Shown: positions 1 to 64,000 of the stretch, one piece after another
Numbering within the stretch: the stretch's first letter is position 1
Layout: every line of letters starts with the position of its first letter
NCBI GenBank assembly: GCA_965368975.1
Contig: CBDUPA010000005.1
Location: 1-64,000 of the forward strand
Length of the DNA stretch: 64,000 nucleotides
Direction: 5' to 3'
DNA from: an uncultured bacterium
Lineage (GTDB): Bacteria; Acidobacteriota; Thermoanaerobaculia; Multivoradales; JAHZIX01
Translations under genes and position numbers: made by a program
Notes under the pieces: generated by a model
What the model was told of the DNA's origin: nothing
The model's input: only the letters and a program-made list of their open reading frames with translations
Databases searched by the model: none

Positions 1-705
1 CTGCCGGACTTGGCGTCCCGCGTGGGCTGGCCGCGCGGGCCGCCCGTCTGGGCGGAGAGGACGCGGGTGCTGGCGGTGCAGGTCGAGGTGCTGCGCCTGG
101 ACGTGCTGCTCGGCGACGCCGGTCAGGCGTTCTATCGCCTGGGGTTGCAGGTGGCGAGCTCCGGAGGCGAGCGCCTGACGGTGCGCTTGCCGGCGGGCAG
201 CCGGGTGCTCGATGCGCGCCGCGATGGGGCCGTCGTGACGCCGGGTCTGGCGGCTTCGGCGGGCGGCGAAGTCGCGGTCGTGCTGCCGCTGCGCGGTGGT
301 GAGCAAGCCCAGCAACTGTGGCTGGAGGCGACGGCGCCGCTCGGTGCGGTGCCGGACGAGGGGCGTCTGACGATCCCGATGCCGCACTTCTCGGCGCCGG
401 TCAACCGCGTCGAGGCCCTGCTCCAGTTGCCCGCCGGTCGCAGCTACCAGCTGGCGGAGAGAGGGCGGCGCATCCAGGAGCTGCAAGCGTACCCGCAACC
501 TGGACCGCACGCGGCCGCGCCGCCTCTGGCGACCTGGTTGACGCGCGGCACGCTGACGGGGTCGGTGGCCGAAGGGATGTGGCTACCGGTACCGGCGGCG
601 GAGGGTGCCGCGCAGCTGCGGGCCGGTTGGGACGCGCTGGCGTCGCAGCTGGCGCCGCTGGTGGTCGAAGTCGAAGAACGTGACGTCGAGCGAGAGTGGT
701 TCTGA
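1..705 (+). CDS. Hypothetical protein, 5'-truncated at the window edge; paralogous to the C-terminal half of the next gene
   Basis: Frame is open from position 1 to TGA at 703-705. Motifs LTVRLPAG, LPL and PV...LLQLPAGRSY mirror LDVELPVG, IPL and VPV...VLLPQGARY in the downstream ORF. Confidence 0.7.
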   Translation: MPDLASRVGWPRGPPVWAERTRVLAVQVEVLRLDVLLGDAGQAFYRLGLQVASSGGERLTVRLPAGSRVLDARRDGAVVTPGLAASAGGEVAVVLPLRGGEQAQQLWLEATAPLGAVPDEGRLTIPMPHFSAPVNRVEALLQLPAGRSYQLAERGRRIQELQAYPQPGPHAAAPPLATWLTRGTLTGSVAEGMWLPVPAAEGAAQLRAGWDALASQLAPLVVEVEERDVEREWF

Positions 706-732
706 GCCACCGGTTCTGTGGAGGAACAAGCA

Positions 733-3078
733 ATGAAGATGACAACCCTGATGGCCAGAACTCTGGCTCCGCTCCGACTCACCATCCTGACCCTGCTGCT
801 GATCGGGATGCTGCTGCCGTCGATCGCCCAGCGGGCCGCAGCCGAGCTGAACGACAGGGGCGAGGTGACGCTCCCCTTGGCCGAGTATCTGAAGCTGTCG
901 CAAGCGGCACGCGCGGCGCAGCGCGTCGAAGAGCCGGAGCTGCGGCTCGTCGAGTTGGTGTCCGAGCACACGCGCTTGCGTGTCGACGGCGACGCGGTAG
1001 CGGTACGCAGCGAGTACGCCATCGAGGTGCGCGGCATCCCGGAACGCGCGGTGGTCTTGCCGCTCACCGGCTTTGGACACCAGGTGCGGGTAGAGCGCAC
1101 CGACGGGACGAGTGCCGCGACGCGGGACGGGGTGGGCGCCGCGGTGCACCGTCAGGACAGCGAGATCTTGTTCACGGCGGAGGGGCCTGGAAGTTACCGC
1201 GTCGTCGTCGAAGCACGTGACCTGTTGATGGACACCTGGATGGAGATCGCGGAGATCCAGGCGCCGGTGGCGACTCTCTTCCTGGACCTGCCGGCGGGTC
1301 ACCGGTGGGCGTGCGATCATGCCGTCGTGGTCTCGGAGCGGGCCGTTGCCGGGACGACGGGCGAAGGTGCGCGCATCCACGTCGAGATGGCGCTGGAGCA
1401 GGGCGAGCTGTACCACCTGTCGGTGGACCGGCGCGGGGCTCAGGTCGAGGAGGACGTGCTGGCGCACTCGGTCGGTGTCACCTTCGTCGAGGTCGACCGC
1501 GGCGGTGTCCGTCGGCACGATGTGCTGGCCACCGAGGTGCTGCGCGGGGATCTGCAAGGCTACCGCGTCACCCTGCCGCCGGGACTGGACCTGGAGGCCG
1601 TGGCCACCGACGAGGGCGAGGCGGTGCCGTGGATCGGCGACGATGGCAAGCTCGACGTACGGCGCGAGCAGCGCCTAGTCGGGCACGGCTACCTGGCACT
1701 GACTTCTCGGCGGTTGCCGGCCGAAACGGAGGACGGCAGTCGGACGCGCGTCGACCTGACGCCGATCGTGGCGGAGATCCCGCAGCGCACGCGCTACCTG
1801 GTGCTGCTCGCCAGTGCCGCCGCCGAGGTGGTGCCGCAGCCGCAGGCTCAGTGGTCGCGGGTCGATCAGAGTGACCTGCCGGTGCCGCTGCACCAGGATC
1901 TGCAGGCCCTGCGTCCGGCGTCGGTGTGGCGCGCGACGGACCCGGCGGCGGGTGGCGAGTTGCTGGTGCACCGGCTACCCGAAGTGACGACCGCGGAGCA
2001 GGTGATCAGCGAACGCCAGAGCGTCAGCCTGCTGACCCTGGACGGCAGCCTCGTGCTGCGCGACCGCTTCCGGGTCCGTGGGCGGGCGGCGACACTCGAT
2101 GTCGAGTTGCCGGTGGGGGTCGAGCTGTGGACCGTCAACGTCGACGACGAGGCCGTGCGGCCCCTCCATCGGGGTCTAGGGCGGCGCGATTCACGGCAGC
2201 AGGACGGGCTCGCGGCTGGTCAGCCGCAGCTCTACTCGATTCCGCTGGGCTTCCGCGCCGGTCTGGCTGCCGCGGACCCCGGGCAGGACGTGTGGGTGGA
2301 AGTGGTCGGCGTGCGTGCTCTGGCGCAGGGCGCGCCGGCTCCGACGCGCGGTCATTCGAACCTGCGGCTGGAGCTGGCGTCGGTGATGGTGCCGGTCCTG
2401 ATGCACGACTGGCGCGTGTTGCTGCCCCAGGGCGCGCGCTACCGCTATGCCGGCGGCGATCTGCTGCCACTCACCGACCTGACAGCGCCACTGCGTCGAG
2501 GTTGGGGTTGGTCTTCGAGGCGCACCAAGGAGATGCCGTCGCGGGTGATCGAGCGGGGTCTGGGCAACGTTCGCGCCGTGGTCAAGGACGAGCACGGCGA
2601 CACGCTGCCGGGCGTCACGGTGACGCTCATGCTGCGCGGCAGCGAGCTGGAACAGTCGACGGTGACCAACGAGAACGGCCAGGCGACAGTGCTCAATCTC
2701 CAGCCCGGGCAGTATCGACTGGTCGCCCAGCTGGAAGGCTTCGTGACGGTGGAACACCACCTCCAGGTGCGTAGCGGCCAGCTGGCCTCGACCGACGTCG
2801 AGCTGCCGCTCTCGATGCTCGAGGAGTCGATCGTCGTGAGCGCAGAACCGGCGCGGTACTACGACAACACGTTCCTGGTCGAAGAGATGCAGGTCGGACA
2901 GCTGGCGCGCGACGAGGACTTCGCGCGGGCGGAATTCGGGCAGATGAGCCAGGGCCTGGCTGGTGGTGCCAAGCCACTGCCGGTGACGGTGCCGGAGACG
3001 GGCAAGGTCCTGGAGCTGGGCGGCGTGCTGCCACCGGCTCGGGTAAGCGTCGAGCTGGAGGTACGGGCGGAGCGCTAG
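733..3078 (+). CDS. Large exported protein with a carboxypeptidase-regulatory-like (CnaB/transthyretin-type) domain near the C-terminus
   Basis: GGAGG RBS before ATG 733; hydrophobic signal peptide; VKDEHGDTLPGVTVTL...TNENG...LQPGQYRLVAQLEGF motif. Confidence 0.75.
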   Translation: MKMTTLMARTLAPLRLTILTLLLIGMLLPSIAQRAAAELNDRGEVTLPLAEYLKLSQAARAAQRVEEPELRLVELVSEHTRLRVDGDAVAVRSEYAIEVRGIPERAVVLPLTGFGHQVRVERTDGTSAATRDGVGAAVHRQDSEILFTAEGPGSYRVVVEARDLLMDTWMEIAEIQAPVATLFLDLPAGHRWACDHAVVVSERAVAGTTGEGARIHVEMALEQGELYHLSVDRRGAQVEEDVLAHSVGVTFVEVDRGGVRRHDVLATEVLRGDLQGYRVTLPPGLDLEAVATDEGEAVPWIGDDGKLDVRREQRLVGHGYLALTSRRLPAETEDGSRTRVDLTPIVAEIPQRTRYLVLLASAAAEVVPQPQAQWSRVDQSDLPVPLHQDLQALRPASVWRATDPAAGGELLVHRLPEVTTAEQVISERQSVSLLTLDGSLVLRDRFRVRGRAATLDVELPVGVELWTVNVDDEAVRPLHRGLGRRDSRQQDGLAAGQPQLYSIPLGFRAGLAAADPGQDVWVEVVGVRALAQGAPAPTRGHSNLRLELASVMVPVLMHDWRVLLPQGARYRYAGGDLLPLTDLTAPLRRGWGWSSRRTKEMPSRVIERGLGNVRAVVKDEHGDTLPGVTVTLMLRGSELEQSTVTNENGQATVLNLQPGQYRLVAQLEGFVTVEHHLQVRSGQLASTDVELPLSMLEESIVVSAEPARYYDNTFLVEEMQVGQLARDEDFARAEFGQMSQGLAGGAKPLPVTVPETGKVLELGGVLPPARVSVELEVRAER

Positions 3079-3152
3079 GCACGAGAACGCTCGATGTCGA
3101 AACTCTTGCGCAAACACCTTTGACTTCGGGGGCTTGCCGCGTCGCTACTGGT

Positions 3153-3181
3153 TTGACAGCCCCCGGGACGGGGGCGATAAT
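3153..3181 (+). promoter_or_regulatory. Sigma70-like promoter for the hypothetical-rlmN operon
   Basis: TTGACA (3153-3158), 17-nt spacer, GATAAT (3176-3181). Confidence 0.65.
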
Positions 3182-3231
3182 CCCTCCAGACTCGAAGCCC
3201 CGCCATGGCCCGCGGCCGGAAACCTGGCTTC

Positions 3232-3597
3232 ATGACCGGAACCTGCGACGGCGACAACGCCAAATCGGAGTCACTGAGCCCCTTGAAGGATCCGTCTGTA
3301 GAACCTCACCTGCGCTGGCTGCTCGATGATCTCGGGCGGGCCATGAATCTGGCGCTGACCGACGCGGAGCACGTGCACGACACTGTGCGGCGGATCCGCA
3401 GTGCCGGGTACCAGCTGCTGGTGCAGATCGACGCCGAGCGCGACGGCGTGGTGGAGGAGAAATTGCGGCTACGGGCGGCACATCCCAACGACGATCAATT
3501 CAAGCTCAATACTCAGGACGTCGCCTTCCTGCGCTCGCTCGGCATCGATCCCACGCGCCGTGTCGGCCGCCGGCGGGCCAAGAAGCCGCGCCCTTGA
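3232..3597 (+). CDS. Small conserved-looking hypothetical protein (start uncertain)
   Basis: ORF downstream of the promoter, abutting rlmN; protein-like helical sequence ending FKLNTQDVAFLRSLGIDP plus a basic tail. Confidence 0.6.
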   Translation: MTGTCDGDNAKSESLSPLKDPSVEPHLRWLLDDLGRAMNLALTDAEHVHDTVRRIRSAGYQLLVQIDAERDGVVEEKLRLRAAHPNDDQFKLNTQDVAFLRSLGIDPTRRVGRRRAKKPRP

Positions 3598-3608
3598 GCG
3601 AGGCGACG

Positions 3609-4721
3609 ATGCCGGATCCCACCGCCGCGCCCGCGACTTCCGAGGCCTCCTCCGCGAAACCCGATCTGCTCGGCCTGCCGTTGCCTCGGCTCGAAGCGTT
3701 GCTGGCGCCGTGGATCGACCTCCCCTTCCGCGTGCGCCAGGTCTACGATGCGCTGCACCGGCGCGGCGTTGGTGACTTCGCCGACATCACCAACCTGTCC
3801 AAGCAGCTGCGCGCCGACCTCGCCGAGCACTTCCGTATCGGCCTGCCGCGAGTCGAGACCGCGCGCACGAGCGCCGATGGCACCGTCAAGTACCTGCTGC
3901 GGCTGCACGATGGCGCCACCATCGAAGCGGTCGACATCCCGGATGGCGAGCGCCGCACCTTCTGCATTTCGAGTCAGGCTGGGTGCGCGCTGGCCTGCAA
4001 GTTTTGCGTCACCGGCTATTGGGGCGCCGGCCGGGATCTGACGGCGGGTGAGATCGTTGGCCAGGTGCTGGTGCTGCGCCAGGGGTTGGAACTGTCGAAA
4101 GGTTTGAACCTGGTGTTCATGGGCATGGGCGAGCCGCTGCTCAACCCGGACCACGTGCGCGACGCCATTCACATCCTGGCCGAGGACATTTCGTGGCGCC
4201 GCATGACGCTGTCGACAGTCGGCATCCTTCCTGCCTTGCGCCAGGTGGCGCAGTGGCCCAAGCGTCCCAACCTGGCGATCTCGCTGCATGCGCCGGACGA
4301 CGAGCGACGCTCGAAGCTGATGCCGATCAACAAGACCTACCCGCTGGTCGACCTGATGGCGGCGCTGCGCGAGTATCCACTCGAACCGGGACGCAAGCTC
4401 ACCTTCGAGTACATCCTGATCCGCGATTTCAACGACCAACCGGCTGATGCCGACACGCTGGCTTCTTTATTGCGCACGTCGCAGCTGGGGGAGGTGCGCG
4501 CCAAGATCAACCTGATCCCGCTCAACCCGGATCCGGTGCTCGGCGAGGGTATGGCGCCGCCGGAGCCGGCAGCGGTCGAGGCGTTCAGTCAACGCTTGCG
4601 ACGCCATGGCCTGATCGCCACCGTGCGCCGGCAGCGCGGCGACGAGGTCAGCGGCGCCTGCGGCCAGCTGCGCGCCTTCGGCCGCGATCCGCGCGGCTTC
4701 CGTACGCCTACCGTGCTGTAA
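3609..4721 (+). CDS. rlmN: 23S rRNA (adenine2503-C2)-methyltransferase, radical SAM
   Basis: CISSQAGCALACKFC (CxxxCxxC), MGMGEPLLN, ISLHAP, TFEYILI and C-terminal GACGQL. Confidence 0.95.
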   Translation: MPDPTAAPATSEASSAKPDLLGLPLPRLEALLAPWIDLPFRVRQVYDALHRRGVGDFADITNLSKQLRADLAEHFRIGLPRVETARTSADGTVKYLLRLHDGATIEAVDIPDGERRTFCISSQAGCALACKFCVTGYWGAGRDLTAGEIVGQVLVLRQGLELSKGLNLVFMGMGEPLLNPDHVRDAIHILAEDISWRRMTLSTVGILPALRQVAQWPKRPNLAISLHAPDDERRSKLMPINKTYPLVDLMAALREYPLEPGRKLTFEYILIRDFNDQPADADTLASLLRTSQLGEVRAKINLIPLNPDPVLGEGMAPPEPAAVEAFSQRLRRHGLIATVRRQRGDEVSGACGQLRAFGRDPRGFRTPTVL

Positions 4722-4766
4722 GCTCTAGCGAACCTAGCTCATGCTTTGCCTCAGGAGATGACGCCC

Positions 4767-5966
4767 ATGGCTGATACCCCCCGAAAGCCCACTGATACTT
4801 CGCAGCCCGCTGATACTTCGCAGCCAGGTCCTTCACGCCCGGAGCCACTGCGCCGCCGAGACCTCCTGCGCGGCGCCGCGATGGCGGGCGCGGGCGTTGT
4901 GGGAGCCGGCTTGCTCGGTGCCTGTGGTGGTGGTGGCAGCGCCGAAGGAGACGGCCCGGCCGTGCACACCAAGAAGCGTGTGCGTTGGCGTCTCACCTCC
5001 AGCTTCCCGCGCGGCCTGGACACCATCTACGGCTGCGCCGAGGTCATGGCCGAGCGCGTCAAGGCGATGACCGACGGCCTGTTCGACATTCGCTGCTATC
5101 CCGCGGGCGAACTGGTGCCTGGCCTGCAGGCGCTCGACGCCGTGCAGCAAGACACCGTGCAGATCGCCCACACCGCCGGCTACTACTTCACTGGCAAGAA
5201 CGCGGCGCTGGCCTTCGACACGACGATGCCCTTCGGCCTCACCTCGCGCCAGCAGACCGCCTGGCTCACCGAGGGCGGCGGCAAAGAGCTGATGCGCGAG
5301 CTGTGCGCCGACTTCAACGTCGTCAACTTCCTGGCCGGCAATACCGGGGCGCAGATGGGGGGGTGGTTCCGGCGCGAGATCGGCAGTGTCAGCGACATCC
5401 AGGGCTTGAAGATGCGCATCCCCGGCCTCGGGGGCCAGGTGATGGACCGCCTCGGCGCCACTGTCCAGGTGCTGGCCGGCGGTGACATCTACCCGGCGCT
5501 GGAGCGCGGTGCCATCGACGCCACCGAGTGGGTCGGTCCGTACGACGATGAGAAGCTGGGCTTTCACAAGGTGGCCAAGCTCTACTACTACCCGGGCTGG
5601 TGGGAGCCGGGCCCGTCGCTCAGCTACTACGTCAACCGCAAGGCGTGGGACGAACTGCCGTCGACGTACCAGGCGATGTTCGAAGCTGCCGCCGCGGAGT
5701 CCGCCCGCGTCATGCAGGCGCGCTACGACGCCCGCAACCCGGCGGCGCTGGCCCGCCTGCTCGAGCAAGGCGTCGAGCTGAAGCGCTTCTCGAATGACAT
5801 CCTGCAGGCGGCCGAGACCGCGGCCTTCGAGCTGATGGAAGAGGCTGCTGCCGCGGATGCCACCTACAACAAGGTGTTCACCGCCTGGAAGAAGGTGCGC
5901 CAGGAAGCGTTCAGTTGGTTCGGCACCGGTGAGCTGGCGTTCGCCGAGTACGCTTTCCGTCGCTGA
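4767..5966 (+). CDS. TRAP transporter substrate-binding protein (DctP/TakP type), Tat lipoprotein
   Basis: RRRDLLRG twin-arginine signal then LLGAC; GNTGAQMGGWF, GLKMRIPGLGG, ALERGAIDATEWVGPYDD, YYYPGWWEPG. Confidence 0.9.
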   Translation: MADTPRKPTDTSQPADTSQPGPSRPEPLRRRDLLRGAAMAGAGVVGAGLLGACGGGGSAEGDGPAVHTKKRVRWRLTSSFPRGLDTIYGCAEVMAERVKAMTDGLFDIRCYPAGELVPGLQALDAVQQDTVQIAHTAGYYFTGKNAALAFDTTMPFGLTSRQQTAWLTEGGGKELMRELCADFNVVNFLAGNTGAQMGGWFRREIGSVSDIQGLKMRIPGLGGQVMDRLGATVQVLAGGDIYPALERGAIDATEWVGPYDDEKLGFHKVAKLYYYPGWWEPGPSLSYYVNRKAWDELPSTYQAMFEAAAAESARVMQARYDARNPAALARLLEQGVELKRFSNDILQAAETAAFELMEEAAAADATYNKVFTAWKKVRQEAFSWFGTGELAFAEYAFRR

Positions 5967-6068
5967 CCCCGAGGTTCCGGGGCGGATCCAGCTCCTGCTG
6001 CCACCGCCGACGCTGTGCTAGGATTTTGCCATCGCCGAACCTGTATCGAGGAACGAGGCTGCATCGTC

Positions 6069-6266
6069 ATGACCCAACAAGCTCTAGCATCTGCACTCGG
6101 CTCCGCCCACGCGCGGGCCTCCGAGAGCGTCGAGACGGCTCGACCGACCCCCGAACGTGCTCCGTCGGAGGTACTCGCCAAGACGCTGCACAAGATCGCG
6201 GCGGACGCCGAGCGGCGCAGCCCTGTCTACCTGGCGGAAACGGTGGTCCCTGAAGGGGGCGAGTGA
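6069..6266 (+). CDS. Pup/UBact-like small protein modifier (65 aa, C-terminal GGE)
   Basis: MTQQALASA...YLAETVVPEGGE; low-complexity and Pup-sized; its stop overlaps the GTG start of a PafA-family gene (GTGA, 6263-6266). Confidence 0.8.
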   Translation: MTQQALASALGSAHARASESVETARPTPERAPSEVLAKTLHKIAADAERRSPVYLAETVVPEGGE

Positions 6267-7963
6267 CGGCACCGACCCCCTCTCGGAAGCCACCGCGGCT
6301 TCTGGGGCTCGAAACCGAATACGCGTTTCGCTTTTCGCCTGCGAGCCAGAATCCGGGCAACGATGTCCTCTACGACTATCTGCTCGACGCCATGCGCGAG
6401 CAGGTGGCCCTGAAGCCGGGTGACACCACCATCAAGCGCCAGGTGTTCGCCGAGAACGGCGGCGCGTTCTGCTACGAGCACCTACCTTACGCCACGCGCG
6501 GCGGCCTGTTCGAAGGAGCGACTCCGGAGTGTGCGGGCGTGGGGCAACTGGTGCTGTACCAGAAGGCTCAGGAACGGCTACTGGTGCGCTGCCTGCCGGG
6601 GGCTCAGGATGCCCTGCGACGCCACGGCTGCGAGGGCGAGCTGGGGTTGCTGCGCAACTGCCGGGACGCCGAGGGTCATGTCTTCGGGGCACAGGAGAAC
6701 TACCAGGCCGAGATCGCGCGCGGTCTCCCCCTGGGCCTCTACCGACTGTGCTTGGCACTCTTGCTGCCCCTGCTCCTGGTCCAGGCTGCGATCTACTGGT
6801 CGATCTCGGCCGTGCTCTTGGCAACCGTGGTGCCGGCGAGCATCGGCGCTGTCTTCGTCTCGTACCTGGCGCCCCGTTCCCGTTTCGGTCGCTGGATGCG
6901 ACGTTCGCTCGACGGGGAGACCCACGATCTGGAAGATCTCATCGGCCGCATCACGGCCTGGGTTGTCTTCTCATTGATGTGGCCGCTCCTGCTTCCTTGG
7001 GCACTGCTGTACCGAGCTTTTGCCTTCCGCCGCATTCGCCGGCAAGCCCTGGCCTTCCTGGCGTCGCGCCCCGTCGTGACCGGCACGGGCAGCGTCGACG
7101 AACACGGACGCTTCTCCTTGTCGGAGAAGGCAGCGGCGATCCGGCGTCTGATTCGACTCAGCGTTCGTCCCTCGGACCGCCCTATCTTCGACACCGGGAA
7201 TCTGCTCAAGCCGTTGATGCTGGCCATGGAGCTGAATGGGCGTCCACTGTTGCACTTGTTTCGGCGTCACCAGCGCCTGCAGCTGAGCTTGTCGGACGCG
7301 AACCGGGCCCAGGTCGCCGAGTTCCTGAAGATCGGAACCACCGCGCTGATCCTCGACCTGGTCGAGTCCGGCGCCTTGACCGACGCTCCGCGCCTGCGTC
7401 GACCGCTCGAAGCCTTGCGTTCGTGGAGTGCAGATCCAACGCTCGAAGCGACGGCACCGTTGCGCGATGGTCGTCAATTGAGCGCGCTCGACGTACAGCG
7501 ATGGTACCTCGAGCGCGCCCAGCAATGGCTGCGGGAGCAGGCGTCGCCGTCCTTGGAACAGCAGCAGGTCGTCCAACTCTGGGCCGAGGTGCTCGATGCC
7601 CTCGATCGCCGTGACTTCGGTGCTCTCGTAGGGCAGCTCGACTGGGTGACGAAGCGCTACCTGCTCGAGGAGTGTGGTGATCCCGATCGACCAGAGGTGC
7701 TCAAGACCATCGATCTGCGGTACCACGAACTGCGCGACGGCTACTTCCAGCGCCTGGAGAACATTGGCCAGGCTCCCCGGCTGGTGTCCGACGAGGCCAT
7801 CGACGAAGCGCTCGTGCACCCTCCGGCCACCACTCCCGCCTTCCTGCGTGGTCGCTTCATCCGTGAGAACGAAGAGACCCGCGTGCGCGTGCGGGTCTCG
7901 TGGGACTCGGCCCGGGTTGGCGGTCGGCTCAGTGGTAAGGTCATCCCATTCCAGCGCAACTGA
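6263..7963 (+). CDS. PafA/Dop-family (Pup ligase-like) carboxylate-amine ligase with a transmembrane insertion
   Basis: Ordered family motifs GLETEY, NGG, EGATPEC, GAQENY, RLQLSLSDAN, FLKIGTT, ALDVQRWY, LDWVTKR, IDLRYHEL, PPATT...RGRFI, VSW; hydrophobic insert at about 6722-7030. Confidence 0.88.
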   Translation: MTAPTPSRKPPRLLGLETEYAFRFSPASQNPGNDVLYDYLLDAMREQVALKPGDTTIKRQVFAENGGAFCYEHLPYATRGGLFEGATPECAGVGQLVLYQKAQERLLVRCLPGAQDALRRHGCEGELGLLRNCRDAEGHVFGAQENYQAEIARGLPLGLYRLCLALLLPLLLVQAAIYWSISAVLLATVVPASIGAVFVSYLAPRSRFGRWMRRSLDGETHDLEDLIGRITAWVVFSLMWPLLLPWALLYRAFAFRRIRRQALAFLASRPVVTGTGSVDEHGRFSLSEKAAAIRRLIRLSVRPSDRPIFDTGNLLKPLMLAMELNGRPLLHLFRRHQRLQLSLSDANRAQVAEFLKIGTTALILDLVESGALTDAPRLRRPLEALRSWSADPTLEATAPLRDGRQLSALDVQRWYLERAQQWLREQASPSLEQQQVVQLWAEVLDALDRRDFGALVGQLDWVTKRYLLEECGDPDRPEVLKTIDLRYHELRDGYFQRLENIGQAPRLVSDEAIDEALVHPPATTPAFLRGRFIRENEETRVRVRVSWDSARVGGRLSGKVIPFQRN

Positions 7964-7976
7964 CGAAGGAGCAAGC

Positions 7977-8621
7977 ATGTTTATCTTCGAACAGATACGG
8001 GTCGGTGGCGACCGCAACTTCAGCTACTTGGTGGGCGACAGCGACGCCGGCGAGGCGGTGATCGTGGATCCCAGCTACGATCCCGCGCGTGTTGTCGAGC
8101 GGGCGCGTGCCCAGCATCTCCGCGTGACTCACGTCATCAACACCCATGGTCACCAGGACCACACCAACGGCAATGACGAAGCCTGCCGGCTCACCGGGGC
8201 GCCCCTGGCAGCGTACAAGGGGGCCGCGTCGAATCCCGGACACCCACTCGACCACGGCGCCACGCTGCGTGTCGGCGGTTTGACGCTCGAGTTTCTCTAC
8301 ACGCCCGGGCACGCCGACGATCACCTGTGCATCCGGGTCGACGACGTGCTGATCACTGGTGATCTTCTCTTCGTCGGCAAGATCGGCGGCACGGCGACGC
8401 GTGCTGCGTCCGAGACGGAGTACCGCAGCTTGCACGACCACATCCTCACCCTGCCGGACCACCTCAGCGTCTGGCCCGGTCACGACTACGGCGCGCGTCC
8501 CGCCAGCACTCTGGCCTTGGAGAAGCGGACCAACCCGTTTCTGCTGTGCCCGGACCTGGAGTCCTTCCTCGACCTGAAGAAGAACTGGTCGACGTTCAAG
8601 GCGGAGAAGGGGCTGGTGTAG
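7977..8621 (+). CDS. MBL-fold metallo-hydrolase (glyoxalase II / persulfide dioxygenase-like)
   Basis: AAGGAG RBS; THGHQDH, TPGH, TGDLLF, WPGHDYG, EKRTNPFL motifs. Confidence 0.9.
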   Translation: MFIFEQIRVGGDRNFSYLVGDSDAGEAVIVDPSYDPARVVERARAQHLRVTHVINTHGHQDHTNGNDEACRLTGAPLAAYKGAASNPGHPLDHGATLRVGGLTLEFLYTPGHADDHLCIRVDDVLITGDLLFVGKIGGTATRAASETEYRSLHDHILTLPDHLSVWPGHDYGARPASTLALEKRTNPFLLCPDLESFLDLKKNWSTFKAEKGLV

Positions 8622-8643
8622 ATCCGGATGCGGCTTCGCCGCA

Positions 8644-8669
8644 GGGCAGGCACATGGGCCTGCCCCTAC
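8644..8669 (-). repeat. GTAG-type REP-like palindrome, with a second degenerate GTAGGGGC copy at 8692 on the + strand
   Basis: Minus strand reads GTAG-GGGCAGGC-CCATGT-GCCTGCCC (tetranucleotide plus near-perfect stem); located between convergent genes. Confidence 0.55.
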
Positions 8670-8754
8670 CCAGAATTCGCTGCCTTCTAATGTAGGGGCC
8701 TTCCGGGCCGGTTGGTGGCGCCCCTCTTCCATTCAATGGGAGAGGGTTCTTCAG

Positions 8755-9270
8755 CTATTTCTGCCCTGCAGCCGGCCGTGGCCGTGTCGGTATCGGACCG
8801 CGGCGCGGTGGATAGAGGGCCAGGTTCTGGTTCACTGCGTAGCCGGCGCTCACCAGGTCGCGCATCAGCGCGAACTTCCAAATGCCGATCTCGTCCATCG
8901 GCATGCACAGCACCTCGGAGAACGCCTCGGGCAGGTCCATGCCCTGCTCGGACAGTGCGGTGACGTAGCGGCGGCCGAACTTGCCGATGAAGTAACCGAG
9001 CTTGAACACCACATTCTGCCCGGGCCTCGGCTTGAGTTGGACGTCGCCCTTGGTGCCGATGCGGCCCAGGTCGTCCGGGGTCAACAAAACCACGGCGTAC
9101 GAATGCGACGCGTAGTCCTCAAAGCGCTCGACGACGGTCTGTGGCTCCTGGTCGTGCAGCGGGATCGGATTCAGGCCGATGGTTTGCAGAAAGCGCACCA
9201 CGGCCTGCGAAGCTTCCCCTGCTTGCGTATAGACGACGAAGACGTTTTTCTTCTTATGGACCAGGGCCAC
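8755..9270 (-). CDS. Stand-alone TIR-like nucleotide-binding domain protein (CAP12/Pycsar-effector TIR type)
   Basis: VFVV, GLNPIPLH, TVVERFE, YAVVLLTPDD, RPGQNVVFKLGYFIGKFGR motifs. Confidence 0.85.
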   Translation of the reverse strand: MALVHKKKNVFVVYTQAGEASQAVVRFLQTIGLNPIPLHDQEPQTVVERFEDYASHSYAVVLLTPDDLGRIGTKGDVQLKPRPGQNVVFKLGYFIGKFGRRYVTALSEQGMDLPEAFSEVLCMPMDEIGIWKFALMRDLVSAGYAVNQNLALYPPRRGPIPTRPRPAAGQK

Positions 9271-9429
9271 GATCTACCTTTCCCCTTCACCCTATCCTAA
9301 ACTGGCGCGGTCTTCAGCCCAACCCCTCTCATCCGCCTGCTGACGCGGGTCTCGGGTGGCTGACTTCCCGCGTGCGGGTTTCGCTACTTACGTGCGACGA
9401 CAACCGCGGATCGGGACGATGGGGACACA

Positions 9430-10635
9430 TCAGAAAGTCGTGACCTCGAAGCCTTCTTTGAGGTTCCGAATCAGGGATTCTGCGTGCTGGCGATCGCGAG
9501 TCTCCAGGGTCACGTCGACGTCAGCTTGCCACAGTGGGGAATCGCCGAACGCGCGATTGTGTTGAATCTGGATCACGTTGCCGCCTTGCTCGGCCACGGC
9601 CAGCAGGAACTTGGCCAGTCCGCCGGGCTTGTCGTCGACACGCACGGCCAAGCGCACCAGCCGCTGTTCCTGCACCTGGCTGCGTTCGAGCACCATACTC
9701 AGCTGGTGCAGGTCGATGTTGCCGCCGCACACCAGCGCCACGACCTTCTTGCCTCGCAGTTCTGGAAACCGACCGGCCCGCACTGCCGCCACGCCGGCTG
9801 CACCAGCACCTTCGGTGACTACTTTCTCGCGCTCGAGCAGGTAGAGGATGGCACTGGCCAGTTCCTCTTCGCTCACCGTGCGCACATCATCCACCCGCTC
9901 GCGGACGACTTCGAAGGTCTTGGCGCCGGGGCAGGTCACGCGGATGCCGTCGGCGATGGTGCGCTTGGACTCGAGCGTCACTCTCTGGCCCGCCTGCAGG
10001 CTAGCGCGCATCGACGGTTGCAACGCGGACTGCACGCCGAACACCTTGGCTTGCGGTCGTAGCGCTTTGATTGCCGTCGAGATACCGGCGATCAAGCCAC
10101 CGCCACCCACTGGTACGATCACCGCGTCGAGATCCGGTACCGCCTCCAGCATCTCCAACCCCAGCGTGCCCTGACCGGCCATCACCTCGTCGTCGTCGAA
10201 GGGGTGGATGAAGGTCAGTCCCTTCTCCTGCTGTAGGTGGCGCGCTTCCTTGTACGCTTCGTCGTAGTTCTCGCCCGCCAGAACTACCTCGGCGCCGTAG
10301 CTCCGCGTGTTCTCGACCTTGATTCCCGGCGTTGTCGTTGGCATCACGATCGTGGCCTGCAGCCCCAGGCGGCCGGCGTGGTAGGCGACCCCCTGCGCAT
10401 GGTTGCCTGCCGACGCCGCGATCACCCCGCGTGCCTTCTCTTCGTCGCTCAGGCACAAGATCTTGTTTGCCGCACCGCGCTCCTTGAACGCACCTGAGAC
10501 CTGCAGGTTGTCGAACTTGCACCACACGTCGGCGTCGCATTCCTGTGACAGCCGCGGCGAGCGCCAGCAAGGGGTGTCGCGCAGGTACTGACGAATACGG
10601 TCGCGCGCAGCTTGGACGTCATCGAGCGTGATCAA
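9430..10635 (-). CDS. ilvA: Threonine ammonia-lyase (PLP) with C-terminal ACT domain
   Basis: GAFKERGA PLP lysine, ASAGNHAQG, HPFDD, VGGGGLI, GGNID, DDKPGGL ACT motif. Confidence 0.9.
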   Translation of the reverse strand: MITLDDVQAARDRIRQYLRDTPCWRSPRLSQECDADVWCKFDNLQVSGAFKERGAANKILCLSDEEKARGVIAASAGNHAQGVAYHAGRLGLQATIVMPTTTPGIKVENTRSYGAEVVLAGENYDEAYKEARHLQQEKGLTFIHPFDDDEVMAGQGTLGLEMLEAVPDLDAVIVPVGGGGLIAGISTAIKALRPQAKVFGVQSALQPSMRASLQAGQRVTLESKRTIADGIRVTCPGAKTFEVVRERVDDVRTVSEEELASAILYLLEREKVVTEGAGAAGVAAVRAGRFPELRGKKVVALVCGGNIDLHQLSMVLERSQVQEQRLVRLAVRVDDKPGGLAKFLLAVAEQGGNVIQIQHNRAFGDSPLWQADVDVTLETRDRQHAESLIRNLKEGFEVTTF

Positions 10636-10665
10636 GGTCTCTCCTCCAGCAAATCAGAATTCAGG

Positions 10666-11121
10666 TCATTCGAGTCCCGTCGAGCCGAACCCACCCTCGC
10701 CTCGGTGGCTGTCCGCCAGCGTCTCCGCCTCTTGCCACACCACAGCTGTTACTGGTGCCACCATTAGCTGCGCCACTCGATCCCCGCGCTCGATCGTCAG
10801 CGGCTGATCCCCGAGGTGGATCAGGATCACGCCGACCTCTCCCCGATAGTCGCTGTCGATCGTCCCCGGCGCATTGGCGACGGTCACACCGTGCTTCAGC
10901 GCCAGCCCGCTACGCGGTCTCACCTGCCCTTCGTAGCCGTGCGGCAGTTCCAGCACCAGGCCGGTCGGAATCAGCCGACGTTCCCCTGGCTGCAGGATCA
11001 CCGGAGCGTCGAGCGCGGCCCGCAGGTCCATACCGGCGCTGCCCACGGAGGCAGCCTCCGGCAGCGGCAGGCCGTCAGCGTGCGGCAGACGTCGCAGACG
11101 GATCGAGAGTGGTTCGGACAT
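10666..11121 (-). CDS. dut: dUTP diphosphatase
   Basis: [37 protein letters not shown]. Confidence 0.97.
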
Positions 11122-11170
11122 GCATGGAAGATAGCCCGAAAGCGTGTCGGTTCCAAGTCGCGTGGGGAGA

Positions 11171-13324
11171 CTACCGATCCACGACGAGTTCGAGTTCGCC
11201 GAGATCCAACCCTTGCCCTTCGCTCAGCTCGATAGACCGGAGCAAGCCTGGCGCTGCGAGTTGGTACCCGCCGGCAGGTAGATGTGGCAACTCGAAGCGA
11301 CCATCTGCGCCGGGTCGAGCGCTGGCGTTCCAGCGTCCGTCGTGCAGCGACTGCAGACGCAGCGTGCCCCGGAACGGTCTACCCTCGGTGTCGAGGAGGC
11401 GCCCGGCGACGGAGCCGGAGGGGAGTGGGAGAACCAAGTCCGGTGGTACCTCCCCTGCGTCGAGCAAGGCAATGGGAACGCTACCTGCGGGTGCCGGATC
11501 CTGGGTGTCCCCGAACTGTAAGAAGAGCTGTAGCGCTTCACCTGGGCGATGGTCCACGCGATAGCGTCCGGGCTCTTCTGGGTAGTGGTGGTCCGAGCGG
11601 TCGCCCGAGATGCTGAACAGCGTTGCCTGGGCGAAACGCCCGGCCGGCGCCGGTACCAGGTCCACCCGGATCTTTGGGGCCCCGGTCCGCAACTCGACGA
11701 TCGAGGTCTCGCCGGCTTTCACTTCGGCTGTGACGCGATGACGGCCCCCTTGCACGATGACCATCGAGCCCAGGTTGCGCACTTCTGGTAACTCGACCGT
11801 ATAGCGTCCAGGTGCCAGTGCGGCGGTCTGCCACTCGCCGGCACCGTCAGTGTTGTGCATACCGCCACCTGGGGAGACCTGCACTCGGCAACCGCGGCAT
11901 GGTGCCTCCTCGCTCTCGTCCCACACGCGCACCAACAGGTGGCCGCCACGGCTGAGCGTCAGCTCGATCGGTTCGTCGACGGCGGTCGGTGGAATCGCGA
12001 CGCGACGGCTCGCATAGCCCGAGGCAGTGATCTCAACCTGTATCAAGTCGTCCAGCGCCGCGGTCAGGTAGAAGGTGCCGTCAGCGTCCGTCACGGCGGC
12101 GCCCACACCAGGCGGATCCAGCACGCGCAGCCGTGCACCCTCGACCGGCTCCCCGGTTTCGAAGTCGACCACTTGCCCGCTCAGCTCGGGCGCAGGTTCC
12201 AGCGTCACGTCAGCGACTTGTCGACGCCGCCCGGCGTCCAGCTCGACTTGCAACTGCTGGGCTCGATAGCCGGGGGCCGCCAGGAGCAGCGCGTAGTGTC
12301 CCGCCGGGATGTCGTCGATCTGGAACTGCCCCTCCTCGTTGGTCGGCCGCCGTGCCGCAGCGCCGCCTGCCCCGGCATCCAGCGAGCGGAGTGTCGCCAA
12401 CACGCCGGACAGCTTGGCTCCATCGGTGTCGACCACGCGCCCGGCCACGCTTGCCAGCGGAGCCAGTGCGCATTCGGCGAGTACGGGCAGTTGCTGAAAG
12501 CTCAGCTGCTCCGTCGCGTGGCCCAACGCCAGACACCGGACCTGTGTCGGCACGTCCGCCCGCAGTCCGGACACCGTCGCACGTCCGTCCGCATCCGTCG
12601 TGGCTTCGAAGAAGATCAGATCTTCCGGTCCCAACCCTTGACTCAAACCCACCTGTGTCTCGCCTAGCGGCAGTCCGTTCGTGTCTGTCACGACGATTCC
12701 TAGGCTCAGGCCCGGATCCACCCAGATCTCGCCCAAGTCGTAGACCAGCTCGGCCTCGGACTCCGTCTCTTGGCTGGCCGGTGGTGGTGGCAGGATCTCG
12801 AACGCGTCCGTGTGGTGTTGCCGCCCGCCCGGCAAAGTGGTGGTCAAGCGGTAGTGTCCCGGTGTCAGCTTCGGCAATCGGAAGGTGCCGTCCTTGTTGC
12901 TCTCGATCGAACGCACGAGGGCGCCATCGTCGAGCCTCAGCGGCATCGTCACCAGCCGCGCCGTCGGCAGGGCTGCCGGCACGATGCGAATGATCGCACC
13001 GGGAATCGGCTCTTCGCCGAGCACGTAGCCTCCTATGACGGGCAAGCCCGCCCGCGGAGCCGGTGGCGTCCAGGTAGTGCCGTCGTTGGCGGGAAAGTGG
13101 ACGTCGCACCCGAGTGGCTGGCCAGCGCCGCCGGAGCAGAGCAGCAAGATTTCGCTGTCCGGCAGCTCGATGGCCGGAGAGTCGGCGTCGAAGTGGTGGA
13201 GTTGGGGAGCGTCGTTGGAACTCAGGGGGGTAACTTCGAGCCAGCTGGGCGCCTCTTCCGCGCCACTAGCCACACTCAGCCAGGCGAGTGCTAGTGCGAC
13301 GAGAGTCACCCTACATTGACTCAT
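11171..13324 (-). CDS. Exported protein with multiple carboxypeptidase-regulatory-like repeats
   Basis: ATG 13324 overlaps the peptide gene stop (ATGA); signal peptide; repeated GRVVD..G.P..GA / TDADG.F / PAG.Y motifs. Confidence 0.8.
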
Positions 13325-13575
13325 CCAGCGGGCTTCCAGCTGCAAACACGATTGCAGCCAGTCGAGCTGCAACCACACCAACCCACAAAGTGCCAACCTG
13401 GGTTGTCGCCGCAACCGCAGTTCGTTTGGCAGCAGTATTGGCAGTTGGCAGGGCAGTTGCCGGAACCACCACTCCCAGCTCCCGGATCCTGTTGAAACTG
13501 AGCAGGGGTGAGTAGAGCAAAAGCGGAACAGGCGACGACGAGGACCAGGGCGATCCAGAAGAATCTTTTTCGCAT
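13321..13575 (-). CDS. Secreted cysteine-rich peptide, copy 1 (84 aa, 10 Cys in the mature part)
   Basis: AGGAG RBS before ATG 13575; MRKRFFWIALVLVVACSAFA signal, Gly linker, then [44 protein letters not shown]; homologue at 25.1-25.4 kb. Confidence 0.85.
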   Translation of the reverse strand: MRKRFFWIALVLVVACSAFALLTPAQFQQDPGAGSGGSGNCPANCQYCCQTNCGCGDNPGWHFVGWCGCSSTGCNRVCSWKPAG

Positions 13576-13585
13576 GACGAGACTC

Positions 13586-14608
13586 CTATTGTTGGCTTGG
13601 GTCTGCAATACCTTGCTCGAGCTGTTCAAAAGGAACTGCCGAGACGCACAGTTGAGAGTGTGGAAAACCGGCGGGCACGAAGAACAGGAAGTTCTCGTCC
13701 CAGGCACTGTGAGATAGAGCGCAGCATGAAGTTGCGACTTCATGAAGACTGACGGCATGCACTTGCCCTTGTACAGCCAACTTTCTCAGCTGAGCAGTAC
13801 CGCGCTCCTTGTCGCACCGCTCGACCCACCAAGCATTACCTTCCGGATCCAGCGTTGGGAAGGACCACAACTCGAAGCTGGATTCGAGCCTTTCGCCCTG
13901 CTCTTTCTGTTGCTGGTCCATCTGGTCCAGCATGGGTTTCAACTCGTCGAGTTTTGGATGCAAGAAGCGCTCGTGGAGCAGGACTTGACCTTGGAAGTCG
14001 TACACCATGATCGTGCCGCTCAGGCTGTCAATGCTCCACAGACGCCCCCTTGCGAAGTCGACTTCGAGGAAGACATCTCGCAACACAAAGTGTCCGGTTC
14101 CTGTTGCAGGGATCGCATCCTCCTCTCCCCAGCGGTCCACGATCGCTTTCTCGTTTAGGTCGTAGATCCAGATTCGCTCCGGCGAACGCCTAGGAGACAG
14201 GGCGAGTCGGTTTTCGCCGAGCCATGCGACTGCTCCGACGGGTCCGCCAAGTGGGCCGATGAAAAGCTCGCCCTCGTCTGGCTTCCGTTTCACCCACAGG
14301 GCTTGCTGATCCAGGCCGACTGCGACCAGGCCCCACTCCGAGTCGAAGTCGACATAGCGAATATCGGGAAAGCGGACGGTGTGGAGCCACTGGCCAGCTG
14401 GCGTCAGGATTCGTAACCAACCACCGTTACGGAAGTTCCAGGTCCAGAGGTTCCCGACACGATCTGTTCCCATCTCGCTGGCGGTCACGTGTTCGAGAAC
14501 CTGGAGGGCTGTCGAAGATGGTGGGTTTGATTGGGAGACTAGACAGAGCGGCAGGCAGAGTCCAAGGACCCAGCAATAGAGACTTACTCGCTTGAGGAGG
14601 TACTGCAT
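13586..14608 (-). CDS. Exported hypothetical protein, probable beta-propeller (NHL/YncE-like), copy 1
   Basis: Signal peptide; ASEMGTDRVGNLW, DSEWGL, GENRLALSP and SIDSLSG motifs shared with 25397-26380. The fold is inferred. Confidence 0.75.
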   Translation of the reverse strand: MQYLLKRVSLYCWVLGLCLPLCLVSQSNPPSSTALQVLEHVTASEMGTDRVGNLWTWNFRNGGWLRILTPAGQWLHTVRFPDIRYVDFDSEWGLVAVGLDQQALWVKRKPDEGELFIGPLGGPVGAVAWLGENRLALSPRRSPERIWIYDLNEKAIVDRWGEEDAIPATGTGHFVLRDVFLEVDFARGRLWSIDSLSGTIMVYDFQGQVLLHERFLHPKLDELKPMLDQMDQQQKEQGERLESSFELWSFPTLDPEGNAWWVERCDKERGTAQLRKLAVQGQVHAVSLHEVATSCCALSHSAWDENFLFFVPAGFPHSQLCVSAVPFEQLEQGIADPSQQ

Positions 14609-14864
14609 TGCGGGAGTCTAGGATGGATGTCTTACCTGGTCAAACCTGGACTGGTCTACTCTCCCGGAACTCACCCTAGCTGTCGCAAGCACTCGCCAAC
14701 TCGCTGCAGGTAGTCGCGTTCATGATCGTCGTCCCAGCCATCGCTGGACGTCTCAGCCGAAGGTTTCTGCCACCTCGAAACTCAGTCCCGGCAAGACGGA
14801 CGAAGTTGCACGGCGCTGCGCGCTTGGTAGGTTGGATCCATGCCGGAATGCGAGCAGAAGCTGT

Positions 14865-16712
14865 TCATGGCCTGGTTCCGACCGCCAACTCGAAGCCGAA
14901 CCCCTTCTCTTCCGCCTCGCCCAACCTTCGCTTGTACCCGTCCGTCGAGAAGCGTTCTCTCAGGCGCCGGCTGACCGGCAGCACCATGGGGACCGGCTGC
15001 CATTCGTAGGGCTTCCCGGTGCGCAAGTCCCGCACTCGGCCTTCGTCGACGGCGCGGCTGGCTTCCGCGACGGGGAGGTGGCGCAGAGCTCTGCGTAGAG
15101 CTTCGAAGATCACTTCGTGTTCCGGCTCGAGGAAGCGCAGCACTTTCTTCGACGACACCGCCATGTGGTAATGCGAAGGGACGAAGGCGAGGCCGTCGAG
15201 GTCGAGACGTTCGCAGGCGACGACCAGCAGGGCGACGACGTCGCGCAGCATGCCGAGGCCGGGGTGTTTCTGGCCGGGCAGGGGAGTGCGACCGTCGGTG
15301 AATTCGGCGCGGGGGTGTTGTAGCAGCAGCCACTCGACGCGTAGCAACTCCATGCCGGAGATCGTGCTGCGGTCGCGGCGTACGCGCAGCTCGGTGAGCA
15401 GTTCGCGGTGGTCCGGGTCGCCGAACAGACGCAGGGTATGTCCGGCGGTGCTGTCGAGATCGAGATCGAGGGTGATACCTCGGTAGCCCATGGCGCGGGC
15501 GCGGTCGAGGAGGCCGGAGCGCTCGAGTACCAGTTCCAGGCCGTGCTTGGAGTAATAGCCGAGAAAGCGACTTTGGCGATTGGCCTGGGCCAGCGAGCCG
15601 TAGATATCCTCTTCGGTCAGCTTCCAGTCGTTCTCGGTCTCCTGCATGCCGGTGAGGTCGCGCGGGTCGAGCAGGCTGGAGAGATGGCGGTAGCGCAGCA
15701 ACGTGATCTCTTCAGTCGACGGTGGCTCGAGACGGCGGCCTCGGTTGAGGATGGAGCCAAAGAAGCGCGCGCTATAGCGCCACGCCTTCGAACCGTAGCC
15801 ACCAGCCAGGACGATCACGGTGGGTATGCGATGCCCGCCAACGCGATGACCGCCGTGGCGGAGCCGCTCGTAGACGAAGCGGTCGCGCTGCCACATTCCG
15901 TCGGCGCTGATCTTCCAGTCGCCGATCTGGTCGTCCGCCGCCGGGTCGCAGCCGGCGAGGTAGAAGGTGAACTGCGGACGGAACTGCTCGATGACAGGGG
16001 GCAGATGCTCTTCGATGGCTGCCAGGTAGGTTCTGTCGTCGACACCGCTGCCGAGCGCCAGGCTGAACGAGGCGGTAGCGTGGTCCTCGCTCCAGGGTTG
16101 GTTGTGGATCGAGAAGGTGAAGACGCTGTCGTCGAGGGCGAAGATCGAGCGTGTGCCGTCGCCGTCGTGGAGGTCGAGGTCGATGAGCAGGATGCGGCCG
16201 TAGAAGCCGTGCTCGCGCAGCGACGCGATGGCGATGGCGACGTCGTTGAAGACGCAGAAGCCCTGCCCTTTGTCCGCGTGCGCGTGGTGCGTGCCGCCAG
16301 CCAGGTTGAGCGCCAGGCGGCCGCTGGTGCGCGCCAGGTGGGCGGCGTAGAGGGTACCGCCGGCCATGGCACGCTGGACGGCCAGGAAGTCGTCGAGTTC
16401 GGTGTCGCTGACCTTGACGCCGACGATCTTGGTCAGTGACTCGGGTGCGCGCAGCGAGTCGAGATAGTCGTCGGTGTGCACCCGCCGCAGTGCCTGCACT
16501 GACGCAGGCCGTGGGCGGTGCACGGGCGTTGGCGGCAGCAGACCCTCGTAGCCCAGGAAGGTGAGAATGCGCTCGCCGCGTAGGGCGTCATAAGGGACGG
16601 CGGAATGACCCCGGCTGTAGGCCTCGGTGTAGAGGAGGTCGACGTGCGGCGGCCACAGCCGGCGATGCCACCGGCGCGCGGTGCGCTGCAGGGTCTGCCA
16701 GATACTGGGCAT
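14865..16712 (-). CDS. Histone deacetylase-family protein with a long C-terminal extra domain
   Basis: GGTHHA, GFCVFND, DLDLHDGDGT, GCD..DD, LAGGY motifs, then about 270 further residues. Confidence 0.9.
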   Translation of the reverse strand: MPSIWQTLQRTARRWHRRLWPPHVDLLYTEAYSRGHSAVPYDALRGERILTFLGYEGLLPPTPVHRPRPASVQALRRVHTDDYLDSLRAPESLTKIVGVKVSDTELDDFLAVQRAMAGGTLYAAHLARTSGRLALNLAGGTHHAHADKGQGFCVFNDVAIAIASLREHGFYGRILLIDLDLHDGDGTRSIFALDDSVFTFSIHNQPWSEDHATASFSLALGSGVDDRTYLAAIEEHLPPVIEQFRPQFTFYLAGCDPAADDQIGDWKISADGMWQRDRFVYERLRHGGHRVGGHRIPTVIVLAGGYGSKAWRYSARFFGSILNRGRRLEPPSTEEITLLRYRHLSSLLDPRDLTGMQETENDWKLTEEDIYGSLAQANRQSRFLGYYSKHGLELVLERSGLLDRARAMGYRGITLDLDLDSTAGHTLRLFGDPDHRELLTELRVRRDRSTISGMELLRVEWLLLQHPRAEFTDGRTPLPGQKHPGLGMLRDVVALLVVACERLDLDGLAFVPSHYHMAVSSKKVLRFLEPEHEVIFEALRRALRHLPVAEASRAVDEGRVRDLRTGKPYEWQPVPMVLPVSRRLRERFSTDGYKRRLGEAEEKGFGFELAVGTRP

Positions 16713-16721
16713 GGGGTCATG

Positions 16722-17060
16722 CTACCGCAGCAGCACGATCGTCGCGCCCCACTCACCCCCACCCATGCCTCCATCCCGAAACTCGACCACCCGTGGATCC
16801 CGCTCCAGCAGCGTACGCACGGTCTTGCGCTGCACGCCCATGCCCTTGCCGTGAATGATGCGCAGCTCGCGCAACCCCTGCTCGTAGGCGGCGTCGAGAT
16901 AATCCAGCACCACGTCCTTGACCTCCTTGGGACGGAAGGGATGGAGGTCGAGGACGTCAGTGATGGGGATCTCGATGGGCTGGCCGACCGCGCCCCCTTC
17001 TGCCGAATTCAGTTCTGGATCGAACTCGGCTTCGTAGAAAGGGTTGTCACGGTCGACCAT
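16722..17060 (-). CDS. Smr/MutS2 C-terminal domain protein
   Basis: VLDLH, RIIHGKG.G, GGEWGATIV motifs. Confidence 0.9.
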   Translation of the reverse strand: MVDRDNPFYEAEFDPELNSAEGGAVGQPIEIPITDVLDLHPFRPKEVKDVVLDYLDAAYEQGLRELRIIHGKGMGVQRKTVRTLLERDPRVVEFRDGGMGGGEWGATIVLLR

Positions 17061-17094
17061 GCTTGACTCGTAGGGTGTCAGCCGAGGGAGCGGC

Positions 17095-20000
17095 TCACCA
17101 CTTCCAGTCGAACAGCTTGAGGAAGGTGATGAAGGCGGAAACGCCATCGTCGGGGCCGGCGACGGCTTTGCCGACTTCGAGGTTGATGATCGTCTCCCAC
17201 GGACCGAGGACAGTGCCACCGAGGCCGATGCCGGCGAGGAACTCGTCTTCGAGACCGCTGGCTTCGTCGGTCGCCAGGAAGCCGTCGGCTTCGATCTCCA
17301 GGCGGAAGACTTCGCCGATCTCGACGCCGTACTCCAGGTTCATGCCGTAGGCGCGCTCGGCACGCACCCGGTCGCTCTGGTAGCCGTTGATACGCGAGTC
17401 GCCGAAGAAGCCGAACTGGTACTTGCTGAAGCGGTCGAGATCCTGGCCATCGAGGTACTGCAGCGAGACGCCGAACTTGCGGAAGTTGGGCAGCCACCAA
17501 GTCTTGCCCAGGGAGACGTTCCACTTGACGAAGTCTTCGGTCTCGGGATCGAAATCTTCCAGTGCGGCGCCGGGGATAGGGGAGCCGGGTAGGCCCCAGG
17601 GCTGCCAGTCAGAGCGCTGGTTGTAGGAGCCGCTGGTCAGGAAGCGGTAGCCGCTGCGGTTGTAGGCCAGGTCGACCTGGAAGGTGTGCAGCAGGTGGTC
17701 CTCGGGCAGCACGAAGCCGGCCGCGGTGTCGTCGGCGTCGCTGTAGTTGTTGACGCGCAGGCTGTAGGTGAAGTCGATCTTGCCAAACTCGCCGAGCGGC
17801 CGTCCGAGGAAGAGGGAGAAGCGGGCCTGGCGGTTCTCGATCTCCTGCTCTTCGATCTCCTCGTCTTCGAAGAAGAGTGTGTCGCTGCCGGCAATGGCCA
17901 GCGCGAAAATGCTGGCACCGGCATCCCACTCGGAGCCGAACAGATCCGGGTCGGCGATATTGCCGATCGCCAGCACGCCGCCGAAGAGCAGGTTCGCCTG
18001 GGCACCGGTGCCAAGGAAGTCGAAGCTGAAGTAGTTGACGCCGGCCAGTGGTAGCGGGAAGTCAAAGCTCTCGTCGTAGAAGACGCCGCCGAGGGCGAAC
18101 AGCTGGTCCTTCTTGAAGCCGTCCTGGACCACGCGCTCGCCGGTCTCGTCGTCCTTGACCAGGTAGCGCAGGCCCTGGTCGGTGTCGCGCACCATGGTGG
18201 TGTCGGATGCCAGCACTTCCTGCCGCTGGCGCTCGAAGTCTTCGGGGTTGATCTGTAGCGCGGAGAGCAGGGTTTCGGTCTCGACCACGACGGTCGAGTT
18301 GAGCACATTGAGCAGCTGCTGGCTGGTCTGGCGCAGCGGCATCCACAGGGCCTCGGGCGTCCAGGTGGTGGGCTCGCCGGCTGGGGTCACCGGGGTGAAG
18401 AAGGTAGTCTCTTCGTTCGACAGTACTTCGCCTTCGAGTCCCAGCTGTAGCGCGCGCGTGCGCACGCGGCCGAAGTGCTGGCGATCGACCCAGACGGTTC
18501 CCTGGTAGAGGGTGCGGCCGGGTTCGACCTCGACCGCGGGTTCGAAGTCGACCACCCAGGAGTCGCGGCCGTCGACGATGTCGGTGCCGCGCAGGCGGTA
18601 GAGGTACTCCTTGGTGAAGTTGATCTCGAGCGGCGGCGCGGCTGCTTTCTCGGGCTGTACCAAGGGGATCTGCGGAATGTCGTCACCGCGCCAGCGCACG
18701 CCGTCGAAGTAGAAGTTCTCCCACGCCCAGTCGAAGCCCTCGCCGCGCTGGAAGAAGAAGGAGCCCTCGAAGGTCGCCTCGACGCTGCCCGGGCCGGTGC
18801 CGCTGAGCTGGAAGCGCATGTGGGTGGTGTTGAGGGCGCGGTAGCGTTGCAGTCGTCGGGCCTGGTTGTCGTCGAAGGCTTGCAGCCGGCGCAGGATCTC
18901 CTCGACCGGCATCTGGCGCTCGTCGGAGACGGTGATCTCGCTCTCGACACCCTCGAGACCCTCGATCTCGGCGGCGGTCATGCGCTCCAGGCGTAGCAGG
19001 GCGACGTGGCCGGGTTCGGGCACGGTGAGCTGCAGGCCGTCGTCGGTGCGGCGCTGGCTGAACAGATCGTAGAAGCTATTGGAGGCGGCGTCCCAGCGGG
19101 CTGGGCGCTTGAGCTGGGAGTCGGGGAACTGGACGGTCAGCTCCTCGGTGTCGGCGGGTACGTCGACAATGATCCGCAAGCTGAGGTCGTCGCCGCGCAC
19201 GAAGCTCCAGGCGCCGCGGCCACCCTCGGGACGCGAGTAGGGATCGAGAGCGATGTCACCCTGGAATTCGCGCGCCAGCACCTTGAAGGGTTCGACGCCC
19301 TCGGGCGACTCGACGCTCTCTCCGGCGCCGAAGAAGGTCAAGGCGAAGCCCTGTTCATGGCTGTCGGCGGCTCGCACCAGGACGTGCCAGGGGTTGTCGG
19401 CGGGGGTTGGCAGCTGATCCAGCACGACGGCACGGCCGGCGTCGAGTACGGCGACCCGGGCGATGGCGGCCCTGCTCCCTTCCGGGGTTTCGCCGGGCAA
19501 GAGGGCGACGCCGTCGATGTAAGCCGCGATCTCTTCAGCGTACAGCGCGTCGATCAGGTTCGGATCGGCCGGCAGGGCCTGCGTCAACACCCGAGCGTCA
19601 GCGCGGGCGCCGGTGATGGCGACCGAAGCGCGCTTGAGCAGGAACGCATATTCGCGCGACCAGTCTTCGAGCGCTGTCAGCGGGATGCCGGCGGTCACCG
19701 GCTGCCACACGACCTGGAAGTGTGTGCGCTCGCCCGCCGCCTCGGCCAGGCTGGCGGTGGCCTTGAGCGCGGCGTCGAGCTGGTCGGCGTTGTCGAGCAC
19801 CGGTGCTGGCACGCGGAAGATCAGTCGCAACCAGGGCACGCCGCCGGCGTCGCGCACCTGCTGTGCCAGTTCGCCGACCTGTGCCGACTGTTGATCGAGG
19901 CTTCCGACGCGCAGGATGTCGAGGTCGGCGGGCCAGGAGATGTAGAGCCTGGCTTGGTCGCCGATTTCCTCGTCGTGCAGCCGGGGCTCGGCGCCGAGGG

Positions 20001-20157
20001 CACGAAAGAAGTCGTTCGTCAGCTGCTCCGGAGCGTCGAAGCTGAGGCCCGCGCACGGCGCACACGGGGGTGTTTGTGTCAGGCCGGCGACGGGAAGCAG
20101 GAGGAGTGTCAGGAGGAAGAGTCTATAGATCATGGAGGGGAATTCCTGGTTGTTCAT
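17095..20157 (-). CDS. Large exported/outer-membrane protein with a C-terminal beta-barrel-like region
   Basis: Signal peptide (start may be 20133); central GTVWVD..F segment; alternating aromatic strands; terminal aromatic residue (FDWKW). Confidence 0.7.
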   Translation of the reverse strand: MNNQEFPSMIYRLFLLTLLLLPVAGLTQTPPCAPCAGLSFDAPEQLTNDFFRALGAEPRLHDEEIGDQARLYISWPADLDILRVGSLDQQSAQVGELAQQVRDAGGVPWLRLIFRVPAPVLDNADQLDAALKATASLAEAAGERTHFQVVWQPVTAGIPLTALEDWSREYAFLLKRASVAITGARADARVLTQALPADPNLIDALYAEEIAAYIDGVALLPGETPEGSRAAIARVAVLDAGRAVVLDQLPTPADNPWHVLVRAADSHEQGFALTFFGAGESVESPEGVEPFKVLAREFQGDIALDPYSRPEGGRGAWSFVRGDDLSLRIIVDVPADTEELTVQFPDSQLKRPARWDAASNSFYDLFSQRRTDDGLQLTVPEPGHVALLRLERMTAAEIEGLEGVESEITVSDERQMPVEEILRRLQAFDDNQARRLQRYRALNTTHMRFQLSGTGPGSVEATFEGSFFFQRGEGFDWAWENFYFDGVRWRGDDIPQIPLVQPEKAAAPPLEINFTKEYLYRLRGTDIVDGRDSWVVDFEPAVEVEPGRTLYQGTVWVDRQHFGRVRTRALQLGLEGEVLSNEETTFFTPVTPAGEPTTWTPEALWMPLRQTSQQLLNVLNSTVVVETETLLSALQINPEDFERQRQEVLASDTTMVRDTDQGLRYLVKDDETGERVVQDGFKKDQLFALGGVFYDESFDFPLPLAGVNYFSFDFLGTGAQANLLFGGVLAIGNIADPDLFGSEWDAGASIFALAIAGSDTLFFEDEEIEEQEIENRQARFSLFLGRPLGEFGKIDFTYSLRVNNYSDADDTAAGFVLPEDHLLHTFQVDLAYNRSGYRFLTSGSYNQRSDWQPWGLPGSPIPGAALEDFDPETEDFVKWNVSLGKTWWLPNFRKFGVSLQYLDGQDLDRFSKYQFGFFGDSRINGYQSDRVRAERAYGMNLEYGVEIGEVFRLEIEADGFLATDEASGLEDEFLAGIGLGGTVLGPWETIINLEVGKAVAGPDDGVSAFITFLKLFDWKW

Positions 20158-20279
20158 GGTCCGCTAAGGATATTGCGCGCGTCGCTGGTTGTCATCTTTC
20201 GATGACGTGCTTCGCCGACGCGGGCACGTCGGCGTTGCATCTGGTTTTCGCTGCTCAAGCAAGCTAGGATGTTCACCTC

Positions 20280-21368
20280 ATGGAATTCTCGGGACGCCTG
20301 GCCTCTTTCCCGCCAGAACAGCTGCTGCAGTGGGCCGATACGGAACGCCGAACCGGTTCTCTGGTAGTACGCCGAAGTCGCCGGCAAAAGCGTGTGTTCT
20401 TTGTCGACGGTAAAGTCGTGGCTTGCCTGTCCGACGATCCGGCGGAGTACTACGGTCAGTATCTCTTGCTCTACGGTCACGTGACCGAGTCGGAACTGAT
20501 CCAGGCCTTGAGCCACTGCGCGCAGAGCGGTAAGCGGCTGGGGGGAGCGCTGATCGATCTCGGCATCCTGTCCGAGGGCGACGTGCGCGACACGTTGAGC
20601 CACCAGATCCAGGACATGGTCTGTGGCCTCTTCTTGTGGCAGCACGGTGTCTTCTATTTCGAGGACGAGCGACCTCCGACCAGCGAGGTTTTGCCACCGC
20701 CCATCCGTACTCTACACCTGGTGCTGGAGGGCAGCCGGTGGAAGGATGAGATGGCGCGCTTTCGTTCCCTGTTCCCGCACGACCACGTCGTGCTGCGCCG
20801 GGGACGCAGGTGGGAGCGCGAGGAGTTGTCGCCGCTGGAACAGCGTGTCACCAGCGAGGTCGACGGCGAACGGACGCTGAAGCAGATTTACTCCCTGGTG
20901 CGCGGACCGTATTTCCGCGTGCTGGAGGCCGTCAACGATCTCTGCTTGCGCGAAGTGCTGGACGTGGGCGAGGTGGGCGATGCCGGTGACACCGGTACGG
21001 TCGAGATCAGTGTCTTCGATCTGTTGCTGGAACAGGCGATGGAGGAACAGATGCGAGAAGAACCGGCGATTCCATTGGACGTACTAGGGCGCTTCTATCC
21101 CATCTGGGTCCGGCAGCCGACGTCGGACGAGGCCTCGCAGCTGGCGCAGGAGTTGCCCAAGTTGTGGCAACGCCTGGATGGCACGACGCCGCTGCGCGAG
21201 CTGCTGGCCCAGGACGAAGAGGACCGCGCTCGCAAGCTGGACCTGCTGATGCTGCACCTGCGCAACGGCAAGCTGGCGCTGCTGCCAGACAAGCCGGCGG
21301 TCTTGGCGGTCGATGGCAACCAGGAGGTCATCCAGCAGGGGTGGTGGCAGAAGCTGTTCGGCGGCTGA
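20280..21368 (+). CDS. DUF4388 (PatA-N-like) domain protein
   Basis: FSGRL..F....LLQW....RTGSL, VFFVDGKVV, KRLG..L...GIL, LFLWQHG.F.F motifs. Confidence 0.8.
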   Translation: MEFSGRLASFPPEQLLQWADTERRTGSLVVRRSRRQKRVFFVDGKVVACLSDDPAEYYGQYLLLYGHVTESELIQALSHCAQSGKRLGGALIDLGILSEGDVRDTLSHQIQDMVCGLFLWQHGVFYFEDERPPTSEVLPPPIRTLHLVLEGSRWKDEMARFRSLFPHDHVVLRRGRRWEREELSPLEQRVTSEVDGERTLKQIYSLVRGPYFRVLEAVNDLCLREVLDVGEVGDAGDTGTVEISVFDLLLEQAMEEQMREEPAIPLDVLGRFYPIWVRQPTSDEASQLAQELPKLWQRLDGTTPLRELLAQDEEDRARKLDLLMLHLRNGKLALLPDKPAVLAVDGNQEVIQQGWWQKLFGG

Positions 21369-23368
21369 CCAGGCTCGCGCGGCTGTGCCAGCCGCTCCTG
21401 CCAGCCGCCCTGCTCACTGTCTTCGCCTTCTTCTGCGGCACCTTCGACGCTGTTTCCTCGACGGCGGCGATCGTCCGAGCCGCGAGCCTGCTTGGTATGG
21501 CTGGGGTGGCCGTCTTTGCGGGGCGTCACGCCTGGACGGACGCGCTCCGCCTGGGGCGCGGGGGTCGCTGGTTGCCGCTGGCACTCTACGGTGTCGCGTT
21601 GGCGTCGTGCTGGACGTCACCGGTACCGCGTGCCGGCTGGACGGTGCTCTTGCTGCTGCCGGCGCTCTACCTGTTGCCGGTGGCGGTGGCGTGGTGTTGG
21701 CGCACCGAGCAGGCCCGGCGTTGGGGGTTGCCGGCGGTGACCGTCGTCGCGGTCACGGTCGCGGTCGTGTCGTTGGTCGGCGTTGCACGCGGCGACCTGA
21801 GAGCCGCCGAACCCTTGGGGCAACACATCCTCCTTGCCGCCTTCCTGGTCACGCTTTGGCCACTGGCTCTCGTCGGTGTGTTCCAGCTTGAAGCTTCCGC
21901 GCCGTTGTGGATCGTCGCGGGGACGGCCGCGCTGCTTGGTGTCGCGACCACGGTGGCCGTCGTCAAGAGCGGTTCGCTACTCGCCACGCTAGGCTTCGTG
22001 CTGCAGGTGTTCGTCGCTTGGACCTGGAGATCCAGATCAGGGCACCCATTGGGGACCCAGATTGGGCGACGGTCGCGTCGACGGTGGCTGCCGACTCTGG
22101 TTGCGCTGGTCCTCGTCGGTGGTGCTCTCGCCGTTCTCTTCGGGCTGCGTCTGCTCGATGTCGCGACGTTGGAGGACAATTCCCTACGCGCCCGTCTTGG
22201 CTACTGGCAAGCGTGCGTGCGTGGCGTCGAGGCAAGGCCGATGTTGGGTTGGGGCCCTGGCGCGACTCCCTGGACGCTAGCCGAGCACTTGCACCCCGAT
22301 CCGGGGGTGCGTCCGGCTGGCGAGGTGGTCGGGGATCTACACGGTCTGCCGCAGCAGCTGGCCTACGAACTGGGCTTTCCCGGCTTGCTGCTCGTGTTGG
22401 GCATCGGGGGCGCTTGGTGGTGGCGGCGTCGGGCCGAAGAGCTGTGTCGGGCCGAAGAGAAGGGGCGAGCCATACAGGTGGCTGGGGTCGATGGGATGTT
22501 GGCCCCATGCGCGCGTCTCGGCTTGGTGGGTTTCGGGATCTGCGCCCTCGGCAGCGGTCTCCTGATGGCGTCCGCACTGCCGGTAGCCTTGCTGGTCGTC
22601 CTGGGGGCCGGGCTTGCGGTGAGGCAAGAGGCTGGGGAGCAAGAGGTGGCTCAGCCAGTACCAGCGAGGTGGCCCGCCGTTCTGGCGCTGGTACTGACCG
22701 CCGCCGGATCAACGCCCTTGTGGATTGCCCACGCCCACTACGACCGAGCCGTCGCCGCCCAGTCCAAGGCGCAGCGTGCCGAGCACCTACGCCGAGCTGT
22801 CGAGCTGGACCCACGCTTTCCGCTCTACCGCGCGCGTCTTGCTGGCTTGGAGGAAGAGCCCACGACAGCGGCACGGCAAGCGCAGCGTGCAGCCGAGCAT
22901 GCGCATGCCGTCGCGCCGCTGTGGTTGCTCGCTGGCCAGGCGGCGATGGAGATCGATGTCGAAGACGCTCGCGCAGCCTTGTTGCGGGCGCTGGAACTCG
23001 ACCCGTTTTCGCCTCCCGCACCCTGGCTTCTGCTGCAACTCGACCCGCGGCCCCGCAATGCGGAGATGGGGGCGCGGGCCGTGCTCGCTGAGCCGAGGCT
23101 GGCGGGCGCGCGCTGGTGGGCGAGGCATCCGCGTTTATGGCCGCACGTGCGCGAGGCAGTGCGGACCTGGCCGGGGCTGGACCCTGGATGGCGAGACGCG
23201 TTCCTCGACGCTACGGCGGAGCTGGAGTGGAGCGTCGCCGGGCCGGTGATGGCGCTGGATGCCGACGCCAAAGGTGACGTCGGCATCTCGTCGTTGCTCT
23301 TCCGGCGCCAACCCTGGAGCTGGCGAGTCTGGATGCTGGAACTCGGCGAGGTGCCGGAGACGCTCTAG
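21365..23368 (+). CDS. O-antigen ligase/Wzy_C-family membrane protein with C-terminal TPR-like repeats (start approximate)
   Basis: Many TM segments; R..YW....RP.LGWGPG and H.....AYELGFPG motifs; RAVELDP / RALELDP repeats. Confidence 0.75.
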   Translation: MTRLARLCQPLLPAALLTVFAFFCGTFDAVSSTAAIVRAASLLGMAGVAVFAGRHAWTDALRLGRGGRWLPLALYGVALASCWTSPVPRAGWTVLLLLPALYLLPVAVAWCWRTEQARRWGLPAVTVVAVTVAVVSLVGVARGDLRAAEPLGQHILLAAFLVTLWPLALVGVFQLEASAPLWIVAGTAALLGVATTVAVVKSGSLLATLGFVLQVFVAWTWRSRSGHPLGTQIGRRSRRRWLPTLVALVLVGGALAVLFGLRLLDVATLEDNSLRARLGYWQACVRGVEARPMLGWGPGATPWTLAEHLHPDPGVRPAGEVVGDLHGLPQQLAYELGFPGLLLVLGIGGAWWWRRRAEELCRAEEKGRAIQVAGVDGMLAPCARLGLVGFGICALGSGLLMASALPVALLVVLGAGLAVRQEAGEQEVAQPVPARWPAVLALVLTAAGSTPLWIAHAHYDRAVAAQSKAQRAEHLRRAVELDPRFPLYRARLAGLEEEPTTAARQAQRAAEHAHAVAPLWLLAGQAAMEIDVEDARAALLRALELDPFSPPAPWLLLQLDPRPRNAEMGARAVLAEPRLAGARWWARHPRLWPHVREAVRTWPGLDPGWRDAFLDATAELEWSVAGPVMALDADAKGDVGISSLLFRRQPWSWRVWMLELGEVPETL

Positions 23369-23412
23369 CGCCCGTCTGACTCCCCAGCGGGCCGAACCAG
23401 CAGCAGCTCGGA

Positions 23413-24516
23413 TCAGCAGTTGGGGGCCTTGTTCCAGCTGCCCGCTCCTCGCATCGTGTCGACCATCGTCTGCATCAGGTTCAGGCTCTCCGGCTGGTTC
23501 TCGTAAGCGAACATCATGCCGCCCGCATAGCCGTCCTTGATGACTTCCTGTGACTGCGGTCCCACGAGACCCCACTCGCCACTGAAACGATTCTCAGCCG
23601 AGAAGCCGAGACTCAGCTGGTTCTTTGTCATGCCGTAGCCCAGATACGGGCTCAGTCGGGGGCCAACACTCCCGTAGTAGGACATTTCCCAGCCATAGTT
23701 GAGGCTCTCGGCCAGCGTGTGACCGTTCCAGTTGCCGGAGAACGGACCAGAATCAGCCCACAGAGCTTTGGTGATCAGCTTGTCTGGCATCGTTTGCCGC
23801 ATCAGCGTTGTCACCATGGGCAGGGATGTGTTGTTGGCCGGACCGTTGCTGTACTCGTCATCAATGTCGATGCCGTCGAGCTGGTAGGGGTCGACGACGT
23901 ATTGCTGCAGGTAGTTGACGAAGTTCTGGGCGGTTTGTTGGTCGGTGAACTGCGACCAGCCGGTATCCGTGTGTGCATTCATGATCGTCAACAGAACCGT
24001 GATGCCCTTGTCCTGCAAGGTCTGCACGAGGCCAGCGTCCAACACGGACTGGATGTTCGGATTGAGCGGTTTGTCCGTCGGCGGATCGTTGTTGTTGGCG
24101 CGCAGCATGGGGATTGTGTTGGTTGCGTAGTTGCCCGCGAACAAGCAAGCGACATCGATCGCGGGTGTGCCGTCTGTTCCCACGTAACACTCGATGTCCT
24201 GGAACTGGGCGTTGTTGGCGGGGCTGATGTAGACGGTCGAGATCGCGGTCTTCTCGTAAGAGTCGCACTGTGGCGCGCTGCCGTAGTGGGGATCTCCTGT
24301 GAAGAATACGGCGTCACCAGGCTCGAACGGGCTGTATTTGGCGGCAGGGCCGTCGAGCACCATGTACTCGCGGCAGTAGAAGAAGAACGTGATGTTTGGA
24401 TTGGCGAAGGCGGTACGCATCGCCGCCTGCGGAGTTGTTCCGGACACCTTGCTCACGAAGTTGTCCCAGCTGGCTTGACCGTACTGCGCAACGTTGTCTT
24501 TCTTGTCCCATCCCAT
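23413..24516 (-). CDS. GH18 endo-beta-N-acetylglucosaminidase (EndoH-like) with an extra N-terminal domain
   Basis: LDGIDIDDEY catalytic motif, LFAGN, LQDKGITVLL, YGWEMSY. Confidence 0.85.
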   Translation of the reverse strand: MGWDKKDNVAQYGQASWDNFVSKVSGTTPQAAMRTAFANPNITFFFYCREYMVLDGPAAKYSPFEPGDAVFFTGDPHYGSAPQCDSYEKTAISTVYISPANNAQFQDIECYVGTDGTPAIDVACLFAGNYATNTIPMLRANNNDPPTDKPLNPNIQSVLDAGLVQTLQDKGITVLLTIMNAHTDTGWSQFTDQQTAQNFVNYLQQYVVDPYQLDGIDIDDEYSNGPANNTSLPMVTTLMRQTMPDKLITKALWADSGPFSGNWNGHTLAESLNYGWEMSYYGSVGPRLSPYLGYGMTKNQLSLGFSAENRFSGEWGLVGPQSQEVIKDGYAGGMMFAYENQPESLNLMQTMVDTMRGAGSWNKAPNC

Positions 24517-24552
24517 GGTCGTGACCCTTCAAGAGTGTGGGTTTCGGGTGTC

Positions 24553-25116
24553 TTAGCGCCACGGCCGGCTGGTCGGCTCTCCGGCTTTTCCGGGGCCGGC
24601 CAGACCGGGTGGCGGGCCAAGAATCTCCGTGAGCAGAACCGCCCGCTGCAGAGACTCCGGGCCGCTACTGAGGTCGCGCACCAGGTTCTGTGCCAACCTG
24701 GACGGCTTGGGCGGTGGTGCGTGCAAGCTGCCGAGTGCTGGCAACGGCGGCAGGGGCTCTTCGACGGTGGACTTGAATACGCCCTCGTCGCGATGCTCTT
24801 CCCGCTCAATCACCGACCAGCCTGCTTGCTCCCGCTCGGAGGCGGCCTGAGCCTCGGCGACTCGCCGCAGTTCTTCCGCCTTGCGTAGGGCGATCTGTTC
24901 CGGTGTCTCGACGCCCATCTCGTTGAGAATCTGTTGCTGCGCCTGCTGACGCACCTGCTGCAGTTGCTCCAGCAGAGTTTGGCCCGAGTCTTCCGCAGCC
25001 GGTGCCGGGCTCTGCCCTGGACGGTTCTTCTTCATGCGCCGGTTGCGCACCGCACCGGCGATGGCCGAGAGAACCGACCAGACGAGCAGCAGGAGGATGG
25101 GGGCTAGTTCTTCCAT
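24553..25116 (-). CDS. Single-TM hypothetical protein, YqfB-like flotillin operon partner
   Basis: MEELAPILLLLVWSVLS N-terminal TM; C-terminal LQRAVLLTEILGPP motif typical of genes following floA. Confidence 0.7.
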   Translation of the reverse strand: MEELAPILLLLVWSVLSAIAGAVRNRRMKKNRPGQSPAPAAEDSGQTLLEQLQQVRQQAQQQILNEMGVETPEQIALRKAEELRRVAEAQAASEREQAGWSVIEREEHRDEGVFKSTVEEPLPPLPALGSLHAPPPKPSRLAQNLVRDLSSGPESLQRAVLLTEILGPPPGLAGPGKAGEPTSRPWR

Positions 25117-25126
25117 GACGGCTGCA

Positions 25127-25400
25127 TCAGGATCCGGCAGGAACGTAGTGGCAATCTCGCTGACAGAGAGCCGCTGCACATACAGGACGCATAGAGGCTC
25201 ATACCGTCAATGCTTTGGCAGCCGCAAAGCGGAGTGCTGCAATAAGTACAGACGGCAGCCCCTCCGCCTGTTAGGTCTGGTGGTTCTTGCACGAACGGAT
25301 CACGGCCGGTAGCTTCGGTTGGTTGGAATGCGAGCGTGCCGACGAGGGCAGCACAGAGAACGACGAAGACTAAGGCGAAGCTGAGTTTCTTGAGCTTCAT
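25127..25400 (-). pseudogene. Secreted cysteine-rich peptide, copy 2, with an apparent frameshift at 25165-25170
   Basis: Signal plus CTYCSTPLCGCQSIDGMSLYASCMCSGS in one frame; the homologous tail CQRDCHYVPAGS* is in another frame (TGT at 25165, TGA at 25129-25127). Read as given, the ORF runs to 25104. Could be a sequencing error. Confidence 0.75.
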
Positions 25401-26380
25401 TGCATGCTCCCTATTCCTATGCAGCGTTCAGCACCGCTGTCTGGTGCTTGGTAACGAATGATGGTTGAGTTACCCCAGCGGGTGAACATCCGTGAGGGAC
25501 ACGCAGAACTCGGCTGGGCGCGCGTCGATACGAGTTTCCGCGTCGTGAGACTCTTGGACGCATTCAGTATCTGGAGGCTCGAGCCGTCCTGCGCTTCTAG
25601 CGCCAGAAGTCTGCAGTCTCCGTCGACATCGAATCCGGCGATCCGGCGCAGTGAGATATCCATCGCCTCTCCGTCCCTTTTGGCGCGTCGGTCCATTTCT
25701 TCCAGCTGTTGGGCGAGACGAGGATTCGAGTGCGGGGCGATGTGCCCGCTCCACAGGAACTCTCCAGAAGTGGAGTAGACCTCAAGATCGCCGTTCATGC
25801 CGTCGAGACTGAAGATCTGGTTCTCTTGCGGGCAGGAGCGCAGCAGGATCGATCTCAGGAGAACGAGTCCGGGGCGAAACACGACGGGCTCTTCTTCACC
25901 CAGCTTGGCGACTAACCTTCCGGTATCTACAGCCCAAATGGAGAGGCGATGATCAGCGCTCAGCGGTGCGACAGCGATTCTATTCTCACCGATCCAGCGA
26001 ATCTCGCCAGCCTGATAGGGGAGGCGGATGCGTTTGTCATCACGTCCATTCCACCGCGTGACTTCTACAACTCGCCGGCTGCTCATCAGTGAGACGTGGG
26101 CAATGCCCCACTCGGAGTCGGCATCGACCGCCAAGGCGACCTGCAACCGCCGGCTTCCCAGGCGTTCCCCGCGAGGGCTGATCAGGTCGATGCGTTCGTC
26201 CTTGCGATCGAAGACCCAGAGGTTACCGGAGCGATCTCTACCCATTTCTGACGCGCCACCATAGCTCTCGATCAGCGCTAGAGCTTCCGCCGTGGGTTCG
26301 GGCGGCGTGCTCCGCTCCTGAGTGCCTGCCATGGCAGGCAGGTTCAGGAGCAGGAGCAGTGTTGGCAGCAGGGACCGCAT
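25397..26380 (-). CDS. Exported hypothetical protein, probable beta-propeller, copy 2
   Basis: MRSLLPTLLLLLNLPAMA signal; ASEMGRDRSGNLW, DSEWGI, GENRIAVAP, SLDGMNG; stop overlaps the peptide ATG (ATGA). Confidence 0.78.
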   Translation of the reverse strand: MRSLLPTLLLLLNLPAMAGTQERSTPPEPTAEALALIESYGGASEMGRDRSGNLWVFDRKDERIDLISPRGERLGSRRLQVALAVDADSEWGIAHVSLMSSRRVVEVTRWNGRDDKRIRLPYQAGEIRWIGENRIAVAPLSADHRLSIWAVDTGRLVAKLGEEEPVVFRPGLVLLRSILLRSCPQENQIFSLDGMNGDLEVYSTSGEFLWSGHIAPHSNPRLAQQLEEMDRRAKRDGEAMDISLRRIAGFDVDGDCRLLALEAQDGSSLQILNASKSLTTRKLVSTRAQPSSACPSRMFTRWGNSTIIRYQAPDSGAERCIGIGSMQ

Positions 26381-26384
26381 TGGA

Positions 26385-27371
26385 TCAACCCTGTTCCTCG
26401 CTACCTGGGTCTGGCTTGTCCGTGGTCTGTGACGAGATCGAGCTGCGCATGCTGGTGTCGGACTCGATGTTGCGCATACGGTAGTAGTCCATGACGCCCA
26501 GGTTGCCGCTGCGGAAGGCATCGGCCATCGCCTTGGGTACCTGCGCTTCGGCTTCGATCAGGCGCGCGCGCATCTCCTGCGTGCGGGCCTTCATCTCTTG
26601 CTCCTCGGCGACCGCCATGGCACGGCGGGATTCGGCGCGCGCCTGAGCGACCTTCTTGTCGGCCTCGGCCTGGTCGATCTGCAGACTGGCGCCGACGTTG
26701 GCACCGACGTCGACATCGGCGATGTCGATGGACAGGATCTCGAAGGCGGTGCCGGAATCCAGGCCCTTGCCCAGAACCATGCGCGAGATCGAGTCGGGGT
26801 TTTCCAGCACGTGCTCGTAGGTGTCCGACGAACCGATGGTGGTCACGATGCCCTCGCCGACGCGGGCGATGATCGTTTCCTCACCGGCACCGCCGACCAG
26901 GCGGTCGATGTTGGCGCGCACGGTGACGCGGCTGATGGCCTTGAGCTGAATGCCGTCTTTGGCGACGGCGGCGACCACCGGGGTGGTGATGACCTTCGGG
27001 TTGACGCTCATCTTGACCGCTTCGAGCACGTCACGGCCGGCTAGGTCGATGGCGGCGGCGCGCTTGAACGTCAGCGTGATGCCGGCCTTGTCGGCACTGA
27101 TCAAGGCGTTGATCACGTTGGCGACATTGCCGCCAGCCAGATAGTGAGCTTCCAGCTCACCGACGCCGATATCCAGGCCGGCCTTGATGGCACTGATGCG
27201 TGGTTCGACGATGACGCTCGGTGGTACGCGGCGGATACGCATGCCGATCAGGTCGCGAAGACCGACGGTAGCGCCGCTGAAGCGCGCGGCCAGCCACAGG
27301 CGAACAGGGATGAAGTACGTGAATAGGAATAGGAGTAGGGCGATGCCGAGGATGGGGAGAAGGACTTCCAC
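26385..27371 (-). CDS. floA: Flotillin-like protein FloA (YqfA family)
   Basis: [56 protein letters not shown]. Confidence 0.95.
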
Positions 27372-27405
27372 GATGCAACCTCCGTTGGCGCGCTAGGGCG
27401 CCGTA

Positions 27406-27948
27406 TCAGTCCGATGTAGCTTGCCGGTATAGCTTGGTTACGGTTGTACTTGCGGGTTCGGAGTCAGGAGCGGTGGACTCGGCACTGAAAGCCTCCACGA
27501 CGACGCGGACGCCCTCGACTTCGCAGACTCGCACGGACTGTCCCGCGTCCAGGAATTCACTATCTGTGACCACGTCGATACGCCGGCCCGCGATCTCGGC
27601 GATGCCGGCGGGGCGCAGAGGCGACAGCGTGGTGCCGTGCTGGCCGAGTAGCTGAGCGAGGCTCTCGTCGGCCGACTTCCATTCGCTGGCATGCTCGTCG
27701 GCCAAGACGAGTTTGCGGCCTGCCCGTGAGTGGAAGACGGCACGCAGGCCGAGAACGGTGATGGCCACGCTGACCACGACGGCGCCGGCGCCCCAGCCAA
27801 TCCCCATGTCGAAGGCCCAGTTGCAGCCCACGATCACCACGATCACGCCGATGACGCCCAGGATGCCGCCGGGCACGAAGAGTTCAGCCAGGATCATCAG
27901 GTAGCCCAGAGCCAGAAGCCCGAGCACGGACAGCCAACCTTCAGGCAT
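27406..27948 (-). CDS. Short NfeD-family protein
   Basis: ELFVPGGILG TM region; G.TLSPLRPAG OB-fold C-terminus. Confidence 0.88.
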   Translation of the reverse strand: MPEGWLSVLGLLALGYLMILAELFVPGGILGVIGVIVVIVGCNWAFDMGIGWGAGAVVVSVAITVLGLRAVFHSRAGRKLVLADEHASEWKSADESLAQLLGQHGTTLSPLRPAGIAEIAGRRIDVVTDSEFLDAGQSVRVCEVEGVRVVVEAFSAESTAPDSEPASTTVTKLYRQATSD

Positions 27949-29464
27949 TGCGAACCTCCTTGGCTCCTTCGCCGCCGCGCTCGTCTCGAGCGCGCACGAT
28001 CACGCGACCGCCCTCGTGGCGCAGGACGGTCAGCGTGCTGCCGGTGTCGAGAAACTCACCTTCGGTCTGTACTTCCAGGCGCTGATCTCCGAAACGAGCC
28101 CGGCCGGCGGGGCGCAGGGGCGTCAGGGCAGTGCCGGTGGTGCCGGTTAGATCGGCGGTTTCGGTGACGTCGGCCTCGTGTGAAGCATAGCCTTCGCCCT
28201 TGTCCAGGTTCTTTCCCAGGAACAGGCCGCTGGCGTCGCCATGGGCCTCGGTGTCTTGAGGCAGCAGGCGGATCAAGAACAGCAGTACCACGAAGCCCAG
28301 CACCATCGATAGCGTTACTCGCTGCATGGCCTCGCGTGTCAGTGGGTTGTCGAAGCTCAGGTCGCTCCAGTCGCCAGCCATCAGCATCAGAGTACCGCTG
28401 GCCAGGATGCACAGCAGGCCCGCGACGCCGGCAAAGCCGAAGCCGGGCAGTACGAAGATCTCGACCACCAGCAGGATGACGCCGAGCAGAAACAGGATCA
28501 GCTCTTCCCAGCCGGCCAGGTTGACCAGGTAGTGGCTGAAGTAGAGCACCAGGAAGCAGGCCAGGGCACCGAAGCCGAAGACGCCGAAGCCGGGGGTCTG
28601 GTACTCGAGGTAGGCGAGCACGAACATCACCAGGAAGAGCACACCGGAGACGGCTGGGCTGGTCAGGAAGCCGACCAGGTTTTCTGACCAGTTGCTTTCC
28701 AGGGTGGACTGTTCGGCGTCGGCCAGGCCGAGGGTAGCGAGCAAGGCGTCGATGTCGTCGGCCTGCAGGTCGGCGATGCCGTGTTCTAGCGCGCTCCTGG
28801 TGCTCAGGGTCAGCAGCTTGCCGGCTGGGCTGATGCCCTCGATCTCTTTGTCTTCATCGACCATCGCTTCGGCGATGTCCGGGTTGCGACCGTTGGCTTC
28901 GGCGGTCGAGCGCATTTCTTCCCGGAAGTAGGAGACATACTTTTCGTCCACCGCGCTGGGCTCTTCGCCCGCCGGGCTCTGCGCCACGATCGCCGCCGCG
29001 CCGATGGTACCGCCAGGGCTGATGGCGATGGTGTCGCAGGCGAACGAGATCAGGGCCCCGGCGCTGATCGCACGCTTGTCGATGTAGACCACGGTGTGCA
29101 GGTCGGTGTCCAGCAACACGTCGCGGATCGCGACCGCCGAGATCACCGCACCGCCGAAGGTGTTGAGCTGTAGGACGAGGGTCTTGGCGCCCTGTTCTTC
29201 AGCCTGGCGAACGAGCCGCACGATATAGGCGCTGGCGACTTGGTTGATCTCGCCGTCGACCTCGCCGATCAGCACGGGGCCGTCGAGTTGCCGCTCGAAC
29301 TGTGAGCTGGGGTTTGCGTCATCGGAGGAGGTTGTCTCTGGAACGGGCGATACCTCGCCTCCGTCTCCCTGAGCGTGCGAATGCACCAGCGGTAGTCCGC
29401 TGATCCACAGCAGTGTCAGGAAGAACAGTGCCAGAGTGCGGGAGCGTCTCAGGTGTTGATGCAT
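27941..29464 (-). CDS. Long NfeD-family membrane-bound serine protease (ClpP class)
   Basis: LNTFGG, AISAGALIS, GTIGAA, EK..SY, AEAMVD, GKLLTL, PGFG TM region, TPLRPAG. Confidence 0.92.
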   Translation of the reverse strand: MHQHLRRSRTLALFFLTLLWISGLPLVHSHAQGDGGEVSPVPETTSSDDANPSSQFERQLDGPVLIGEVDGEINQVASAYIVRLVRQAEEQGAKTLVLQLNTFGGAVISAVAIRDVLLDTDLHTVVYIDKRAISAGALISFACDTIAISPGGTIGAAAIVAQSPAGEEPSAVDEKYVSYFREEMRSTAEANGRNPDIAEAMVDEDKEIEGISPAGKLLTLSTRSALEHGIADLQADDIDALLATLGLADAEQSTLESNWSENLVGFLTSPAVSGVLFLVMFVLAYLEYQTPGFGVFGFGALACFLVLYFSHYLVNLAGWEELILFLLGVILLVVEIFVLPGFGFAGVAGLLCILASGTLMLMAGDWSDLSFDNPLTREAMQRVTLSMVLGFVVLLFLIRLLPQDTEAHGDASGLFLGKNLDKGEGYASHEADVTETADLTGTTGTALTPLRPAGRARFGDQRLEVQTEGEFLDTGSTLTVLRHEGGRVIVRARDERGGEGAKEVRNA

Positions 29465-29657
29465 GCAAGTATTTCCGCGGCCGCAGGTTGGTCTGAATCA
29501 GAATACAACTCCAATCATACACCGGAAGGGTTTTGAAGATCCGCGTCATTTGCCCAGTCCCGACTGGGGTCGCTAGAATGGCACTTGATCGCGTCGACTC
29601 ACGGACGCATTCCCCTGCCAGATTTCAGCCGCCGGACACCAGGAGATCGAGCCTCGA

Positions 29658-30494
29658 ATGAACATCTACAAAGTCATGCCTAGCTTGAAGAAGAAGCGCC
29701 ACATGCACATCTGGCAGCAAGCCCAGAAGTCCATGTGGACCGCCGACGATCTGCAGTGGGACAAGCCTCACCGCATCACCAGCCGCAAGTTCCGCGACCA
29801 GATGTCCCGCATCTTGACGCCGGTGCTGATGGGCGAGCAAGCAGCGTTGTATTCGGTTTCCGGTCTGATTCCCGTGCTCGGACACCGGTCCGAGGTCGAG
29901 AGCCAGTTCTACCTGACCACCTGGGCGGTCGACGAAGCCCGGCATACGGAGCTGTTTGCCCGTTATTACGACCGTATCGACCGCGAACCGATGTCGATCC
30001 GTCGTGCTCCGGCCGGCTACCTCTTCCAGTCACAAATCACCTCCAAGGAGCCGGCCGAGTGGTTGGCCGGTGTGTTGGTCAGCGAGGTGCTGGCCAAGCG
30101 GATCATGGAGGAGTTCAAGCGCCTGGATCTGGACCCGGTGCTCAGCGATATCGCTGACGGCATTCTGGGCGACGAAGCGCGCCATTTGGGCTTCAATCAC
30201 ATCTACCTCGAGGACCACTTCTGCAGCCTGTATGTGAAGCAGGAAACCGAAGGGGTGAGCGCCTCGGACCATCTGCATTCACGGCTGCAGCGCGTGCTCG
30301 ACCACGTGCCACCCGTGTTCGAGCAGCTGGACAAGGAGCTGACGGAGATCGGCATCGATCATCATCAGGTTCTCGAGGAGGTGAGCGAGGAGGCCAAGCG
30401 GCGCCTGTCGCGGTCGATCAAGGCCGGCCGCCGGCTGGCTGATCGTGAGATCGAGCCCAGCAAGCTGGCGGAAGCAGAGTTGGTCGGCGCATGA
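29658..30494 (+). CDS. Ferritin-like diiron oxygenase/desaturase (AurF / acyl-ACP desaturase-like)
   Basis: AGGAG RBS; GEQAA, DEARH, SE, second DEARH (two ExxH motifs). Confidence 0.82.
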   Translation: MNIYKVMPSLKKKRHMHIWQQAQKSMWTADDLQWDKPHRITSRKFRDQMSRILTPVLMGEQAALYSVSGLIPVLGHRSEVESQFYLTTWAVDEARHTELFARYYDRIDREPMSIRRAPAGYLFQSQITSKEPAEWLAGVLVSEVLAKRIMEEFKRLDLDPVLSDIADGILGDEARHLGFNHIYLEDHFCSLYVKQETEGVSASDHLHSRLQRVLDHVPPVFEQLDKELTEIGIDHHQVLEEVSEEAKRRLSRSIKAGRRLADREIEPSKLAEAELVGA

Positions 30495-32236
30495 CGTCGC
30501 CATCGGGCTCCGGAACCGCAGCGTCCAGCGTAGTAGCAGCGTCCAAGACGATCGTACCGACAGACGGCCCCCGGACCCTGCCGGACGTTCTGCGGCACGC
30601 CGCGCGCCACTACCCGGAGCGCGGCGTCGCCATCTTCGACGGCCGTGGCCGCCACCACGAGCGACGCACCTATCCGGAGATGCTGGCGGCGGTCGAGCAG
30701 GCTGCCGGTCGTTGGGCGGCGCTGGGCGTCGAACCGGGCGAGCGCGTGCTGGTGTGCCTGACCAGTTCGTGGGAATGGATGGAAGCCTGGTTCGGGGCCG
30801 CCTTGCTCGGTGCGCTGCCGGTGGCCATCGCGCCGCCCGGCGCCATGGGTTCGTCAGAGGGATTCGTGCAGCGTCTCGACGATGTGCGCACGCGGTTGGG
30901 GGCGCGCTACCTGGTGTCCACCGACGCACTGCGCAAGGACGCCGAGCGCCTGGGGATCCCGCAGATTGCCGAGGCAGTGCTGACGCCCGAAGAGCTGAAG
31001 GCACTCACGCCGGAGCGCGTCGTCGCGCCACGCCCCGCCGAAGAAGACCTCGCCTTCCTGCAGTTGACCAGCGGTTCCACCGGCCACTCACGGGCGGTCC
31101 AGATCAGCCACCGATCCCTGCTACACAACTGTTGGTCGATCGATCACGTGATCGGCAAGCCGCACGGCAAGCTGGCCTCGGCGATGGCCGACTGCATGGT
31201 CTCGTGGCTGCCGTTACATCACGACATGGGCCTAGTCGGCTGCCTGTTCCAGTGCCTGACCCGCGGTCTCGACCTGTGGCTGCTGCGTCCTGAGAGCTTC
31301 CTGGCACGGCCGTTGGTCTGGTTGCAGAACCTAGGCGCGCATGGGGCCTCCTTCGCGCCGGCGCCGAACTTCGGCTATCAGCTGTGCGACGAGCGGCTGA
31401 CGGCCGACAAGCTCGACGGCATCGACCTGAGCCCCTGGTTCGCGGCCATGACCGGCGCCGAGATGGTGCGTGCCGAGACCAATGCGGCGTTCAGCGAGTT
31501 GACCGCACGCTGCGGCTTCCGGCCGGAGGCCTTCCGCCCATGCTTCGGCCTCGCCGAGGGAACGCTGTGTGTGACCATGGACACGCGGGGCCTGGGCACC
31601 CGCACCGTGCCGCTGCCCGCTGGCGGCGACAGCGGCATGGGGCTGACCGACATCGTGTGCGTTGGCGAGCCGATTCCGGACACCGAAGTACGCATCGTCG
31701 CGCCGGACGGCAGCACCCTGCCCGACGGGCAAATCGGCGAGGTACGGTCGCTCGGTCCGAGCAACTTCAGCGGCTATTACAATGACCCCGAGGCGACCGC
31801 CGAAGGTCTGAAAGACGGTTGGCTGTGCACCGGTGACCTCGGTTTCTTGAAGGATGGCGAGTTGTACATCGCGGGTCGTCTCAAGGACTTGCTGATCGTG
31901 CGCGGCCACAACCTGATGCCGCACGAGCTGGAGTGGCTGGCCGAGAGTGTGACGGGAGGTGGCGGTGCACTACGCTGCGGCGCTTTCTCGGTGGCGCAAG
32001 GCGCAGAGGGCGAGCAAGCTGTGCTAGTCGTCGAGACGACGGAGAAAGAGCCGGACGCCCTTGCCGCGCTCGACCACGACATCCGGCAGCGCGTTGGTCG
32101 CGCCCTCGGCATGACGCTCGCCGACGTCGCCTTCGTGCGCCGTGGCCGCATTCCCAAAACCACGAGTGGCAAGGTGCAGCGCCGCGAGCTACGGCGCCGC
32201 TATCTGGACGGCAAGGTCGAGCGACTCGGTTCCTGA
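30491..32236 (+). CDS. Fatty acyl-AMP ligase (FAAL)
   Basis: LAFLQLTSGSTG, SWLPLHHDMGLVG, APNFGY, FGLAEGTL, TGDLG, GRLKD, IPKTTSGKVQR; ATGA overlap with the upstream gene. Confidence 0.92.
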   Translation: MTSPSGSGTAASSVVAASKTIVPTDGPRTLPDVLRHAARHYPERGVAIFDGRGRHHERRTYPEMLAAVEQAAGRWAALGVEPGERVLVCLTSSWEWMEAWFGAALLGALPVAIAPPGAMGSSEGFVQRLDDVRTRLGARYLVSTDALRKDAERLGIPQIAEAVLTPEELKALTPERVVAPRPAEEDLAFLQLTSGSTGHSRAVQISHRSLLHNCWSIDHVIGKPHGKLASAMADCMVSWLPLHHDMGLVGCLFQCLTRGLDLWLLRPESFLARPLVWLQNLGAHGASFAPAPNFGYQLCDERLTADKLDGIDLSPWFAAMTGAEMVRAETNAAFSELTARCGFRPEAFRPCFGLAEGTLCVTMDTRGLGTRTVPLPAGGDSGMGLTDIVCVGEPIPDTEVRIVAPDGSTLPDGQIGEVRSLGPSNFSGYYNDPEATAEGLKDGWLCTGDLGFLKDGELYIAGRLKDLLIVRGHNLMPHELEWLAESVTGGGGALRCGAFSVAQGAEGEQAVLVVETTEKEPDALAALDHDIRQRVGRALGMTLADVAFVRRGRIPKTTSGKVQRRELRRRYLDGKVERLGS

Positions 32237-32262
32237 TCTCCACCAGGGCGGCGCAGCCATCC

Positions 32263-33654
32263 TCACCCCGCGATCGCCGCGGCGCTGGCCATGCCACCGT
32301 GCAGCGAGTTGATCACCCCAGGCGGCAGCGACATCGGCTTGATGCGCATGACCGACCCACCTGCGGTGTCACCGAAGCGGAAGATGCCCCAGACGGCGCG
32401 GCATTCGATGATGCCCTCATCCTTGTACTGCCACAAATAGGGCCGCGACTCGACCATCTCCTGCACCAGCAGGTCACCCTCGGCGCCTTCTTCGATCATC
32501 TTGCGCCACTCGTCGGCTTCCAGAGCGGCACCCGCGAAGACGTCACGGCCGGCGTGGCCGATGCATGGCTTGATCAGGAACTCGTCCTTGCGCTCGATCA
32601 CTAGGTCCAGCAGTGACTCCACCTTCTGACCGCGGTAGGTGCTGGGGCCGGCTTGCAAGCGCCGACTCCAAGGGATGTGACGACGGATGGTCTCGCGCTC
32701 GGCGGCGTCGAAGAGGTCCGGGTTGTCACCGTTCTCGGACAGCAACGCCAGGTTGCGCTTGTCGCTCTGTAGCATGTCCATCGGGCAGCCGAACCAGCGG
32801 AAGCGGCGCTTCTTGAACGCTTCGAGAACATGGGCCGGCGAATCGTAGACCGGCAGGCGGAAGATTAGGTGCAGACGATGTCCCATGAAGTAGAGATCGT
32901 CACCACGCTGCTCTACCTTCTCGAGATCGCGGAACACGAAGTAGTTGCCGGTCAGTCCCTCGCGGATGGTGCCAATGCGCTTGCGGAAGTCTTCGTTGAC
33001 CGCTTCCGGCTGCGGGTCTGGCTCCTCGGGTACACCCTCGAACCAGATGCCGATGTTGCACTCGTCCTCAATGTCCTCAGTGAAGCGCAGGGTCTCGCGG
33101 ATCATGTGCTCGAAGTAGAGCGCTTCGGTGTTCGGCGTCATGCCCTGCAGACCCTGCTGCTCCAGAAAAGTCGTCATCATCGGATGCCCGAGCAGGCCCA
33201 TGACGACGTAGCACATGTCGACCCCGGCCACCATCGGTGAGGAGTTGACCTCGACCAGCTTCCAGTCGTCCGGCGCCCACACCAGGTCGCTGCGCGTGAT
33301 GGCACCGGTCAGGCCGTAAGGCTTGCGCACGATGCCGCGCGCCGCCTCCTCGTCCATTGGATAGACTTGCATCAGCTTGTGCGGGTCGCTGTCGAACAGA
33401 CGTTCCGGGATGCTCTGGTTGAGGCGCAGAATGTCGGCCAGGATGCGCTGTGAGTCGTCGTAGCTGGCCTGACTCATCACCGGTGGCCAGCTCATCAGGT
33501 GCAGGCTGCGCTGTCCGGCCTGGCCGGCTGGGGTGCCGATCAATTCGTCGACCGGCTTGTGCCATTCGGGGTGGGCCTCCATGTACTCGAGGTAGGCGAG
33601 TCCATGGGGAGACAGGGCTTCGTGGCTGGCGCGGATCTCGGGCGTGATGTTCAA
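32263..33654 (-). CDS. Circularly permuted ATP-grasp / glutathionylspermidine-synthase-like amide ligase
   Basis: RSDL...WKLVEVN, SDKRNLALL, IPWSR, LIKP..G..G.DV..G, LVQE motifs. Confidence 0.75.
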   Translation of the reverse strand: MNITPEIRASHEALSPHGLAYLEYMEAHPEWHKPVDELIGTPAGQAGQRSLHLMSWPPVMSQASYDDSQRILADILRLNQSIPERLFDSDPHKLMQVYPMDEEAARGIVRKPYGLTGAITRSDLVWAPDDWKLVEVNSSPMVAGVDMCYVVMGLLGHPMMTTFLEQQGLQGMTPNTEALYFEHMIRETLRFTEDIEDECNIGIWFEGVPEEPDPQPEAVNEDFRKRIGTIREGLTGNYFVFRDLEKVEQRGDDLYFMGHRLHLIFRLPVYDSPAHVLEAFKKRRFRWFGCPMDMLQSDKRNLALLSENGDNPDLFDAAERETIRRHIPWSRRLQAGPSTYRGQKVESLLDLVIERKDEFLIKPCIGHAGRDVFAGAALEADEWRKMIEEGAEGDLLVQEMVESRPYLWQYKDEGIIECRAVWGIFRFGDTAGGSVMRIKPMSLPPGVINSLHGGMASAAAIAG

Positions 33655-33763
33655 GGCTGGCTCCTCCCAGAATAGATGTGGACGAGGGTCCGAGGTTTGG
33701 GCCTAAGATATAGTGCCCGCGCCCGCTTGTCATCCCTGTCCGAGAGGTGCCACCTTGGTTGCT

Positions 33764-35122
33764 TCAGCGTGGCCAGCGGAAGGCGACGATCGCTTCGAGT
33801 TCGCGCACGAACACTTGTTCACCAGCGACCGCGACGTGTCCCCAGGTCGAGGCCTGCGCGACCTCGCGGCGATCCTGCAGCTGGAAGGATTCCGGCGTCG
33901 CGCGCACCAGGAACAGCTCGCCGGCTTCGTTCAAGCCCAAGATCTGATCGTCTTGCCAGGTTAGGCTCCAGTACTTGCCCATTGACTGCGTCGTCCACTT
34001 GTCGGTGCCGTCACGCAGGTCGATGCAAGTAAGGCGACCGTTGCCCAGGTGCATGTAGATGTGGTCGTCGATCACCACCGGTGACGACATGTAGGCGGTC
34101 GACTTGTGCGTCCAGGTTTGTTCAGCGGACAGACTGCCGTGGGTGCCTTGGGTCGCTGCGGGTTGTTCGGCCAGGCTCAGCAAGTAGGAGCGTTCGCGCG
34201 AGGGGCTGGTGAAGACGGAATCCCCCCAGACAGCGGGAGTGAGGATGTGCATGCCGCGGAAGCTGGGCAGTTCCTGACCCCACAGTTCGTCGCCGGTTTC
34301 CGGGTCGAGACCGTGCATGGCCACTCGGGTCAGCACCAGCAGTTGTCTGCGTCCCGCCAGATCGGTCAGCACTGGCGACGAGAAGGCACCACTCATCATG
34401 ATGTCGCCCTGGCTCTCCAATCGCCGCCAGAGGGTTTCGCCGGTCCGCTTGTTCAGCTTGACCAGAGAATTGGCCGCTTGCACGAAGAGGGCATCGCCGT
34501 CCACCAGCGGTGAGCTGGCGAAGCCGAAGTCGGGGACCTTGGTGCTGAATCGAGCCGGAAAGTCGACGCGCCAGCGCTCTTCGCCGGTTTCGGCGTCGAG
34601 GGCCACGAGCAACTCGTTCATGCCGCCGACGTACAGCGTCTCGCCGTCGTAGGCTGGGGTGGCGCGGATCCAGTCGCCGTTGGCGGCGGCGAAGAAGGGA
34701 ACGGTACCCTTGCCCGGCCACGAGGCGGTCCACAGGATCTGCCCGGTGCGACGATCCAGGGCGTTGACCACTTCGGTGTCGCCGTTCTCGGTGCCGGCGA
34801 CGAAGACGCGTGTTTCGCTGACGATCGGCCCCGGATAGCCCTTGCCCAGCGGTACCCGCCACTGCTCGGTGAGTCCTTCCAGAGTCTCCGGCCAGTCGTC
34901 ACCGGTGACCTCGGCGTTGCGCTGCGGCCCGCGCCACTGGGGCCAGATTTGCGCCCAGGTGTCGACGGTGGGTGCCTGGGCTGCGCTCATCTCGATGTCG
35001 TCAGCACTGGCCCCTGCACTGGCCCCTGCACTGGCGCTAGCACTGGCCTGAGCACTGGCGGTGGATGGACAGAGCAGGAGCGGCAGGAGCAGCAGGGACG
35101 TCAGAAGCGACTTGTCGGGCAT
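33764..35122 (-). CDS. PQQ-like (BamB-type) beta-propeller repeat protein
   Basis: GAGGAG RBS, signal peptide, WPQWRGP, repeated ALD..TG...W, ASSP motifs. Confidence 0.88.
   Translation of the reverse strand: MPDKSLLTSLLLLPLLLCPSTASAQASASASAGASAGASADDIEMSAAQAPTVDTWAQIWPQWRGPQRNAEVTGDDWPETLEGLTEQWRVPLGKGYPGPIVSETRVFVAGTENGDTEVVNALDRRTGQILWTASWPGKGTVPFFAAANGDWIRATPAYDGETLYVGGMNELLVALDAETGEERWRVDFPARFSTKVPDFGFASSPLVDGDALFVQAANSLVKLNKRTGETLWRRLESQGDIMMSGAFSSPVLTDLAGRRQLLVLTRVAMHGLDPETGDELWGQELPSFRGMHILTPAVWGDSVFTSPSRERSYLLSLAEQPAATQGTHGSLSAEQTWTHKSTAYMSSPVVIDDHIYMHLGNGRLTCIDLRDGTDKWTTQSMGKYWSLTWQDDQILGLNEAGELFLVRATPESFQLQDRREVAQASTWGHVAVAGEQVFVRELEAIVAFRWPR
35003..35059. repeat. Intragenic 12-bp tandem repeat (GCACTGGCCCCT-like) encoding an ASA[QSG] linker
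   Basis: About 5 consecutive units containing GCACTGGC. Confidence 0.7.
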
Positions 35123-35202
35123 CGGGTTCTCCTCGAAGCGAGTTGTTGTCGCTGTGAGGTTTCGTTGCCGGTCCGTGCGCGGATGCAACCCCGGGTCGCT
35201 TC

Positions 35203-36372
35203 TCAGGGCGCGCTCTGGATCACCGTCGCCTCGATGGTGCGTCGTTCCTGAGCCAGCTCGAGGCCGAAGTCCTCGCGTAGCGCCTGGTCTAGTGAGTCGA
35301 ACGAGCCACGCTCCCAGGCGAGGTCGATCTCGTAGCGGCCCGCCAGTTCGGTCTCGTTGAGAACTGGCTGGCGCATGAGATTCTCGAGCAGGCTGGCGAG
35401 GGCTGAGAGTGACAAGTTCGATCCCTGGATGGCGTCCGAGCGGACGGTGGTGCGGCCACCGGAGACTCCAGGCGGCAGTTTGTCCTCGGCACCCGGGAGT
35501 GCGCGCAGGACGAGAACGTCCAGCTCACGGCTTTCCGGCACCGAAGTGAGGTCAAAGGTGTGTTCGACCGCCGCGCGCAGGAAAGGCGTCGCGTCGGTCT
35601 CTTCGCCGACATCGAAGAGGAAGTCGTAGGGCTCTTCGGGCAACTCGGCGTCGAGCAGCAAGCGCGCCGGGCTGACCTCGTAGGCATGGCGGAGCGCCGT
35701 GGCAACGGAAGCATTGAGCGCCCAGAATCGTCCGTGCCCTCCCGTCATCATGCGTCTGTCGGTTTGCGAGGCGGGGCGAATGATGGCTCGGAAGACGGGG
35801 GCCGACTCGAACGCACCTGCCAGTTCTTCGATCGTCATGCCCTCGCTAGCAAGGTCCTCGACCTGCGGGGCGTTGCCGGCGAGCAGGCCGCGGATGTGCT
35901 CCGCCTGCAGCAAGGCCGGGTGGGTTTGCCTCTGCAATCGGCCCTGGGCGTCGATCAAGAAGGTGCGAGGGATGCCGCGCACGCCGTAGGCATCGAAGGT
36001 CGAGCGGTCTGTATCGACCGCGACCAAGCCGGCCATCGGGTGCTTCTTCAGGAACCGGCGCGCGGTGCGTCGACCCTCGTCGGTAATCGAAAGGAAGACG
36101 ACATTCTCGTCGGTGAACTCCTCGGCCAACTCGTTCCAGTGCGGGATCGCATCGACGCAGGGTCCGCACCAGGTGGCCCAGAATTCGAGCACGACCGCCT
36201 TGCCCTCGAGCACGCCGGGGTCGAAATCGCCTTCGCCGCCCGAGATCAGCTCTTGCGGGGAAATCTCCGGTGCCTGGGTGCCGAAGTCGAGAGCGCTGGC
36301 CGGCGTGAGCCAAAGGCTCGCCGCTACGAGCAACAGTATTCCGAGAGAGGACGGGCAGGCGCTTCTGATCAT
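35203..36372 (-). CDS. TlpA-like redoxin fused to a TIGR03435-like domain
   Basis: FWATWCGPC and GIP.TFLID; C-half has AYEV, QPVLNETELAGRYEIDLAW, ALREDFGLEL. Confidence 0.8.
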   Translation of the reverse strand: MIRSACPSSLGILLLVAASLWLTPASALDFGTQAPEISPQELISGGEGDFDPGVLEGKAVVLEFWATWCGPCVDAIPHWNELAEEFTDENVVFLSITDEGRRTARRFLKKHPMAGLVAVDTDRSTFDAYGVRGIPRTFLIDAQGRLQRQTHPALLQAEHIRGLLAGNAPQVEDLASEGMTIEELAGAFESAPVFRAIIRPASQTDRRMMTGGHGRFWALNASVATALRHAYEVSPARLLLDAELPEEPYDFLFDVGEETDATPFLRAAVEHTFDLTSVPESRELDVLVLRALPGAEDKLPPGVSGGRTTVRSDAIQGSNLSLSALASLLENLMRQPVLNETELAGRYEIDLAWERGSFDSLDQALREDFGLELAQERRTIEATVIQSAP

Positions 36373-36453
36373 GGTGGTCTCCTGAGGATACGGCTGGTTA
36401 GCGCCGCCGCGACCTGGTGGCTGGTCCGATACGAAGTGCGGGAGTGCCCGTTC

Positions 36454-37041
36454 TTACGGAAAGACCTTGCGGTGCGTCCAGCCACCGTCGTCGCTCCGCC
36501 GGTAGACGGTTCGGTCGTGCAGGCGGAAGGTGCCAGCGACCCAGAATTCGAAGTAGTCCGGCACCATGCGCAGGCCGGACCAGTGCGGCGGTCGGGGCAC
36601 CTTGCGCGTCAGGTACTTGGCTTCGACCTTGGCGACCTCTTTCAGCAACTCGGCGCGGTTCTTCATCGGTCGGCTTTGCTTGGACGCCCAAGCACCGAGC
36701 TGGGAACCCCGCGCCCGGCTGGCGAAGTAGGCGTCGGCCTCGGCGTCGTCGACCAGCTCGGCGGCGCCTTCGATCACCACTTGTTGCTGCAGCTCGCGCC
36801 ACCAGAAGTTGAGGCTGACATACGGATGCGCCAGGATCTGTGTGCCCTTGCGGCTCTCGAGATTGGTGTAGAAGACGAAGCCGTGCTCATCGAAGGTCTT
36901 GAGCAGGACGACGCGCGTCGAGGGGCGGCCGTCGGGCCCGACGCTGGCGACGGTCATGGCGTTGGGGTCGTCGATGCCGGTGGCTTCAGCGGCGGCCATC
37001 ACCTTGGCGAAACGTTCGAAGGGGTTGTCGAGGACTTTCAT
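36454..37041 (-). CDS. pdxH: Pyridoxamine 5'-phosphate oxidase
   Basis: RVVLLK, FYTNLESRK, YFASRARGSQLGAWASKQS, RPPHWSG, EFW....RLHDR. Confidence 0.95.
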   Translation of the reverse strand: MKVLDNPFERFAKVMAAAEATGIDDPNAMTVASVGPDGRPSTRVVLLKTFDEHGFVFYTNLESRKGTQILAHPYVSLNFWWRELQQQVVIEGAAELVDDAEADAYFASRARGSQLGAWASKQSRPMKNRAELLKEVAKVEAKYLTRKVPRPPHWSGLRMVPDYFEFWVAGTFRLHDRTVYRRSDDGGWTHRKVFP

Positions 37042-37071
37042 GCCTGGCTCCTGAGAGCGACTCGGTACGCG

Positions 37072-38232
37072 TCAGCTCAAGTCTTTGCGGAACAAGCGAC
37101 TCGCGGCAGCCAGAGCGACCAAGCTGATCAGGGTGAGGGCGCCGAGGGCACCGAGTTGGTCACTGAGCGGGGCACCTCGCAGCAGGATGCCTCGGCACAG
37201 GCGCACGTAGTGGGTCAGCGGCAGCATCTCCCCGAGCCAGCGGGCGGGACCGGGCATGGCCTGGAAGGGGAACATGAAGCCGGACAGCAGCACCGAGGGC
37301 AGGAAGAAGAAGAAGGACATCTGCGTGGCCTGCAGCTGGCTGCGTGTGACGCACGAGATGACCAGGCCGAGCGCCAGGTTGGCGGTGATGAAGACGATCG
37401 AGGCCAAGGCCAGGTCGAGCAAGGAGCCGCGCACCGGCACGTGGAAGAGCATCAAGCCGGCGGCGACGGTGACGACGATCTGTAGAAAGCCAATGCCGAC
37501 GTACGGCGCCAGCTTGCCGAGCATCAGCTCCAGGCGGTTGACCGGGCTGCCGATCAAGAACTCGAACGTTCCCCGTTCGCGTTCGCGCACGATCGCTACC
37601 GCCGTCATCAGCAGCATGGTGGTCGTGAGGATGACCCCCAACAGGGCTGGTACCACGAACACCGGCGTGCGCAGCTCGGGGTTGAAGTGGTAGAGCACGC
37701 TGAACGTGAAGCGGCGCTGGAACACGAGTTCGGGACGGGCTTCGAGACGGTCCGGTCGCTGCTCCAGGTAGTCCTCCAGGCCGTTGGTGGCAGCGCGCGC
37801 GGCACGTGCCAGGAGCGGGTCGGTGGCGTCTACCAGCACCGAGATCTGGGCACCGCGACCGCGGTAGTAGGAGCGGCTGAAGTCCGGAGGAATGACCACT
37901 GCGGCCTGCACTTCACCGGCCTCCAGCAGGCGCCGGGCCTCGGCCTCGCTGGCGGCGCCGGCGACGATGCGGAAAGCCTGCGTGGCTTCGAGCTGGCCGA
38001 CGAGCTTGCGGCTGATGTGGCTGCCATCCTGGTCCACCAAGGCGGTGTCGATGTGGCGAATGTCTTGGTTGATCGCGTAGCCGAAGAGCAGCAGCTGGAC
38101 AACCGGCACGCCGAGCACGAAGCCGGCGGTCAGCGGGTCGCGCAGCAGCTGGCGCAGCTCCTTGCGTGCCACGGCCCGCATGCGTCGCAGCGGCGCGCTG
38201 ATCTGTTCACGGACGGCTTCGTAGAAACTCAC
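37072..38232 (-). CDS. ABC-2 type transporter permease (YbhR/YbhS-like)
   Basis: KELRQLLRD, LLLFGYAI, RERERGTFE, LGKLAPY, LLSGFMFP. Confidence 0.92.
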   Translation of the reverse strand: MSFYEAVREQISAPLRRMRAVARKELRQLLRDPLTAGFVLGVPVVQLLLFGYAINQDIRHIDTALVDQDGSHISRKLVGQLEATQAFRIVAGAASEAEARRLLEAGEVQAAVVIPPDFSRSYYRGRGAQISVLVDATDPLLARAARAATNGLEDYLEQRPDRLEARPELVFQRRFTFSVLYHFNPELRTPVFVVPALLGVILTTTMLLMTAVAIVRERERGTFEFLIGSPVNRLELMLGKLAPYVGIGFLQIVVTVAAGLMLFHVPVRGSLLDLALASIVFITANLALGLVISCVTRSQLQATQMSFFFFLPSVLLSGFMFPFQAMPGPARWLGEMLPLTHYVRLCRGILLRGAPLSDQLGALGALTLISLVALAAASRLFRKDLS

Positions 38233-38260
38233 GTCGTTGGTTGCCCCAGAAAGTGGTGCC

Positions 38261-39292
38261 TCAGAAAGCGGTGTCGTCCAGGACGCCTTCGGGACCTAGA
38301 GTGGCGGCGACGAAGACGTCTTCGAGACTCGGCTCGGCCGGCTCGCAGGTAGCGCCGGAAAGGCCGGCCTGCTGCAGGTGTTGCTCGAGCTGCGGTGCGA
38401 CGGCGGCGGCGTCTGGTCCGTCCATGGGCAGGAGCACATAGACGCGGTGGCCCAACTGGCTGACGCTCAGCACTTCCGGACGTGGTCGCAGCGCCGCGAT
38501 GGCCGCGGAGGGTGGTTGTGCGTTGACCGAGATGACACGGCCTTCGAGCTCCTCGGTGAGCCGGGACGGGGTTCCCTTGGCGACCTGTCGCCCTCGGCGC
38601 AGCAGGCACAGGCGGTGGCAGCGTACGGCTTCGTCCATGTAATGGGTCGAGACCAGGACGGTGGTGCCGGTGCCGGAGAGCTCGAAGATCTTCTCCCAGA
38701 AGGCGCGTCGACGGTCCGGGTCGACGCCGGCGGTGGGTTCGTCGAGCACCAGGAGCTTGGGGCTGTGCAGCGTGGCGGCGGCCAGCGCCAGGCGCTGTTT
38801 CCAGCCGCCGGAGAGGGTGCCCCCGAGTTGGTCGCGGCGCGCTTCCAGCTCGTGTTCCGCGAGGGCTGCCTCGGTGCGCCGCCGGCGTTCGTTGCGATCA
38901 AAGCCGAAGATCTCGCCGCAGAAGTCCAGGTTCTCGGCCACCGTCAGATCCTCGTAGAGCGAGAAGCGCTGTGTCATGTAGCCGACTTCCGAGCGCAGCG
39001 CCTCGGCATCTTGCGGTAGTTCCTTGCCGAGCACGAGCGCCCGGCCGGAGGTTGGCGGCAGCAGCCCGACCAGCATGCGGATCAGCGTCGACTTGCCGGC
39101 ACCGTTGGGTCCCAGGAAGCCGAAGACCTCGCCGCGTCGCACTTCCAGATCCAGGTTGTCGACCGCCGTGAAGGTTCCGAAGCGTCGACTCAACCTCTGG
39201 GTCTCGACCACTGCCGGTGCCAGCTCCGTCGGCGGCAGGCGTACCGTGGTGAAGGCATTGGGAATGTCAGGGGGGGGCGGTGGCAGCTTCAT
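38261..39292 (-). CDS. ABC transporter ATP-binding protein
   Basis: GPNGAGKS, LSGGWKQR, LDEPTAGVD, STHYMDE. The longer ORF to 39556 is read-through of upstream repeats. Confidence 0.93.
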   Translation of the reverse strand: MKLPPPPPDIPNAFTTVRLPPTELAPAVVETQRLSRRFGTFTAVDNLDLEVRRGEVFGFLGPNGAGKSTLIRMLVGLLPPTSGRALVLGKELPQDAEALRSEVGYMTQRFSLYEDLTVAENLDFCGEIFGFDRNERRRRTEAALAEHELEARRDQLGGTLSGGWKQRLALAAATLHSPKLLVLDEPTAGVDPDRRRAFWEKIFELSGTGTTVLVSTHYMDEAVRCHRLCLLRRGRQVAKGTPSRLTEELEGRVISVNAQPPSAAIAALRPRPEVLSVSQLGHRVYVLLPMDGPDAAAVAPQLEQHLQQAGLSGATCEPAEPSLEDVFVAATLGPEGVLDDTAF

Positions 39293-39308
39293 CGTCGGGG
39301 CCTGGTGG

Positions 39309-40331
39309 CTAGTCTTGGGGCTGCTGGTCTTGGGGGCCCCCGGTCTGTGGCTCCCCGGTCTGTGATTCCTCGGTCCGTGGTTCCTCGTTGTGCGGTTCCT
39401 CGGTGGGCGGTTCCTCGGTCTGCGGTGGGCGTGTCCGGGGCTGCTCCTGTGTCGCGGGGGCGTCACCGGGTGCTGCGCTTCCTGCGCCCAGGCGCAGCCG
39501 TACCTGTGCCGGCAGCCCGGGGCGTAGGTCGGCTGGTGCGTTGTCCAGCACGACACGGGCCTGATACACCAGGTGTGCGCTCTCGCGCTCGGTCAACGCG
39601 TAGTGAGGGGTGAACTCGGCTTCGCGACCGACGTCCTCCAGGTGTCCTTCGAAAGTCTCCGAGCGCCCCTCGACGCTGACCTGGGCGCGCGTGCCCGGCT
39701 TGGCCTGCGCGACCGCCCGCGCTGGCAACCAGACGCGCACCCAGGGCGGCTCGTCGGCGAGCACGACCGCGGCGATGGCGCCCGCGGGTATGCGCTCGCC
39801 GACTTCGAACGGCAACTGGTCGACGATCCCGGCGGTCCGTGCGCGCAGCGTCAGATCTTCGAGCCGGCGCCGCGCCTGCGCCAGCCGTGCTTCCTTCTCG
39901 GCCACGGCGGCGCGGGCCTCGTCGCGGGCCCGTTGCGCTCGGTCGAGCGCTTGTGGTGTCGCGACACCGGAACGCCGCAGTCCCTGCGCACGTGTCATTT
40001 CACGCTCGCCTTCACGCAGCGCTGCTTGTGCCGCCGCCAGCCCGGCCTCGAAGGCCCGCAGCTCGGCGTCGGCGACCTCGGTATCGAGTTGCACGACGAT
40101 CTGTCCCGCCGACACTCGCGTACCCCGGCTGACCGGGATGGCATCGATGATCTCGGCGCTCGGTGCCGCCAGCTCCAAGGCTGTGCGTTCGACAGTGCCG
40201 GCCAGTTGCAGCGTGTCACCAGCGCAGCCAGTCATCAGCACGGTTGGTGCCGCCAGCAGCGCCAGCAGGCCCCACGCCGAGAACGGCGCGGAGCGGCAGC
40301 TAGATTTCTTCACGTAGTGAGCAAGGGCCAT
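39309..40331 (-). CDS. HlyD-family membrane fusion protein
   Basis: Lipobox-like MTGC, coiled-coil hairpin, AEFTP motif; adjacent to ABC genes. Confidence 0.9.
   Translation of the reverse strand: MALAHYVKKSSCRSAPFSAWGLLALLAAPTVLMTGCAGDTLQLAGTVERTALELAAPSAEIIDAIPVSRGTRVSAGQIVVQLDTEVADAELRAFEAGLAAAQAALREGEREMTRAQGLRRSGVATPQALDRAQRARDEARAAVAEKEARLAQARRRLEDLTLRARTAGIVDQLPFEVGERIPAGAIAAVVLADEPPWVRVWLPARAVAQAKPGTRAQVSVEGRSETFEGHLEDVGREAEFTPHYALTERESAHLVYQARVVLDNAPADLRPGLPAQVRLRLGAGSAAPGDAPATQEQPRTRPPQTEEPPTEEPHNEEPRTEESQTGEPQTGGPQDQQPQD
39312..39431. repeat. Degenerate 15-bp tandem repeat encoding the acidic EEP.T tail of HlyD
   Basis: Units such as GAGGAACCGCCCACC, GAGGAACCGCACAAC, GAGGAACCACGGACC on the - strand. 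Confidence 0.75.
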
Positions 40332-40335
40332 GTCG

Positions 40336-43023
40336 TCAGTCCCAGGTCTCCGGAGCCGAGGTCAGTTTGAGCGTCGGTCCGAAGAAGAGCGAGTTGAGTA
40401 CGAGCTTCTGGGTACCGTACCAGAAGCCACGGAAACTCGGATTGTCCGCCAGCTGAATGACTGTGCCGCGGCCTTCCCGGCGGGCTCGGATCGCCGTTTG
40501 GCCGGACAGCCGCTCCAGGTTCTCCGCCGAGATGTAACCGCTCAGTCGCGGCGTCGCGGCGTAGATGCCGACGTTTTCGTAAGGGTTCTCACTCGGCGGC
40601 AGCAACTCGGCGTCGGTGCGAAAGACGGGCAGTTTTTCACGGCTGAAGCCGAAGGCGAGCGGATGCGTCAGGTCGAGGTGGGCCTCGAGGATGGTGCCGC
40701 TGATCAACTGCGCGGCTCGGTCGCGCTCATAGTCGACATAGCGTGGTCGCAGATTGCCGTTCGGCACGGCACGATCCTTTGGCTCCTCGCCCTCCATGCG
40801 CTCGCGCGGCACGGTGAACGGCGCCGGTTCTGGTGGATCCGGGTTGAGCAGCACGGCGTCCACCCAGCGGGCGGCGTCCTGCATGGCCACCAGCGTGCCA
40901 CCGCCACGTAGCCAGCGCTTCAGGGCTTCACGAATCGGTCGCGACACGGTTGCGTACCGGCCATCGACCATCAGAATGTGAGTGTAGCTGTCGAGATCGA
41001 TCCCGCTCATCCGGTCGCGTTCCACCAGCGAGACCGGGATCGAGAAGCGATGGTCGAGCAAGTGCCAGAGCTCGCCGGCTGCATACTGGGAGACGCCCGG
41101 ACCGACCACCAGCAGCACGCGCGGCAGCTGCAATGGCCGCAAGCTGGGGCTGCCGAGGTCGACCCCCTCGGGCGTCAGCCCGCTGGTCAGCGCGTGTACC
41201 TCGATGCCGTCGCGGCTGGCCAGTTCGCCGAGCAACTGCTCCAACGCATCGGCACGTCCGTTCTGCAGGCCGACCGGCAGCACGATGGCACCGAAGTCGA
41301 AGCGCTGCGATCCGTTCTGGGTTGCGGCGGTGAAGGAGCGTGTCGTGACACGAGCGCGGTAGCCGGCCTGCAACAGGGTATGCAGCGCGCGCGGTGCATA
41401 GTAGCCGTGCCAATCGAAGGCGTAGGCGACGGCCGGGGCAGCCGAAACCGGCGGCGGCTCCGGGAAGCGTGGTGCCCCGACCGCGGCGCCGAGCAGGCCG
41501 GCGGCGAAGGCTGGACGCGGCACGGCGCCGAAGTCGACGCCGAAAGCGAGCGGCAGCGTCCAGGTCGAGATATCGTAGAAGACGTCGTCTTCGAAGGTGG
41601 TCTGCACCTCGAACAGGGACTTCACCAACCGGTAGCCGACCTGCTCCACCGGCACGATGAACGCCTCTCCGGGTTCGAAGTGGCGCCCGTCGCCCAGCGT
41701 CACGGCCCGCTGCAGCCGGTGCACTTCCAGCCCGTGTCGGCGCAGCAAGTCCAGTAGGTGGTAGACGCGCACGGGGTCGTTGGGTTCGGCGAAGACATAC
41801 GCGGCCGTGCCGTCCTGGCGGGCGGCGTCGAGGCCGCTGGAGACGAACCAGCGCCGGTAGTCGACGAGCTCGCGCCGCTGATCGTGGACGCCCTCGAGCA
41901 GCGATAGCGAGGTCAGCACCTGGTTGTGGATCGCGGTCGGGAAGGCGAGCGGTCCGTTCGGCGTCTCGTGCAGGTGGCCGCGCGCGCTCGCCTGCTCGAA
42001 CAGCACGCCGACGGCGCCGTTGAGGTCAGGATAGGTCGAGCCCTTACCGGGGTAGAAGTCGTCGAAGGTCTCGCCCGTGTAGTAGAGCCGACGCTGGGCG
42101 TCGAGGGCCGCGGCGTGGAAGTTGGCGAGTGCGTGGGTGATCTGCTGGTTGCGCGCCGGGATCCGCGGGTTGATCCGCTCGGCGACACCGGGCTGGAAGA
42201 AGTACGTCGACGCCCGCCCCATCTCGTGGTAATCGCCGAGCACGTGCGGTCGCCAGCGCTGGAAGGTCGCGATGCGCGCCCGCGACTCTGGGTGTTGCAG
42301 CAAGAGCCAGTCGCGGTTCAGGTCGTACCAGTAGTGGTTGGTGCGGCCTGATGGCCAGCCTTGCACGTGCTCCCGGTGGTTCGGGTCACCCACAAGGACG
42401 CTGCCCTTGTGCATGTTTGCCCAAGTGGCAAAGCGTGCGCCACCGTCCGGATTCACCTGCGGATCGATCAGGATCACCGTCTCGCGCAGCAGGGCTTCGA
42501 TCTCTTCCCCCTGTGCCGCCGCCAGGTAGTACAGCACTGGCAGCCCCGCATTGGCCCCGCTCGCCTCGTCGCCGTGCACGCTGTAGACCAACCACGCCAC
42601 TGCCGGCAGTGCGTCGAGATCCTCGCCCGACGGCATCGGCATCGATGGGTCCCCGATCGCCAGATGCGCCTTGCGGATGTCCTCCAGCCGCGCGTGGTTG
42701 TCCGGATGCGTGATGGTCAGCAGCATGACCGGCCGCTGCTCGTGGGTCGCCCCCGTCACTTCCAGCGTCACTCGATCCGAGGCTGCTGCCACCGTTTCCG
42801 CGTAACGCTGGATCTGCTCCGGCCGCACGTGCCACTCGCCGACCTCGTAGCCGAGCACCGACTTCGGCGTCGGCATCGCGTCGTCGTAGGTTGTACCGGC
42901 TGGCAAGTAGTCGCGCAGGTCGAGCGCGGCGGCGGGAGGTGCTGGTGCGAGGAGCAGACCCGAGGCGGTGCAAAGCAGGAACAGCACTTGGGGCAGCAGT
43001 CGGGAGGGCAGTCGTCGAAGCAT
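40336..43023 (-). CDS. M14-family zinc carboxypeptidase with C-terminal glutamine-amidotransferase-like domain
   Basis: Signal peptide; VHGDE, NPDG, DLNRD, DYHEMG, LFEQAS. Confidence 0.9.
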   Translation of the reverse strand: MLRRLPSRLLPQVLFLLCTASGLLLAPAPPAAALDLRDYLPAGTTYDDAMPTPKSVLGYEVGEWHVRPEQIQRYAETVAAASDRVTLEVTGATHEQRPVMLLTITHPDNHARLEDIRKAHLAIGDPSMPMPSGEDLDALPAVAWLVYSVHGDEASGANAGLPVLYYLAAAQGEEIEALLRETVILIDPQVNPDGGARFATWANMHKGSVLVGDPNHREHVQGWPSGRTNHYWYDLNRDWLLLQHPESRARIATFQRWRPHVLGDYHEMGRASTYFFQPGVAERINPRIPARNQQITHALANFHAAALDAQRRLYYTGETFDDFYPGKGSTYPDLNGAVGVLFEQASARGHLHETPNGPLAFPTAIHNQVLTSLSLLEGVHDQRRELVDYRRWFVSSGLDAARQDGTAAYVFAEPNDPVRVYHLLDLLRRHGLEVHRLQRAVTLGDGRHFEPGEAFIVPVEQVGYRLVKSLFEVQTTFEDDVFYDISTWTLPLAFGVDFGAVPRPAFAAGLLGAAVGAPRFPEPPPVSAAPAVAYAFDWHGYYAPRALHTLLQAGYRARVTTRSFTAATQNGSQRFDFGAIVLPVGLQNGRADALEQLLGELASRDGIEVHALTSGLTPEGVDLGSPSLRPLQLPRVLLVVGPGVSQYAAGELWHLLDHRFSIPVSLVERDRMSGIDLDSYTHILMVDGRYATVSRPIREALKRWLRGGGTLVAMQDAARWVDAVLLNPDPPEPAPFTVPRERMEGEEPKDRAVPNGNLRPRYVDYERDRAAQLISGTILEAHLDLTHPLAFGFSREKLPVFRTDAELLPPSENPYENVGIYAATPRLSGYISAENLERLSGQTAIRARREGRGTVIQLADNPSFRGFWYGTQKLVLNSLFFGPTLKLTSAPETWD

Positions 43024-43101
43024 GCGTTCTTCTTTCTTCTCCGGATGTGAGGCAGCTTAATCAGAGGCGAGCCTGTCAAAGGCAGTTCAGATCGAGAGCG
43101 G

Positions 43102-43659
43102 TCAGCGTGCGGTGTCGAGGGTGCGCTGGATCTGCGGAATGTGCTCGCGAGAATGGACGGCGATGCCGAGCGCAAAGGCCTTCCAGTCCAGGTGTTCTTT
43201 CCACTCGACCTGCTCGACACCGTTCTCCGTCTTCACTTTGAGCAGCATCGCAACGGGTACCTGGATCTCCGTCGGGGTCTGCTCGGCGGCGCCAGTGAGC
43301 AGGGAGCGGATGTCGTCGTGGATCTCCTTGAGTTGCCTTACCAGCTCGGGCCACGAAGTCGCGAACGGATCTGTCGACGTCAAGCCCGCCGGAATCGCGT
43401 CACCGGGATCGCCGCCCGTCAGCATGGCCCGTAGCTGGGTCACGGCTGGTCGGTGACTCTCGACCAGATGGTCGACGATTTCGTGGATCGACCACTTGCC
43501 CGGGCCGGGCTGGTGCAGAGCGGTATCGGTGTCTATGGGGGCCAGAACGGCTTCCAGCTCGGCGAGGCTCTTGTCGACGCGCTGGCGGAGTGCTGGGAGT
43601 GGGGAGTCTGTGCCTTTTCTTTGCAGGTAGGCAGCGGCCTGCCTTTGTTCTGGGTACAT
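43102..43659 (-). CDS. DinB-family protein
   Basis: PGKWSIHEIVDHL and H...H..QI motifs. Confidence 0.85.
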   Translation of the reverse strand: MYPEQRQAAAYLQRKGTDSPLPALRQRVDKSLAELEAVLAPIDTDTALHQPGPGKWSIHEIVDHLVESHRPAVTQLRAMLTGGDPGDAIPAGLTSTDPFATSWPELVRQLKEIHDDIRSLLTGAAEQTPTEIQVPVAMLLKVKTENGVEQVEWKEHLDWKAFALGIAVHSREHIPQIQRTLDTAR

Positions 43660-43741
43660 ACTAGAAGTCTAGCACTGGGGGTGTCTCACTCCATCGTCAA
43701 GGCCGATGCCATCAGGTCGATGGCGTACCAGAGATTCGCCC

Positions 43742-46609
43742 TCACGGCGACACTCCGAGCTGTCCCAGAAGTCGCACGGCTTCGTCGCGGGCGACGCGGT
43801 AGCACCATTCTTCGGGGTCGCTGCCGGTCGCCAGCAAGTGTGCCTCGCGGGCGTGCAACTTGGCGCGGTCCGGGTCCCCCTGCTCGGTGGCGAAACGGGC
43901 CAGCATCAGGTGGACATCGGCCTGGCGTAGCACGTAGCTGCACTGCTCGGTGACGGCGAGGGCCTGGCGGGCCAGGTGTTCGGCAGCGGCAACCTGGGTA
44001 TCTTCCCAGCGCAGGCGGGCCAGCTCCAGTAGGCAGCCGGCTTCCGCGTGCTGGTGGCCGAGGGCGATGCTGTTGCGCAGTGCTTCGGTCAGGTTGCCTT
44101 CCGCGGCCTCGAGGTCGCCGCTACGGCGGTAGGCGATGCCGAGTAGGGCGCGGGCGCGGATGGAATCGTAGTGGGCCGGGAAGTACTCTGAGCTGATCGA
44201 GTCGGCGACCTCGAGCGCATGCTTGGCGGCGGTGATCGCTTCGGACACCGGCTGCAGGGACGCGGCGTGGTCGGTGAGAGCGAGGACGCGGGCTCGGCTC
44301 AGGCAGTAGAAGGCGCGGTGACTGTAGCCGATGCCGATCGCTTTGTCGCGCTCTTGTTGCTTGAACTCGCGCTGCGAGCGGGTCAAGAGCTGGTCGGCTT
44401 GTTCGAAACGGCCACGGTAGATGGCGATGCGGCCAAGTTCGCGCCGGGCCATCGAGGCGACGAAAGCCTGGTCGGTGGTCTCGCCCAGCTCGAGCAACCG
44501 CTGGAGGGTGACTTCGGTGACTTGGAGCTGGCCGAGGTCGAGCTGACTGACCGCCAGATTGGCCAGGGCGGCGGCCCGTGACTCCTGTGCTTCGGGGCTC
44601 GTATCCTCCAGTTGGTCGAGGAGAGAAATGGTGCGCAGGCGCAGGTCGAGAGCTTCGCGTGTACGGCCTTCGATACTGCGCCCCATGCCCAGGCCGGCCA
44701 TGGCATCAGCTTGGTCGAGCTTGGCATTCAGCCGTGGAGGTAGGGTGTCGCCGCCGGGGAAGAGGAGCAGTAGGGTTTCGGTCATCTGCCGTGGGTCGCC
44801 AATCTTGTAGTTGATGGGTTCGACGAGTTCTCCCATCAGTTGTTCGAAGGCATCCTCGAAATCGCCGGCGCGCACTCGGTGGACGTAGAGTTCCAGTCTC
44901 GCCTCGAGATCGCCGGCGGTCAGGACGGTCTCGGGCTGCGGGCCCTGGGCGTAGTAGCTCTGCAGCTGTCGGTGGATCTCGGAACGACGCTCGGTTGGAA
45001 TGCGACCGTAGACGTAGCGCCGAATGGCAACGGGCAGGTCGACCAGGGAAGATTGAGCCCCGCTGCGTGGGTGGTACTGAATGAGGCCACGGTTGACCAA
45101 TTCGTCGATGTGGAGCTGCTGGTCGTCCTCTTCGCCATGGATATCAAAGAGGACGTCGGTGGCGATCGTGCGACGGCAACAGGCGAGGGTATCGAGCAGG
45201 GAACGGGCGTGTGTCGGCAGCGTGTCGTGCGCTCGCTCCAGCAGTTGCTGCCGACGGTCCAGGGCGCGGCCGGTGACGTTGAGTCGGCGCAGCGCGGCGA
45301 TGTCTTTGGGGGTGCCGACATCGCAGCGCAGGATGCCGGTCAGCAGGCGCAAGCTCAGAGGGTGTTGGTTGTAAGCGGCGCCCGCGCGCAAGATCTCGCC
45401 GGTCGTTCCGTCGATCTCGCGGTCGCGGAAGTAGGCCGCGACATCCGCGTCAGCGAGGCCGCGCAGGCGGTAGTCGAGACAGCCGGGGGCCAGTTCCCCT
45501 TCGAGCGGATCGAGCCCAAGCGAATCAGCGTCTTCCATGCCGGCCAGGTCTGCGTCTTGGTCAGTGCTGCTCTCGGTGTCGCTGCAATGGCCGTGCACGG
45601 AGTCGAGGTCGAGGCCGCCGGGCAGTAGGCAGTCGGGTACCAATCGACTGGTCAGTAGAACACGCCCGGCGGAGTGCGCGTCGGCGGCGAGACGCTCCAG
45701 GAAGTGCCCCGTCAGCCGGCGGTTACAGCGGCTTGGTGGAGTCCCCTCGTCCTCGTCGAGTGGTGGCTCGGGCGGTGCCAGGAAGGTGGTGTCCAGGCGG
45801 CTGTCGGCTTCTAGCCAGCGTTCGAAGCCATCGAGGACGATCAGGCGGCCCGAGGCCTCCAGTGCCTGCAATAGCAGTTGCAGCTGGTCGGCGCGCGAGT
45901 GCTCGGCCACCTGCTCTGGTTCCATGTCGTGGAAGTAGCCAACGGCGTGGAAGAGAAAATCCTCGAAGCCGGTGTTGGCGCCGCAGCAGCTCCACCACAG
46001 GACCTTTGGCCATTCGATGGGGCGCACGTCGTGGTGTAGCCAATGCCAGACCAGGGAGCTCTTGCCGAAACCGGAGGCGGCACGCAGCAGCAGCACGGGC
46101 TCGCCACTGTCGGTCAGCCAGTGGCTTAGCAATTGGCGTTCGGCGACGCGGCCGGTGAAGCCCGGCGCGTCGACGAAGGGATGGCGCAACCACCAGCCGG
46201 CCCGGCTCGGTGGTCGCTGGCCGCGTAGCTCGGGAGCACCGAGCGCGTGCAGTAGGCGCCGCCAGTTGCGCCGGGTGTCGGCGAGCGGTCGCAGGTCGAT
46301 GTGGGTCAGGTGGCTGATGCGTGGCGGCAGTTCGCAAGTCTTGTGCAGCACTGGGATCAGTCGCTGCTCTCGCTGTGCACTGGGTAGCGTCTGCAGGATC
46401 AGGTTCTCGAGGTTCGGCCAGTCGTTGTTCAGGTAGGTGGGACTCAGCACCACGACGGTGTGCGGGCACTCGAGCAGAGCCTGCTCGGTAGCACCGCTGC
46501 CGACCAGAACGCTCAGGCCGGCACGCTGCAGCCTCGGTGCGAGCTGCTGTTCGACCCAGGTACGGTCGTCGGGGCTGTAGCTGAGGAAGACGTCTTGCAT
46601 CGGGGGCAT
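43742..46609 (-). CDS. TIR - STAND-type P-loop NTPase - TPR protein (NLR-like)
   Basis: DVFLSY, VLSPTYL..W..LE, LIPVL TIR; FTGR..E, AASGFGKS, LIVLDGFER, VLLTSR, HPLSL; helical repeat C-terminus. Confidence 0.85.
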   Translation of the reverse strand: MPPMQDVFLSYSPDDRTWVEQQLAPRLQRAGLSVLVGSGATEQALLECPHTVVVLSPTYLNNDWPNLENLILQTLPSAQREQRLIPVLHKTCELPPRISHLTHIDLRPLADTRRNWRRLLHALGAPELRGQRPPSRAGWWLRHPFVDAPGFTGRVAERQLLSHWLTDSGEPVLLLRAASGFGKSSLVWHWLHHDVRPIEWPKVLWWSCCGANTGFEDFLFHAVGYFHDMEPEQVAEHSRADQLQLLLQALEASGRLIVLDGFERWLEADSRLDTTFLAPPEPPLDEDEGTPPSRCNRRLTGHFLERLAADAHSAGRVLLTSRLVPDCLLPGGLDLDSVHGHCSDTESSTDQDADLAGMEDADSLGLDPLEGELAPGCLDYRLRGLADADVAAYFRDREIDGTTGEILRAGAAYNQHPLSLRLLTGILRCDVGTPKDIAALRRLNVTGRALDRRQQLLERAHDTLPTHARSLLDTLACCRRTIATDVLFDIHGEEDDQQLHIDELVNRGLIQYHPRSGAQSSLVDLPVAIRRYVYGRIPTERRSEIHRQLQSYYAQGPQPETVLTAGDLEARLELYVHRVRAGDFEDAFEQLMGELVEPINYKIGDPRQMTETLLLLFPGGDTLPPRLNAKLDQADAMAGLGMGRSIEGRTREALDLRLRTISLLDQLEDTSPEAQESRAAALANLAVSQLDLGQLQVTEVTLQRLLELGETTDQAFVASMARRELGRIAIYRGRFEQADQLLTRSQREFKQQERDKAIGIGYSHRAFYCLSRARVLALTDHAASLQPVSEAITAAKHALEVADSISSEYFPAHYDSIRARALLGIAYRRSGDLEAAEGNLTEALRNSIALGHQHAEAGCLLELARLRWEDTQVAAAEHLARQALAVTEQCSYVLRQADVHLMLARFATEQGDPDRAKLHAREAHLLATGSDPEEWCYRVARDEAVRLLGQLGVSP

Positions 46610-46622
46610 CTGGGCTAGGACC

Positions 46623-48593
46623 TCAGCTCACACTGCTGTGCAGTGCCGCCAACTGGTGCCGGCACTGCTGGGCTTCCTGGGGGCGACCGCAACCTTCGTA
46701 GCATTGGGCCAGTTGGTCGAGGAGCCAGTGCAGGGTCCGTGGGTCGGAGATTGGCGGCCGGGTGTCATCGAGAGAATCGAGTGCTTGCAACAGTTCCAGG
46801 CACAGGGCTGGACTGTGCAACTGCTGGCGCAGGGCCGGTTGGAGGCGCTCTCGCAGCATCAGCAGGGCGTCGTCCAGGTGTCCGGCCCACAGTGTGTGGA
46901 AGTAGTGCTCGAGCGGCGACACGAGGTCGGTGAGGGTATGGACCTGCGCGGGTTCGGGAGGTGGCTCGAAGCGTTGGCGTAGGAGATCGTGCATTTCGGC
47001 TCTTTGGTGGGGAGGTACACGGTTGTAGACGTACGTGCGGACGGTTGGGTGAAGATGGAGCAATTTCTTCACTTGGTCAGCGTGAGCGAGGCCGCGGGCG
47101 AGCAGTTCTTGGACTGCGCCCTCGATGGCGGTTGGATGCTGTTCCTCGTTGAGTCGGTAGATCGATTCGAGATCGATGGCGCTGCGGAAACAGGCCAGCA
47201 TACCCAGCAGGTTGCGTGCGCTGGACGGCAGTGTGTCGTAGGCGCGTTCTAGGATGGTGTGGCGCAGCACGGCAGTGTCGCCCAGGTAGGTCAACCGGCG
47301 TGCCGCCGCGATGTCGCCCGGATGGCCGAGATCTTTGAGGATCAGGCCGGAGAGCAGGCGTAGGCTCAGCGGGTGCTCGCCCAGACTCTCGCAGGCGTTT
47401 TCGATGTCGCTGCGCGGGCCGCGCACGCCGCGTGTGAGCAGAAATCCGGCCGCATCCTTGCGCGACAGGCCGCCCAGTGGGTAATCCATGCAGCTCAGTG
47501 TTGCCTCGCCGGGGTAGTCCTCGTCTTCGAGGAAGCGCGGCAGCAGGCGTGATGTCGCCAGCACGCGGCTGCGCAGGTCTTGCCGCCCGATCAGCGCGGC
47601 CAGGAATCGCTCGACCAGGGGGTCGGCGCATTCGCGCAGCTCGGGATCCAGGCCGTCGCTGGCAGCTTCAGCATCGGTGCTGACGCTGTCGGTCGGGTGG
47701 GCCAGGAAGGCGGCGTCGAGCCGCGCTTGTCCCCGGAGCAGGCGTTCGAGGCCGTCGAGCACCAGAAGGCGTCCGGGACGCGTCAGCTCTTCGAGCAGCA
47801 GGTCGAGAAGCTGTTCGCTGTCGAGGGCCTCTCCGTCGGTGCCGCTGAGGTAGGCGAGCGCGTGCGCCAGGAAATCGGCGAAGCCTGTGTGTGTCTCGGA
47901 GAAGCTCCACCACACCACCTGAGGCCACGAGACGGGCCGCACGTCGTGCATCAACCAGTGCCAGGCCAGGGCGCTTTTGCCGAAGCCATCGGGGGCGCGC
48001 AGCAGCATCAGGTGCTCTTTGCCGCTGTTGAGCCAGACGCTGAGAAACTGGCGTTCCGCCACTCGGCCAGTGAAGTCGGGAGCGGTGTCGTACGGGTGAA
48101 CGAGGCGCCAGTCGGCGCGGATCGGTAGGAGTTTTTGTTCGGTGCCACCGCCGAGTGTACGCAACAGCTGGTACCAGCCGAGACGCAGGTCAGCAGAGGT
48201 GCGCAGATCGACGCAGGTCAGGTAGCGCAGGCGTAGCGGTAGCTGGCAGTCCTGGCGCAGCACGGGCACCAGCCGCTGCTCACGGCCGGCGATGTCCAGG
48301 TGCAACCGCATCTGGTGTTCCAGGTCACCCCAGGTGGAACTCTGCAGGTAGTCTGGAGTGAGGACGAGCAGGGTCTTCCGGCTCTGCGTCACACCCAGTG
48401 TTGCCAGGTCGTCGTCCGGATCGTCTTCCGCCATCGCCGCGGCCAGACTCTGGTCCTGCAGCAGCACTCGAAGCCGGGCCGCTTGGAGTTGCATCAGAAG
48501 CTCGTTCTGTACCCATTCGCGGTCACCCGGCCCGTAGCTGACGAAGACGTCATAGTCGAAACTGGCGTCCTGGTTGATCCCGTCCTTCATCAC
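46623..48593 (-). CDS. TIR - STAND-type P-loop NTPase protein with short C-terminus (paralogue of the adjacent gene)
   Basis: YDVFVSY, VLTPDYL...W..LE, LVPVL; FTGRVAER, APDGFGKS, LLVLDGLER, VLATSR, HPLSLRLL. Confidence 0.85.
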   Translation of the reverse strand: MMKDGINQDASFDYDVFVSYGPGDREWVQNELLMQLQAARLRVLLQDQSLAAAMAEDDPDDDLATLGVTQSRKTLLVLTPDYLQSSTWGDLEHQMRLHLDIAGREQRLVPVLRQDCQLPLRLRYLTCVDLRTSADLRLGWYQLLRTLGGGTEQKLLPIRADWRLVHPYDTAPDFTGRVAERQFLSVWLNSGKEHLMLLRAPDGFGKSALAWHWLMHDVRPVSWPQVVWWSFSETHTGFADFLAHALAYLSGTDGEALDSEQLLDLLLEELTRPGRLLVLDGLERLLRGQARLDAAFLAHPTDSVSTDAEAASDGLDPELRECADPLVERFLAALIGRQDLRSRVLATSRLLPRFLEDEDYPGEATLSCMDYPLGGLSRKDAAGFLLTRGVRGPRSDIENACESLGEHPLSLRLLSGLILKDLGHPGDIAAARRLTYLGDTAVLRHTILERAYDTLPSSARNLLGMLACFRSAIDLESIYRLNEEQHPTAIEGAVQELLARGLAHADQVKKLLHLHPTVRTYVYNRVPPHQRAEMHDLLRQRFEPPPEPAQVHTLTDLVSPLEHYFHTLWAGHLDDALLMLRERLQPALRQQLHSPALCLELLQALDSLDDTRPPISDPRTLHWLLDQLAQCYEGCGRPQEAQQCRHQLAALHSSVS

Positions 48594-48746
48594 ACCGTCG
48601 CTCGCTGTTCAGGACCCTATAGCAGTGTATGGACTCAGTGTAATCGAATCGGAGCGGCCTTGGATACTCGCACGGACCAAAGCGCCCGGTTCGAAGCTGC
48701 CGGTCCGCCGGTGGCCGTTCAGAGGAGCCAATCTAGAGCAGCCACT

Positions 48747-49751
48747 TCAGAGCAGGGTGTCGGCCGACGGCAGTTCGAGGTCGGATACTTCACCCGTGTC
48801 GAGATCGAGACGATGAAGGCCGCGCTGGCTCGCGGCGTAGAGGCACCGCTGTGTCGCGCTGACGGCAAGGCCTCGCACTCCAGGGAGCGAGGCCAGGCGC
48901 CGAAGGGTTCCGTGCTCGGGATCGAGACAGTGGATTGTCGAACTGCCCGCATCGGCGACGCAGACTTGGTCGTCGAGGCAAGCAAGGGCGATGGGCTGGC
49001 GGATGGGGCCACCGGGAAAGACCAGCGCTTCGACCCGGGGTGTTTGCTCGAAGTCGAGCACCAGCACGGTGGCCGCGGTCTCGTCCGCCACGTAGACGCG
49101 CGAACCGTTTCCCGCCAGCGCCACCGGTCGGCGGAAAGCAGCGCGGTCGAGCGGGCCATCCAGGGATTCGTCTCGGCCGCTGCCGGCCAAGGGAGTCACG
49201 CGGTCGCTCACGAGGTGCCACACCTGGTGGCTGCCGGCTGGAGTGAAGAGCAAGATGCCGTCGAGCATCAGGACATCGGTCGGGTCGCACAGTGCTGTTT
49301 CGTGGGCGTTGCCAGCGCGCATCTTGACGCCTTCCTCGCCGGTTCCCGCGATCGTCTCGACGCAGCCGCCGATCAGGTCGATCGAGCGCAGCGTGTGCGA
49401 GCCGGCGTCGGCCACGAACAGGTGGTCCCCGCTCTGGGTCAAGCCGCTCGGGGTGTGCAGCCGCGCCTGGTGGCAGCTACCGTCGGTGCAGCCGGGCTCG
49501 CCGCACCCGAAGCGTCGGCGCACACGCCCGCGCCGGCCGTCGTCGGCCAGATCGATCTCCACCACCTGGTGCCGTTCGGGTACGGCGGCGAACAGGCGTT
49601 GGCCCGCGGAGTGGCTGTCGAGGGTCAGAGCAAGGGGCACAGCAGGAAAGGGAAGGTCCATATCGGCGTCATTGTACCGCTTGTCACGCCGAGAGTCCGG
49701 CGCCATTGTGCCGGCTCCGGCCGCCCTGGTAGGCTCGGCCACCGCATCCAC
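48747..49751 (-). CDS. NHL-repeat beta-propeller protein (start uncertain)
   Basis: PSGL, LFVADAGSH, TIAGTG, AGSHQVW, LAGSG, YVADET repeats. Confidence 0.78.
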   Translation of the reverse strand: MDAVAEPTRAAGAGTMAPDSRRDKRYNDADMDLPFPAVPLALTLDSHSAGQRLFAAVPERHQVVEIDLADDGRRGRVRRRFGCGEPGCTDGSCHQARLHTPSGLTQSGDHLFVADAGSHTLRSIDLIGGCVETIAGTGEEGVKMRAGNAHETALCDPTDVLMLDGILLFTPAGSHQVWHLVSDRVTPLAGSGRDESLDGPLDRAAFRRPVALAGNGSRVYVADETAATVLVLDFEQTPRVEALVFPGGPIRQPIALACLDDQVCVADAGSSTIHCLDPEHGTLRRLASLPGVRGLAVSATQRCLYAASQRGLHRLDLDTGEVSDLELPSADTLL

Positions 49752-49798
49752 TCTCGATCCTGACTTCAGGAGCGATCTCGACTCTAGGAGAATGCCGC

Positions 49799-50998
49799 AT
49801 GTTCGAGTCCGTGACGCCGGTAGCCCCGGATCCCATTTTCGGACTGACCGAGGCCTTTCGTGCCGATGGCAGCCCGCGCAAGGTCAATCTCGGTGTTGGC
49901 GTCTATCAGGACGAGACCGGGCAAACGCCGATCCTGGCGGCGGTGAAGGCCGCCGAGGCACGCTTGCTCGAAAGCGAGACCGGCAAGGTCTACCTGCCGA
50001 TGGAGGGGCCAGCGGATTACATCGAGGCCGTGCAGCACCTGTTGCTCGGCAGGGACCATCCGCGTCTCGGTGAGCAGCAGGTGGTCACGGTGCAGGCACC
50101 GGGAGGTACCGGAGCGCTGCGCGTGGCCGGCGATTTCGTCAAGGCGCTGCACCCTGAAGCGACGGTGTGGATCGGCCGCCCGACCTGGGCCAACCACGAC
50201 ACAGTCTTCGAGGCGGTTGGCTTGCAGCGGGCCGATTACCCCTATTTCGACATCGAAGCCAATCACCTCGACTTCGACGGCATGCTGAAGGCCTTGGAGC
50301 AGGCTCGCCCCGGTGATGTCGTCTTGCTCCACGCCTGCTGCCACAATCCGTCCGGTGTCGATCTCGATGCTGAGCAGTGGCAGCGTGTCGCCGAGTTTCT
50401 GCTCGAACGTCAACTGCTACCGTTGCTCGATTTCGCCTACCAGGGCTTCCTGCGCGGCACGCGTGAGGATGCCGAGAGTCTACGCATCCTGGCCTCGGTA
50501 GTGCCGGAGCTGATGGTGTGCAACAGCTTCTCCAAGAACTTCGGCCTGTACAACGAGCGCGTCGGTGGCCTGACCGTGATCACCCCCTCGGCTGACAGCG
50601 CCAAGGCGGTACGCAGCCGCGTCAAGCGGGTGATCCGGGCCAACTACTCGAATCCAGCGTCGCATGGTGCGCGCGTCGTCAGCATGATCTTGCACGATCA
50701 CGATCTGGAAACGCAGTGGCGCGAGGAACTGTGCCGCATGCGCCAGCGCATCCACGACACCCGCGCCGAGTTCGCCGCCGCTCTCGACCAGCGCGGCGTC
50801 CAGCTGTCGGCCCAGGGCAACGACTTCGTCATGCAGCAGCATGGCATGTTCTCGTTCTGCCGCCTGAGTCGCAAGCAGGTACTGCGGCTACGCGAGGACT
50901 ACGCGATCTACATGGTCGACTCCGGCCGCATCAACGTTGCCGGCATCAACCGGAGCAATCTCGACTACCTGTGTGACGCTATCGCGACGCAGTTCTGA
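49799..50998 (+). CDS. aspC: Aspartate/aromatic amino-acid aminotransferase (AspC/TyrB)
   Basis: DPIFGL, NLGVGVY, GGTGAL, HACCHNPSG, DFAYQGF, SFSKNFGLYNERVG, GRINVAG. Confidence 0.9.
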   Translation: MFESVTPVAPDPIFGLTEAFRADGSPRKVNLGVGVYQDETGQTPILAAVKAAEARLLESETGKVYLPMEGPADYIEAVQHLLLGRDHPRLGEQQVVTVQAPGGTGALRVAGDFVKALHPEATVWIGRPTWANHDTVFEAVGLQRADYPYFDIEANHLDFDGMLKALEQARPGDVVLLHACCHNPSGVDLDAEQWQRVAEFLLERQLLPLLDFAYQGFLRGTREDAESLRILASVVPELMVCNSFSKNFGLYNERVGGLTVITPSADSAKAVRSRVKRVIRANYSNPASHGARVVSMILHDHDLETQWREELCRMRQRIHDTRAEFAAALDQRGVQLSAQGNDFVMQQHGMFSFCRLSRKQVLRLREDYAIYMVDSGRINVAGINRSNLDYLCDAIATQF

Positions 50999-51017
50999 AC
51001 CAGGGTGTTGGCGGAGT

Positions 51018-54000
51018 TCAGTCCTCTTCTCCCAGCGCCTCTTCCTCCAGCATTGCCGCCACCTCGTCGCTCGACATCTGGGTGACCTGCAGGTAGACGT
51101 CGGCGATTTCGCTCATGTCGAGCCCTTGCTCTTCGCCCGTGGTCTGTAGCCAGGCGCCGAGGGTCGCGGGGGTCGGGGCTTCGAAGACCTGGCGTAGGGG
51201 TACCTCGACGACGAAGGCCTCTTGCAGGCGGTTGATCAGGCGGGTGGCGAGCAGGGAGTGGCCGCCGAGGTCGAAGAAATCGTCGTGGATCCCGACGCGA
51301 TCGAGGCCGAGGATGTCCTGGTAGAGCAGGACCAGCGCTTCTTCGACGACGTGGGTCGGCGGTGCGTATTCGGCGGCCAGTTCGGGGCGTTGTGCGTCCG
51401 GCAGCGGTAGCGCACGTCGATCGACCTTGCCGTTGGGGGAGAGCGGCAGCGTGTCCAGGGTCAGGAAGTGGCTCGGCACCATGTAGTCGGGGAGCTGTTC
51501 CTTGAGCGGTGCACGCAGGCTCTCGGCCTGGGGGCCGGATTCCCCCGTGACGTAGGCCACCAGGCGATGGTCGCCAGGCCGCACTTCCCGCACTGCGACT
51601 ACCGCTGCCTCGACGCCAGGCTGCGCCTTCAGCACTGCCTCGATCTCACCCAACTCGACGCGCAGGCCGTGGATCTTGACCTGGAAGTCCATGCGTCCCA
51701 GTAGCTCGATGCAGCCGTTGGCGAAAGTGCGGGCCAGGTCGCCCGTCCGGTAGAGGCGTGTGCCGCTCGTTACCCGTTCGGTGGCGAACGGATCCGGCAG
51801 GAAGCGCTCGGCGGTGAAGCGAGGGCGACCGGCGTAGCCACGCGCCAGGCCGATACCGCCGAGCAACAGTTCACCGGCGCCGCCCAGCGGTACTGGCCGC
51901 ATGCATCGATCGACCAGGTGAGCGCTCTGGTTGCGCATCGGCCAGCCGTAGGGGATCGAGCGCCAGCTTTCCTGCAGCGCACCAACTGGGTAGACGATCG
52001 AGTGGATCGACGACTCGGTGGCACCGCCCAGGACGATGAAGCGGAAGGCGGGGTTGCCGACGGCGGCACGCGTGCGCTCGACCAGCGGGATCGGTACCCA
52101 GTCGCCACCCAAGATGGCCACGCGCAGGGACGACAGGTCGACCGTCCCTTCCTCGGCGTGCTGTTCAGAGTAGTCGATCAGCAGGCCGAGCAGCGATGGC
52201 GCTGTATTCCAGACGGTGATCCGGTGCTGTGCTACCAGGTCGGCCCAGTGGCCGGGGTCGCGATCGAGATCCGGGTCGGGGAAGACGATGGTGCCGCCGG
52301 CCACCAGCGTGCCGAGTGTCTCGTAGACGGACATGTCAAAGCTCAGCGACGACAGCTGCAGGATTCTCGAGTCCGTGCCGACGCCGAAGCTGGTGTTGAG
52401 GTCCACCAGGTTGTTGAGCACGCCGCGATGCCGGATCGCCACGGCCTTGGGGGTACCCGTGGAGCCCGAGGTGTAGATCAGGTAGGCGAGGTTCTCAGGG
52501 TCGCAAGGAGCGAAGGATTGCCCGTCGTCCTCGGCATCCTCACCATCCCAGCTCAGCTCGTCGATCTCGAGGATCTCGGCCCGTACCTCCGGCAGCGACG
52601 AGCGCAGCACCGCGTGGGTGACGATCACCTCGACGCCAGCGTCCTCGAGCAGGAAGCGCACGCGCTCTTCCGGGTAGCTGACGTCCAGTGGCACATAGCA
52701 GGCACCCGCTTCGAGCACGCCGAGAATGGCGGTCGGGACGTCGGCTCCGCGCTGCAGGGCCAGGCCGACGCGGCTCTCGGGGCCGACTCCGAGGTCACGC
52801 AGCTGGCGTGCCAGCCGCCGGGCACGATCGTGCAGTTGCCGGTAGCTGTAGCTCTGCTCCCCGGCGAGGATCGCTGTTGCCTCGGGTCGCGTGGCGACGT
52901 GCTCGGTGATGACCTCGTGCAGGCAGCGATCGTGCGGGAAGGCGCTGCGCGTGTCGTTGACCTCGTGCAAGAGCAACTGGCGCTCAGCGCCACTGAGCAG
53001 GTCGAAGTCCTGGACGCGGCGCGCCGGGTCTTCCACCAGCTGTTCGAGCACCGTCTGGAAGTGGCGCAGCATACGGCGGATGGTCGAGGCGTCGAAGAGG
53101 TCAGAGGCGTACTCCAGGCGGCCGGCCAGCTTACCCTCGCCCGACGCCAGGTCGCCGACTTCCATCAGGTACCAGGTCAGGTCCAGTTGCGCCGAGGCAC
53201 GCTTCGTCTGCTGCGGTTCGAGGGTCAAGTCCGAGGCGACGCCGATCTCCGAGCGCGGTACGTTGAGCAGCACCAGCATCACCTGGGTCAGCGGGTTGTG
53301 GCTCAGGTCGCGCTCGGGGGCCGCCATCTCGACCAAGAGCTCGAAGGGCACATCCTGCCTCGCGAAGGCGTCGAGCGTCGTGGTGCGCACGCGGGTCAGC
53401 AGGTCGGCGAAGCTGGGGTTGTCGTCGAGCCGAGTGCGCAGCAACAGGATGTTGATGAAGCAGCCGATCAGGTTCTCGATCTCCTGTCGTGGCCGCGTGC
53501 CGGTGCCGGAACTGATCACCAAGTCGCGTTGATGGCCGAGCCGCGACAGCGTCACCGCGAGCGCGCTGAGCAGCGTCATGAACAGCGTGACGCCGTGCTG
53601 GCGACCCGCCAGCAGCAGTGCTTGCGACAGCTTCGCCGGCAGCTCGAAGTGGACGTCGGCGCCGCGGAAGCTCTGCATCGCCGGCCGTGGACGGTCGAGC
53701 GGCAGGTCGAGGACCGGCGGGGCGCCGTCGAGCTGGTCGTGCCAGAAGTCCAGCAGTGGTTGGAGCTCGCCGCTGCGCTCAAGCTCGCGCTGCCAGTAGG
53801 CGTAGTCGGCATACTGCACCGGTAGCTCGGCGAGCCTTGGCTCGCGACCCGCCTCCTGTGCTTGGTAGAAGCCAGCCAGCTCACCCACCAGCAATCCGAG
53901 GGACCATTCGTCCGAGATGATGTGGTGCAGTACCGCTGCCAGCATGTGGTTGCGCGTGTCGAGACGCAGCAGCAGGGTGTGGATCGATGCCTCGCGGTCG

Positions 54001-57000
54001 AGATAGAAAGGTCGCTGGGCGCAGGCATCCATCAGCTCTGCGGCGACCGTCTCGCGCTGGTCCGCTGGCAGTGCTTGCAAGTCCACGACCGGTAGCGACT
54101 GGAACTGGTGCGCGTGGATGCGCTGCAGCGGTGCTTCGGCGCCCTTACCGAGTTCGAAGGTGGTGCGCAGCGTCTCGTGCCGGGCGACGATGGCGTCGAG
54201 TCCGGCCTCCAGCCGCCGTGCGTCGAGATTGCCCTTCAGGCGCACCACCGTCGGGTTGTTGTAGGCGGCGATGCCGGGGGCCAGCTGGTCGATGAACCAC
54301 AGGCGCTGCTGCGCGAAAGACAGCGGCGCCGTCTCGGGATCTGGGCGCCTCGGGATCGCTGGCAGTTCCGGGCCGGTCTCGGTCGCGGTGAGCCCCTTTC
54401 CGGAAGGCAACTCGGACGGGACGAGTTCCGCCAGGCGGGCCACCGTCGGTCGCTCGAACAGCTGCGCTAGCTCGACCTCGACGCCGAAACCACGCTGCAG
54501 GCGGGCGATCAGCTGCGTGGCGAGCAGCGAGTGGCCGCCGAGGTCGAAGAAGTTGTCGTCGACGCCCACCGGCTCGACGCCCAGCAGCTCTTGCCACAGC
54601 TGCGCCAGCGCCAGCTCGCTGGCCGAAGTCGCGGCGCGGTAGGGCGTTGGTAGCTTGGGACGGGTGTGGACGGTGGTGCTGACACCGCGACCGGCGGGGC
54701 TGTCTGTGCCGTCAGCGCTGGGCAGCGTGGCACCGCCCGCCGCGCCGCCCGCGAGCTGCGGCGTTCCCTCGATCCAGTGCCGCTGGCCCTCGAACGGATA
54801 CGTCGGCAGGGCGACGCGTCGCGGCCGGGCTGGAGGGTCGACGGCGGAGTAGGTCGTGTGCACTGCGGCCCAATCCACCGGTACGCCGGCCAGCCACAGG
54901 CGTCCGAGAGCGGTCATCAATGCGAGCCGGTCATCCTGATGACCTCCCAGGCCGTGCGCACCCGGCAGGCTGCCGAACGCCAGGCGCCCTTCCGGCTGCG
55001 CGCGCTCCGTCTCCGCATCGGCGGTGGCTTCGTGAGGCAGCTGCAACGCCAGTGACGCCAGGTTGGCTCCCGGACCGACCTCGAGCAGCAGCCGCGATGT
55101 TTCGCGCCACAGCTCGTGCACGCCGTCGGCGAAGCGCACCGGCGCCAGCAAGTGCTCGACCCAGTAGTCGGGGTCGCTGGCCTGCTCGTCGGTGATCCAG
55201 GTACCGCTGACGTTCGAGATGTAGGGGATCTGCGGGGTGCCGAAGTCGAAGCCGCGGACCAGGTCGCGCAGCTGGTCCGCGATTGGCTGCAGCAGGTGGG
55301 AGTGGAAGGCGTGGCGATTCGGCAGGCGCCGGCAGCTGACGTCCGGCAGGTCGCGCGTGAGCCGCGCCTCGGCCGCTTCGATCGCCTCCGGCGTGCCGCT
55401 GACCACGGTCAAGGCCGGGCCGTTGACCGCCGAGATCGACAGCCTGCGGTCCGGCGCCGGGCTTTCTTCTGGGCTGGCCAGCTCGTCGGCAAGATGCTGC
55501 CGGACGGATGCCTCGTCCAAGCTCAAGGCCAACATCGCGCCCTCGCCGAGCGTCGCGATCAGACGCGCGCGGCGAGCGACCAGCTGCAGCGCGTCTGTGT
55601 TCGAGAGGACACCGGCCAGCGTCGCGGCTACGTACTCGCCCAGGCTGTAGCCGAGCAGTGCCGAGGGCGTCACGCCCCAGGCCTGCCACAAACGCGCCAG
55701 CGCTAGCTCGACGACGAACAGCGCCGGCTGTGCCAGCCGCGTGTCGGTGAGCGTGCCGAGGTCGGGTCCGGCGCCGCGCAGCATGGCACGCAGGTTCGGA
55801 CCTGCATCGTCGTTGGTCTGGGGGAGTTCGTCGATACGGCCTGGGAAGAGGTGCGGTCGCAGGTCTTCGCCGAGCTCCGGCGTCAGCAGCTCGCAGTAGC
55901 GATCGACCTCGGCGCGGAACAACGGCTCCTTCTCGTACAAGCGGCGCGCCAGGTTCGGATAGTGGTCGCCCAGCCCCGACAACAGGAACGCGACGGGGCG
56001 ATCGGTGCGTGGGTCTTCGTCTTGCAGCACGCGTCCCGCCGCTCGCTCAGCCAGCAGCTCGGCACCCTCCTGCAGCGAACTCGCTACCACCGCGCGGCGA
56101 TGACGGAGCAGCCGGCGCCCAGTTTGCAGCGTGAAGGCGGCGTCGGCGAGCAAGGATGCGCTCGCAGAGCCTTCCTGGCCCTGCCCCTGGTCGCGCAGCC
56201 AGGCCGCCAGGTTGTCCGTCGCCGTGTCCAAGGCAGTATCGGTGGCGGCGCTGAGCACCAGTACCTGGTGCGGTCGCTGCGTGCGTTCGATCTCGTCGAA
56301 GTCGCCTTCCGGTGCCTGCTCCAGGATCGCGTGTGCGTTGGTGCCTCCCATGCCGAAAGAGCTGACACCGGCGATACGCGGTCCGTCACTCCACGGGCGT
56401 AGCTCGCTGTTGACGAAGAACGGGCTTCCATCGAAACCACAGCGCGGGTTGGGGGTACGAAAGCCGAGGCTGGGCGGGATCTGTCCGTGCTCGACGGTCA
56501 AAGCCGTCTTGATCAGGCCGGTGATGCCGGCGGCGGCGTCGAGGTGGCCGATATTGGTCTTCACCGATCCCAAGGCGCAGAAGCCCTCCGCCTCTGTGTG
56601 AGCCCGGAACGCATGGTTGAGCGCCGCCATCTCGATCGAGTCGCCGAGCGGCGTCGCGGTGCCGTGCGTCTCGATGTAACCGATGTCTTCCGCCTCGACC
56701 TGCGCCAGCGCCAACGCCTCGGTGATCACCGCCGCCTGTCCCTCGACGCTCGGTGCCGAGAAACCCACCTTGAGGGCGCCATCGTTGTTCACGGCTGTTG
56801 CCCGGATCACCGCACGGATCGGGTCGCCATCTTCGAGCGCGTCTTCGAGTCGCTTGAGCACCACCGCGCCCATGCCGTTGCCCACCACCGTGCCGCCGGC
56901 CTCGGCATCGAAGGCGCGGCAGTGGCCGTCCGGCGAGAACAAGCCACCCGGCTGGTGGGCGTAGCCCATGCGATGCGGTACGCGCACGGACGCACCGCCC

Positions 57001-57647
57001 GCCAGCGCCAGGTCACATTCACCATTGAGCAGGCTCTGGCACGCCAGGTGTACCGCCACCAGCGAACTCGAACACGCCGTCTGCACGTTCATCGCTGGCC
57101 CGCGAAGCCCCAGCTTGTAGGCCACGCGCGTAGTGAAGAAGTCCTTGTCGCTGCCCAGCATCACCTGCACCGTGTCGGCACCGCTGAGGCGGCCGAACAG
57201 CTGGTACAGGAAGTAGCTGTTCATGCTGACGCCAGCATAGGCACCGATCGGGCCGGGAAAGCGCATCGGGTCGACGCCCGCCGTCTCGAAGGCCTGCCAG
57301 GCGATCTGCAAGAACAGTCGCTGCTGCGGGTCGAGCAGGGCCGCTTCGCGCGCGCTGAAGCCGAACAGGCGCGCGTCGAACAGCTCGATGTCGTCGAGCA
57401 CCGCGGCGGCCGGGATGTAGCTCGGATCGTCGAGCGTCGCTTCGTCGACCCCGGCTTCGAGCAACTCGTCGCGCTCGAAGAAGGTGATGCCCTCGACGCC
57501 ATCGCACAGGTTGCGCCAGAAGGTCTCGACGTCTGGTGCCTTCGGGAAACGCCCCGCCATGCCGACGATGGCGACTTCGTTCTCGCCGCCAGATTCTGAG
57601 GAGTCGTCGAAGGCGTCTTCGAGGGCTTCTTCTTCGAAGTTGGGCAT
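51018..57647 (-). CDS. Hybrid PKS-NRPS: KS-AT-carrier-C-A-PCP, no thioesterase
   Basis: KS VQTACSSS, HGTAT, KTNIGH; AT GYSLG, HAFHS; carrier GGHSL; C domain HHIISDEWS; A domain YTSGSTGTPK, YRTGDL, NGKVDR; terminal GGHSL. Confidence 0.95.
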   Translation of the reverse strand: MPNFEEEALEDAFDDSSESGGENEVAIVGMAGRFPKAPDVETFWRNLCDGVEGITFFERDELLEAGVDEATLDDPSYIPAAAVLDDIELFDARLFGFSAREAALLDPQQRLFLQIAWQAFETAGVDPMRFPGPIGAYAGVSMNSYFLYQLFGRLSGADTVQVMLGSDKDFFTTRVAYKLGLRGPAMNVQTACSSSLVAVHLACQSLLNGECDLALAGGASVRVPHRMGYAHQPGGLFSPDGHCRAFDAEAGGTVVGNGMGAVVLKRLEDALEDGDPIRAVIRATAVNNDGALKVGFSAPSVEGQAAVITEALALAQVEAEDIGYIETHGTATPLGDSIEMAALNHAFRAHTEAEGFCALGSVKTNIGHLDAAAGITGLIKTALTVEHGQIPPSLGFRTPNPRCGFDGSPFFVNSELRPWSDGPRIAGVSSFGMGGTNAHAILEQAPEGDFDEIERTQRPHQVLVLSAATDTALDTATDNLAAWLRDQGQGQEGSASASLLADAAFTLQTGRRLLRHRRAVVASSLQEGAELLAERAAGRVLQDEDPRTDRPVAFLLSGLGDHYPNLARRLYEKEPLFRAEVDRYCELLTPELGEDLRPHLFPGRIDELPQTNDDAGPNLRAMLRGAGPDLGTLTDTRLAQPALFVVELALARLWQAWGVTPSALLGYSLGEYVAATLAGVLSNTDALQLVARRARLIATLGEGAMLALSLDEASVRQHLADELASPEESPAPDRRLSISAVNGPALTVVSGTPEAIEAAEARLTRDLPDVSCRRLPNRHAFHSHLLQPIADQLRDLVRGFDFGTPQIPYISNVSGTWITDEQASDPDYWVEHLLAPVRFADGVHELWRETSRLLLEVGPGANLASLALQLPHEATADAETERAQPEGRLAFGSLPGAHGLGGHQDDRLALMTALGRLWLAGVPVDWAAVHTTYSAVDPPARPRRVALPTYPFEGQRHWIEGTPQLAGGAAGGATLPSADGTDSPAGRGVSTTVHTRPKLPTPYRAATSASELALAQLWQELLGVEPVGVDDNFFDLGGHSLLATQLIARLQRGFGVEVELAQLFERPTVARLAELVPSELPSGKGLTATETGPELPAIPRRPDPETAPLSFAQQRLWFIDQLAPGIAAYNNPTVVRLKGNLDARRLEAGLDAIVARHETLRTTFELGKGAEAPLQRIHAHQFQSLPVVDLQALPADQRETVAAELMDACAQRPFYLDREASIHTLLLRLDTRNHMLAAVLHHIISDEWSLGLLVGELAGFYQAQEAGREPRLAELPVQYADYAYWQRELERSGELQPLLDFWHDQLDGAPPVLDLPLDRPRPAMQSFRGADVHFELPAKLSQALLLAGRQHGVTLFMTLLSALAVTLSRLGHQRDLVISSGTGTRPRQEIENLIGCFINILLLRTRLDDNPSFADLLTRVRTTTLDAFARQDVPFELLVEMAAPERDLSHNPLTQVMLVLLNVPRSEIGVASDLTLEPQQTKRASAQLDLTWYLMEVGDLASGEGKLAGRLEYASDLFDASTIRRMLRHFQTVLEQLVEDPARRVQDFDLLSGAERQLLLHEVNDTRSAFPHDRCLHEVITEHVATRPEATAILAGEQSYSYRQLHDRARRLARQLRDLGVGPESRVGLALQRGADVPTAILGVLEAGACYVPLDVSYPEERVRFLLEDAGVEVIVTHAVLRSSLPEVRAEILEIDELSWDGEDAEDDGQSFAPCDPENLAYLIYTSGSTGTPKAVAIRHRGVLNNLVDLNTSFGVGTDSRILQLSSLSFDMSVYETLGTLVAGGTIVFPDPDLDRDPGHWADLVAQHRITVWNTAPSLLGLLIDYSEQHAEEGTVDLSSLRVAILGGDWVPIPLVERTRAAVGNPAFRFIVLGGATESSIHSIVYPVGALQESWRSIPYGWPMRNQSAHLVDRCMRPVPLGGAGELLLGGIGLARGYAGRPRFTAERFLPDPFATERVTSGTRLYRTGDLARTFANGCIELLGRMDFQVKIHGLRVELGEIEAVLKAQPGVEAAVVAVREVRPGDHRLVAYVTGESGPQAESLRAPLKEQLPDYMVPSHFLTLDTLPLSPNGKVDRRALPLPDAQRPELAAEYAPPTHVVEEALVLLYQDILGLDRVGIHDDFFDLGGHSLLATRLINRLQEAFVVEVPLRQVFEAPTPATLGAWLQTTGEEQGLDMSEIADVYLQVTQMSSDEVAAMLEEEALGEED

Positions 57648-57771
57648 GGGATCCGTCCTGGGGAAGAAAAGGGGAATGCGGGCAGGTGTCAGCGGGCGGA
57701 GATTAGCACAGGGAGGTGTCGTTCCCAGGCTGATGAGATGCCACGGGAGGGCCAGGCGCGATTGCGGAGAT

Positions 57772-58407
57772 TTAGGCTAGTGAGCTTTCTGGAAGTGCCC
57801 GGGAAATGCCTTGGATGAACGCGCGCAGGCTGGGAGACTTCGGGTCTTCGAGATCCAGGTGAGGTGCGATGCTCTGGCCCCATTCGTACTTGTCGGCGCC
57901 AGTGCAATTCTTCGGGTCTTTCCGTAGGGCCTTCGCCAAGTGTTCCCAGGCGCCTACTACCGCGTCCGGGGCAGGTAGGTTAGAAAGCTTGGCTTTGGAG
58001 TACGCGTTCCGTATAGCTTCGGGATCTGCGAGAAACCAGGACTCGATCTCTTCGACAGCGATGCGAAACAGTACGTTTGCTGGCCGGTTGTCCAAGTTCG
58101 TGTAGAGCTCGACGAGCTGTTGCTTCAATTCTCGGCAGTCGTCCCGATCCGCGTCGATGAGCACGACGAGCCAGTAGGTCGGTGGCAGCGCGGAGTATCC
58201 TCGAATCTTGGCAGGTAGCTGATCGAGCAAACCACGTTGCCTCGGATCGGGTCTCTCTTGTGGGTTCTCAGGAAGCCTGCCGCGACCCTGGTGCGGGAGG
58301 ATCCGGAAGTGAGTTTCTTCTTCCAGCTGAAATCGTCGTTGCAGGATCTCGCGTACCGTGGGGACGTCGGCTTCGCCTTCGGTCAAGATCTCGAAAAAGG
58401 GTTTCAC
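57772..58407 (-). CDS. DUF4276-like (TOPRIM-like) protein
   Basis: GTG start overlapping the ATPase stop; ILTEG..D, VLIDAD..DC, EEIESWFLAD, KSPSL..F. Confidence 0.8.
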   Translation of the reverse strand: MKPFFEILTEGEADVPTVREILQRRFQLEEETHFRILPHQGRGRLPENPQERPDPRQRGLLDQLPAKIRGYSALPPTYWLVVLIDADRDDCRELKQQLVELYTNLDNRPANVLFRIAVEEIESWFLADPEAIRNAYSKAKLSNLPAPDAVVGAWEHLAKALRKDPKNCTGADKYEWGQSIAPHLDLEDPKSPSLRAFIQGISRALPESSLA

Positions 58408-59627
58408 GGATTGCCTCGGCCGAAGTGGTTGCTGTACCAAAGGCTGCCGAGTGGAATTCCTTCATTGAAGAGTTCTTGCACTCCGCGTTGCTCCGTGGCC
58501 CGGACTGCTGTTGTGAAACCCTGAGTGCTCTTCTCCAAGATCCAGACCTCGCTCGGAGACAGGGCATCGACAAGGTGAGGTGAGTGAGTAGTGAGCAAGA
58601 TCTGTGGGCCGCCGGAGGCTTGTGCGTAGGCCTTCATCTCGCGTGCCAAGGGAGCTAGCAACTGATGGTGCAGTCCGTTCTCTGGTTCTTCGATGCCGAT
58701 CAGCGGTGCGGGTGAAGGGTCCTCTAGCAGCAGCAAGTAGGCGAGCATCTTCAGAGTGCCGTCAGACATGTCTTGTGCGTAGAAGGGATCCTCGAAACCA
58801 CGGTCATTGAACTGGATGAGTAGCCGGCCATCCTTGGAGCGTTCGTGGGTGATCTGTTGGATGCCGGGGATCTTTCGAGAAATGCGGCTCAGTACTTTGG
58901 AAAAGCGCTTCGGGTTCTCCCGCTCCACAAACTGCAGGTAGTTGGCGAGGTTGTCTCCGGTACGGTTGAGATGCTTGTGAGCGCCCGCCATCGGTATCTC
59001 GCGGGCCATCTGGGGTAGGAAGTACGAGAGGTACCAGCCTTCTAGGAACTCTCGGAAGGCGACGATCCGTGGATGGTCGGCCAGATTTCCAAGCGTCGTG
59101 ATTCCGAGGCGCTGAGGGTCTTCGAGTCGCACGTCGATCTTCGTATTGCCCTCCTCCTTCTCGGTGGCTTCGCCTGTCCAAGCCTCGCCTTTGCCGTGGC
59201 GGATGTTCAAGAAGGAGAAGGGGTGGCCAAGACCTTGGCCCTTGCGTCGCTGCCGCAGTCGTTCGTGGACGACCTCGGGTCGACCATGCCTATCTAGATC
59301 GATGTGCAGTGAGTAGCTGATTGGACGAGCGCGTCGATCCTGGCGGTAGTAGATCTCGAACTGAATCGGCCCGTCCTGACCTCGCGTGCGGAGGCGCTCG
59401 AAGCCTCCTCGGTGTGGGCGGTCGCAAGCTTCTTCAACGCCGTCGCGCAAGCAGTCTCCCAGGAAGCCCAGAGCGTCCATCAAGGACGTCTTACCAGAGC
59501 CGTTCGGGCCAATCGCGGCCAAGAAACGTGGCAAGGGCCTTGGCTCTTGGTCCTCGAAAGTCTTGCCAAGCGAGACATCCCGCAACGAGCGGTAGTTCTG
59601 AATGCGAATGCCTTCCAGCTGTGCCAT
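58404..59627 (-). CDS. AAA_21 / ABC-type ATPase (soluble, defence-associated type)
   Basis: IQNYRSL, GPNGSGKT, MSDGTL signature, IEEPENGLH, TTHSP. Confidence 0.9.
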   Translation of the reverse strand: MAQLEGIRIQNYRSLRDVSLGKTFEDQEPRPLPRFLAAIGPNGSGKTSLMDALGFLGDCLRDGVEEACDRPHRGGFERLRTRGQDGPIQFEIYYRQDRRARPISYSLHIDLDRHGRPEVVHERLRQRRKGQGLGHPFSFLNIRHGKGEAWTGEATEKEEGNTKIDVRLEDPQRLGITTLGNLADHPRIVAFREFLEGWYLSYFLPQMAREIPMAGAHKHLNRTGDNLANYLQFVERENPKRFSKVLSRISRKIPGIQQITHERSKDGRLLIQFNDRGFEDPFYAQDMSDGTLKMLAYLLLLEDPSPAPLIGIEEPENGLHHQLLAPLAREMKAYAQASGGPQILLTTHSPHLVDALSPSEVWILEKSTQGFTTAVRATEQRGVQELFNEGIPLGSLWYSNHFGRGNP

Positions 59628-59661
59628 GCGGAGATTCTAGCGGACAGGCTCGGGAGTCTGC

Positions 59662-60234
59662 TCAGCCGAGTCCCCCCTGAGTCGTCAGATCCCGCTTCCA
59701 CGACCAGTACCCAAATACGCACATCACCAGGAACACCCCATACAGCCCCGCCGTCAAGTACAGCTCCTTGACGGTGTAGATCCCCACCGCAACGACATCG
59801 ACCACGATCCAGAACAGCCAGTTCTCGATCTTCTTCTTCGCCATCAGCCACTGCGCGATCAGGCTGGCGACGGTGGTGAAGGCGTCGCCGTAGGGAAGGG
59901 CGGCGTCGGTGAGGGAGGACATGGCGTAGCCCCAGGCGGCGGTGCCCAGGATCGCCGTGGTGATCCAGCCGCTGCGCGCGCGACCGCTCAGCTCGGAAAC
60001 GGGCAGGCGGCCGTGGTCCTTGCCGCCGTGCAGCCACTGGTACCAGCCGAAGAACTGCACGCCGACATAGATCACGTGCAGGATGACGTCTGAATACAGC
60101 TTGGCCTGGTAGAAGATGACGATGTAGAGCGAGACCTGCACCAGGCCGGTCGGCCACGTCCAGATGCTCTGGCGCACGCTGAAGCCGACGCACAGCAGGC
60201 CGAAGAGAACGGCGGTGACTTCGAGAGTCGACAT
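59662..60234 (-). CDS. pnuC: Nicotinamide riboside transporter PnuC family
   Basis: IWTWPTG, KLYSD, GWYQW, DAFTT..S..AQWLMAKK.IENW..WIVVD. Confidence 0.9.
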   Translation of the reverse strand: MSTLEVTAVLFGLLCVGFSVRQSIWTWPTGLVQVSLYIVIFYQAKLYSDVILHVIYVGVQFFGWYQWLHGGKDHGRLPVSELSGRARSGWITTAILGTAAWGYAMSSLTDAALPYGDAFTTVASLIAQWLMAKKKIENWLFWIVVDVVAVGIYTVKELYLTAGLYGVFLVMCVFGYWSWKRDLTTQGGLG

Positions 60235-60267
60235 GATCGCGGAGACTATCGCGATTCTCTCTACGGC

Positions 60268-60296
60268 TTGACATCTCGTACTCCCGTCTCTAGAAT
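60268..60296 (+). promoter_or_regulatory. Near-consensus sigma70 promoter of the TonB receptor / metal ABC operon
   Basis: TTGACA (60268-60273), 17 nt, TAGAAT (60291-60296). Confidence 0.85.
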
Positions 60297-60314
60297 TTTG
60301 ATTAATCAAAATTC
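60293..60314. promoter_or_regulatory. Perfect 22-bp palindromic operator, probably a metal-responsive repressor site
   Basis: GAATTTTGATT|AATCAAAATTC overlaps the -10 box and expected start site; very AT-rich in a GC-rich context. Confidence 0.85.
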
Positions 60315-60364
60315 ATGGTTCGATCAGGCTCAACGTCTCCTCCTGAACCAAGACGAGGTCCACG

Positions 60365-62554
60365 ATGAAACCCTTCTCCGTCCAACGCAGTCTGCTTCTC
60401 ACCTGCACCCTGTTGTCTCTGGTGCCCGGTCTGCTCCGGGCGGACGACGCACCTCCCGAGGATCCCGAAGCGACCTTCGAAGATCAGGTCGTCGTCTCGG
60501 CCTCGGGCCGCGCGCAGCGGCTGGCCGAGGTGCCGGTGCACTTGCAAGTCGTGGAGCGCGAAGATGTCGAGAAGCTGATGGCGCGGACGCTGGCGGACGC
60601 CATGGAGTGGACGCTGGGGATGCGCGTGGAGAGCAACTGCCAGAACTGCAATGAGTCGAAGATTCGACTGCTCGGCATGGAGGGGCCGTACACGCAGATC
60701 CTGGTCGACGGTCAGCCGACGGTGTCGTCGTTGGCGCTGGTGTACGGGGTCGAGCAGCTGCCGGCGCGGATGTTTGACAGCATCGAGGTCGTCAAGGGTG
60801 GGGGTTCGGCGCTCTATGGTGCCGGAGCTGTGGCGGGGGTGATCAACCTTCTGCCGCACCGACCGTCGCACCGACACTTGGAGCTGGAGGCGCGAGGGGG
60901 CTCGATGAATGGGGCTACGGGGCGTGCTTCAATGTCGACCTACCTTGCGATGCTGGACGGTCGGCTCGACGGCGACTTCAAGAGCGGCAGCTGGAGCTTG
61001 TTCGGGCAGGTCGACGACGGCGAGGCCGTGGACCTTGATGGTGACGGCTTCTCGGACGTGGCGCGGCGCGAACTCGCGACGTTGGGGCTACGGCTGGAGC
61101 AGGGCTTCCTGCAGCAGGCGGCACAGCTGACCGTGGATGCGTCGTGGGTCGAGGCGTCGCGACGGGGTGGCGATCGACTGCATCTGCCGCCGGAGCAGGC
61201 CGAGATCGCTGAAGCCATCGACACCGAGCGCGCGGGCTTGAGTCTCTCCTGGCTGCACGCGCTTTCCGGGCGCTTCGACTACCGGGCGCTCGTTTCGGTT
61301 GCCGACACGGAGCGTGACAGCTACTACGGCACCGGCATGGACCCGAACGCCTATGGTTCGACCGACAATCCGTTGACCGTCGCTGACGTGCAGCTCTATC
61401 ACCACTGGCGCGGTGGTCCGACGGCCGACTCCGCATCGACACACTCCCTCACCTGGGGGCTGCAGTACCGCCGCGACCAGGTACGCGACGCGCAGCCCGG
61501 CTACGGCCGCTTCCTGCAGGAGGACTACCGCGACTGGGCGCTGTTCGTGCAGAATGACCACCGCCCGTCCGACAATGTCTCCTTGACCTATGGCCTGCGC
61601 GTCGACGATCACTCGGTGGTCGAGGGTGAGGCCATTGTTTCGCCACGGCTGGCGGCGCTGTGGTCACCGAGGCCCGATCTGACCTTGCGGGCATCCTGGT
61701 CGCGTGGCTTCCGGCCGCCGGTGGTGTTCGACGAAGACCTGCACATTGCTCTGGTGGGGGGCGGTGACGTGCAGGTGGTGCGCAACGCACCGGATCTGGA
61801 CGCTGAGCGCTCGACCAGTTCGTTGATCAGCCTGGAATGGCGGCCGCGCGTGCGGCTGGGGGGGGATCGCGGTAGCTCGGCTTATCTCGAACTCAACGCC
61901 TTCCAGCATCGTTTGCAGGACCTCTTTCATCTGGTCGAGACCGACGAGCCGGCGACACCGGAGATCGAGTGGACGCGTGGCAACTTCGGTGGCGCCCGCA
62001 TCCGCGGTGTCGAGCTGGCGGGTGGGCTGCGCTTCGGGCCTCGCCTGGGTGTCGATGCCGGCTTCGTCTGGCAGACGTCGCGCTTTGATCATCCGGAGCA
62101 GGAGTTCGGTAGCCTGGACTTCTGGCGCACGCCCGAGCGCTACGGCCTACTGACGCTCGTCTGGAGCCCGACGTTGGCGAGCCTTGGCCTGGGTCAGCTT
62201 GGCGTGGAAGGTGACATCGACGTCTTCCTTGGCTTCCAATACACCGGGCCGATGCTGGCGCCTCACTATCTGCGCTTCGCCTCGGTCGCGGAGGGCTCTG
62301 ACGAAGACCGTCTCGAACGTACGCCGGCCTTCCTGACCGCTGATCTCAACATCGCGCGCGAGTTTGCTCTGCCTTCCTCCGTGAGCCAGGGGGGGCACGC
62401 GGGAGATCGGCGGTTCACTGTGACGCTCGGGCTGCGCAACCTGACGAACGAGTTCCAGGACGACCTCGACCGCGGACCGCTGCGCGACTCGGCCTATGTC
62501 TACGGACCGCGCTTTCCGCGTACCGTGTCGTTGGCGATCAAGGTAGATTGGTGA
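60365..62554 (+). CDS. TonB-dependent receptor
   Basis: Signal peptide, VVVSAS TonB box, plug motifs ILVDGQP and IEVVKGGGSALYGAGAVAGVIN, NLTN, terminal W. Confidence 0.93.
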   Translation: MKPFSVQRSLLLTCTLLSLVPGLLRADDAPPEDPEATFEDQVVVSASGRAQRLAEVPVHLQVVEREDVEKLMARTLADAMEWTLGMRVESNCQNCNESKIRLLGMEGPYTQILVDGQPTVSSLALVYGVEQLPARMFDSIEVVKGGGSALYGAGAVAGVINLLPHRPSHRHLELEARGGSMNGATGRASMSTYLAMLDGRLDGDFKSGSWSLFGQVDDGEAVDLDGDGFSDVARRELATLGLRLEQGFLQQAAQLTVDASWVEASRRGGDRLHLPPEQAEIAEAIDTERAGLSLSWLHALSGRFDYRALVSVADTERDSYYGTGMDPNAYGSTDNPLTVADVQLYHHWRGGPTADSASTHSLTWGLQYRRDQVRDAQPGYGRFLQEDYRDWALFVQNDHRPSDNVSLTYGLRVDDHSVVEGEAIVSPRLAALWSPRPDLTLRASWSRGFRPPVVFDEDLHIALVGGGDVQVVRNAPDLDAERSTSSLISLEWRPRVRLGGDRGSSAYLELNAFQHRLQDLFHLVETDEPATPEIEWTRGNFGGARIRGVELAGGLRFGPRLGVDAGFVWQTSRFDHPEQEFGSLDFWRTPERYGLLTLVWSPTLASLGLGQLGVEGDIDVFLGFQYTGPMLAPHYLRFASVAEGSDEDRLERTPAFLTADLNIAREFALPSSVSQGGHAGDRRFTVTLGLRNLTNEFQDDLDRGPLRDSAYVYGPRFPRTVSLAIKVDW

Positions 62555-62604
62555 AGTTGCCAGCTACCTTGATGAACACTAGACTGGAAAGTGGATTTTT
62601 CGAT

Positions 62605-63567
62605 ATGTCAAAACTCGTAGCCTTCTCCTTCCTGACCCTGGTACTCACCTTGCTGCTCGCAGCCTGCGGCGCTCCCGCACCGGACGGTGCTGCTGGGCGA
62701 CGCGCGCCGGACGGCGCACTTGAGCGAGACGGGCCGCTGCGCGTCGTGACCACGACGGGCATGATCGGCGACATGGCGTCGCGCATCGCTGGCGAGCACG
62801 CGGAGGTGGTTTCGCTGATGGGGCCGGGCATCGATCCGCACCTCTACAAGGCGAGCGAGAGCGATGTGCGGCGGCTGGCGTCGGCGGACCTGATCCTCTA
62901 CAACGGTCTGCACTTGGAAGGCAAGATGGGCGACATCCTGGTCAAGATGGCGCGCAGCCGACCGGTGGTGGCGGTGACCGAGGCAGTTCCGGCGGAGGCG
63001 CTGCGCGAACCGCCGGAACTGCAGGGGCAGTACGACCCGCACATCTGGTTCGATGTTCGTCTGTGGGCGTCCACGCTGGCGCCGATCACGGATGAGCTGG
63101 TGGAACTCGATCCCGAGCACGCGGACATCTACCGCGCCAATGCCGAGGCAGTGCGTGCCGAGTTGCTGGAAGTCGACGCCTGGGTCGCGACGCGAGTGGC
63201 CGAGATCCCGCGTGAGCGGCGCATCCTGATCACCGCGCACGATGCCTTCGGCTACTTCGGTGACCGCTACGACATCGAAGTCATGGGCATCCAGGGCATC
63301 AGCACGGTCGCTGAAGCCGGGCTCAAGGATGTTGACCGCGTCGTCGACACCATCGTCGAGCGTGGCGTCAAGGCGATCTTTGTCGAGTCCAGCGTGCCGC
63401 GGCGCGCCGTCGAAGCGGTGCAGGCGGCGGTGCGCGATCGAGGCAATGAAGTGGTGATCGGCGGCCAGCTGTACTCCGACGCGATGGGCGCCGCCGGCAC
63501 GCCGGAAGGCACCTATGTCGGCATGGTGCGCGCCAACGTCGAAACGCTGGTCGAGGCGCTGCGCTGA
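62605..63567 (+). CDS. troA: Mn/Zn/Fe ABC transporter substrate-binding lipoprotein (TroA type)
   Basis: LLLAAC lipobox; GPGIDPHLYK, NGLHLEGKM, DPHIWFD, TAHDAFGYFG, LYSDAMG. Confidence 0.88.
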   Translation: MSKLVAFSFLTLVLTLLLAACGAPAPDGAAGRRAPDGALERDGPLRVVTTTGMIGDMASRIAGEHAEVVSLMGPGIDPHLYKASESDVRRLASADLILYNGLHLEGKMGDILVKMARSRPVVAVTEAVPAEALREPPELQGQYDPHIWFDVRLWASTLAPITDELVELDPEHADIYRANAEAVRAELLEVDAWVATRVAEIPRERRILITAHDAFGYFGDRYDIEVMGIQGISTVAEAGLKDVDRVVDTIVERGVKAIFVESSVPRRAVEAVQAAVRDRGNEVVIGGQLYSDAMGAAGTPEGTYVGMVRANVETLVEALR

Positions 63568-63595
63568 ACGGTGGTGGACTCGAGGAAGGCAGATC

Positions 63596-64000
63596 ATGAG
63601 TGAACAAGGTGTCAGCAAGACGGAACAAGGTCCCAGCGATAGCGTTACGGCGATCGAGGTGCACGACCTCACTGTCGCCTACCGCACGCAGCCGGTGCTG
63701 TGGGACGTCGACTTCGCTTTGCCTGAAGGCAAGTTGATCGCCGTCGTCGGCCCCAACGGTGCTGGCAAGAGCACGCTGCTGAAGGCGATTCTGGGTCTGG
63801 TCAAGCCGATCACCGGCTGGGTCCAGATCTTCGATGCCCCCTACCGCCAGCGCCGCTCATGGGTGGCCTATGTGCCGCAACGCGAAAGCGTCGACTGGGA
63901 CTTTCCGACCAGTGCGCTCGACGTCGTCACCATGGGGCTCTATGGCACCCTCGGCTGGTTCCGCCGGCCCGGCCGCAAGGAGCGGGACAAGGCGTTGCAG
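63596..64000 (+). CDS. troB: Metal ABC transporter ATP-binding protein (TroB/MntB type), 3'-truncated
   Basis: Read directly: IEVHDLTVAY, GPNGAGKSTLLKA, AYVPQRESVDWDFP; open to the window end. Confidence 0.88.
   Translation, partial: MSEQGVSKTEQGPSDSVTAIEVHDLTVAYRTQPVLWDVDFALPEGKLIAVVGPNGAGKSTLLKAILGLVKPITGWVQIFDAPYRQRRSWVAYVPQRESVDWDFPTSALDVVTMGLYGTLGWFRRPGRKERDKALQ

Follow-up and report, generated by a model that had tools for sequence, protein, structure and literature searches.

The window, that is, the whole stretch of 64,000 nucleotides of DNA that was analysed, belongs to an acidobacterial genome (7.13 Mb, 99.3% complete) and carries on its forward strand two overlapping open reading frames. 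The upstream frame (6069..6266) begins with an ATG at 6069 and encodes a 65-residue protein (MTQQ...VYLAETVVPEGGE) with a variable N-terminal half and the C-terminus VVPEGGE, followed by a TGA stop codon at 6264-6266. The downstream frame (6263..7963) begins with a GTG at 6263-6265, ends at 7963 and encodes a 566-residue protein of the PafA/Dop (Pup_ligase) family. The four shared bases, GTGA (6263-6266), come from the last codon and the stop of the upstream frame. The coordinates and the Pfam match given below thus bear out the initial annotation, which had reported a PEGGE-ended frame of 65 residues overlapping a PafA/Dop-family gene by GTGA. The two proteins are called tag and ligase hereafter, the choice of ligase rather than hydrolase being argued from context.

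According to Pfam, the pair is flanked by genes for a DctP-type binding protein and an MBL-fold hydrolase. Scanning positions 5700-9400 for promoters and terminators returned nothing exceeding the shuffled expectation. A link to defence systems was rejected, as neither the pair nor the neighbouring MBL gene had a PADLOC match.

A conserved small protein ending in Gly-Gly-Glu

In 78 of 80 related loci, a small GGE-ended ORF lies just 5′ of the ligase gene. Of the other two, one (L025) has the ORF farther upstream and one (L080) comes without upstream sequence. A small tag ORF is therefore found upstream of the ligase at all 79 related loci with upstream sequence, which settles a point that the initial annotation had named as able to overturn it. 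All 74 tags listed end in GGE; the tag of locus L060 ends in SEGE, and a Gln end occurs in none. Among six-frame ORFs of the genome, 58 end in GGE followed by a stop, and only one of these has the tail motif of the family. Together with the small ORF found upstream across related loci, this shows that the pairing of tag and ligase is not due to chance.

With the tag alone as query, a word-index search recovered only the tag itself, and a full profile search was needed. The latter returned 859 small-protein clusters at E<=0.001. The best 150 of these 859 matches were all GGE-ended and 47-117 residues long, with the match reaching the last residue. In an alignment of 60 tags, conservation was confined to the C-terminal ~30 residues, the N-terminal half being variable. 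G63, G64 and E65 are invariant, and conservation reaches at least 90% at D46, Y54, V60 and P61. The conserved part (residues 34-65; 6168..6263, forward strand) reads LxxxxxxIxxDAxxxxxxYLxETxVPxGGE and is the predicted ligase-binding part of the protein.

The tag has the features expected of a Pup-type protein, namely a length within 50-90 residues, a G-[EQ] end and a gene beside one of the PafA family. Its architecture also mirrors that of Pup, with a helix, an aromatic residue and then a GGE tail running along the modelled Pup-binding groove. At the sequence level, it is without detectable likeness to Pup. The Pup models PF05639 and TIGR03687 matched none of the 60 tags at E values up to 10, that of the window included, hhalign gave a probability of 4% for the tags when compared with canonical ones from the same phylum, and the tag profile did not find a Pup chain among solved structures in the PDB. 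The early impression of little resemblance beyond the tail was therefore correct.

The PafA/Dop-family enzyme and its hydrophobic insertion

Residues 12-550 of the ligase match the Pfam Pup_ligase profile PF03136 (E 2.3e-85; 287.7 bits for a cut-off of 25) over profile positions 1-440 of 441. The scores against the NCBIfam equivalogs are far under their cut-offs, both for PafA (TIGR03686; 199.5 versus 551.3 bits) and for Dop (TIGR03688; 166.9 versus 492.3 bits). By NCBIfam, the protein is neither PafA proper nor Dop proper. An AlphaFold2 model (pLDDT 94.5, pTM 0.93) shows the two-domain PafA/Dop fold, with a glutamine-synthetase-like beta-sheet cradle and a C-terminal helical domain. The top Foldseek matches of this model were PafA 4BJR and Dop 4B0R/7OXY, together with 5LRT (E 1e-27 to 1e-28), with TM-scores on the target of 0.71-0.83 for the top PafA/Dop structures; YbdK/GCS2 structures ranked next.

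Column conservation was computed on 86 aligned homologues. The GhExE motif of strand 1, named as defining the PafA/Dop family in the account of PMC7947786, corresponds to the nucleotide-binding sequence G15-L-E17-T-E19 (6305..6319, forward strand), of which G15, E17, T18 and E19 are at least 90% conserved. E84, E89, D135, E145, R269 and R338 are invariant. Three hallmark positions of the active site differ by alignment, so that a PafA-type mechanism is an extrapolation for this family. At the place of the catalytic Asp (D64 in PafA of C. glutamicum, D94 in Dop of A. cellulolyticus), the ligase has Glu72 (codon 6476..6478, forward strand), found in 86 of 86 sequences. In the profile alignment of the family with 4b0t_A, 'yyE' pairs with 'yLD' and a 6-residue insertion follows Glu72; the change from Asp to Glu is conservative. 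R239-L-H241 of Dop aligns with R338-L-Q340, Dop His241 being replaced by an invariant Gln340. Finally, the NTRDEP motif that holds Arg227 of Dop reads DTGNLxK in the family. At the site of the Dop-loop, the profile alignment shows about 9 residues more than in PafA, without the 37-residue insertion.

The family spans Acidobacteriota, Myxococcota, Planctomycetota, Verrucomicrobiales and Leptospirales, and relatives of the ligase include Nannocystaceae and Pirellulaceae loci; Paraliomyxa miuraensis and 'Ca. Uabimicrobium amorphum' are cultivable carriers. When placed in a PafA/Dop phylogeny, as had been proposed from the outset, the ligases formed a clade of their own, separate from the PafA-like and Dop sequences included for comparison (SH-aLRT 100, in a quick IQ-TREE run on every second alignment row, 43 of 86). 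This position, together with the invariant Glu in place of Asp, suggests that the family may show the enzyme as it was before the split between ligase and depupylase.

The ligase carries a hydrophobic insertion of about 100 residues between the ENY strand (145-147) and residue 262, after which the core resumes with FLxSRPxxxGxG at 265-276. The insertion is kept in all 21 and in all 86 aligned homologues. The first hydrophobic block (residues 162-203; 6746..6871, forward strand) is nearly charge-free and is flanked by Arg161 and by a Lys/Arg-rich loop. In the 86 sequences, most of its columns have 0 K/R/D/E, with 15% K/R and 8% D/E at position 200. AlphaFold2 models this block as one continuous 49-residue helix (154-202) and not as a hairpin. 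The second block (residues 230-255; 6950..7027, forward strand), modelled as a helix at 221-253, contains the conserved prolines Pro241 (88% of the 86 sequences) and Pro245 (56%) and has Arg/Lys on either side, with K/R shares in the same set of 58% at R229, 83% at R256, 97% at R259 and 80% at R260. Owing to this conserved insertion, the ligase is probably membrane-anchored. Hydropathy and the positive-inside pattern suggest insertion in the membrane, with the catalytic domain likely on the cytoplasmic side. The insertion did not appear in the initial annotation, nor did the 2008 description of a comparable arrangement (PMC2588565).

Modelled interface and search for partners

Structure prediction for the tag-ligase complex gave a score of 0.86, the best of three controls reaching 0.00. 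In the calibration of the prediction tool, 58 of 80 solved complexes and 2 of 110 mismatched pairs attained this mark, counts that apply only roughly to the present model since our own alignments served as its input. Runs shared at least 78% of contacts, with a partner pLDDT of at least 66. The modelled contacts are made by residues 31-65 of the tag, with ligase residues 467-503 and with active-site residues (19, 21-27, 72-82, 130-144, 303, 306, 310 and 342). The Gly-Gly-Glu tail is predicted to be placed in the active site, where it contacts ligase residues 72-74. As PafA-Pup and Dop-Pup complexes have already been solved, the pass of this model may reflect likeness to them.

The initial annotation had noted that Dop, ARC and proteasome genes are missing from the window, and this extends to the whole 99.3%-complete genome. 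There is a single PF03136 gene, hence no Dop. The best ARC/Mpa match in the whole genome scored 197.8 bits for a cut-off of 504.75, and no match to Pup reached the cut-off. A weak Pup match of 18 bits on C13 was discarded, as it lies within a larger protein (...FVQPGGD...) and not at a C-terminus. Also rejected, as a 20S subunit, was the only Proteasome-family match, hslV, which sits between a xerC-like gene and hslU. Genome-wide, the search for a canonical Pup-proteasome locus thus returned hslV only. As positive controls, genomes of the same phylum gave 212.8 bits for PrcB, 190.2 for PrcA and 675.3 for ARC. In each of the five other large genomes carrying the family, the proteasome, ARC and a second paralogue above cut-off were likewise absent. 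BamA was found at 498.7 bits, in agreement with the diderm host supposed earlier.

Clustering of the ORFs of 81 loci revealed no third gene conserved beside the pair. After the ligase and antisense ORFs, the widest neighbour cluster covered 14 loci and reflected lineage-specific synteny or common kinases. A protein of 181-188 residues with 5-6 transmembrane segments is encoded directly 3′ of the ligase in only four of the 81 loci, all planctomycete by title, Pirellulaceae/Planctomycetaceae among them. No candidate reader or eraser emerged among conserved neighbours or by distribution. A Cdc48-like double-AAA ATPase (C15) was rejected as a reader, its distribution being mismatched to that of the ligase: among 41 genomes, it occurs only in the genome of the window and in one without the ligase (G033), and the ligase occurs in seven.

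Proposed tagging module, alternatives and known systems

We consider it probable, with some reserve, that the pair forms a pupylation-like tagging module of two genes, independent of the proteasome and with a membrane-held ligase. The conserved ~30 residues of the tag would dock on the ligase's C-terminal helical domain, directing the Gly-Gly-Glu end to the active-site cradle, as the complex model suggests. Two hydrophobic hairpins following the ENY strand would hold the enzyme to the inner membrane on its cytoplasmic side. As in PafA, ATP would serve for phosphorylating the last Glu of the tag at its gamma-carboxylate, and the ligase would then join this carboxylate to an amine, most likely on lysines of membrane or membrane-proximal proteins. 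No deamidase is needed, because every tag ends in Glu. Since the genome has no proteasome, ARC or Dop and the pair no conserved third gene, the output should not be proteasomal. It would probably be regulatory, or consist in a hand-over to another membrane-associated machine. A stand-alone tagging system, possibly non-proteasomal, had been suggested from the locus alone; the genome-wide absences support this suggestion, conjugation itself, like the topology, the nature of the acceptor and what tagging leads to, being something we infer.

Other explanations of the pair were weighed. The acceptor could be an amine-bearing lipid, for instance phosphatidylethanolamine, to which the Glu of the tag would be joined for tethering, as in Atg8 lipidation. 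The insertion follows directly after the active-site strand (145-147 to 265-276), so that the catalytic cradle should lie near the bilayer; genes for a protein partner, a reader or an eraser are not conserved next to the pair; and the active site deviates from PafA/Dop at three positions. All of this would suit a lipid, but each characterised relative, in the accounts of PMC7947786 and PMC8599861, targets protein lysines or Pup itself, and we regard such an acceptor as improbable. Similar doubt attaches to a bolder proposal, according to which the family represents ancestral single-enzyme pupylation, the acceptor is an amine lipid or integral-membrane-protein lysines only, and the enzyme also removes the tag; we keep it as a speculation. 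That the small protein is a substrate or precursor of the enzyme, with its terminal Glu amidated with a small amine or processed in the style of peptide natural products, seems to us rather implausible. The superfamily does contain gamma-glutamyl-cysteine ligases that join small amines, YbdK/GCS2 come next in the fold search, and the restriction of conservation to the C-terminal 30 residues would fit a recognition leader. Nevertheless, tailoring, export and immunity genes are not conserved nearby, the helix, aromatic residue and GGE tail in the modelled groove are Pup-like, and the branches of the superfamily that make small peptides are described by Iyer et al. (PMC2588565) without an adjacent Pup-like ORF.

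The enzyme might also be a Dop-like hydrolase, or might bind the small protein without catalysis. In favour of this view, the family profile scores 246 bits against Dop structures versus 211 against PafA structures, and position 88 is Pro, as in Dop. However, the single sequence favours PafA over Dop in NCBIfam, the ligase family falls outside both the PafA-like and the Dop groups in the tree, and tags that all end in Glu leave nothing to deamidate. Moreover, a de-tagging enzyme that is the sole PF03136 protein encoded in the genome, without a ligase, has no substrate. We therefore hold this possibility to be very unlikely. The pair could also be explained by a canonical Pup-proteasome locus at another place in the genome; such loci do exist in other genomes of the same phylum, but a nearly complete genome with one PF03136 gene, hslV only and ARC under cut-off makes this practically negligible. 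The membrane-held tagging module is thus the reading retained here.

Nearly all that is understood about pupylation comes from actinobacteria, in which the pathway leads to a proteasome. The present family would represent pupylation-type chemistry cut down to two genes and tied to the membrane, in at least five diderm lineages without a proteasome. If true, the reading with a membrane acceptor would provide a bacterial counterpart of Atg8-type membrane tagging. Compared with the actinobacterial Pup-PafA-Dop-Mpa/ARC-20S system, the pair shares the enzyme fold, GhExE and most acidic active-site residues, as well as a GGE-ended tag encoded beside the enzyme gene and, in the model, occupying the equivalent groove. 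It differs in having one enzyme instead of two, neither ARC nor 20S, and a tag missed by Pup models. Unlike the actinobacterial enzymes, the ligase carries the ~100-residue hydrophobic insertion, has Glu for Asp and Gln for His at catalytic positions and belongs to a separate clade.

UBact-type loci of Gram-negative phyla provide a Pup-like tag in diderm bacteria. UBact-like loci of the same phylum (L099-L104) contain ARC, Dop-like and PafA-like genes. In contrast to the pair described here, they have two paralogous enzymes and ARC or an ARC-like ATPase, and, in the locus examined for proteasome genes (L099), prcB and prcA. Their tags end in FKQEGGE, FKQKGGQ or NRQEGGQ, as compared to VVPEGGE, and in the tree their enzymes lie on the side opposite to the present family. 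For an output other than degradation, Corynebacterium glutamicum offers a precedent, as its pupylation runs without a 20S proteasome according to the review PMC8223512; as portrayed there, this organism has Dop, the ARC unfoldase and a soluble PafA, unlike the present system.

The closest parallel was described computationally by Iyer, Burroughs and Aravind in 2008 (PMC2588565). In their account, Plesiocystis pacifica and Rhodopirellula baltica have a small G[EQ]-ended, Pup-like ORF beside a single PafA-family gene, whose product bears a transmembrane insertion immediately C-terminal to core strand 4, with no proteasome linkage. The gene arrangement and the place of the insertion are the same here, and the proteasome linkage is absent both in the window and in the whole genome. 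In contrast, the host is an acidobacterium and the linked membrane-protein gene they describe is missing, a gene of that type having turned up only in the four planctomycete loci mentioned above. Identity with their sequences is deduced from the description and the taxa in that paper. Our literature searches found no experimental work on any member of the family, and the target and effect of tagging have been a testable question since 2008. Overall, the tag/ligase pair is a further member of the arrangement described then and not a new kind of system, to which the present analysis adds an acidobacterial member, a clear family definition, a wide distribution, a separate clade, an invariant Glu and the finding that no third gene is conserved.

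Conservation of the tag gene next to the ligase

Two overlapping genes form the pair: a 65-aa ORF at 6069-6266 (+) encoding the tag (MTQQ...SPVYLAETVVPEGGE), and a 566-aa ORF with a GTG start at 6263-7963 (+) encoding the ligase. The overlap is GTGA, the last G of the tag's final codon opening the ligase GTG. The ligase matched the Pfam Pup_ligase model from end to end (E 2.3e-85) and scored far under the cut-offs of the NCBIfam equivalog models for PafA (199.5 bits, cut-off 551.3) and Dop (166.9 bits, cut-off 492.3). The description in the initial annotation, a GGE-ended ORF overlapping a PafA/Dop-family gene, was thus confirmed for both ORFs and for the family match. With the tag, no Pfam or NCBIfam model was matched and a word-index search returned the tag itself only.

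A scan with one genome per species gave 203 loci with relatives of the ligase, of which the best 80 were examined. Their record titles name Acidobacteriota (Vicinamibacteria, Thermoanaerobaculia, 'Marinacidobacterales'), Myxococcota (Enhygromyxa, Paraliomyxa, Nannocystaceae, Haliangiales), Planctomycetota (Pirellulaceae, Gemmatales, 'Ca. Uabimicrobium'), Verrucomicrobiales and Leptospirales; a few further titles may be binning errors. The small ORF is conserved upstream of the ligase homologues: in 78 of the 80 loci, the stop of an ORF ending in G-[EQ] is no more than a few dozen bases away from the ligase, and in L025 it lies further upstream, before a longer ligase ORF. The locus L080 comes without upstream sequence. 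All 74 listed tags end in GGE and that of L060 in SEGE, none of them being Gln-terminal. Alignment of 60 tags gave the consensus LxxxxxxIxxDAxxxxxxYLxETxVPxGGE, preceded by a variable N-terminal half. A profile built from this alignment retrieved 859 matches at E≤0.001 from 1.84 billion representative proteins, 49 of them at E≤1e-10. In the best 150, which are 47-117 aa long, the match reaches the last residue and is GGE-ended in every case. Among the 58 six-frame 'GGE-stop' ends of G000, the genome holding the window, the tail motif of the family occurs once.

The small resemblance of the tag to Pup, noticed at the outset, was borne out. None of the 60 tags matched PF05639 or TIGR03687, no Pup chain appeared when the tag profile was compared with solved structures, and hhalign against six canonical tags of the same phylum gave a probability of 4%. 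The hhalign alignment nonetheless placed helix, aromatic residue and tail in register. Judged by sequence, the tag is not recognisable as Pup.

Active site, insertion and predicted complex of the ligase

Among 8000 candidates scored, 610 proteins are homologous to the ligase at E≤0.001. Those listed, 120 in number, range from 514 to 638 aa in length and, the query's own entry aside, share 46-60% identity; some sources label them 'PafA2 family protein'. Column statistics over 86 sequences showed E72, E84, E89, D135, E145, R269, R338 and Q340 among the invariant residues, and G15, E17, T18 and E19 of the GhExE motif conserved at 90% or more. Equivalences were drawn from profile alignment to solved structures, the available text of PMC8599861 and a table in PMC7947786. 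On this basis, Glu72 stands at the place of the catalytic Asp64 of PafA (Asp94 in Dop) and is followed by a six-residue insertion, Gln340 replaces His241 of Dop, and the NTRDEP motif bearing Dop Arg227 reads DTGNLxK. The positions that tell PafA and Dop apart give a mixed picture: A86 and T87 are PafA-like, P88 is Dop-like.

Phylogenetic placement of the ligase, suggested in the initial annotation, set it apart from both. A quick maximum-likelihood tree was built from 54 rows, comprising 43 insertion-bearing sequences (every other one of the 86-row alignment) and 11 two-paralogue sequences of the same phylum. A branch with SH-aLRT 100 divides the 43 from Dop, the PafA-like sequences and a second paralogue pair. 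This agrees with the use by Hecht et al. 2020 of single-copy planctomycete homologues as outgroup to both PafA and Dop, as described in the available text of PMC7947786.

In all aligned homologues, some 100 residues are inserted between the 'QENY' and 'FLxSRPxxxGxG' strands. The first block of the insertion (aa 162-203) is strongly hydrophobic and nearly devoid of charged residues, with Arg161 (97% Lys/Arg) on one side and a loop rich in Lys/Arg on the other; the second (aa 230-255), hydrophobic with Pro241 (88%) and Pro245 (56%), is likewise Arg/Lys-flanked (86 sequences). This charge and hydropathy pattern would fit two hairpins with all ends cytoplasmic, a topology that would also agree with the count of '4 trans-membrane segments' given by Iyer et al. 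The AlphaFold2 model (pLDDT 94.5, pTM 0.93) has long helices over 154-202 and 221-253. At window positions 6722-6868 (aa 154-202), the 42-residue hydrophobic block is modelled as part of one unbroken, high-confidence helix of 49 residues, even though the block has Lys/Arg on both sides. It may be a hairpin or a tilted helix, or may serve as an oligomer interface. Outside the insertion, the model has the PafA/Dop fold: PafA 4BJR and Dop 4B0R/7OXY tied as best matches (E about 1e-28), followed by YbdK-type ligases (E about 1e-5).

Complex prediction with tag and ligase scored 0.86, the best of three controls 0.00. In the calibration of the tool, 58 of 80 solved complexes attained such a score, as did 2 of 110 mismatched pairs; these counts are only roughly valid here as custom alignments were used. 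Contact agreement between runs was at least 78% and partner pLDDT at least 66. Residues 31-65 of the tag rest on helices 467-503 of the ligase, with the tail extending to cradle residues 19-27, 72-82, 130-144, 303-310 and 342. The prediction supports tag-ligase binding. Because Pup-PafA and Pup-Dop complexes have been solved, the high score may reflect likeness to these; the model does show the tag, though unrelated-looking, fitting the same groove as Pup.

Genomic context and missing partners

A DctP-type binding protein gene lies upstream of the pair. Downstream, an MBL-fold hydrolase gene (7977-8621, +) begins 14 bases past the end of the ligase gene, is preceded by a GAAGGAG ribosome-binding site and is therefore probably co-transcribed with the ligase. 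Neither neighbour was seen again at the other 80 loci, and the hydrolase had no PADLOC match. Further on, a 171-aa stand-alone TIR-domain protein (8755-9270, -) matches Pfam CAP12-PCTIR_TIR (E 2.8e-20) and the PADLOC candidate defence family PDC-S35 (E 3.5e-41), the latter over the C-terminal half of the profile only (positions 131-276 of 278). No conserved third gene was found: leaving aside the ligase and its antisense ORFs, the most widespread ORF cluster was present in 14 of 81 loci, in a lineage-specific manner. In four planctomycete loci only (L074, L078, L086, L093), the ligase is followed on the same strand, after 92-135 bases, by a protein of 181-188 aa for which 5-6 TM segments are predicted. 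This is probably what Iyer et al. (available text) reported as the 'membrane protein' neighbour in Rhodopirellula.

The absence of Dop, ARC and proteasome genes, first noted for the window, holds for the whole genome (7.13 Mb, 59 contigs, 99.3% complete), in which each was searched for. PF03136 was matched by one gene and the Proteasome family by hslV alone, which has hslU next to it. ARC/Mpa was matched best (197.8 bits, cut-off 504.75) by a Cdc48-like double-AAA ATPase of 802 aa (contig C15:87717-90122, +), a protein seldom present in related genomes: of 41 genomes, only G000 and G033 have it at E≤1e-60. The sole Pup-model match (18 bits) was rejected as internal to another protein. BamA scored above cut-off (498.7 bits), which makes the host, an acidobacterium, a diderm, as had been thought probable.

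Five further large genomes with the insertion-bearing family have one PF03136 gene each and neither a 20S beta subunit nor ARC above cut-off. A canonical locus of the same phylum served as positive control (ARC 675 bits, PrcB 213, PrcA 190). Six of the 40 closest genomes encode an insertion-bearing ligase. In an even sample of the phylum, PF03136 was matched in 15 of 401 genomes, and outside G000 the matches span 1.15-1.38 kb, too short for the insertion. Six fetched loci of the phylum have two paralogues each and tags ending FKQEGGE, FKQKGGQ or NRQEGGQ. Three of them, from diderms (L099, L100, L103 in G051, G085, G050), look like canonical Pup-proteasome loci, ordered ARC - Dop - tag - PrcB - PrcA - PafA-like, with tags ending ...FVDSFKQEGGE or ...FKQKGGQ; family scores cover L099 in full and L100 in part. 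The others (L101, L102, L104 in G242, G120, G321) are of a second type, combining an ARC-like ATPase (301.9 bits in L101, below cut-off) with two divergent paralogues of PF03136; their tags end in ...NRQEGGQ or ...TRQRGGQ. In L101, a 378-aa protein ahead of these genes weakly matches the anti-phage '6A-MBL cap2_3' model (E 2.7e-6).

Proposed mechanism and relation to known systems

Most likely, a membrane-held, single-copy ligase would use ATP to activate the terminal Glu of the tag and would then pass it on to lysines on proteins close to the membrane, the consequence being non-proteasomal. Each of these elements (ligase activity, topology, acceptor and outcome) is inferred. A bolder reading, transfer to a membrane lipid, appears improbable. 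With partners absent genome-wide and the small ORF conserved, the original interpretation of a stand-alone tagging system with a possibly non-proteasomal output is supported.

No experimental work on such membrane-anchored tag-ligase systems was found in the literature searched, which leaves out most subscription journals. Proteasome-free pupylation is known in Corynebacterium; according to the available text of PMC8223512 it uses ARC and Dop, unlike the present pair. Iyer, Burroughs and Aravind (2008) described Pup and Pup-ligase genes unlinked to proteasome genes in Plesiocystis and Rhodopirellula, the ligases having a four-TM-segment insertion directly after core strand 4 (PMC2588565, available text). 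The present pair fits that description in all respects bar one, the linked membrane-protein gene, which is missing beside it. The system is an acidobacterial member, itself new, of a kind predicted in 2008.

Follow-up and report, generated by a model that had tools for sequence, protein, structure and literature searches.

Six-bladed beta-propellers of the NHL type, in which every blade has four strands, are found in TRIM2, TRIM71 and Brat, in the sensor domain of PknD and in the Pizza6 designs. The six-bladed propellers of nidogen and of LDLR/LRP (YWTD type) bind cysteine-rich modules of about 40-60 residues (LE, EGF and cystine-knot ligands), and the titles of the structure entries name these complexes. 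In methylamine dehydrogenase the heavy chain is a propeller and the light chain is rich in disulfides. PAL, the lyase of C-terminal amidation, also has a propeller fold. Quinohemoprotein amine dehydrogenase (QHNDH), as set out in section 14 of PMC8172795, has an alpha subunit of 60 kDa with four domains, a beta-propeller of 36 kDa and a gamma subunit of 9 kDa that is cross-linked through its cysteines. Among small peptides, the bacterial cis-defensins fall into five classes with a cysteine-stabilised helix motif and include one member from Acidobacteria, according to PMC11561630.

The window analysed here, a stretch of 64,000 nucleotides from an uncultured member of the Acidobacteriota, contains two paralogous gene pairs on the minus strand (13321-14608 and 25104-26380), each consisting of a putatively exported protein of approximately 330 aa followed by a cysteine-rich peptide with a signal peptide. 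In copy 1, gene A (13586..14608, minus strand) encodes a 340-aa propeller protein whose hydrophobic N-terminus suggests export, and gene B (13321..13575, minus strand) encodes an 84-aa peptide precursor that is a member of our family alignments A3 and A4. The precursor starts with a predicted signal peptide, continues with a QFQQDPG/Gly-Ser linker and ends in a domain of 44 aa that has 10 cysteines. A gap of 10 nt lies between genes A and B, and the TAG stop codon overlaps with an AGGAG. The original prediction regarded this as a two-gene module and missed gene C (11171..13324, minus strand), an ORF for a putatively exported 717-aa protein with CarboxypepD_reg repeats by Pfam. The ATG of gene C (13324-13322) overlaps the TGA of the peptide gene (13323-13321) in a translationally coupled ATGA. 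The usual unit is three genes, namely a propeller, one or two cysteine-rich peptides and a multi-beta-sandwich protein.

A consensus scan placed a promoter-like site (TTGACC-17-TAGACT; 14615..14643, minus strand) just 5' of the copy 1 propeller gene; with nine of twelve consensus positions matched and one site against 0.5 expected in shuffled sequences, it is weak evidence for a promoter. The propeller and peptide genes are less GC-rich than their flanks, as had been noticed earlier, with a GC of 0.57-0.60 and a GC3 of 0.60-0.68 compared to a GC3 of 0.76-0.84 in the neighbouring genes and a window mean GC of 0.656. An Rfam search of the window gave no match.

Gene A of copy 2 (25397..26380, minus strand) encodes a 327-aa paralogue of the propeller, which BLASTP aligns to copy 1 with 31% identity over 225 aa (E 9e-26) and which matches the family profile at 6.5e-97 over positions 3-322 of 323; the two large proteins are therefore related, as predicted. 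The same order and tight coupling are kept in the second pair, where the peptide ORF starts at 25400 and overlaps gene A in an ATGA. In its present frame gene B of copy 2 (25104..25400, minus strand) encodes 98 aa with 7 cysteines in the domain; the scaffold breaks off after CMCSGS, and the peptide profile aligns at positions 6-74 only. The frameshift suspected in the original prediction can be read from the sequence: the frame breaks at about 25163-25170, and the neighbouring frame at 25127..25165 (minus strand) contains the ancestral tail CQRDCHYVPAGS followed by a stop, which brings back two missing invariant cysteines and a PAG ending. These cysteines and the PAG ending are common to the copy 1 peptide and the peptide of another genome (G029). 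No remnant of the third gene was found near copy 2 by tblastn (best match in the region E 2.5). Copy 2, which had been taken for a second module, is a partial copy in which the propeller is intact, the peptide is frameshifted and the third gene is missing, and it is probably decaying or re-purposed.

The source genome (7.1 Mb) has three propeller genes, and the peptide profile finds exactly four places in it. All four are directly downstream of propeller genes, so the pairing of peptide and propeller is not due to chance. The third locus, on another contig, is a trio with two tandem peptides. The trio also occurs in 19 other genomes. A propeller homologue (E<=1e-10) was found in 20 of the 299 other genomes of the same order, thirteen of which have an adjacent peptide and third gene. 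The peptide profile matches thirteen of the 299, and the match adjoins a propeller in twelve of these; the match in G445 is located at the start of a contig. In the other orders of the class, the peptide lies between the propeller and the third gene in all six further propeller-bearing genomes. Altogether the propeller was found in 21 of 300 genomes of the order and in none of 400 other genomes drawn evenly from the phylum, where the profile searches scored 3-18 first-look candidates per genome and absence means not found with that query. Peptide genes thus occur almost only beside propeller genes, in line with the cognate partner and the co-occurrence that the original prediction called for. 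No conserved flanking genes were found outside the trio among 14 loci.

Departures from the three-gene arrangement were also observed. Fusions of propeller and third protein with no peptide between them occur in three metagenomic proteins, P0015 (1029 aa), P0123 (1064 aa) and P0134 (1028 aa), and one genome (G432) combines such a fusion with a peptide gene that has moved upstream. A metagenome scan with P0015 matched 90 pattern stretches, none of which was confirmed. A peptide is missing in one genome (G607), which has propeller and third gene, and in another (G596) the third gene is accompanied by a 6-Cys peptide but not by a propeller. In family f6, stand-alone and more distant homologues of the third protein are present in 23 of 24 genomes; a homologue by the propeller profile is present in two of the 24, and none lies beside the third-protein homologue at the seven loci inspected. 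In six genomes of one genus a purM-like gene adjoins a divergent propeller, and peptide and third gene are both absent there. Since every pairwise subset is seen somewhere, the trio is not obligatory.

The cassette is rare and unannotated, and it belongs to uncultured Acidobacteria. No family explaining it was found in Pfam or NCBIfam, the propeller and the peptide having no Pfam match at E<=0.1, and PADLOC gave no families for the propellers, the peptide or the third protein at E<=0.01. The only database name given to its homologues is 'hypothetical protein', and our literature search, which covered papers apart from their supplements, found no description of the cassette. The earlier impression that this is not a described system therefore stands.

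By structure prediction, the product of gene A is a six-bladed, NHL-like beta-propeller whose fifth blade carries an inserted helix. The AF2 model of the copy 1 protein (pLDDT 83.1, pTM 0.81) has 24 strands in six blades and a helix at 220-236. Its closest structural matches (VIA) are NHL domains at Z 16-17, with the TRIM2 domain at Z 17.2 (rmsd 3.8, 240 residues aligned) and Brat at 16.9. The family profile also matches NHL-type Pizza6 designs (1.5e-7) and the TRIM71 NHL domain (6.6e-5, over blades 1-2) among PDB sequences, while the Pfam NHL model itself gives no match at E<=0.1. Neighbours in the ESM Atlas belong to NHL/DUF5128 clusters from Acidobacteriota and Aminicenantota. With the copy 1 propeller as query, a word-index search of proteins returned only the query itself and one 79% relative; the full HMM search gave about 130 representatives at E<=1e-30. 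The fold is thus like that of the described NHL propellers, from which the cassette propeller differs in the helix insert of blade 5, a conserved C-terminal set of cysteines, a predicted export signal, a dedicated cysteine-rich peptide partner and a fused or adjacent CarboxypepD_reg chain. There is no His, Ser, Lys or Glu among its invariant or nearly invariant columns.

The third protein matches Pfam CarboxypepD_reg at 1.3e-47 over five stretches, as expected for transthyretin-like beta-sandwich repeats, and its profile has no match among PDB sequences. Its orthologues (n=12) have six invariant cysteines in three pairs, including a P-C-x-G-C motif. This motif (PCRGCR in copy 1) is not followed by a His and is therefore not a c-type haem site. 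Signal-peptide-like N-termini and conserved cysteine pairs in all three products point to export to an oxidising cell envelope or the exterior.

The peptides most likely constitute a family of exported, disulfide-bonded miniproteins, judging from their sequences. Those of copies 1 and 2 begin with a basic and then hydrophobic, signal-like N-terminus, which is followed by a Pro/Gly-rich linker and the cysteine scaffold. The domain has 40-45 residues, 20-25% of them cysteine, with CxC, CGC and CxxC spacings. Eight cysteines are invariant in our alignments, and the invariant columns consist of these and one Gly only. All 32 intact peptides have an even number of cysteines in the domain (6, 8 or 10), and additional cysteines always come in twos, at three different pairs of positions; the copy 1 peptide has one such extra pair (10 compared to 8 in copy 2), as the original prediction stated. 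Disulfides are favoured because the count is even in every intact peptide. Modelled alone, the peptide reaches a pLDDT of 62, with aromatic and Thr/Ser-rich strands and no helix predicted in the domain. This model matched none of 48,161 chains above Z 2.2, which is no proof of a new fold, and the peptide profile gave a single chance match among PDB sequences (E 0.24). Two candidate assignments were dropped. One took VVAC in the copy 1 peptide as a sign of a lipoprotein, but a homologue with 80% identity (P0153) has no cysteine there; the other was a likeness to the beta-helix of beetle antifreeze proteins in Thr/Ser-Cys spacing, for which no such sequence was matched at E<=10.

The comparison with defensins suggested by the original prediction turned out negative. 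The CS-alpha-beta motif of defensins consists of a CxxxC in a helix and a later CxC. It is absent from the cassette peptide, where two CxC precede the only CxxxC. The cis-defensins described in PMC11561630 are like the predicted form of the cassette peptide in having a signal peptide and at least 3-4 disulfides, whereas the cassette peptide has 8-10 cysteines, a fixed propeller partner and no helix predicted in its low-confidence model.

Direct binding of the cysteine domain to the propeller is supported by prediction. For the copy 1 pair the ipSAE, a measure of model confidence computed from our own alignments, was 0.90, 0.90 and 0.89, while the best of three controls scored 0.00. Of 157 solved complexes 116 attain that mark, compared to 2 of 215 mismatched pairs. 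At least 77% of contacts are common to the runs, with a partner pLDDT of at least 68. In the predicted interface, peptide residues 55-84 contact propeller residues 241-247 and others. Its centre, peptide position 80, is aromatic in all 24 aligned sequences, and the propeller residues at the interface are poorly conserved. The matches of the propeller model also include the nidogen-laminin LE complex (1npe, Z 14.7) and LDLR/LRP YWTD propellers (3p5b, Z 15.2; 3v65, Z 14.9). Unlike these eukaryotic propeller-ligand pairs the cassette is bacterial, no sequence relation was detected, and its predicted contact is an edge-strand pairing on the blade-5 side whose match to the eukaryotic complexes is not established.

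The cassette genes are under purifying selection. In the two of three close pairs for which dS could be estimated, the cysteine domain of the peptide has a dN/dS of 0.15-0.37, and in one close pair the values for propeller, peptide and third protein are 0.22, 0.33 and 0.22. Identities in a close pair are 85% for the peptide, 81% for the propeller and 87% for the third protein, and over 20 trios the mean identity is 44% for the cysteine domain and 29% for the propeller. The peptide is thus no more diverged than its partners, which gives no support to the diversifying family proposed earlier; the many differences between copies 1 and 2 reflect an old paralogy, since the propellers are just 31% identical. 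Distance matrices of the three components correlate over 20 trios (r 0.80, 0.55 and 0.51; 0 of 5000 permutations each), and shared species history alone could explain this.

With moderate confidence, we read the cassette as encoding an exported multi-protein complex in which the miniprotein is a dedicated small subunit or ligand. Paralogy, conserved synteny, fusions, cysteine-pairing statistics and purifying selection were observed directly; export and disulfides are inferred, and binding is predicted by the complex model. In the exported peptide, the C-terminal domain of 40-45 residues would fold with four or five disulfides and dock by its C-terminal strand onto the propeller strand that follows the blade-5 helix insert. 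At the centre of this contact would be the conserved aromatic residue that comes after the last cysteine. The propeller would work physically with the approximately 720-aa chain of transthyretin-like domains, the two being a single polypeptide in some organisms. The miniprotein would then be a small subunit or tightly bound ligand of a two- or three-protein exported complex rather than freely diffusible, and the complex could serve in binding or adhesion, as a structure or as an enzyme. A more specific version, in which a 4-5-disulfide miniprotein completes or caps the six-bladed propeller by strand addition on a transthyretin-like stalk, in a complex so far undescribed, is tentative and rather doubtful.

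It is unlikely that the peptide is instead a secreted antagonist, similar to a bacteriocin, toxin or defensin, for which the propeller would provide immunity or act as chaperone or carrier, a reading near to that of the original prediction. The small, apparently exported and disulfide-rich peptide with its Gly-rich linker would suit this role, as would the patchy distribution, the multi-copy loci with tandem peptide duplications and the GC3 below that of neighbouring genes, and the predicted tight binding would suit an immunity or carrier protein as well. However, no sign of diversifying selection was seen, the peptide domain is more conserved than its partner, and neither PADLOC nor Pfam gave a toxin match. 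The cassette has no conserved gene for an exporter, a protease or a membrane immunity protein, and with a Sec signal alone the peptide would presumably not get beyond the periplasm in a diderm cell. The 720-aa third protein and the propeller fusions would have no role in such a system. A RiPP precursor would be expected to carry a leader that modifying enzymes recognise in the cytoplasm, in a cluster with a protease or an exporter. The cassette peptide has a Sec-like N-terminus of basic, hydrophobic and then small residues, and neither enzymes of modification nor proteases nor ABC exporters are conserved nearby.

An enzyme resembling the quinoprotein amine dehydrogenases, in which the propeller and a large subunit enclose a small cysteine-rich subunit bearing cross-links or a cofactor, is improbable. 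The plans are alike: the cassette sizes (717, 340 and about 60 mature residues) resemble the architecture of QHNDH, where a large multi-domain subunit, a propeller of about 36 kDa and a cysteine-rich subunit of about 9 kDa are encoded together (PMC8172795, in the section cited). A nearly invariant aromatic residue beside the last peptide cysteine and the invariant P-C-x-G-C of the third protein would also fit, and the plan of methylamine dehydrogenase is similar. The cassette nevertheless has no sequence relation to QHNDH, and no Pfam family is assigned to its propeller or peptide at the threshold given above. It has no invariant peptide Trp, many members having no Trp at all, and no haem motif, the P-C-x-G-C being without its His. 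No maturation gene, whether for a radical-SAM protein (QhpD), a protease or a MauG-like protein, is conserved among the 14 loci. The propeller has six blades and not seven, its most conserved columns lack the residues listed above, and the peptide cysteines would form disulfides rather than thioethers.

It is very unlikely that the propeller is a maturase that modifies the peptide by C-terminal amidation of ...PAG or by cyclisation of an N-terminal Gln. PAL ranks with the best structural matches (3fw0, Z 16.5, rmsd 3.8, 244 residues), but the ranking is flat, with many unrelated six-bladed propellers at Z 15-17, and the cassette propeller conserves neither a His nor a set of metal ligands. The endings PAG, PAGGF or PAGS are seen in three peptides, and most family members have no Gly end; several predicted mature N-termini start with Gln, as read from the sequence with guessed cleavage sites. 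The predicted contact is a broad strand pairing with the folded cysteine domain and not an end held in a pocket. Least probable, by a small step, is a periplasmic metal-binding peptide, like a metallothionein or metallochaperone, that the propeller would handle. The cysteine-rich composition with its CxC, CGC and CxxC spacings would suit it. However, the counts are always even and the extras paired, which disulfides require and metal sites do not; the signal peptides would imply an oxidising compartment, and aromatic and Thr/Ser-rich strands are predicted. Of the disulfide-rich or metal-binding miniproteins of the original prediction, the disulfide half is retained and the metal half disfavoured.

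For the tentative version with a capped propeller on a stalk, two readings of its role would be new. It may be a head for adhesion or for receptor-ligand contact whose miniprotein 'tips' can be exchanged, in keeping with the tandem peptide genes and cognate-specific interface residues, or it may be an enzyme class with its active site in a small cysteine-rich subunit, comparable to the quinoprotein amine dehydrogenases. If the exported complex with its dedicated miniprotein is real, the fusions and permutations of gene order make the three-way partnership directly testable by co-expression. The peptides would represent a new bacterial family of disulfide-rich miniproteins of about 40 residues with eight invariant cysteines and no match in the PDB or family libraries, and a family with a built-in, predictable partner would be a natural scaffold-and-binder pair of possible use in peptide engineering. 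For the organisms themselves, the cassette would offer a first point of entry to an envelope complex that lacks annotation in the Thermoanaerobaculia-type Acidobacteria, which to our knowledge are known almost only through metagenomes.

Two paralogous gene pairs were found on the minus strand of the window, each consisting of a gene for an exported propeller protein followed by a gene for a Cys-rich miniprotein, the peptide. In copy 1 the peptide ORF (13321-13575, 84 aa) begins 10 nt after the propeller ORF (13586-14608, 340 aa), whose TAG stop is overlapped by an AGGAG as read from the sequence, whereas in copy 2 the propeller TGA (25397-26380, 327 aa) overlaps the ATG of the peptide ORF, which starts at 25400. 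The two large proteins are paralogues with 31% identity (E 9e-26). The copy 2 peptide matches the Cys scaffold of copy 1 as far as CMCSGS, after which the reading frame is lost. The adjacent frame gives CQRDCHYVPAGS* at 25127-25165, and the shift raises the number of Cys in the domain from seven to eight, the family number. The propeller and peptide genes have a GC of 0.57-0.60 and a GC3 of 0.60-0.68, compared to a GC3 of 0.76-0.84 in their neighbours. The original prediction of a repeated, tightly coupled gene pair in the same order, lower in GC than its flanks and with a second scaffold requiring frameshift correction, was confirmed on all testable points.

The unit is larger than the two-gene module first proposed. 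A third gene (11171-13324, minus strand) is coupled to the copy 1 peptide, its ATG (13324-13322) overlapping the peptide TGA (13323-13321). The trio recurs on the genome's contig 12, where the propeller has 326 aa, each of two tandem peptides 90 aa and the homologue of the third protein 745 aa. The 717-aa product in copy 1 contains CarboxypepD_reg/transthyretin-like beta-sandwich repeats (Pfam 1.3e-47, five stretches), and the six invariant Cys of the third protein fall into three local pairs that include P-C-x-G-C. The peptide profile matched four places in the 7.1-Mb genome, each next to one of the three propeller genes. A third gene is missing from copy 2, and tblastn detected no remnant of one; copy 2 is best regarded as a partial copy, with an intact propeller and a peptide that is frameshifted (as assembled).

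A word-index search with the propeller returned a single relative (79% identity). The propeller HMM, searched against 1.84 billion representatives, matched 1557 proteins at E<=1e-3, 273 at <=1e-10 and 130 at <=1e-30, with 'hypothetical protein' as the source name where one was given; two peptide matches, identical to the peptides of genomes G654 and G035, carry the label Thermoanaerobaculia bacterium. The propeller profile was positive in 21 of 300 genomes of the window's order (own genome counted), in 8 of 301 genomes drawn from the class and, in an even draw of 401 genomes of the phylum, in the own genome only.

Both the family peptide and the third gene adjoin the propeller in thirteen of the twenty other propeller-bearing genomes of the order, and the peptide sits between propeller and third gene in all six further genomes (6/6) from other orders of the class. 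Genes flanking the trio were not shared across the 14 loci compared. Profile searches of related genomes showed co-occurrence for the peptide, which was detected in 13 of the order's 299 other genomes, beside the propeller in twelve and at a contig start in one. Exceptions were found for the propeller: genome G607 has the third gene directly after the propeller without a peptide, and six genomes of one genus (loci L026, L027, L030-L032, L034) have neither peptide nor third gene. In these six a divergent propeller with an Ala/Pro-rich insert, a subfamily to which P0053 (439 aa) also belongs, lies beside a purM-like gene. The propeller is fused directly to the third protein in metagenomic proteins P0015, P0123 and P0134 and in a gene of G432, where the peptide gene is relocated upstream of the fusion.

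The third-protein family extends beyond the cassette, with matches at E<=1e-40 in 37 of the 300 genomes searched, among them 23 of the 24 genomes of family f6. The f6 genomes carry a more distant stand-alone homologue, and only two of them are positive for the propeller profile. Seven of these stand-alone loci (L062-L066, L068, L069; 777-916 aa) contained no propeller and no peptide. Five of them adjoin a small pterin-4a-carbinolamine-dehydratase-like gene and three also have two ABC ATPase genes and a membrane-fusion-like gene nearby, all named by eye from translations. In G596 (L067) the third gene (1418-3595, plus strand) comes immediately after a reduced 6-Cys peptide (1190-1402, plus strand), and an unrelated opposite-strand gene occupies the propeller position upstream.

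Several other minus-strand genes were annotated in the window. The cassette is followed, 2 kb downstream, by a 171-aa TIR-domain protein (8755-9270; Pfam CAP12/Pycsar effector TIR 2.8e-20, PADLOC candidate system PDC-S35 3.5e-41), which adjoins a 263-aa protein of no family (7941-8732). A 1020-aa protein (17095-20157) has a signal-like N-terminus, no Pfam match at E<=0.001 and the C-terminus LFDWKW, an aromatic end like those of outer-membrane barrels. A 367-aa GH18/EndoS-like protein (23413-24516; weak Pfam matches, 2.3e-5) is encoded by a gene whose GC is low overall (0.586) but whose GC3 is high (0.80), which sets it apart from the cassette genes. At 26385-27948 a flotillin-like FloA gene (Pfam 1e-160) is located immediately upstream of copy 2 and is followed by a putative membrane protein, NfeD-like by eye.

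The propeller was modelled (pLDDT 83.1, pTM 0.81) with six four-stranded blades, of which blade 5 carries an inserted helix (220-236). Foldseek and VIA gave a flat ranking of six-bladed propellers with NHL domains on top (VIA Z: TRIM2 17.2, Brat 16.9, the propeller-fold lyase PAL 16.5, DUF4221 15.9), and the family profile matched NHL-type designs and the TRIM71 NHL in the PDB. No His, Ser, Lys or Glu is present among the invariant or nearly invariant columns, therefore no catalytic set was seen.

The peptide consists of a basic-hydrophobic N-terminus, a short F-x-Q-D-P-type motif, a Gly/Ser run and a C-terminal domain with eight invariant Cys in the alignments. This domain contains 6, 8 or 10 Cys in every one of the 32 intact homologues collected, and two additional Cys come together, at three different position pairs; judged from sequence, such even counts and paired extra Cys are what disulfides would require. 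The isolated peptide model is weak (pLDDT 62) and matched no solved chain. In the suggested comparison with defensins, the Cys-stabilised helix motif given as the defining feature of bacterial cis-defensins in PMC11561630 was seen neither in the Cys spacing nor in the weak model.

Complex prediction with propeller residues 27-340 and peptide residues 24-84 (custom alignments of 25 and 24 rows) gave ipSAE values of 0.90, 0.90 and 0.89; the best of three controls reached 0.00. In calibration of the tool the score mark was attained by 116 of 157 solved complexes and by 2 of the 215 mismatched pairs. At least 77% of contacts are common to the runs, and partner pLDDT is no lower than 68. The predicted interface involves the Cys domain (residues 55-84) and not the linker, the lowest-error contacts joining peptide 77-82 to propeller 241-247, the strand that directly follows the helix insert. 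In the model the register resembles strand addition. All 24 aligned sequences have an aromatic residue at peptide position 80, and the propeller side is variable. We know of no comparable complex, so recall of a solved structure is an unlikely origin of the score. As a model-based result, the prediction supports putative binding of the peptide to the propeller, the cognate partner previously postulated.

The supposed diversification of the family was not borne out. Between one close species pair, the propeller (81% identity) and the third protein (87%) both had a dN/dS of 0.22, and the peptide (85%) had 0.33, or 0.15 when only its Cys domain was considered; tandem peptide paralogues gave 0.14-0.22. 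Mean pairwise identity over 20 trios was higher in the Cys domain (0.44) than in the propeller (0.29) or the third protein (0.33), and diversifying selection is unsupported. Peptide P0153 (80% identical) pairs with propeller P0002 (79% identical). Distance matrices of the three components correlate over these trios (r 0.80, 0.55 and 0.51; 0/5000 permutations each), a set without G749, whose peptide was missed by the search pattern, and G607, which lacks a peptide. Such correlations could also arise from shared species history.

The best-supported reading is an exported complex in which the disulfide-bonded miniprotein would be the propeller's dedicated small subunit or ligand, with the propeller working alongside the beta-sandwich chain or fused to it. 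Bacteriocin, maturase and metal-binding readings of the cassette are less probable. The nearest known plan appears to be that of the quinoprotein amine dehydrogenases, which PMC8172795 describes as combining a propeller with a large multi-domain subunit and a small Cys-rich one. Unlike these enzymes, the cassette lacks the conserved Trp, haem site and maturation genes, and its propeller has six blades rather than seven. Methylamine dehydrogenase is one example of the quinoprotein plan.

The earlier impression that this is not a described system stands: no published description of the arrangement was found, and the propeller has no Pfam or NCBIfam match. The cassette is real, conserved and unannotated, wider than the pair first noticed and less diversifying than supposed. 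Its fixed genetic arrangement joins a known fold (the NHL-like propeller) and common repeats (CarboxypepD_reg) to a new miniprotein family.
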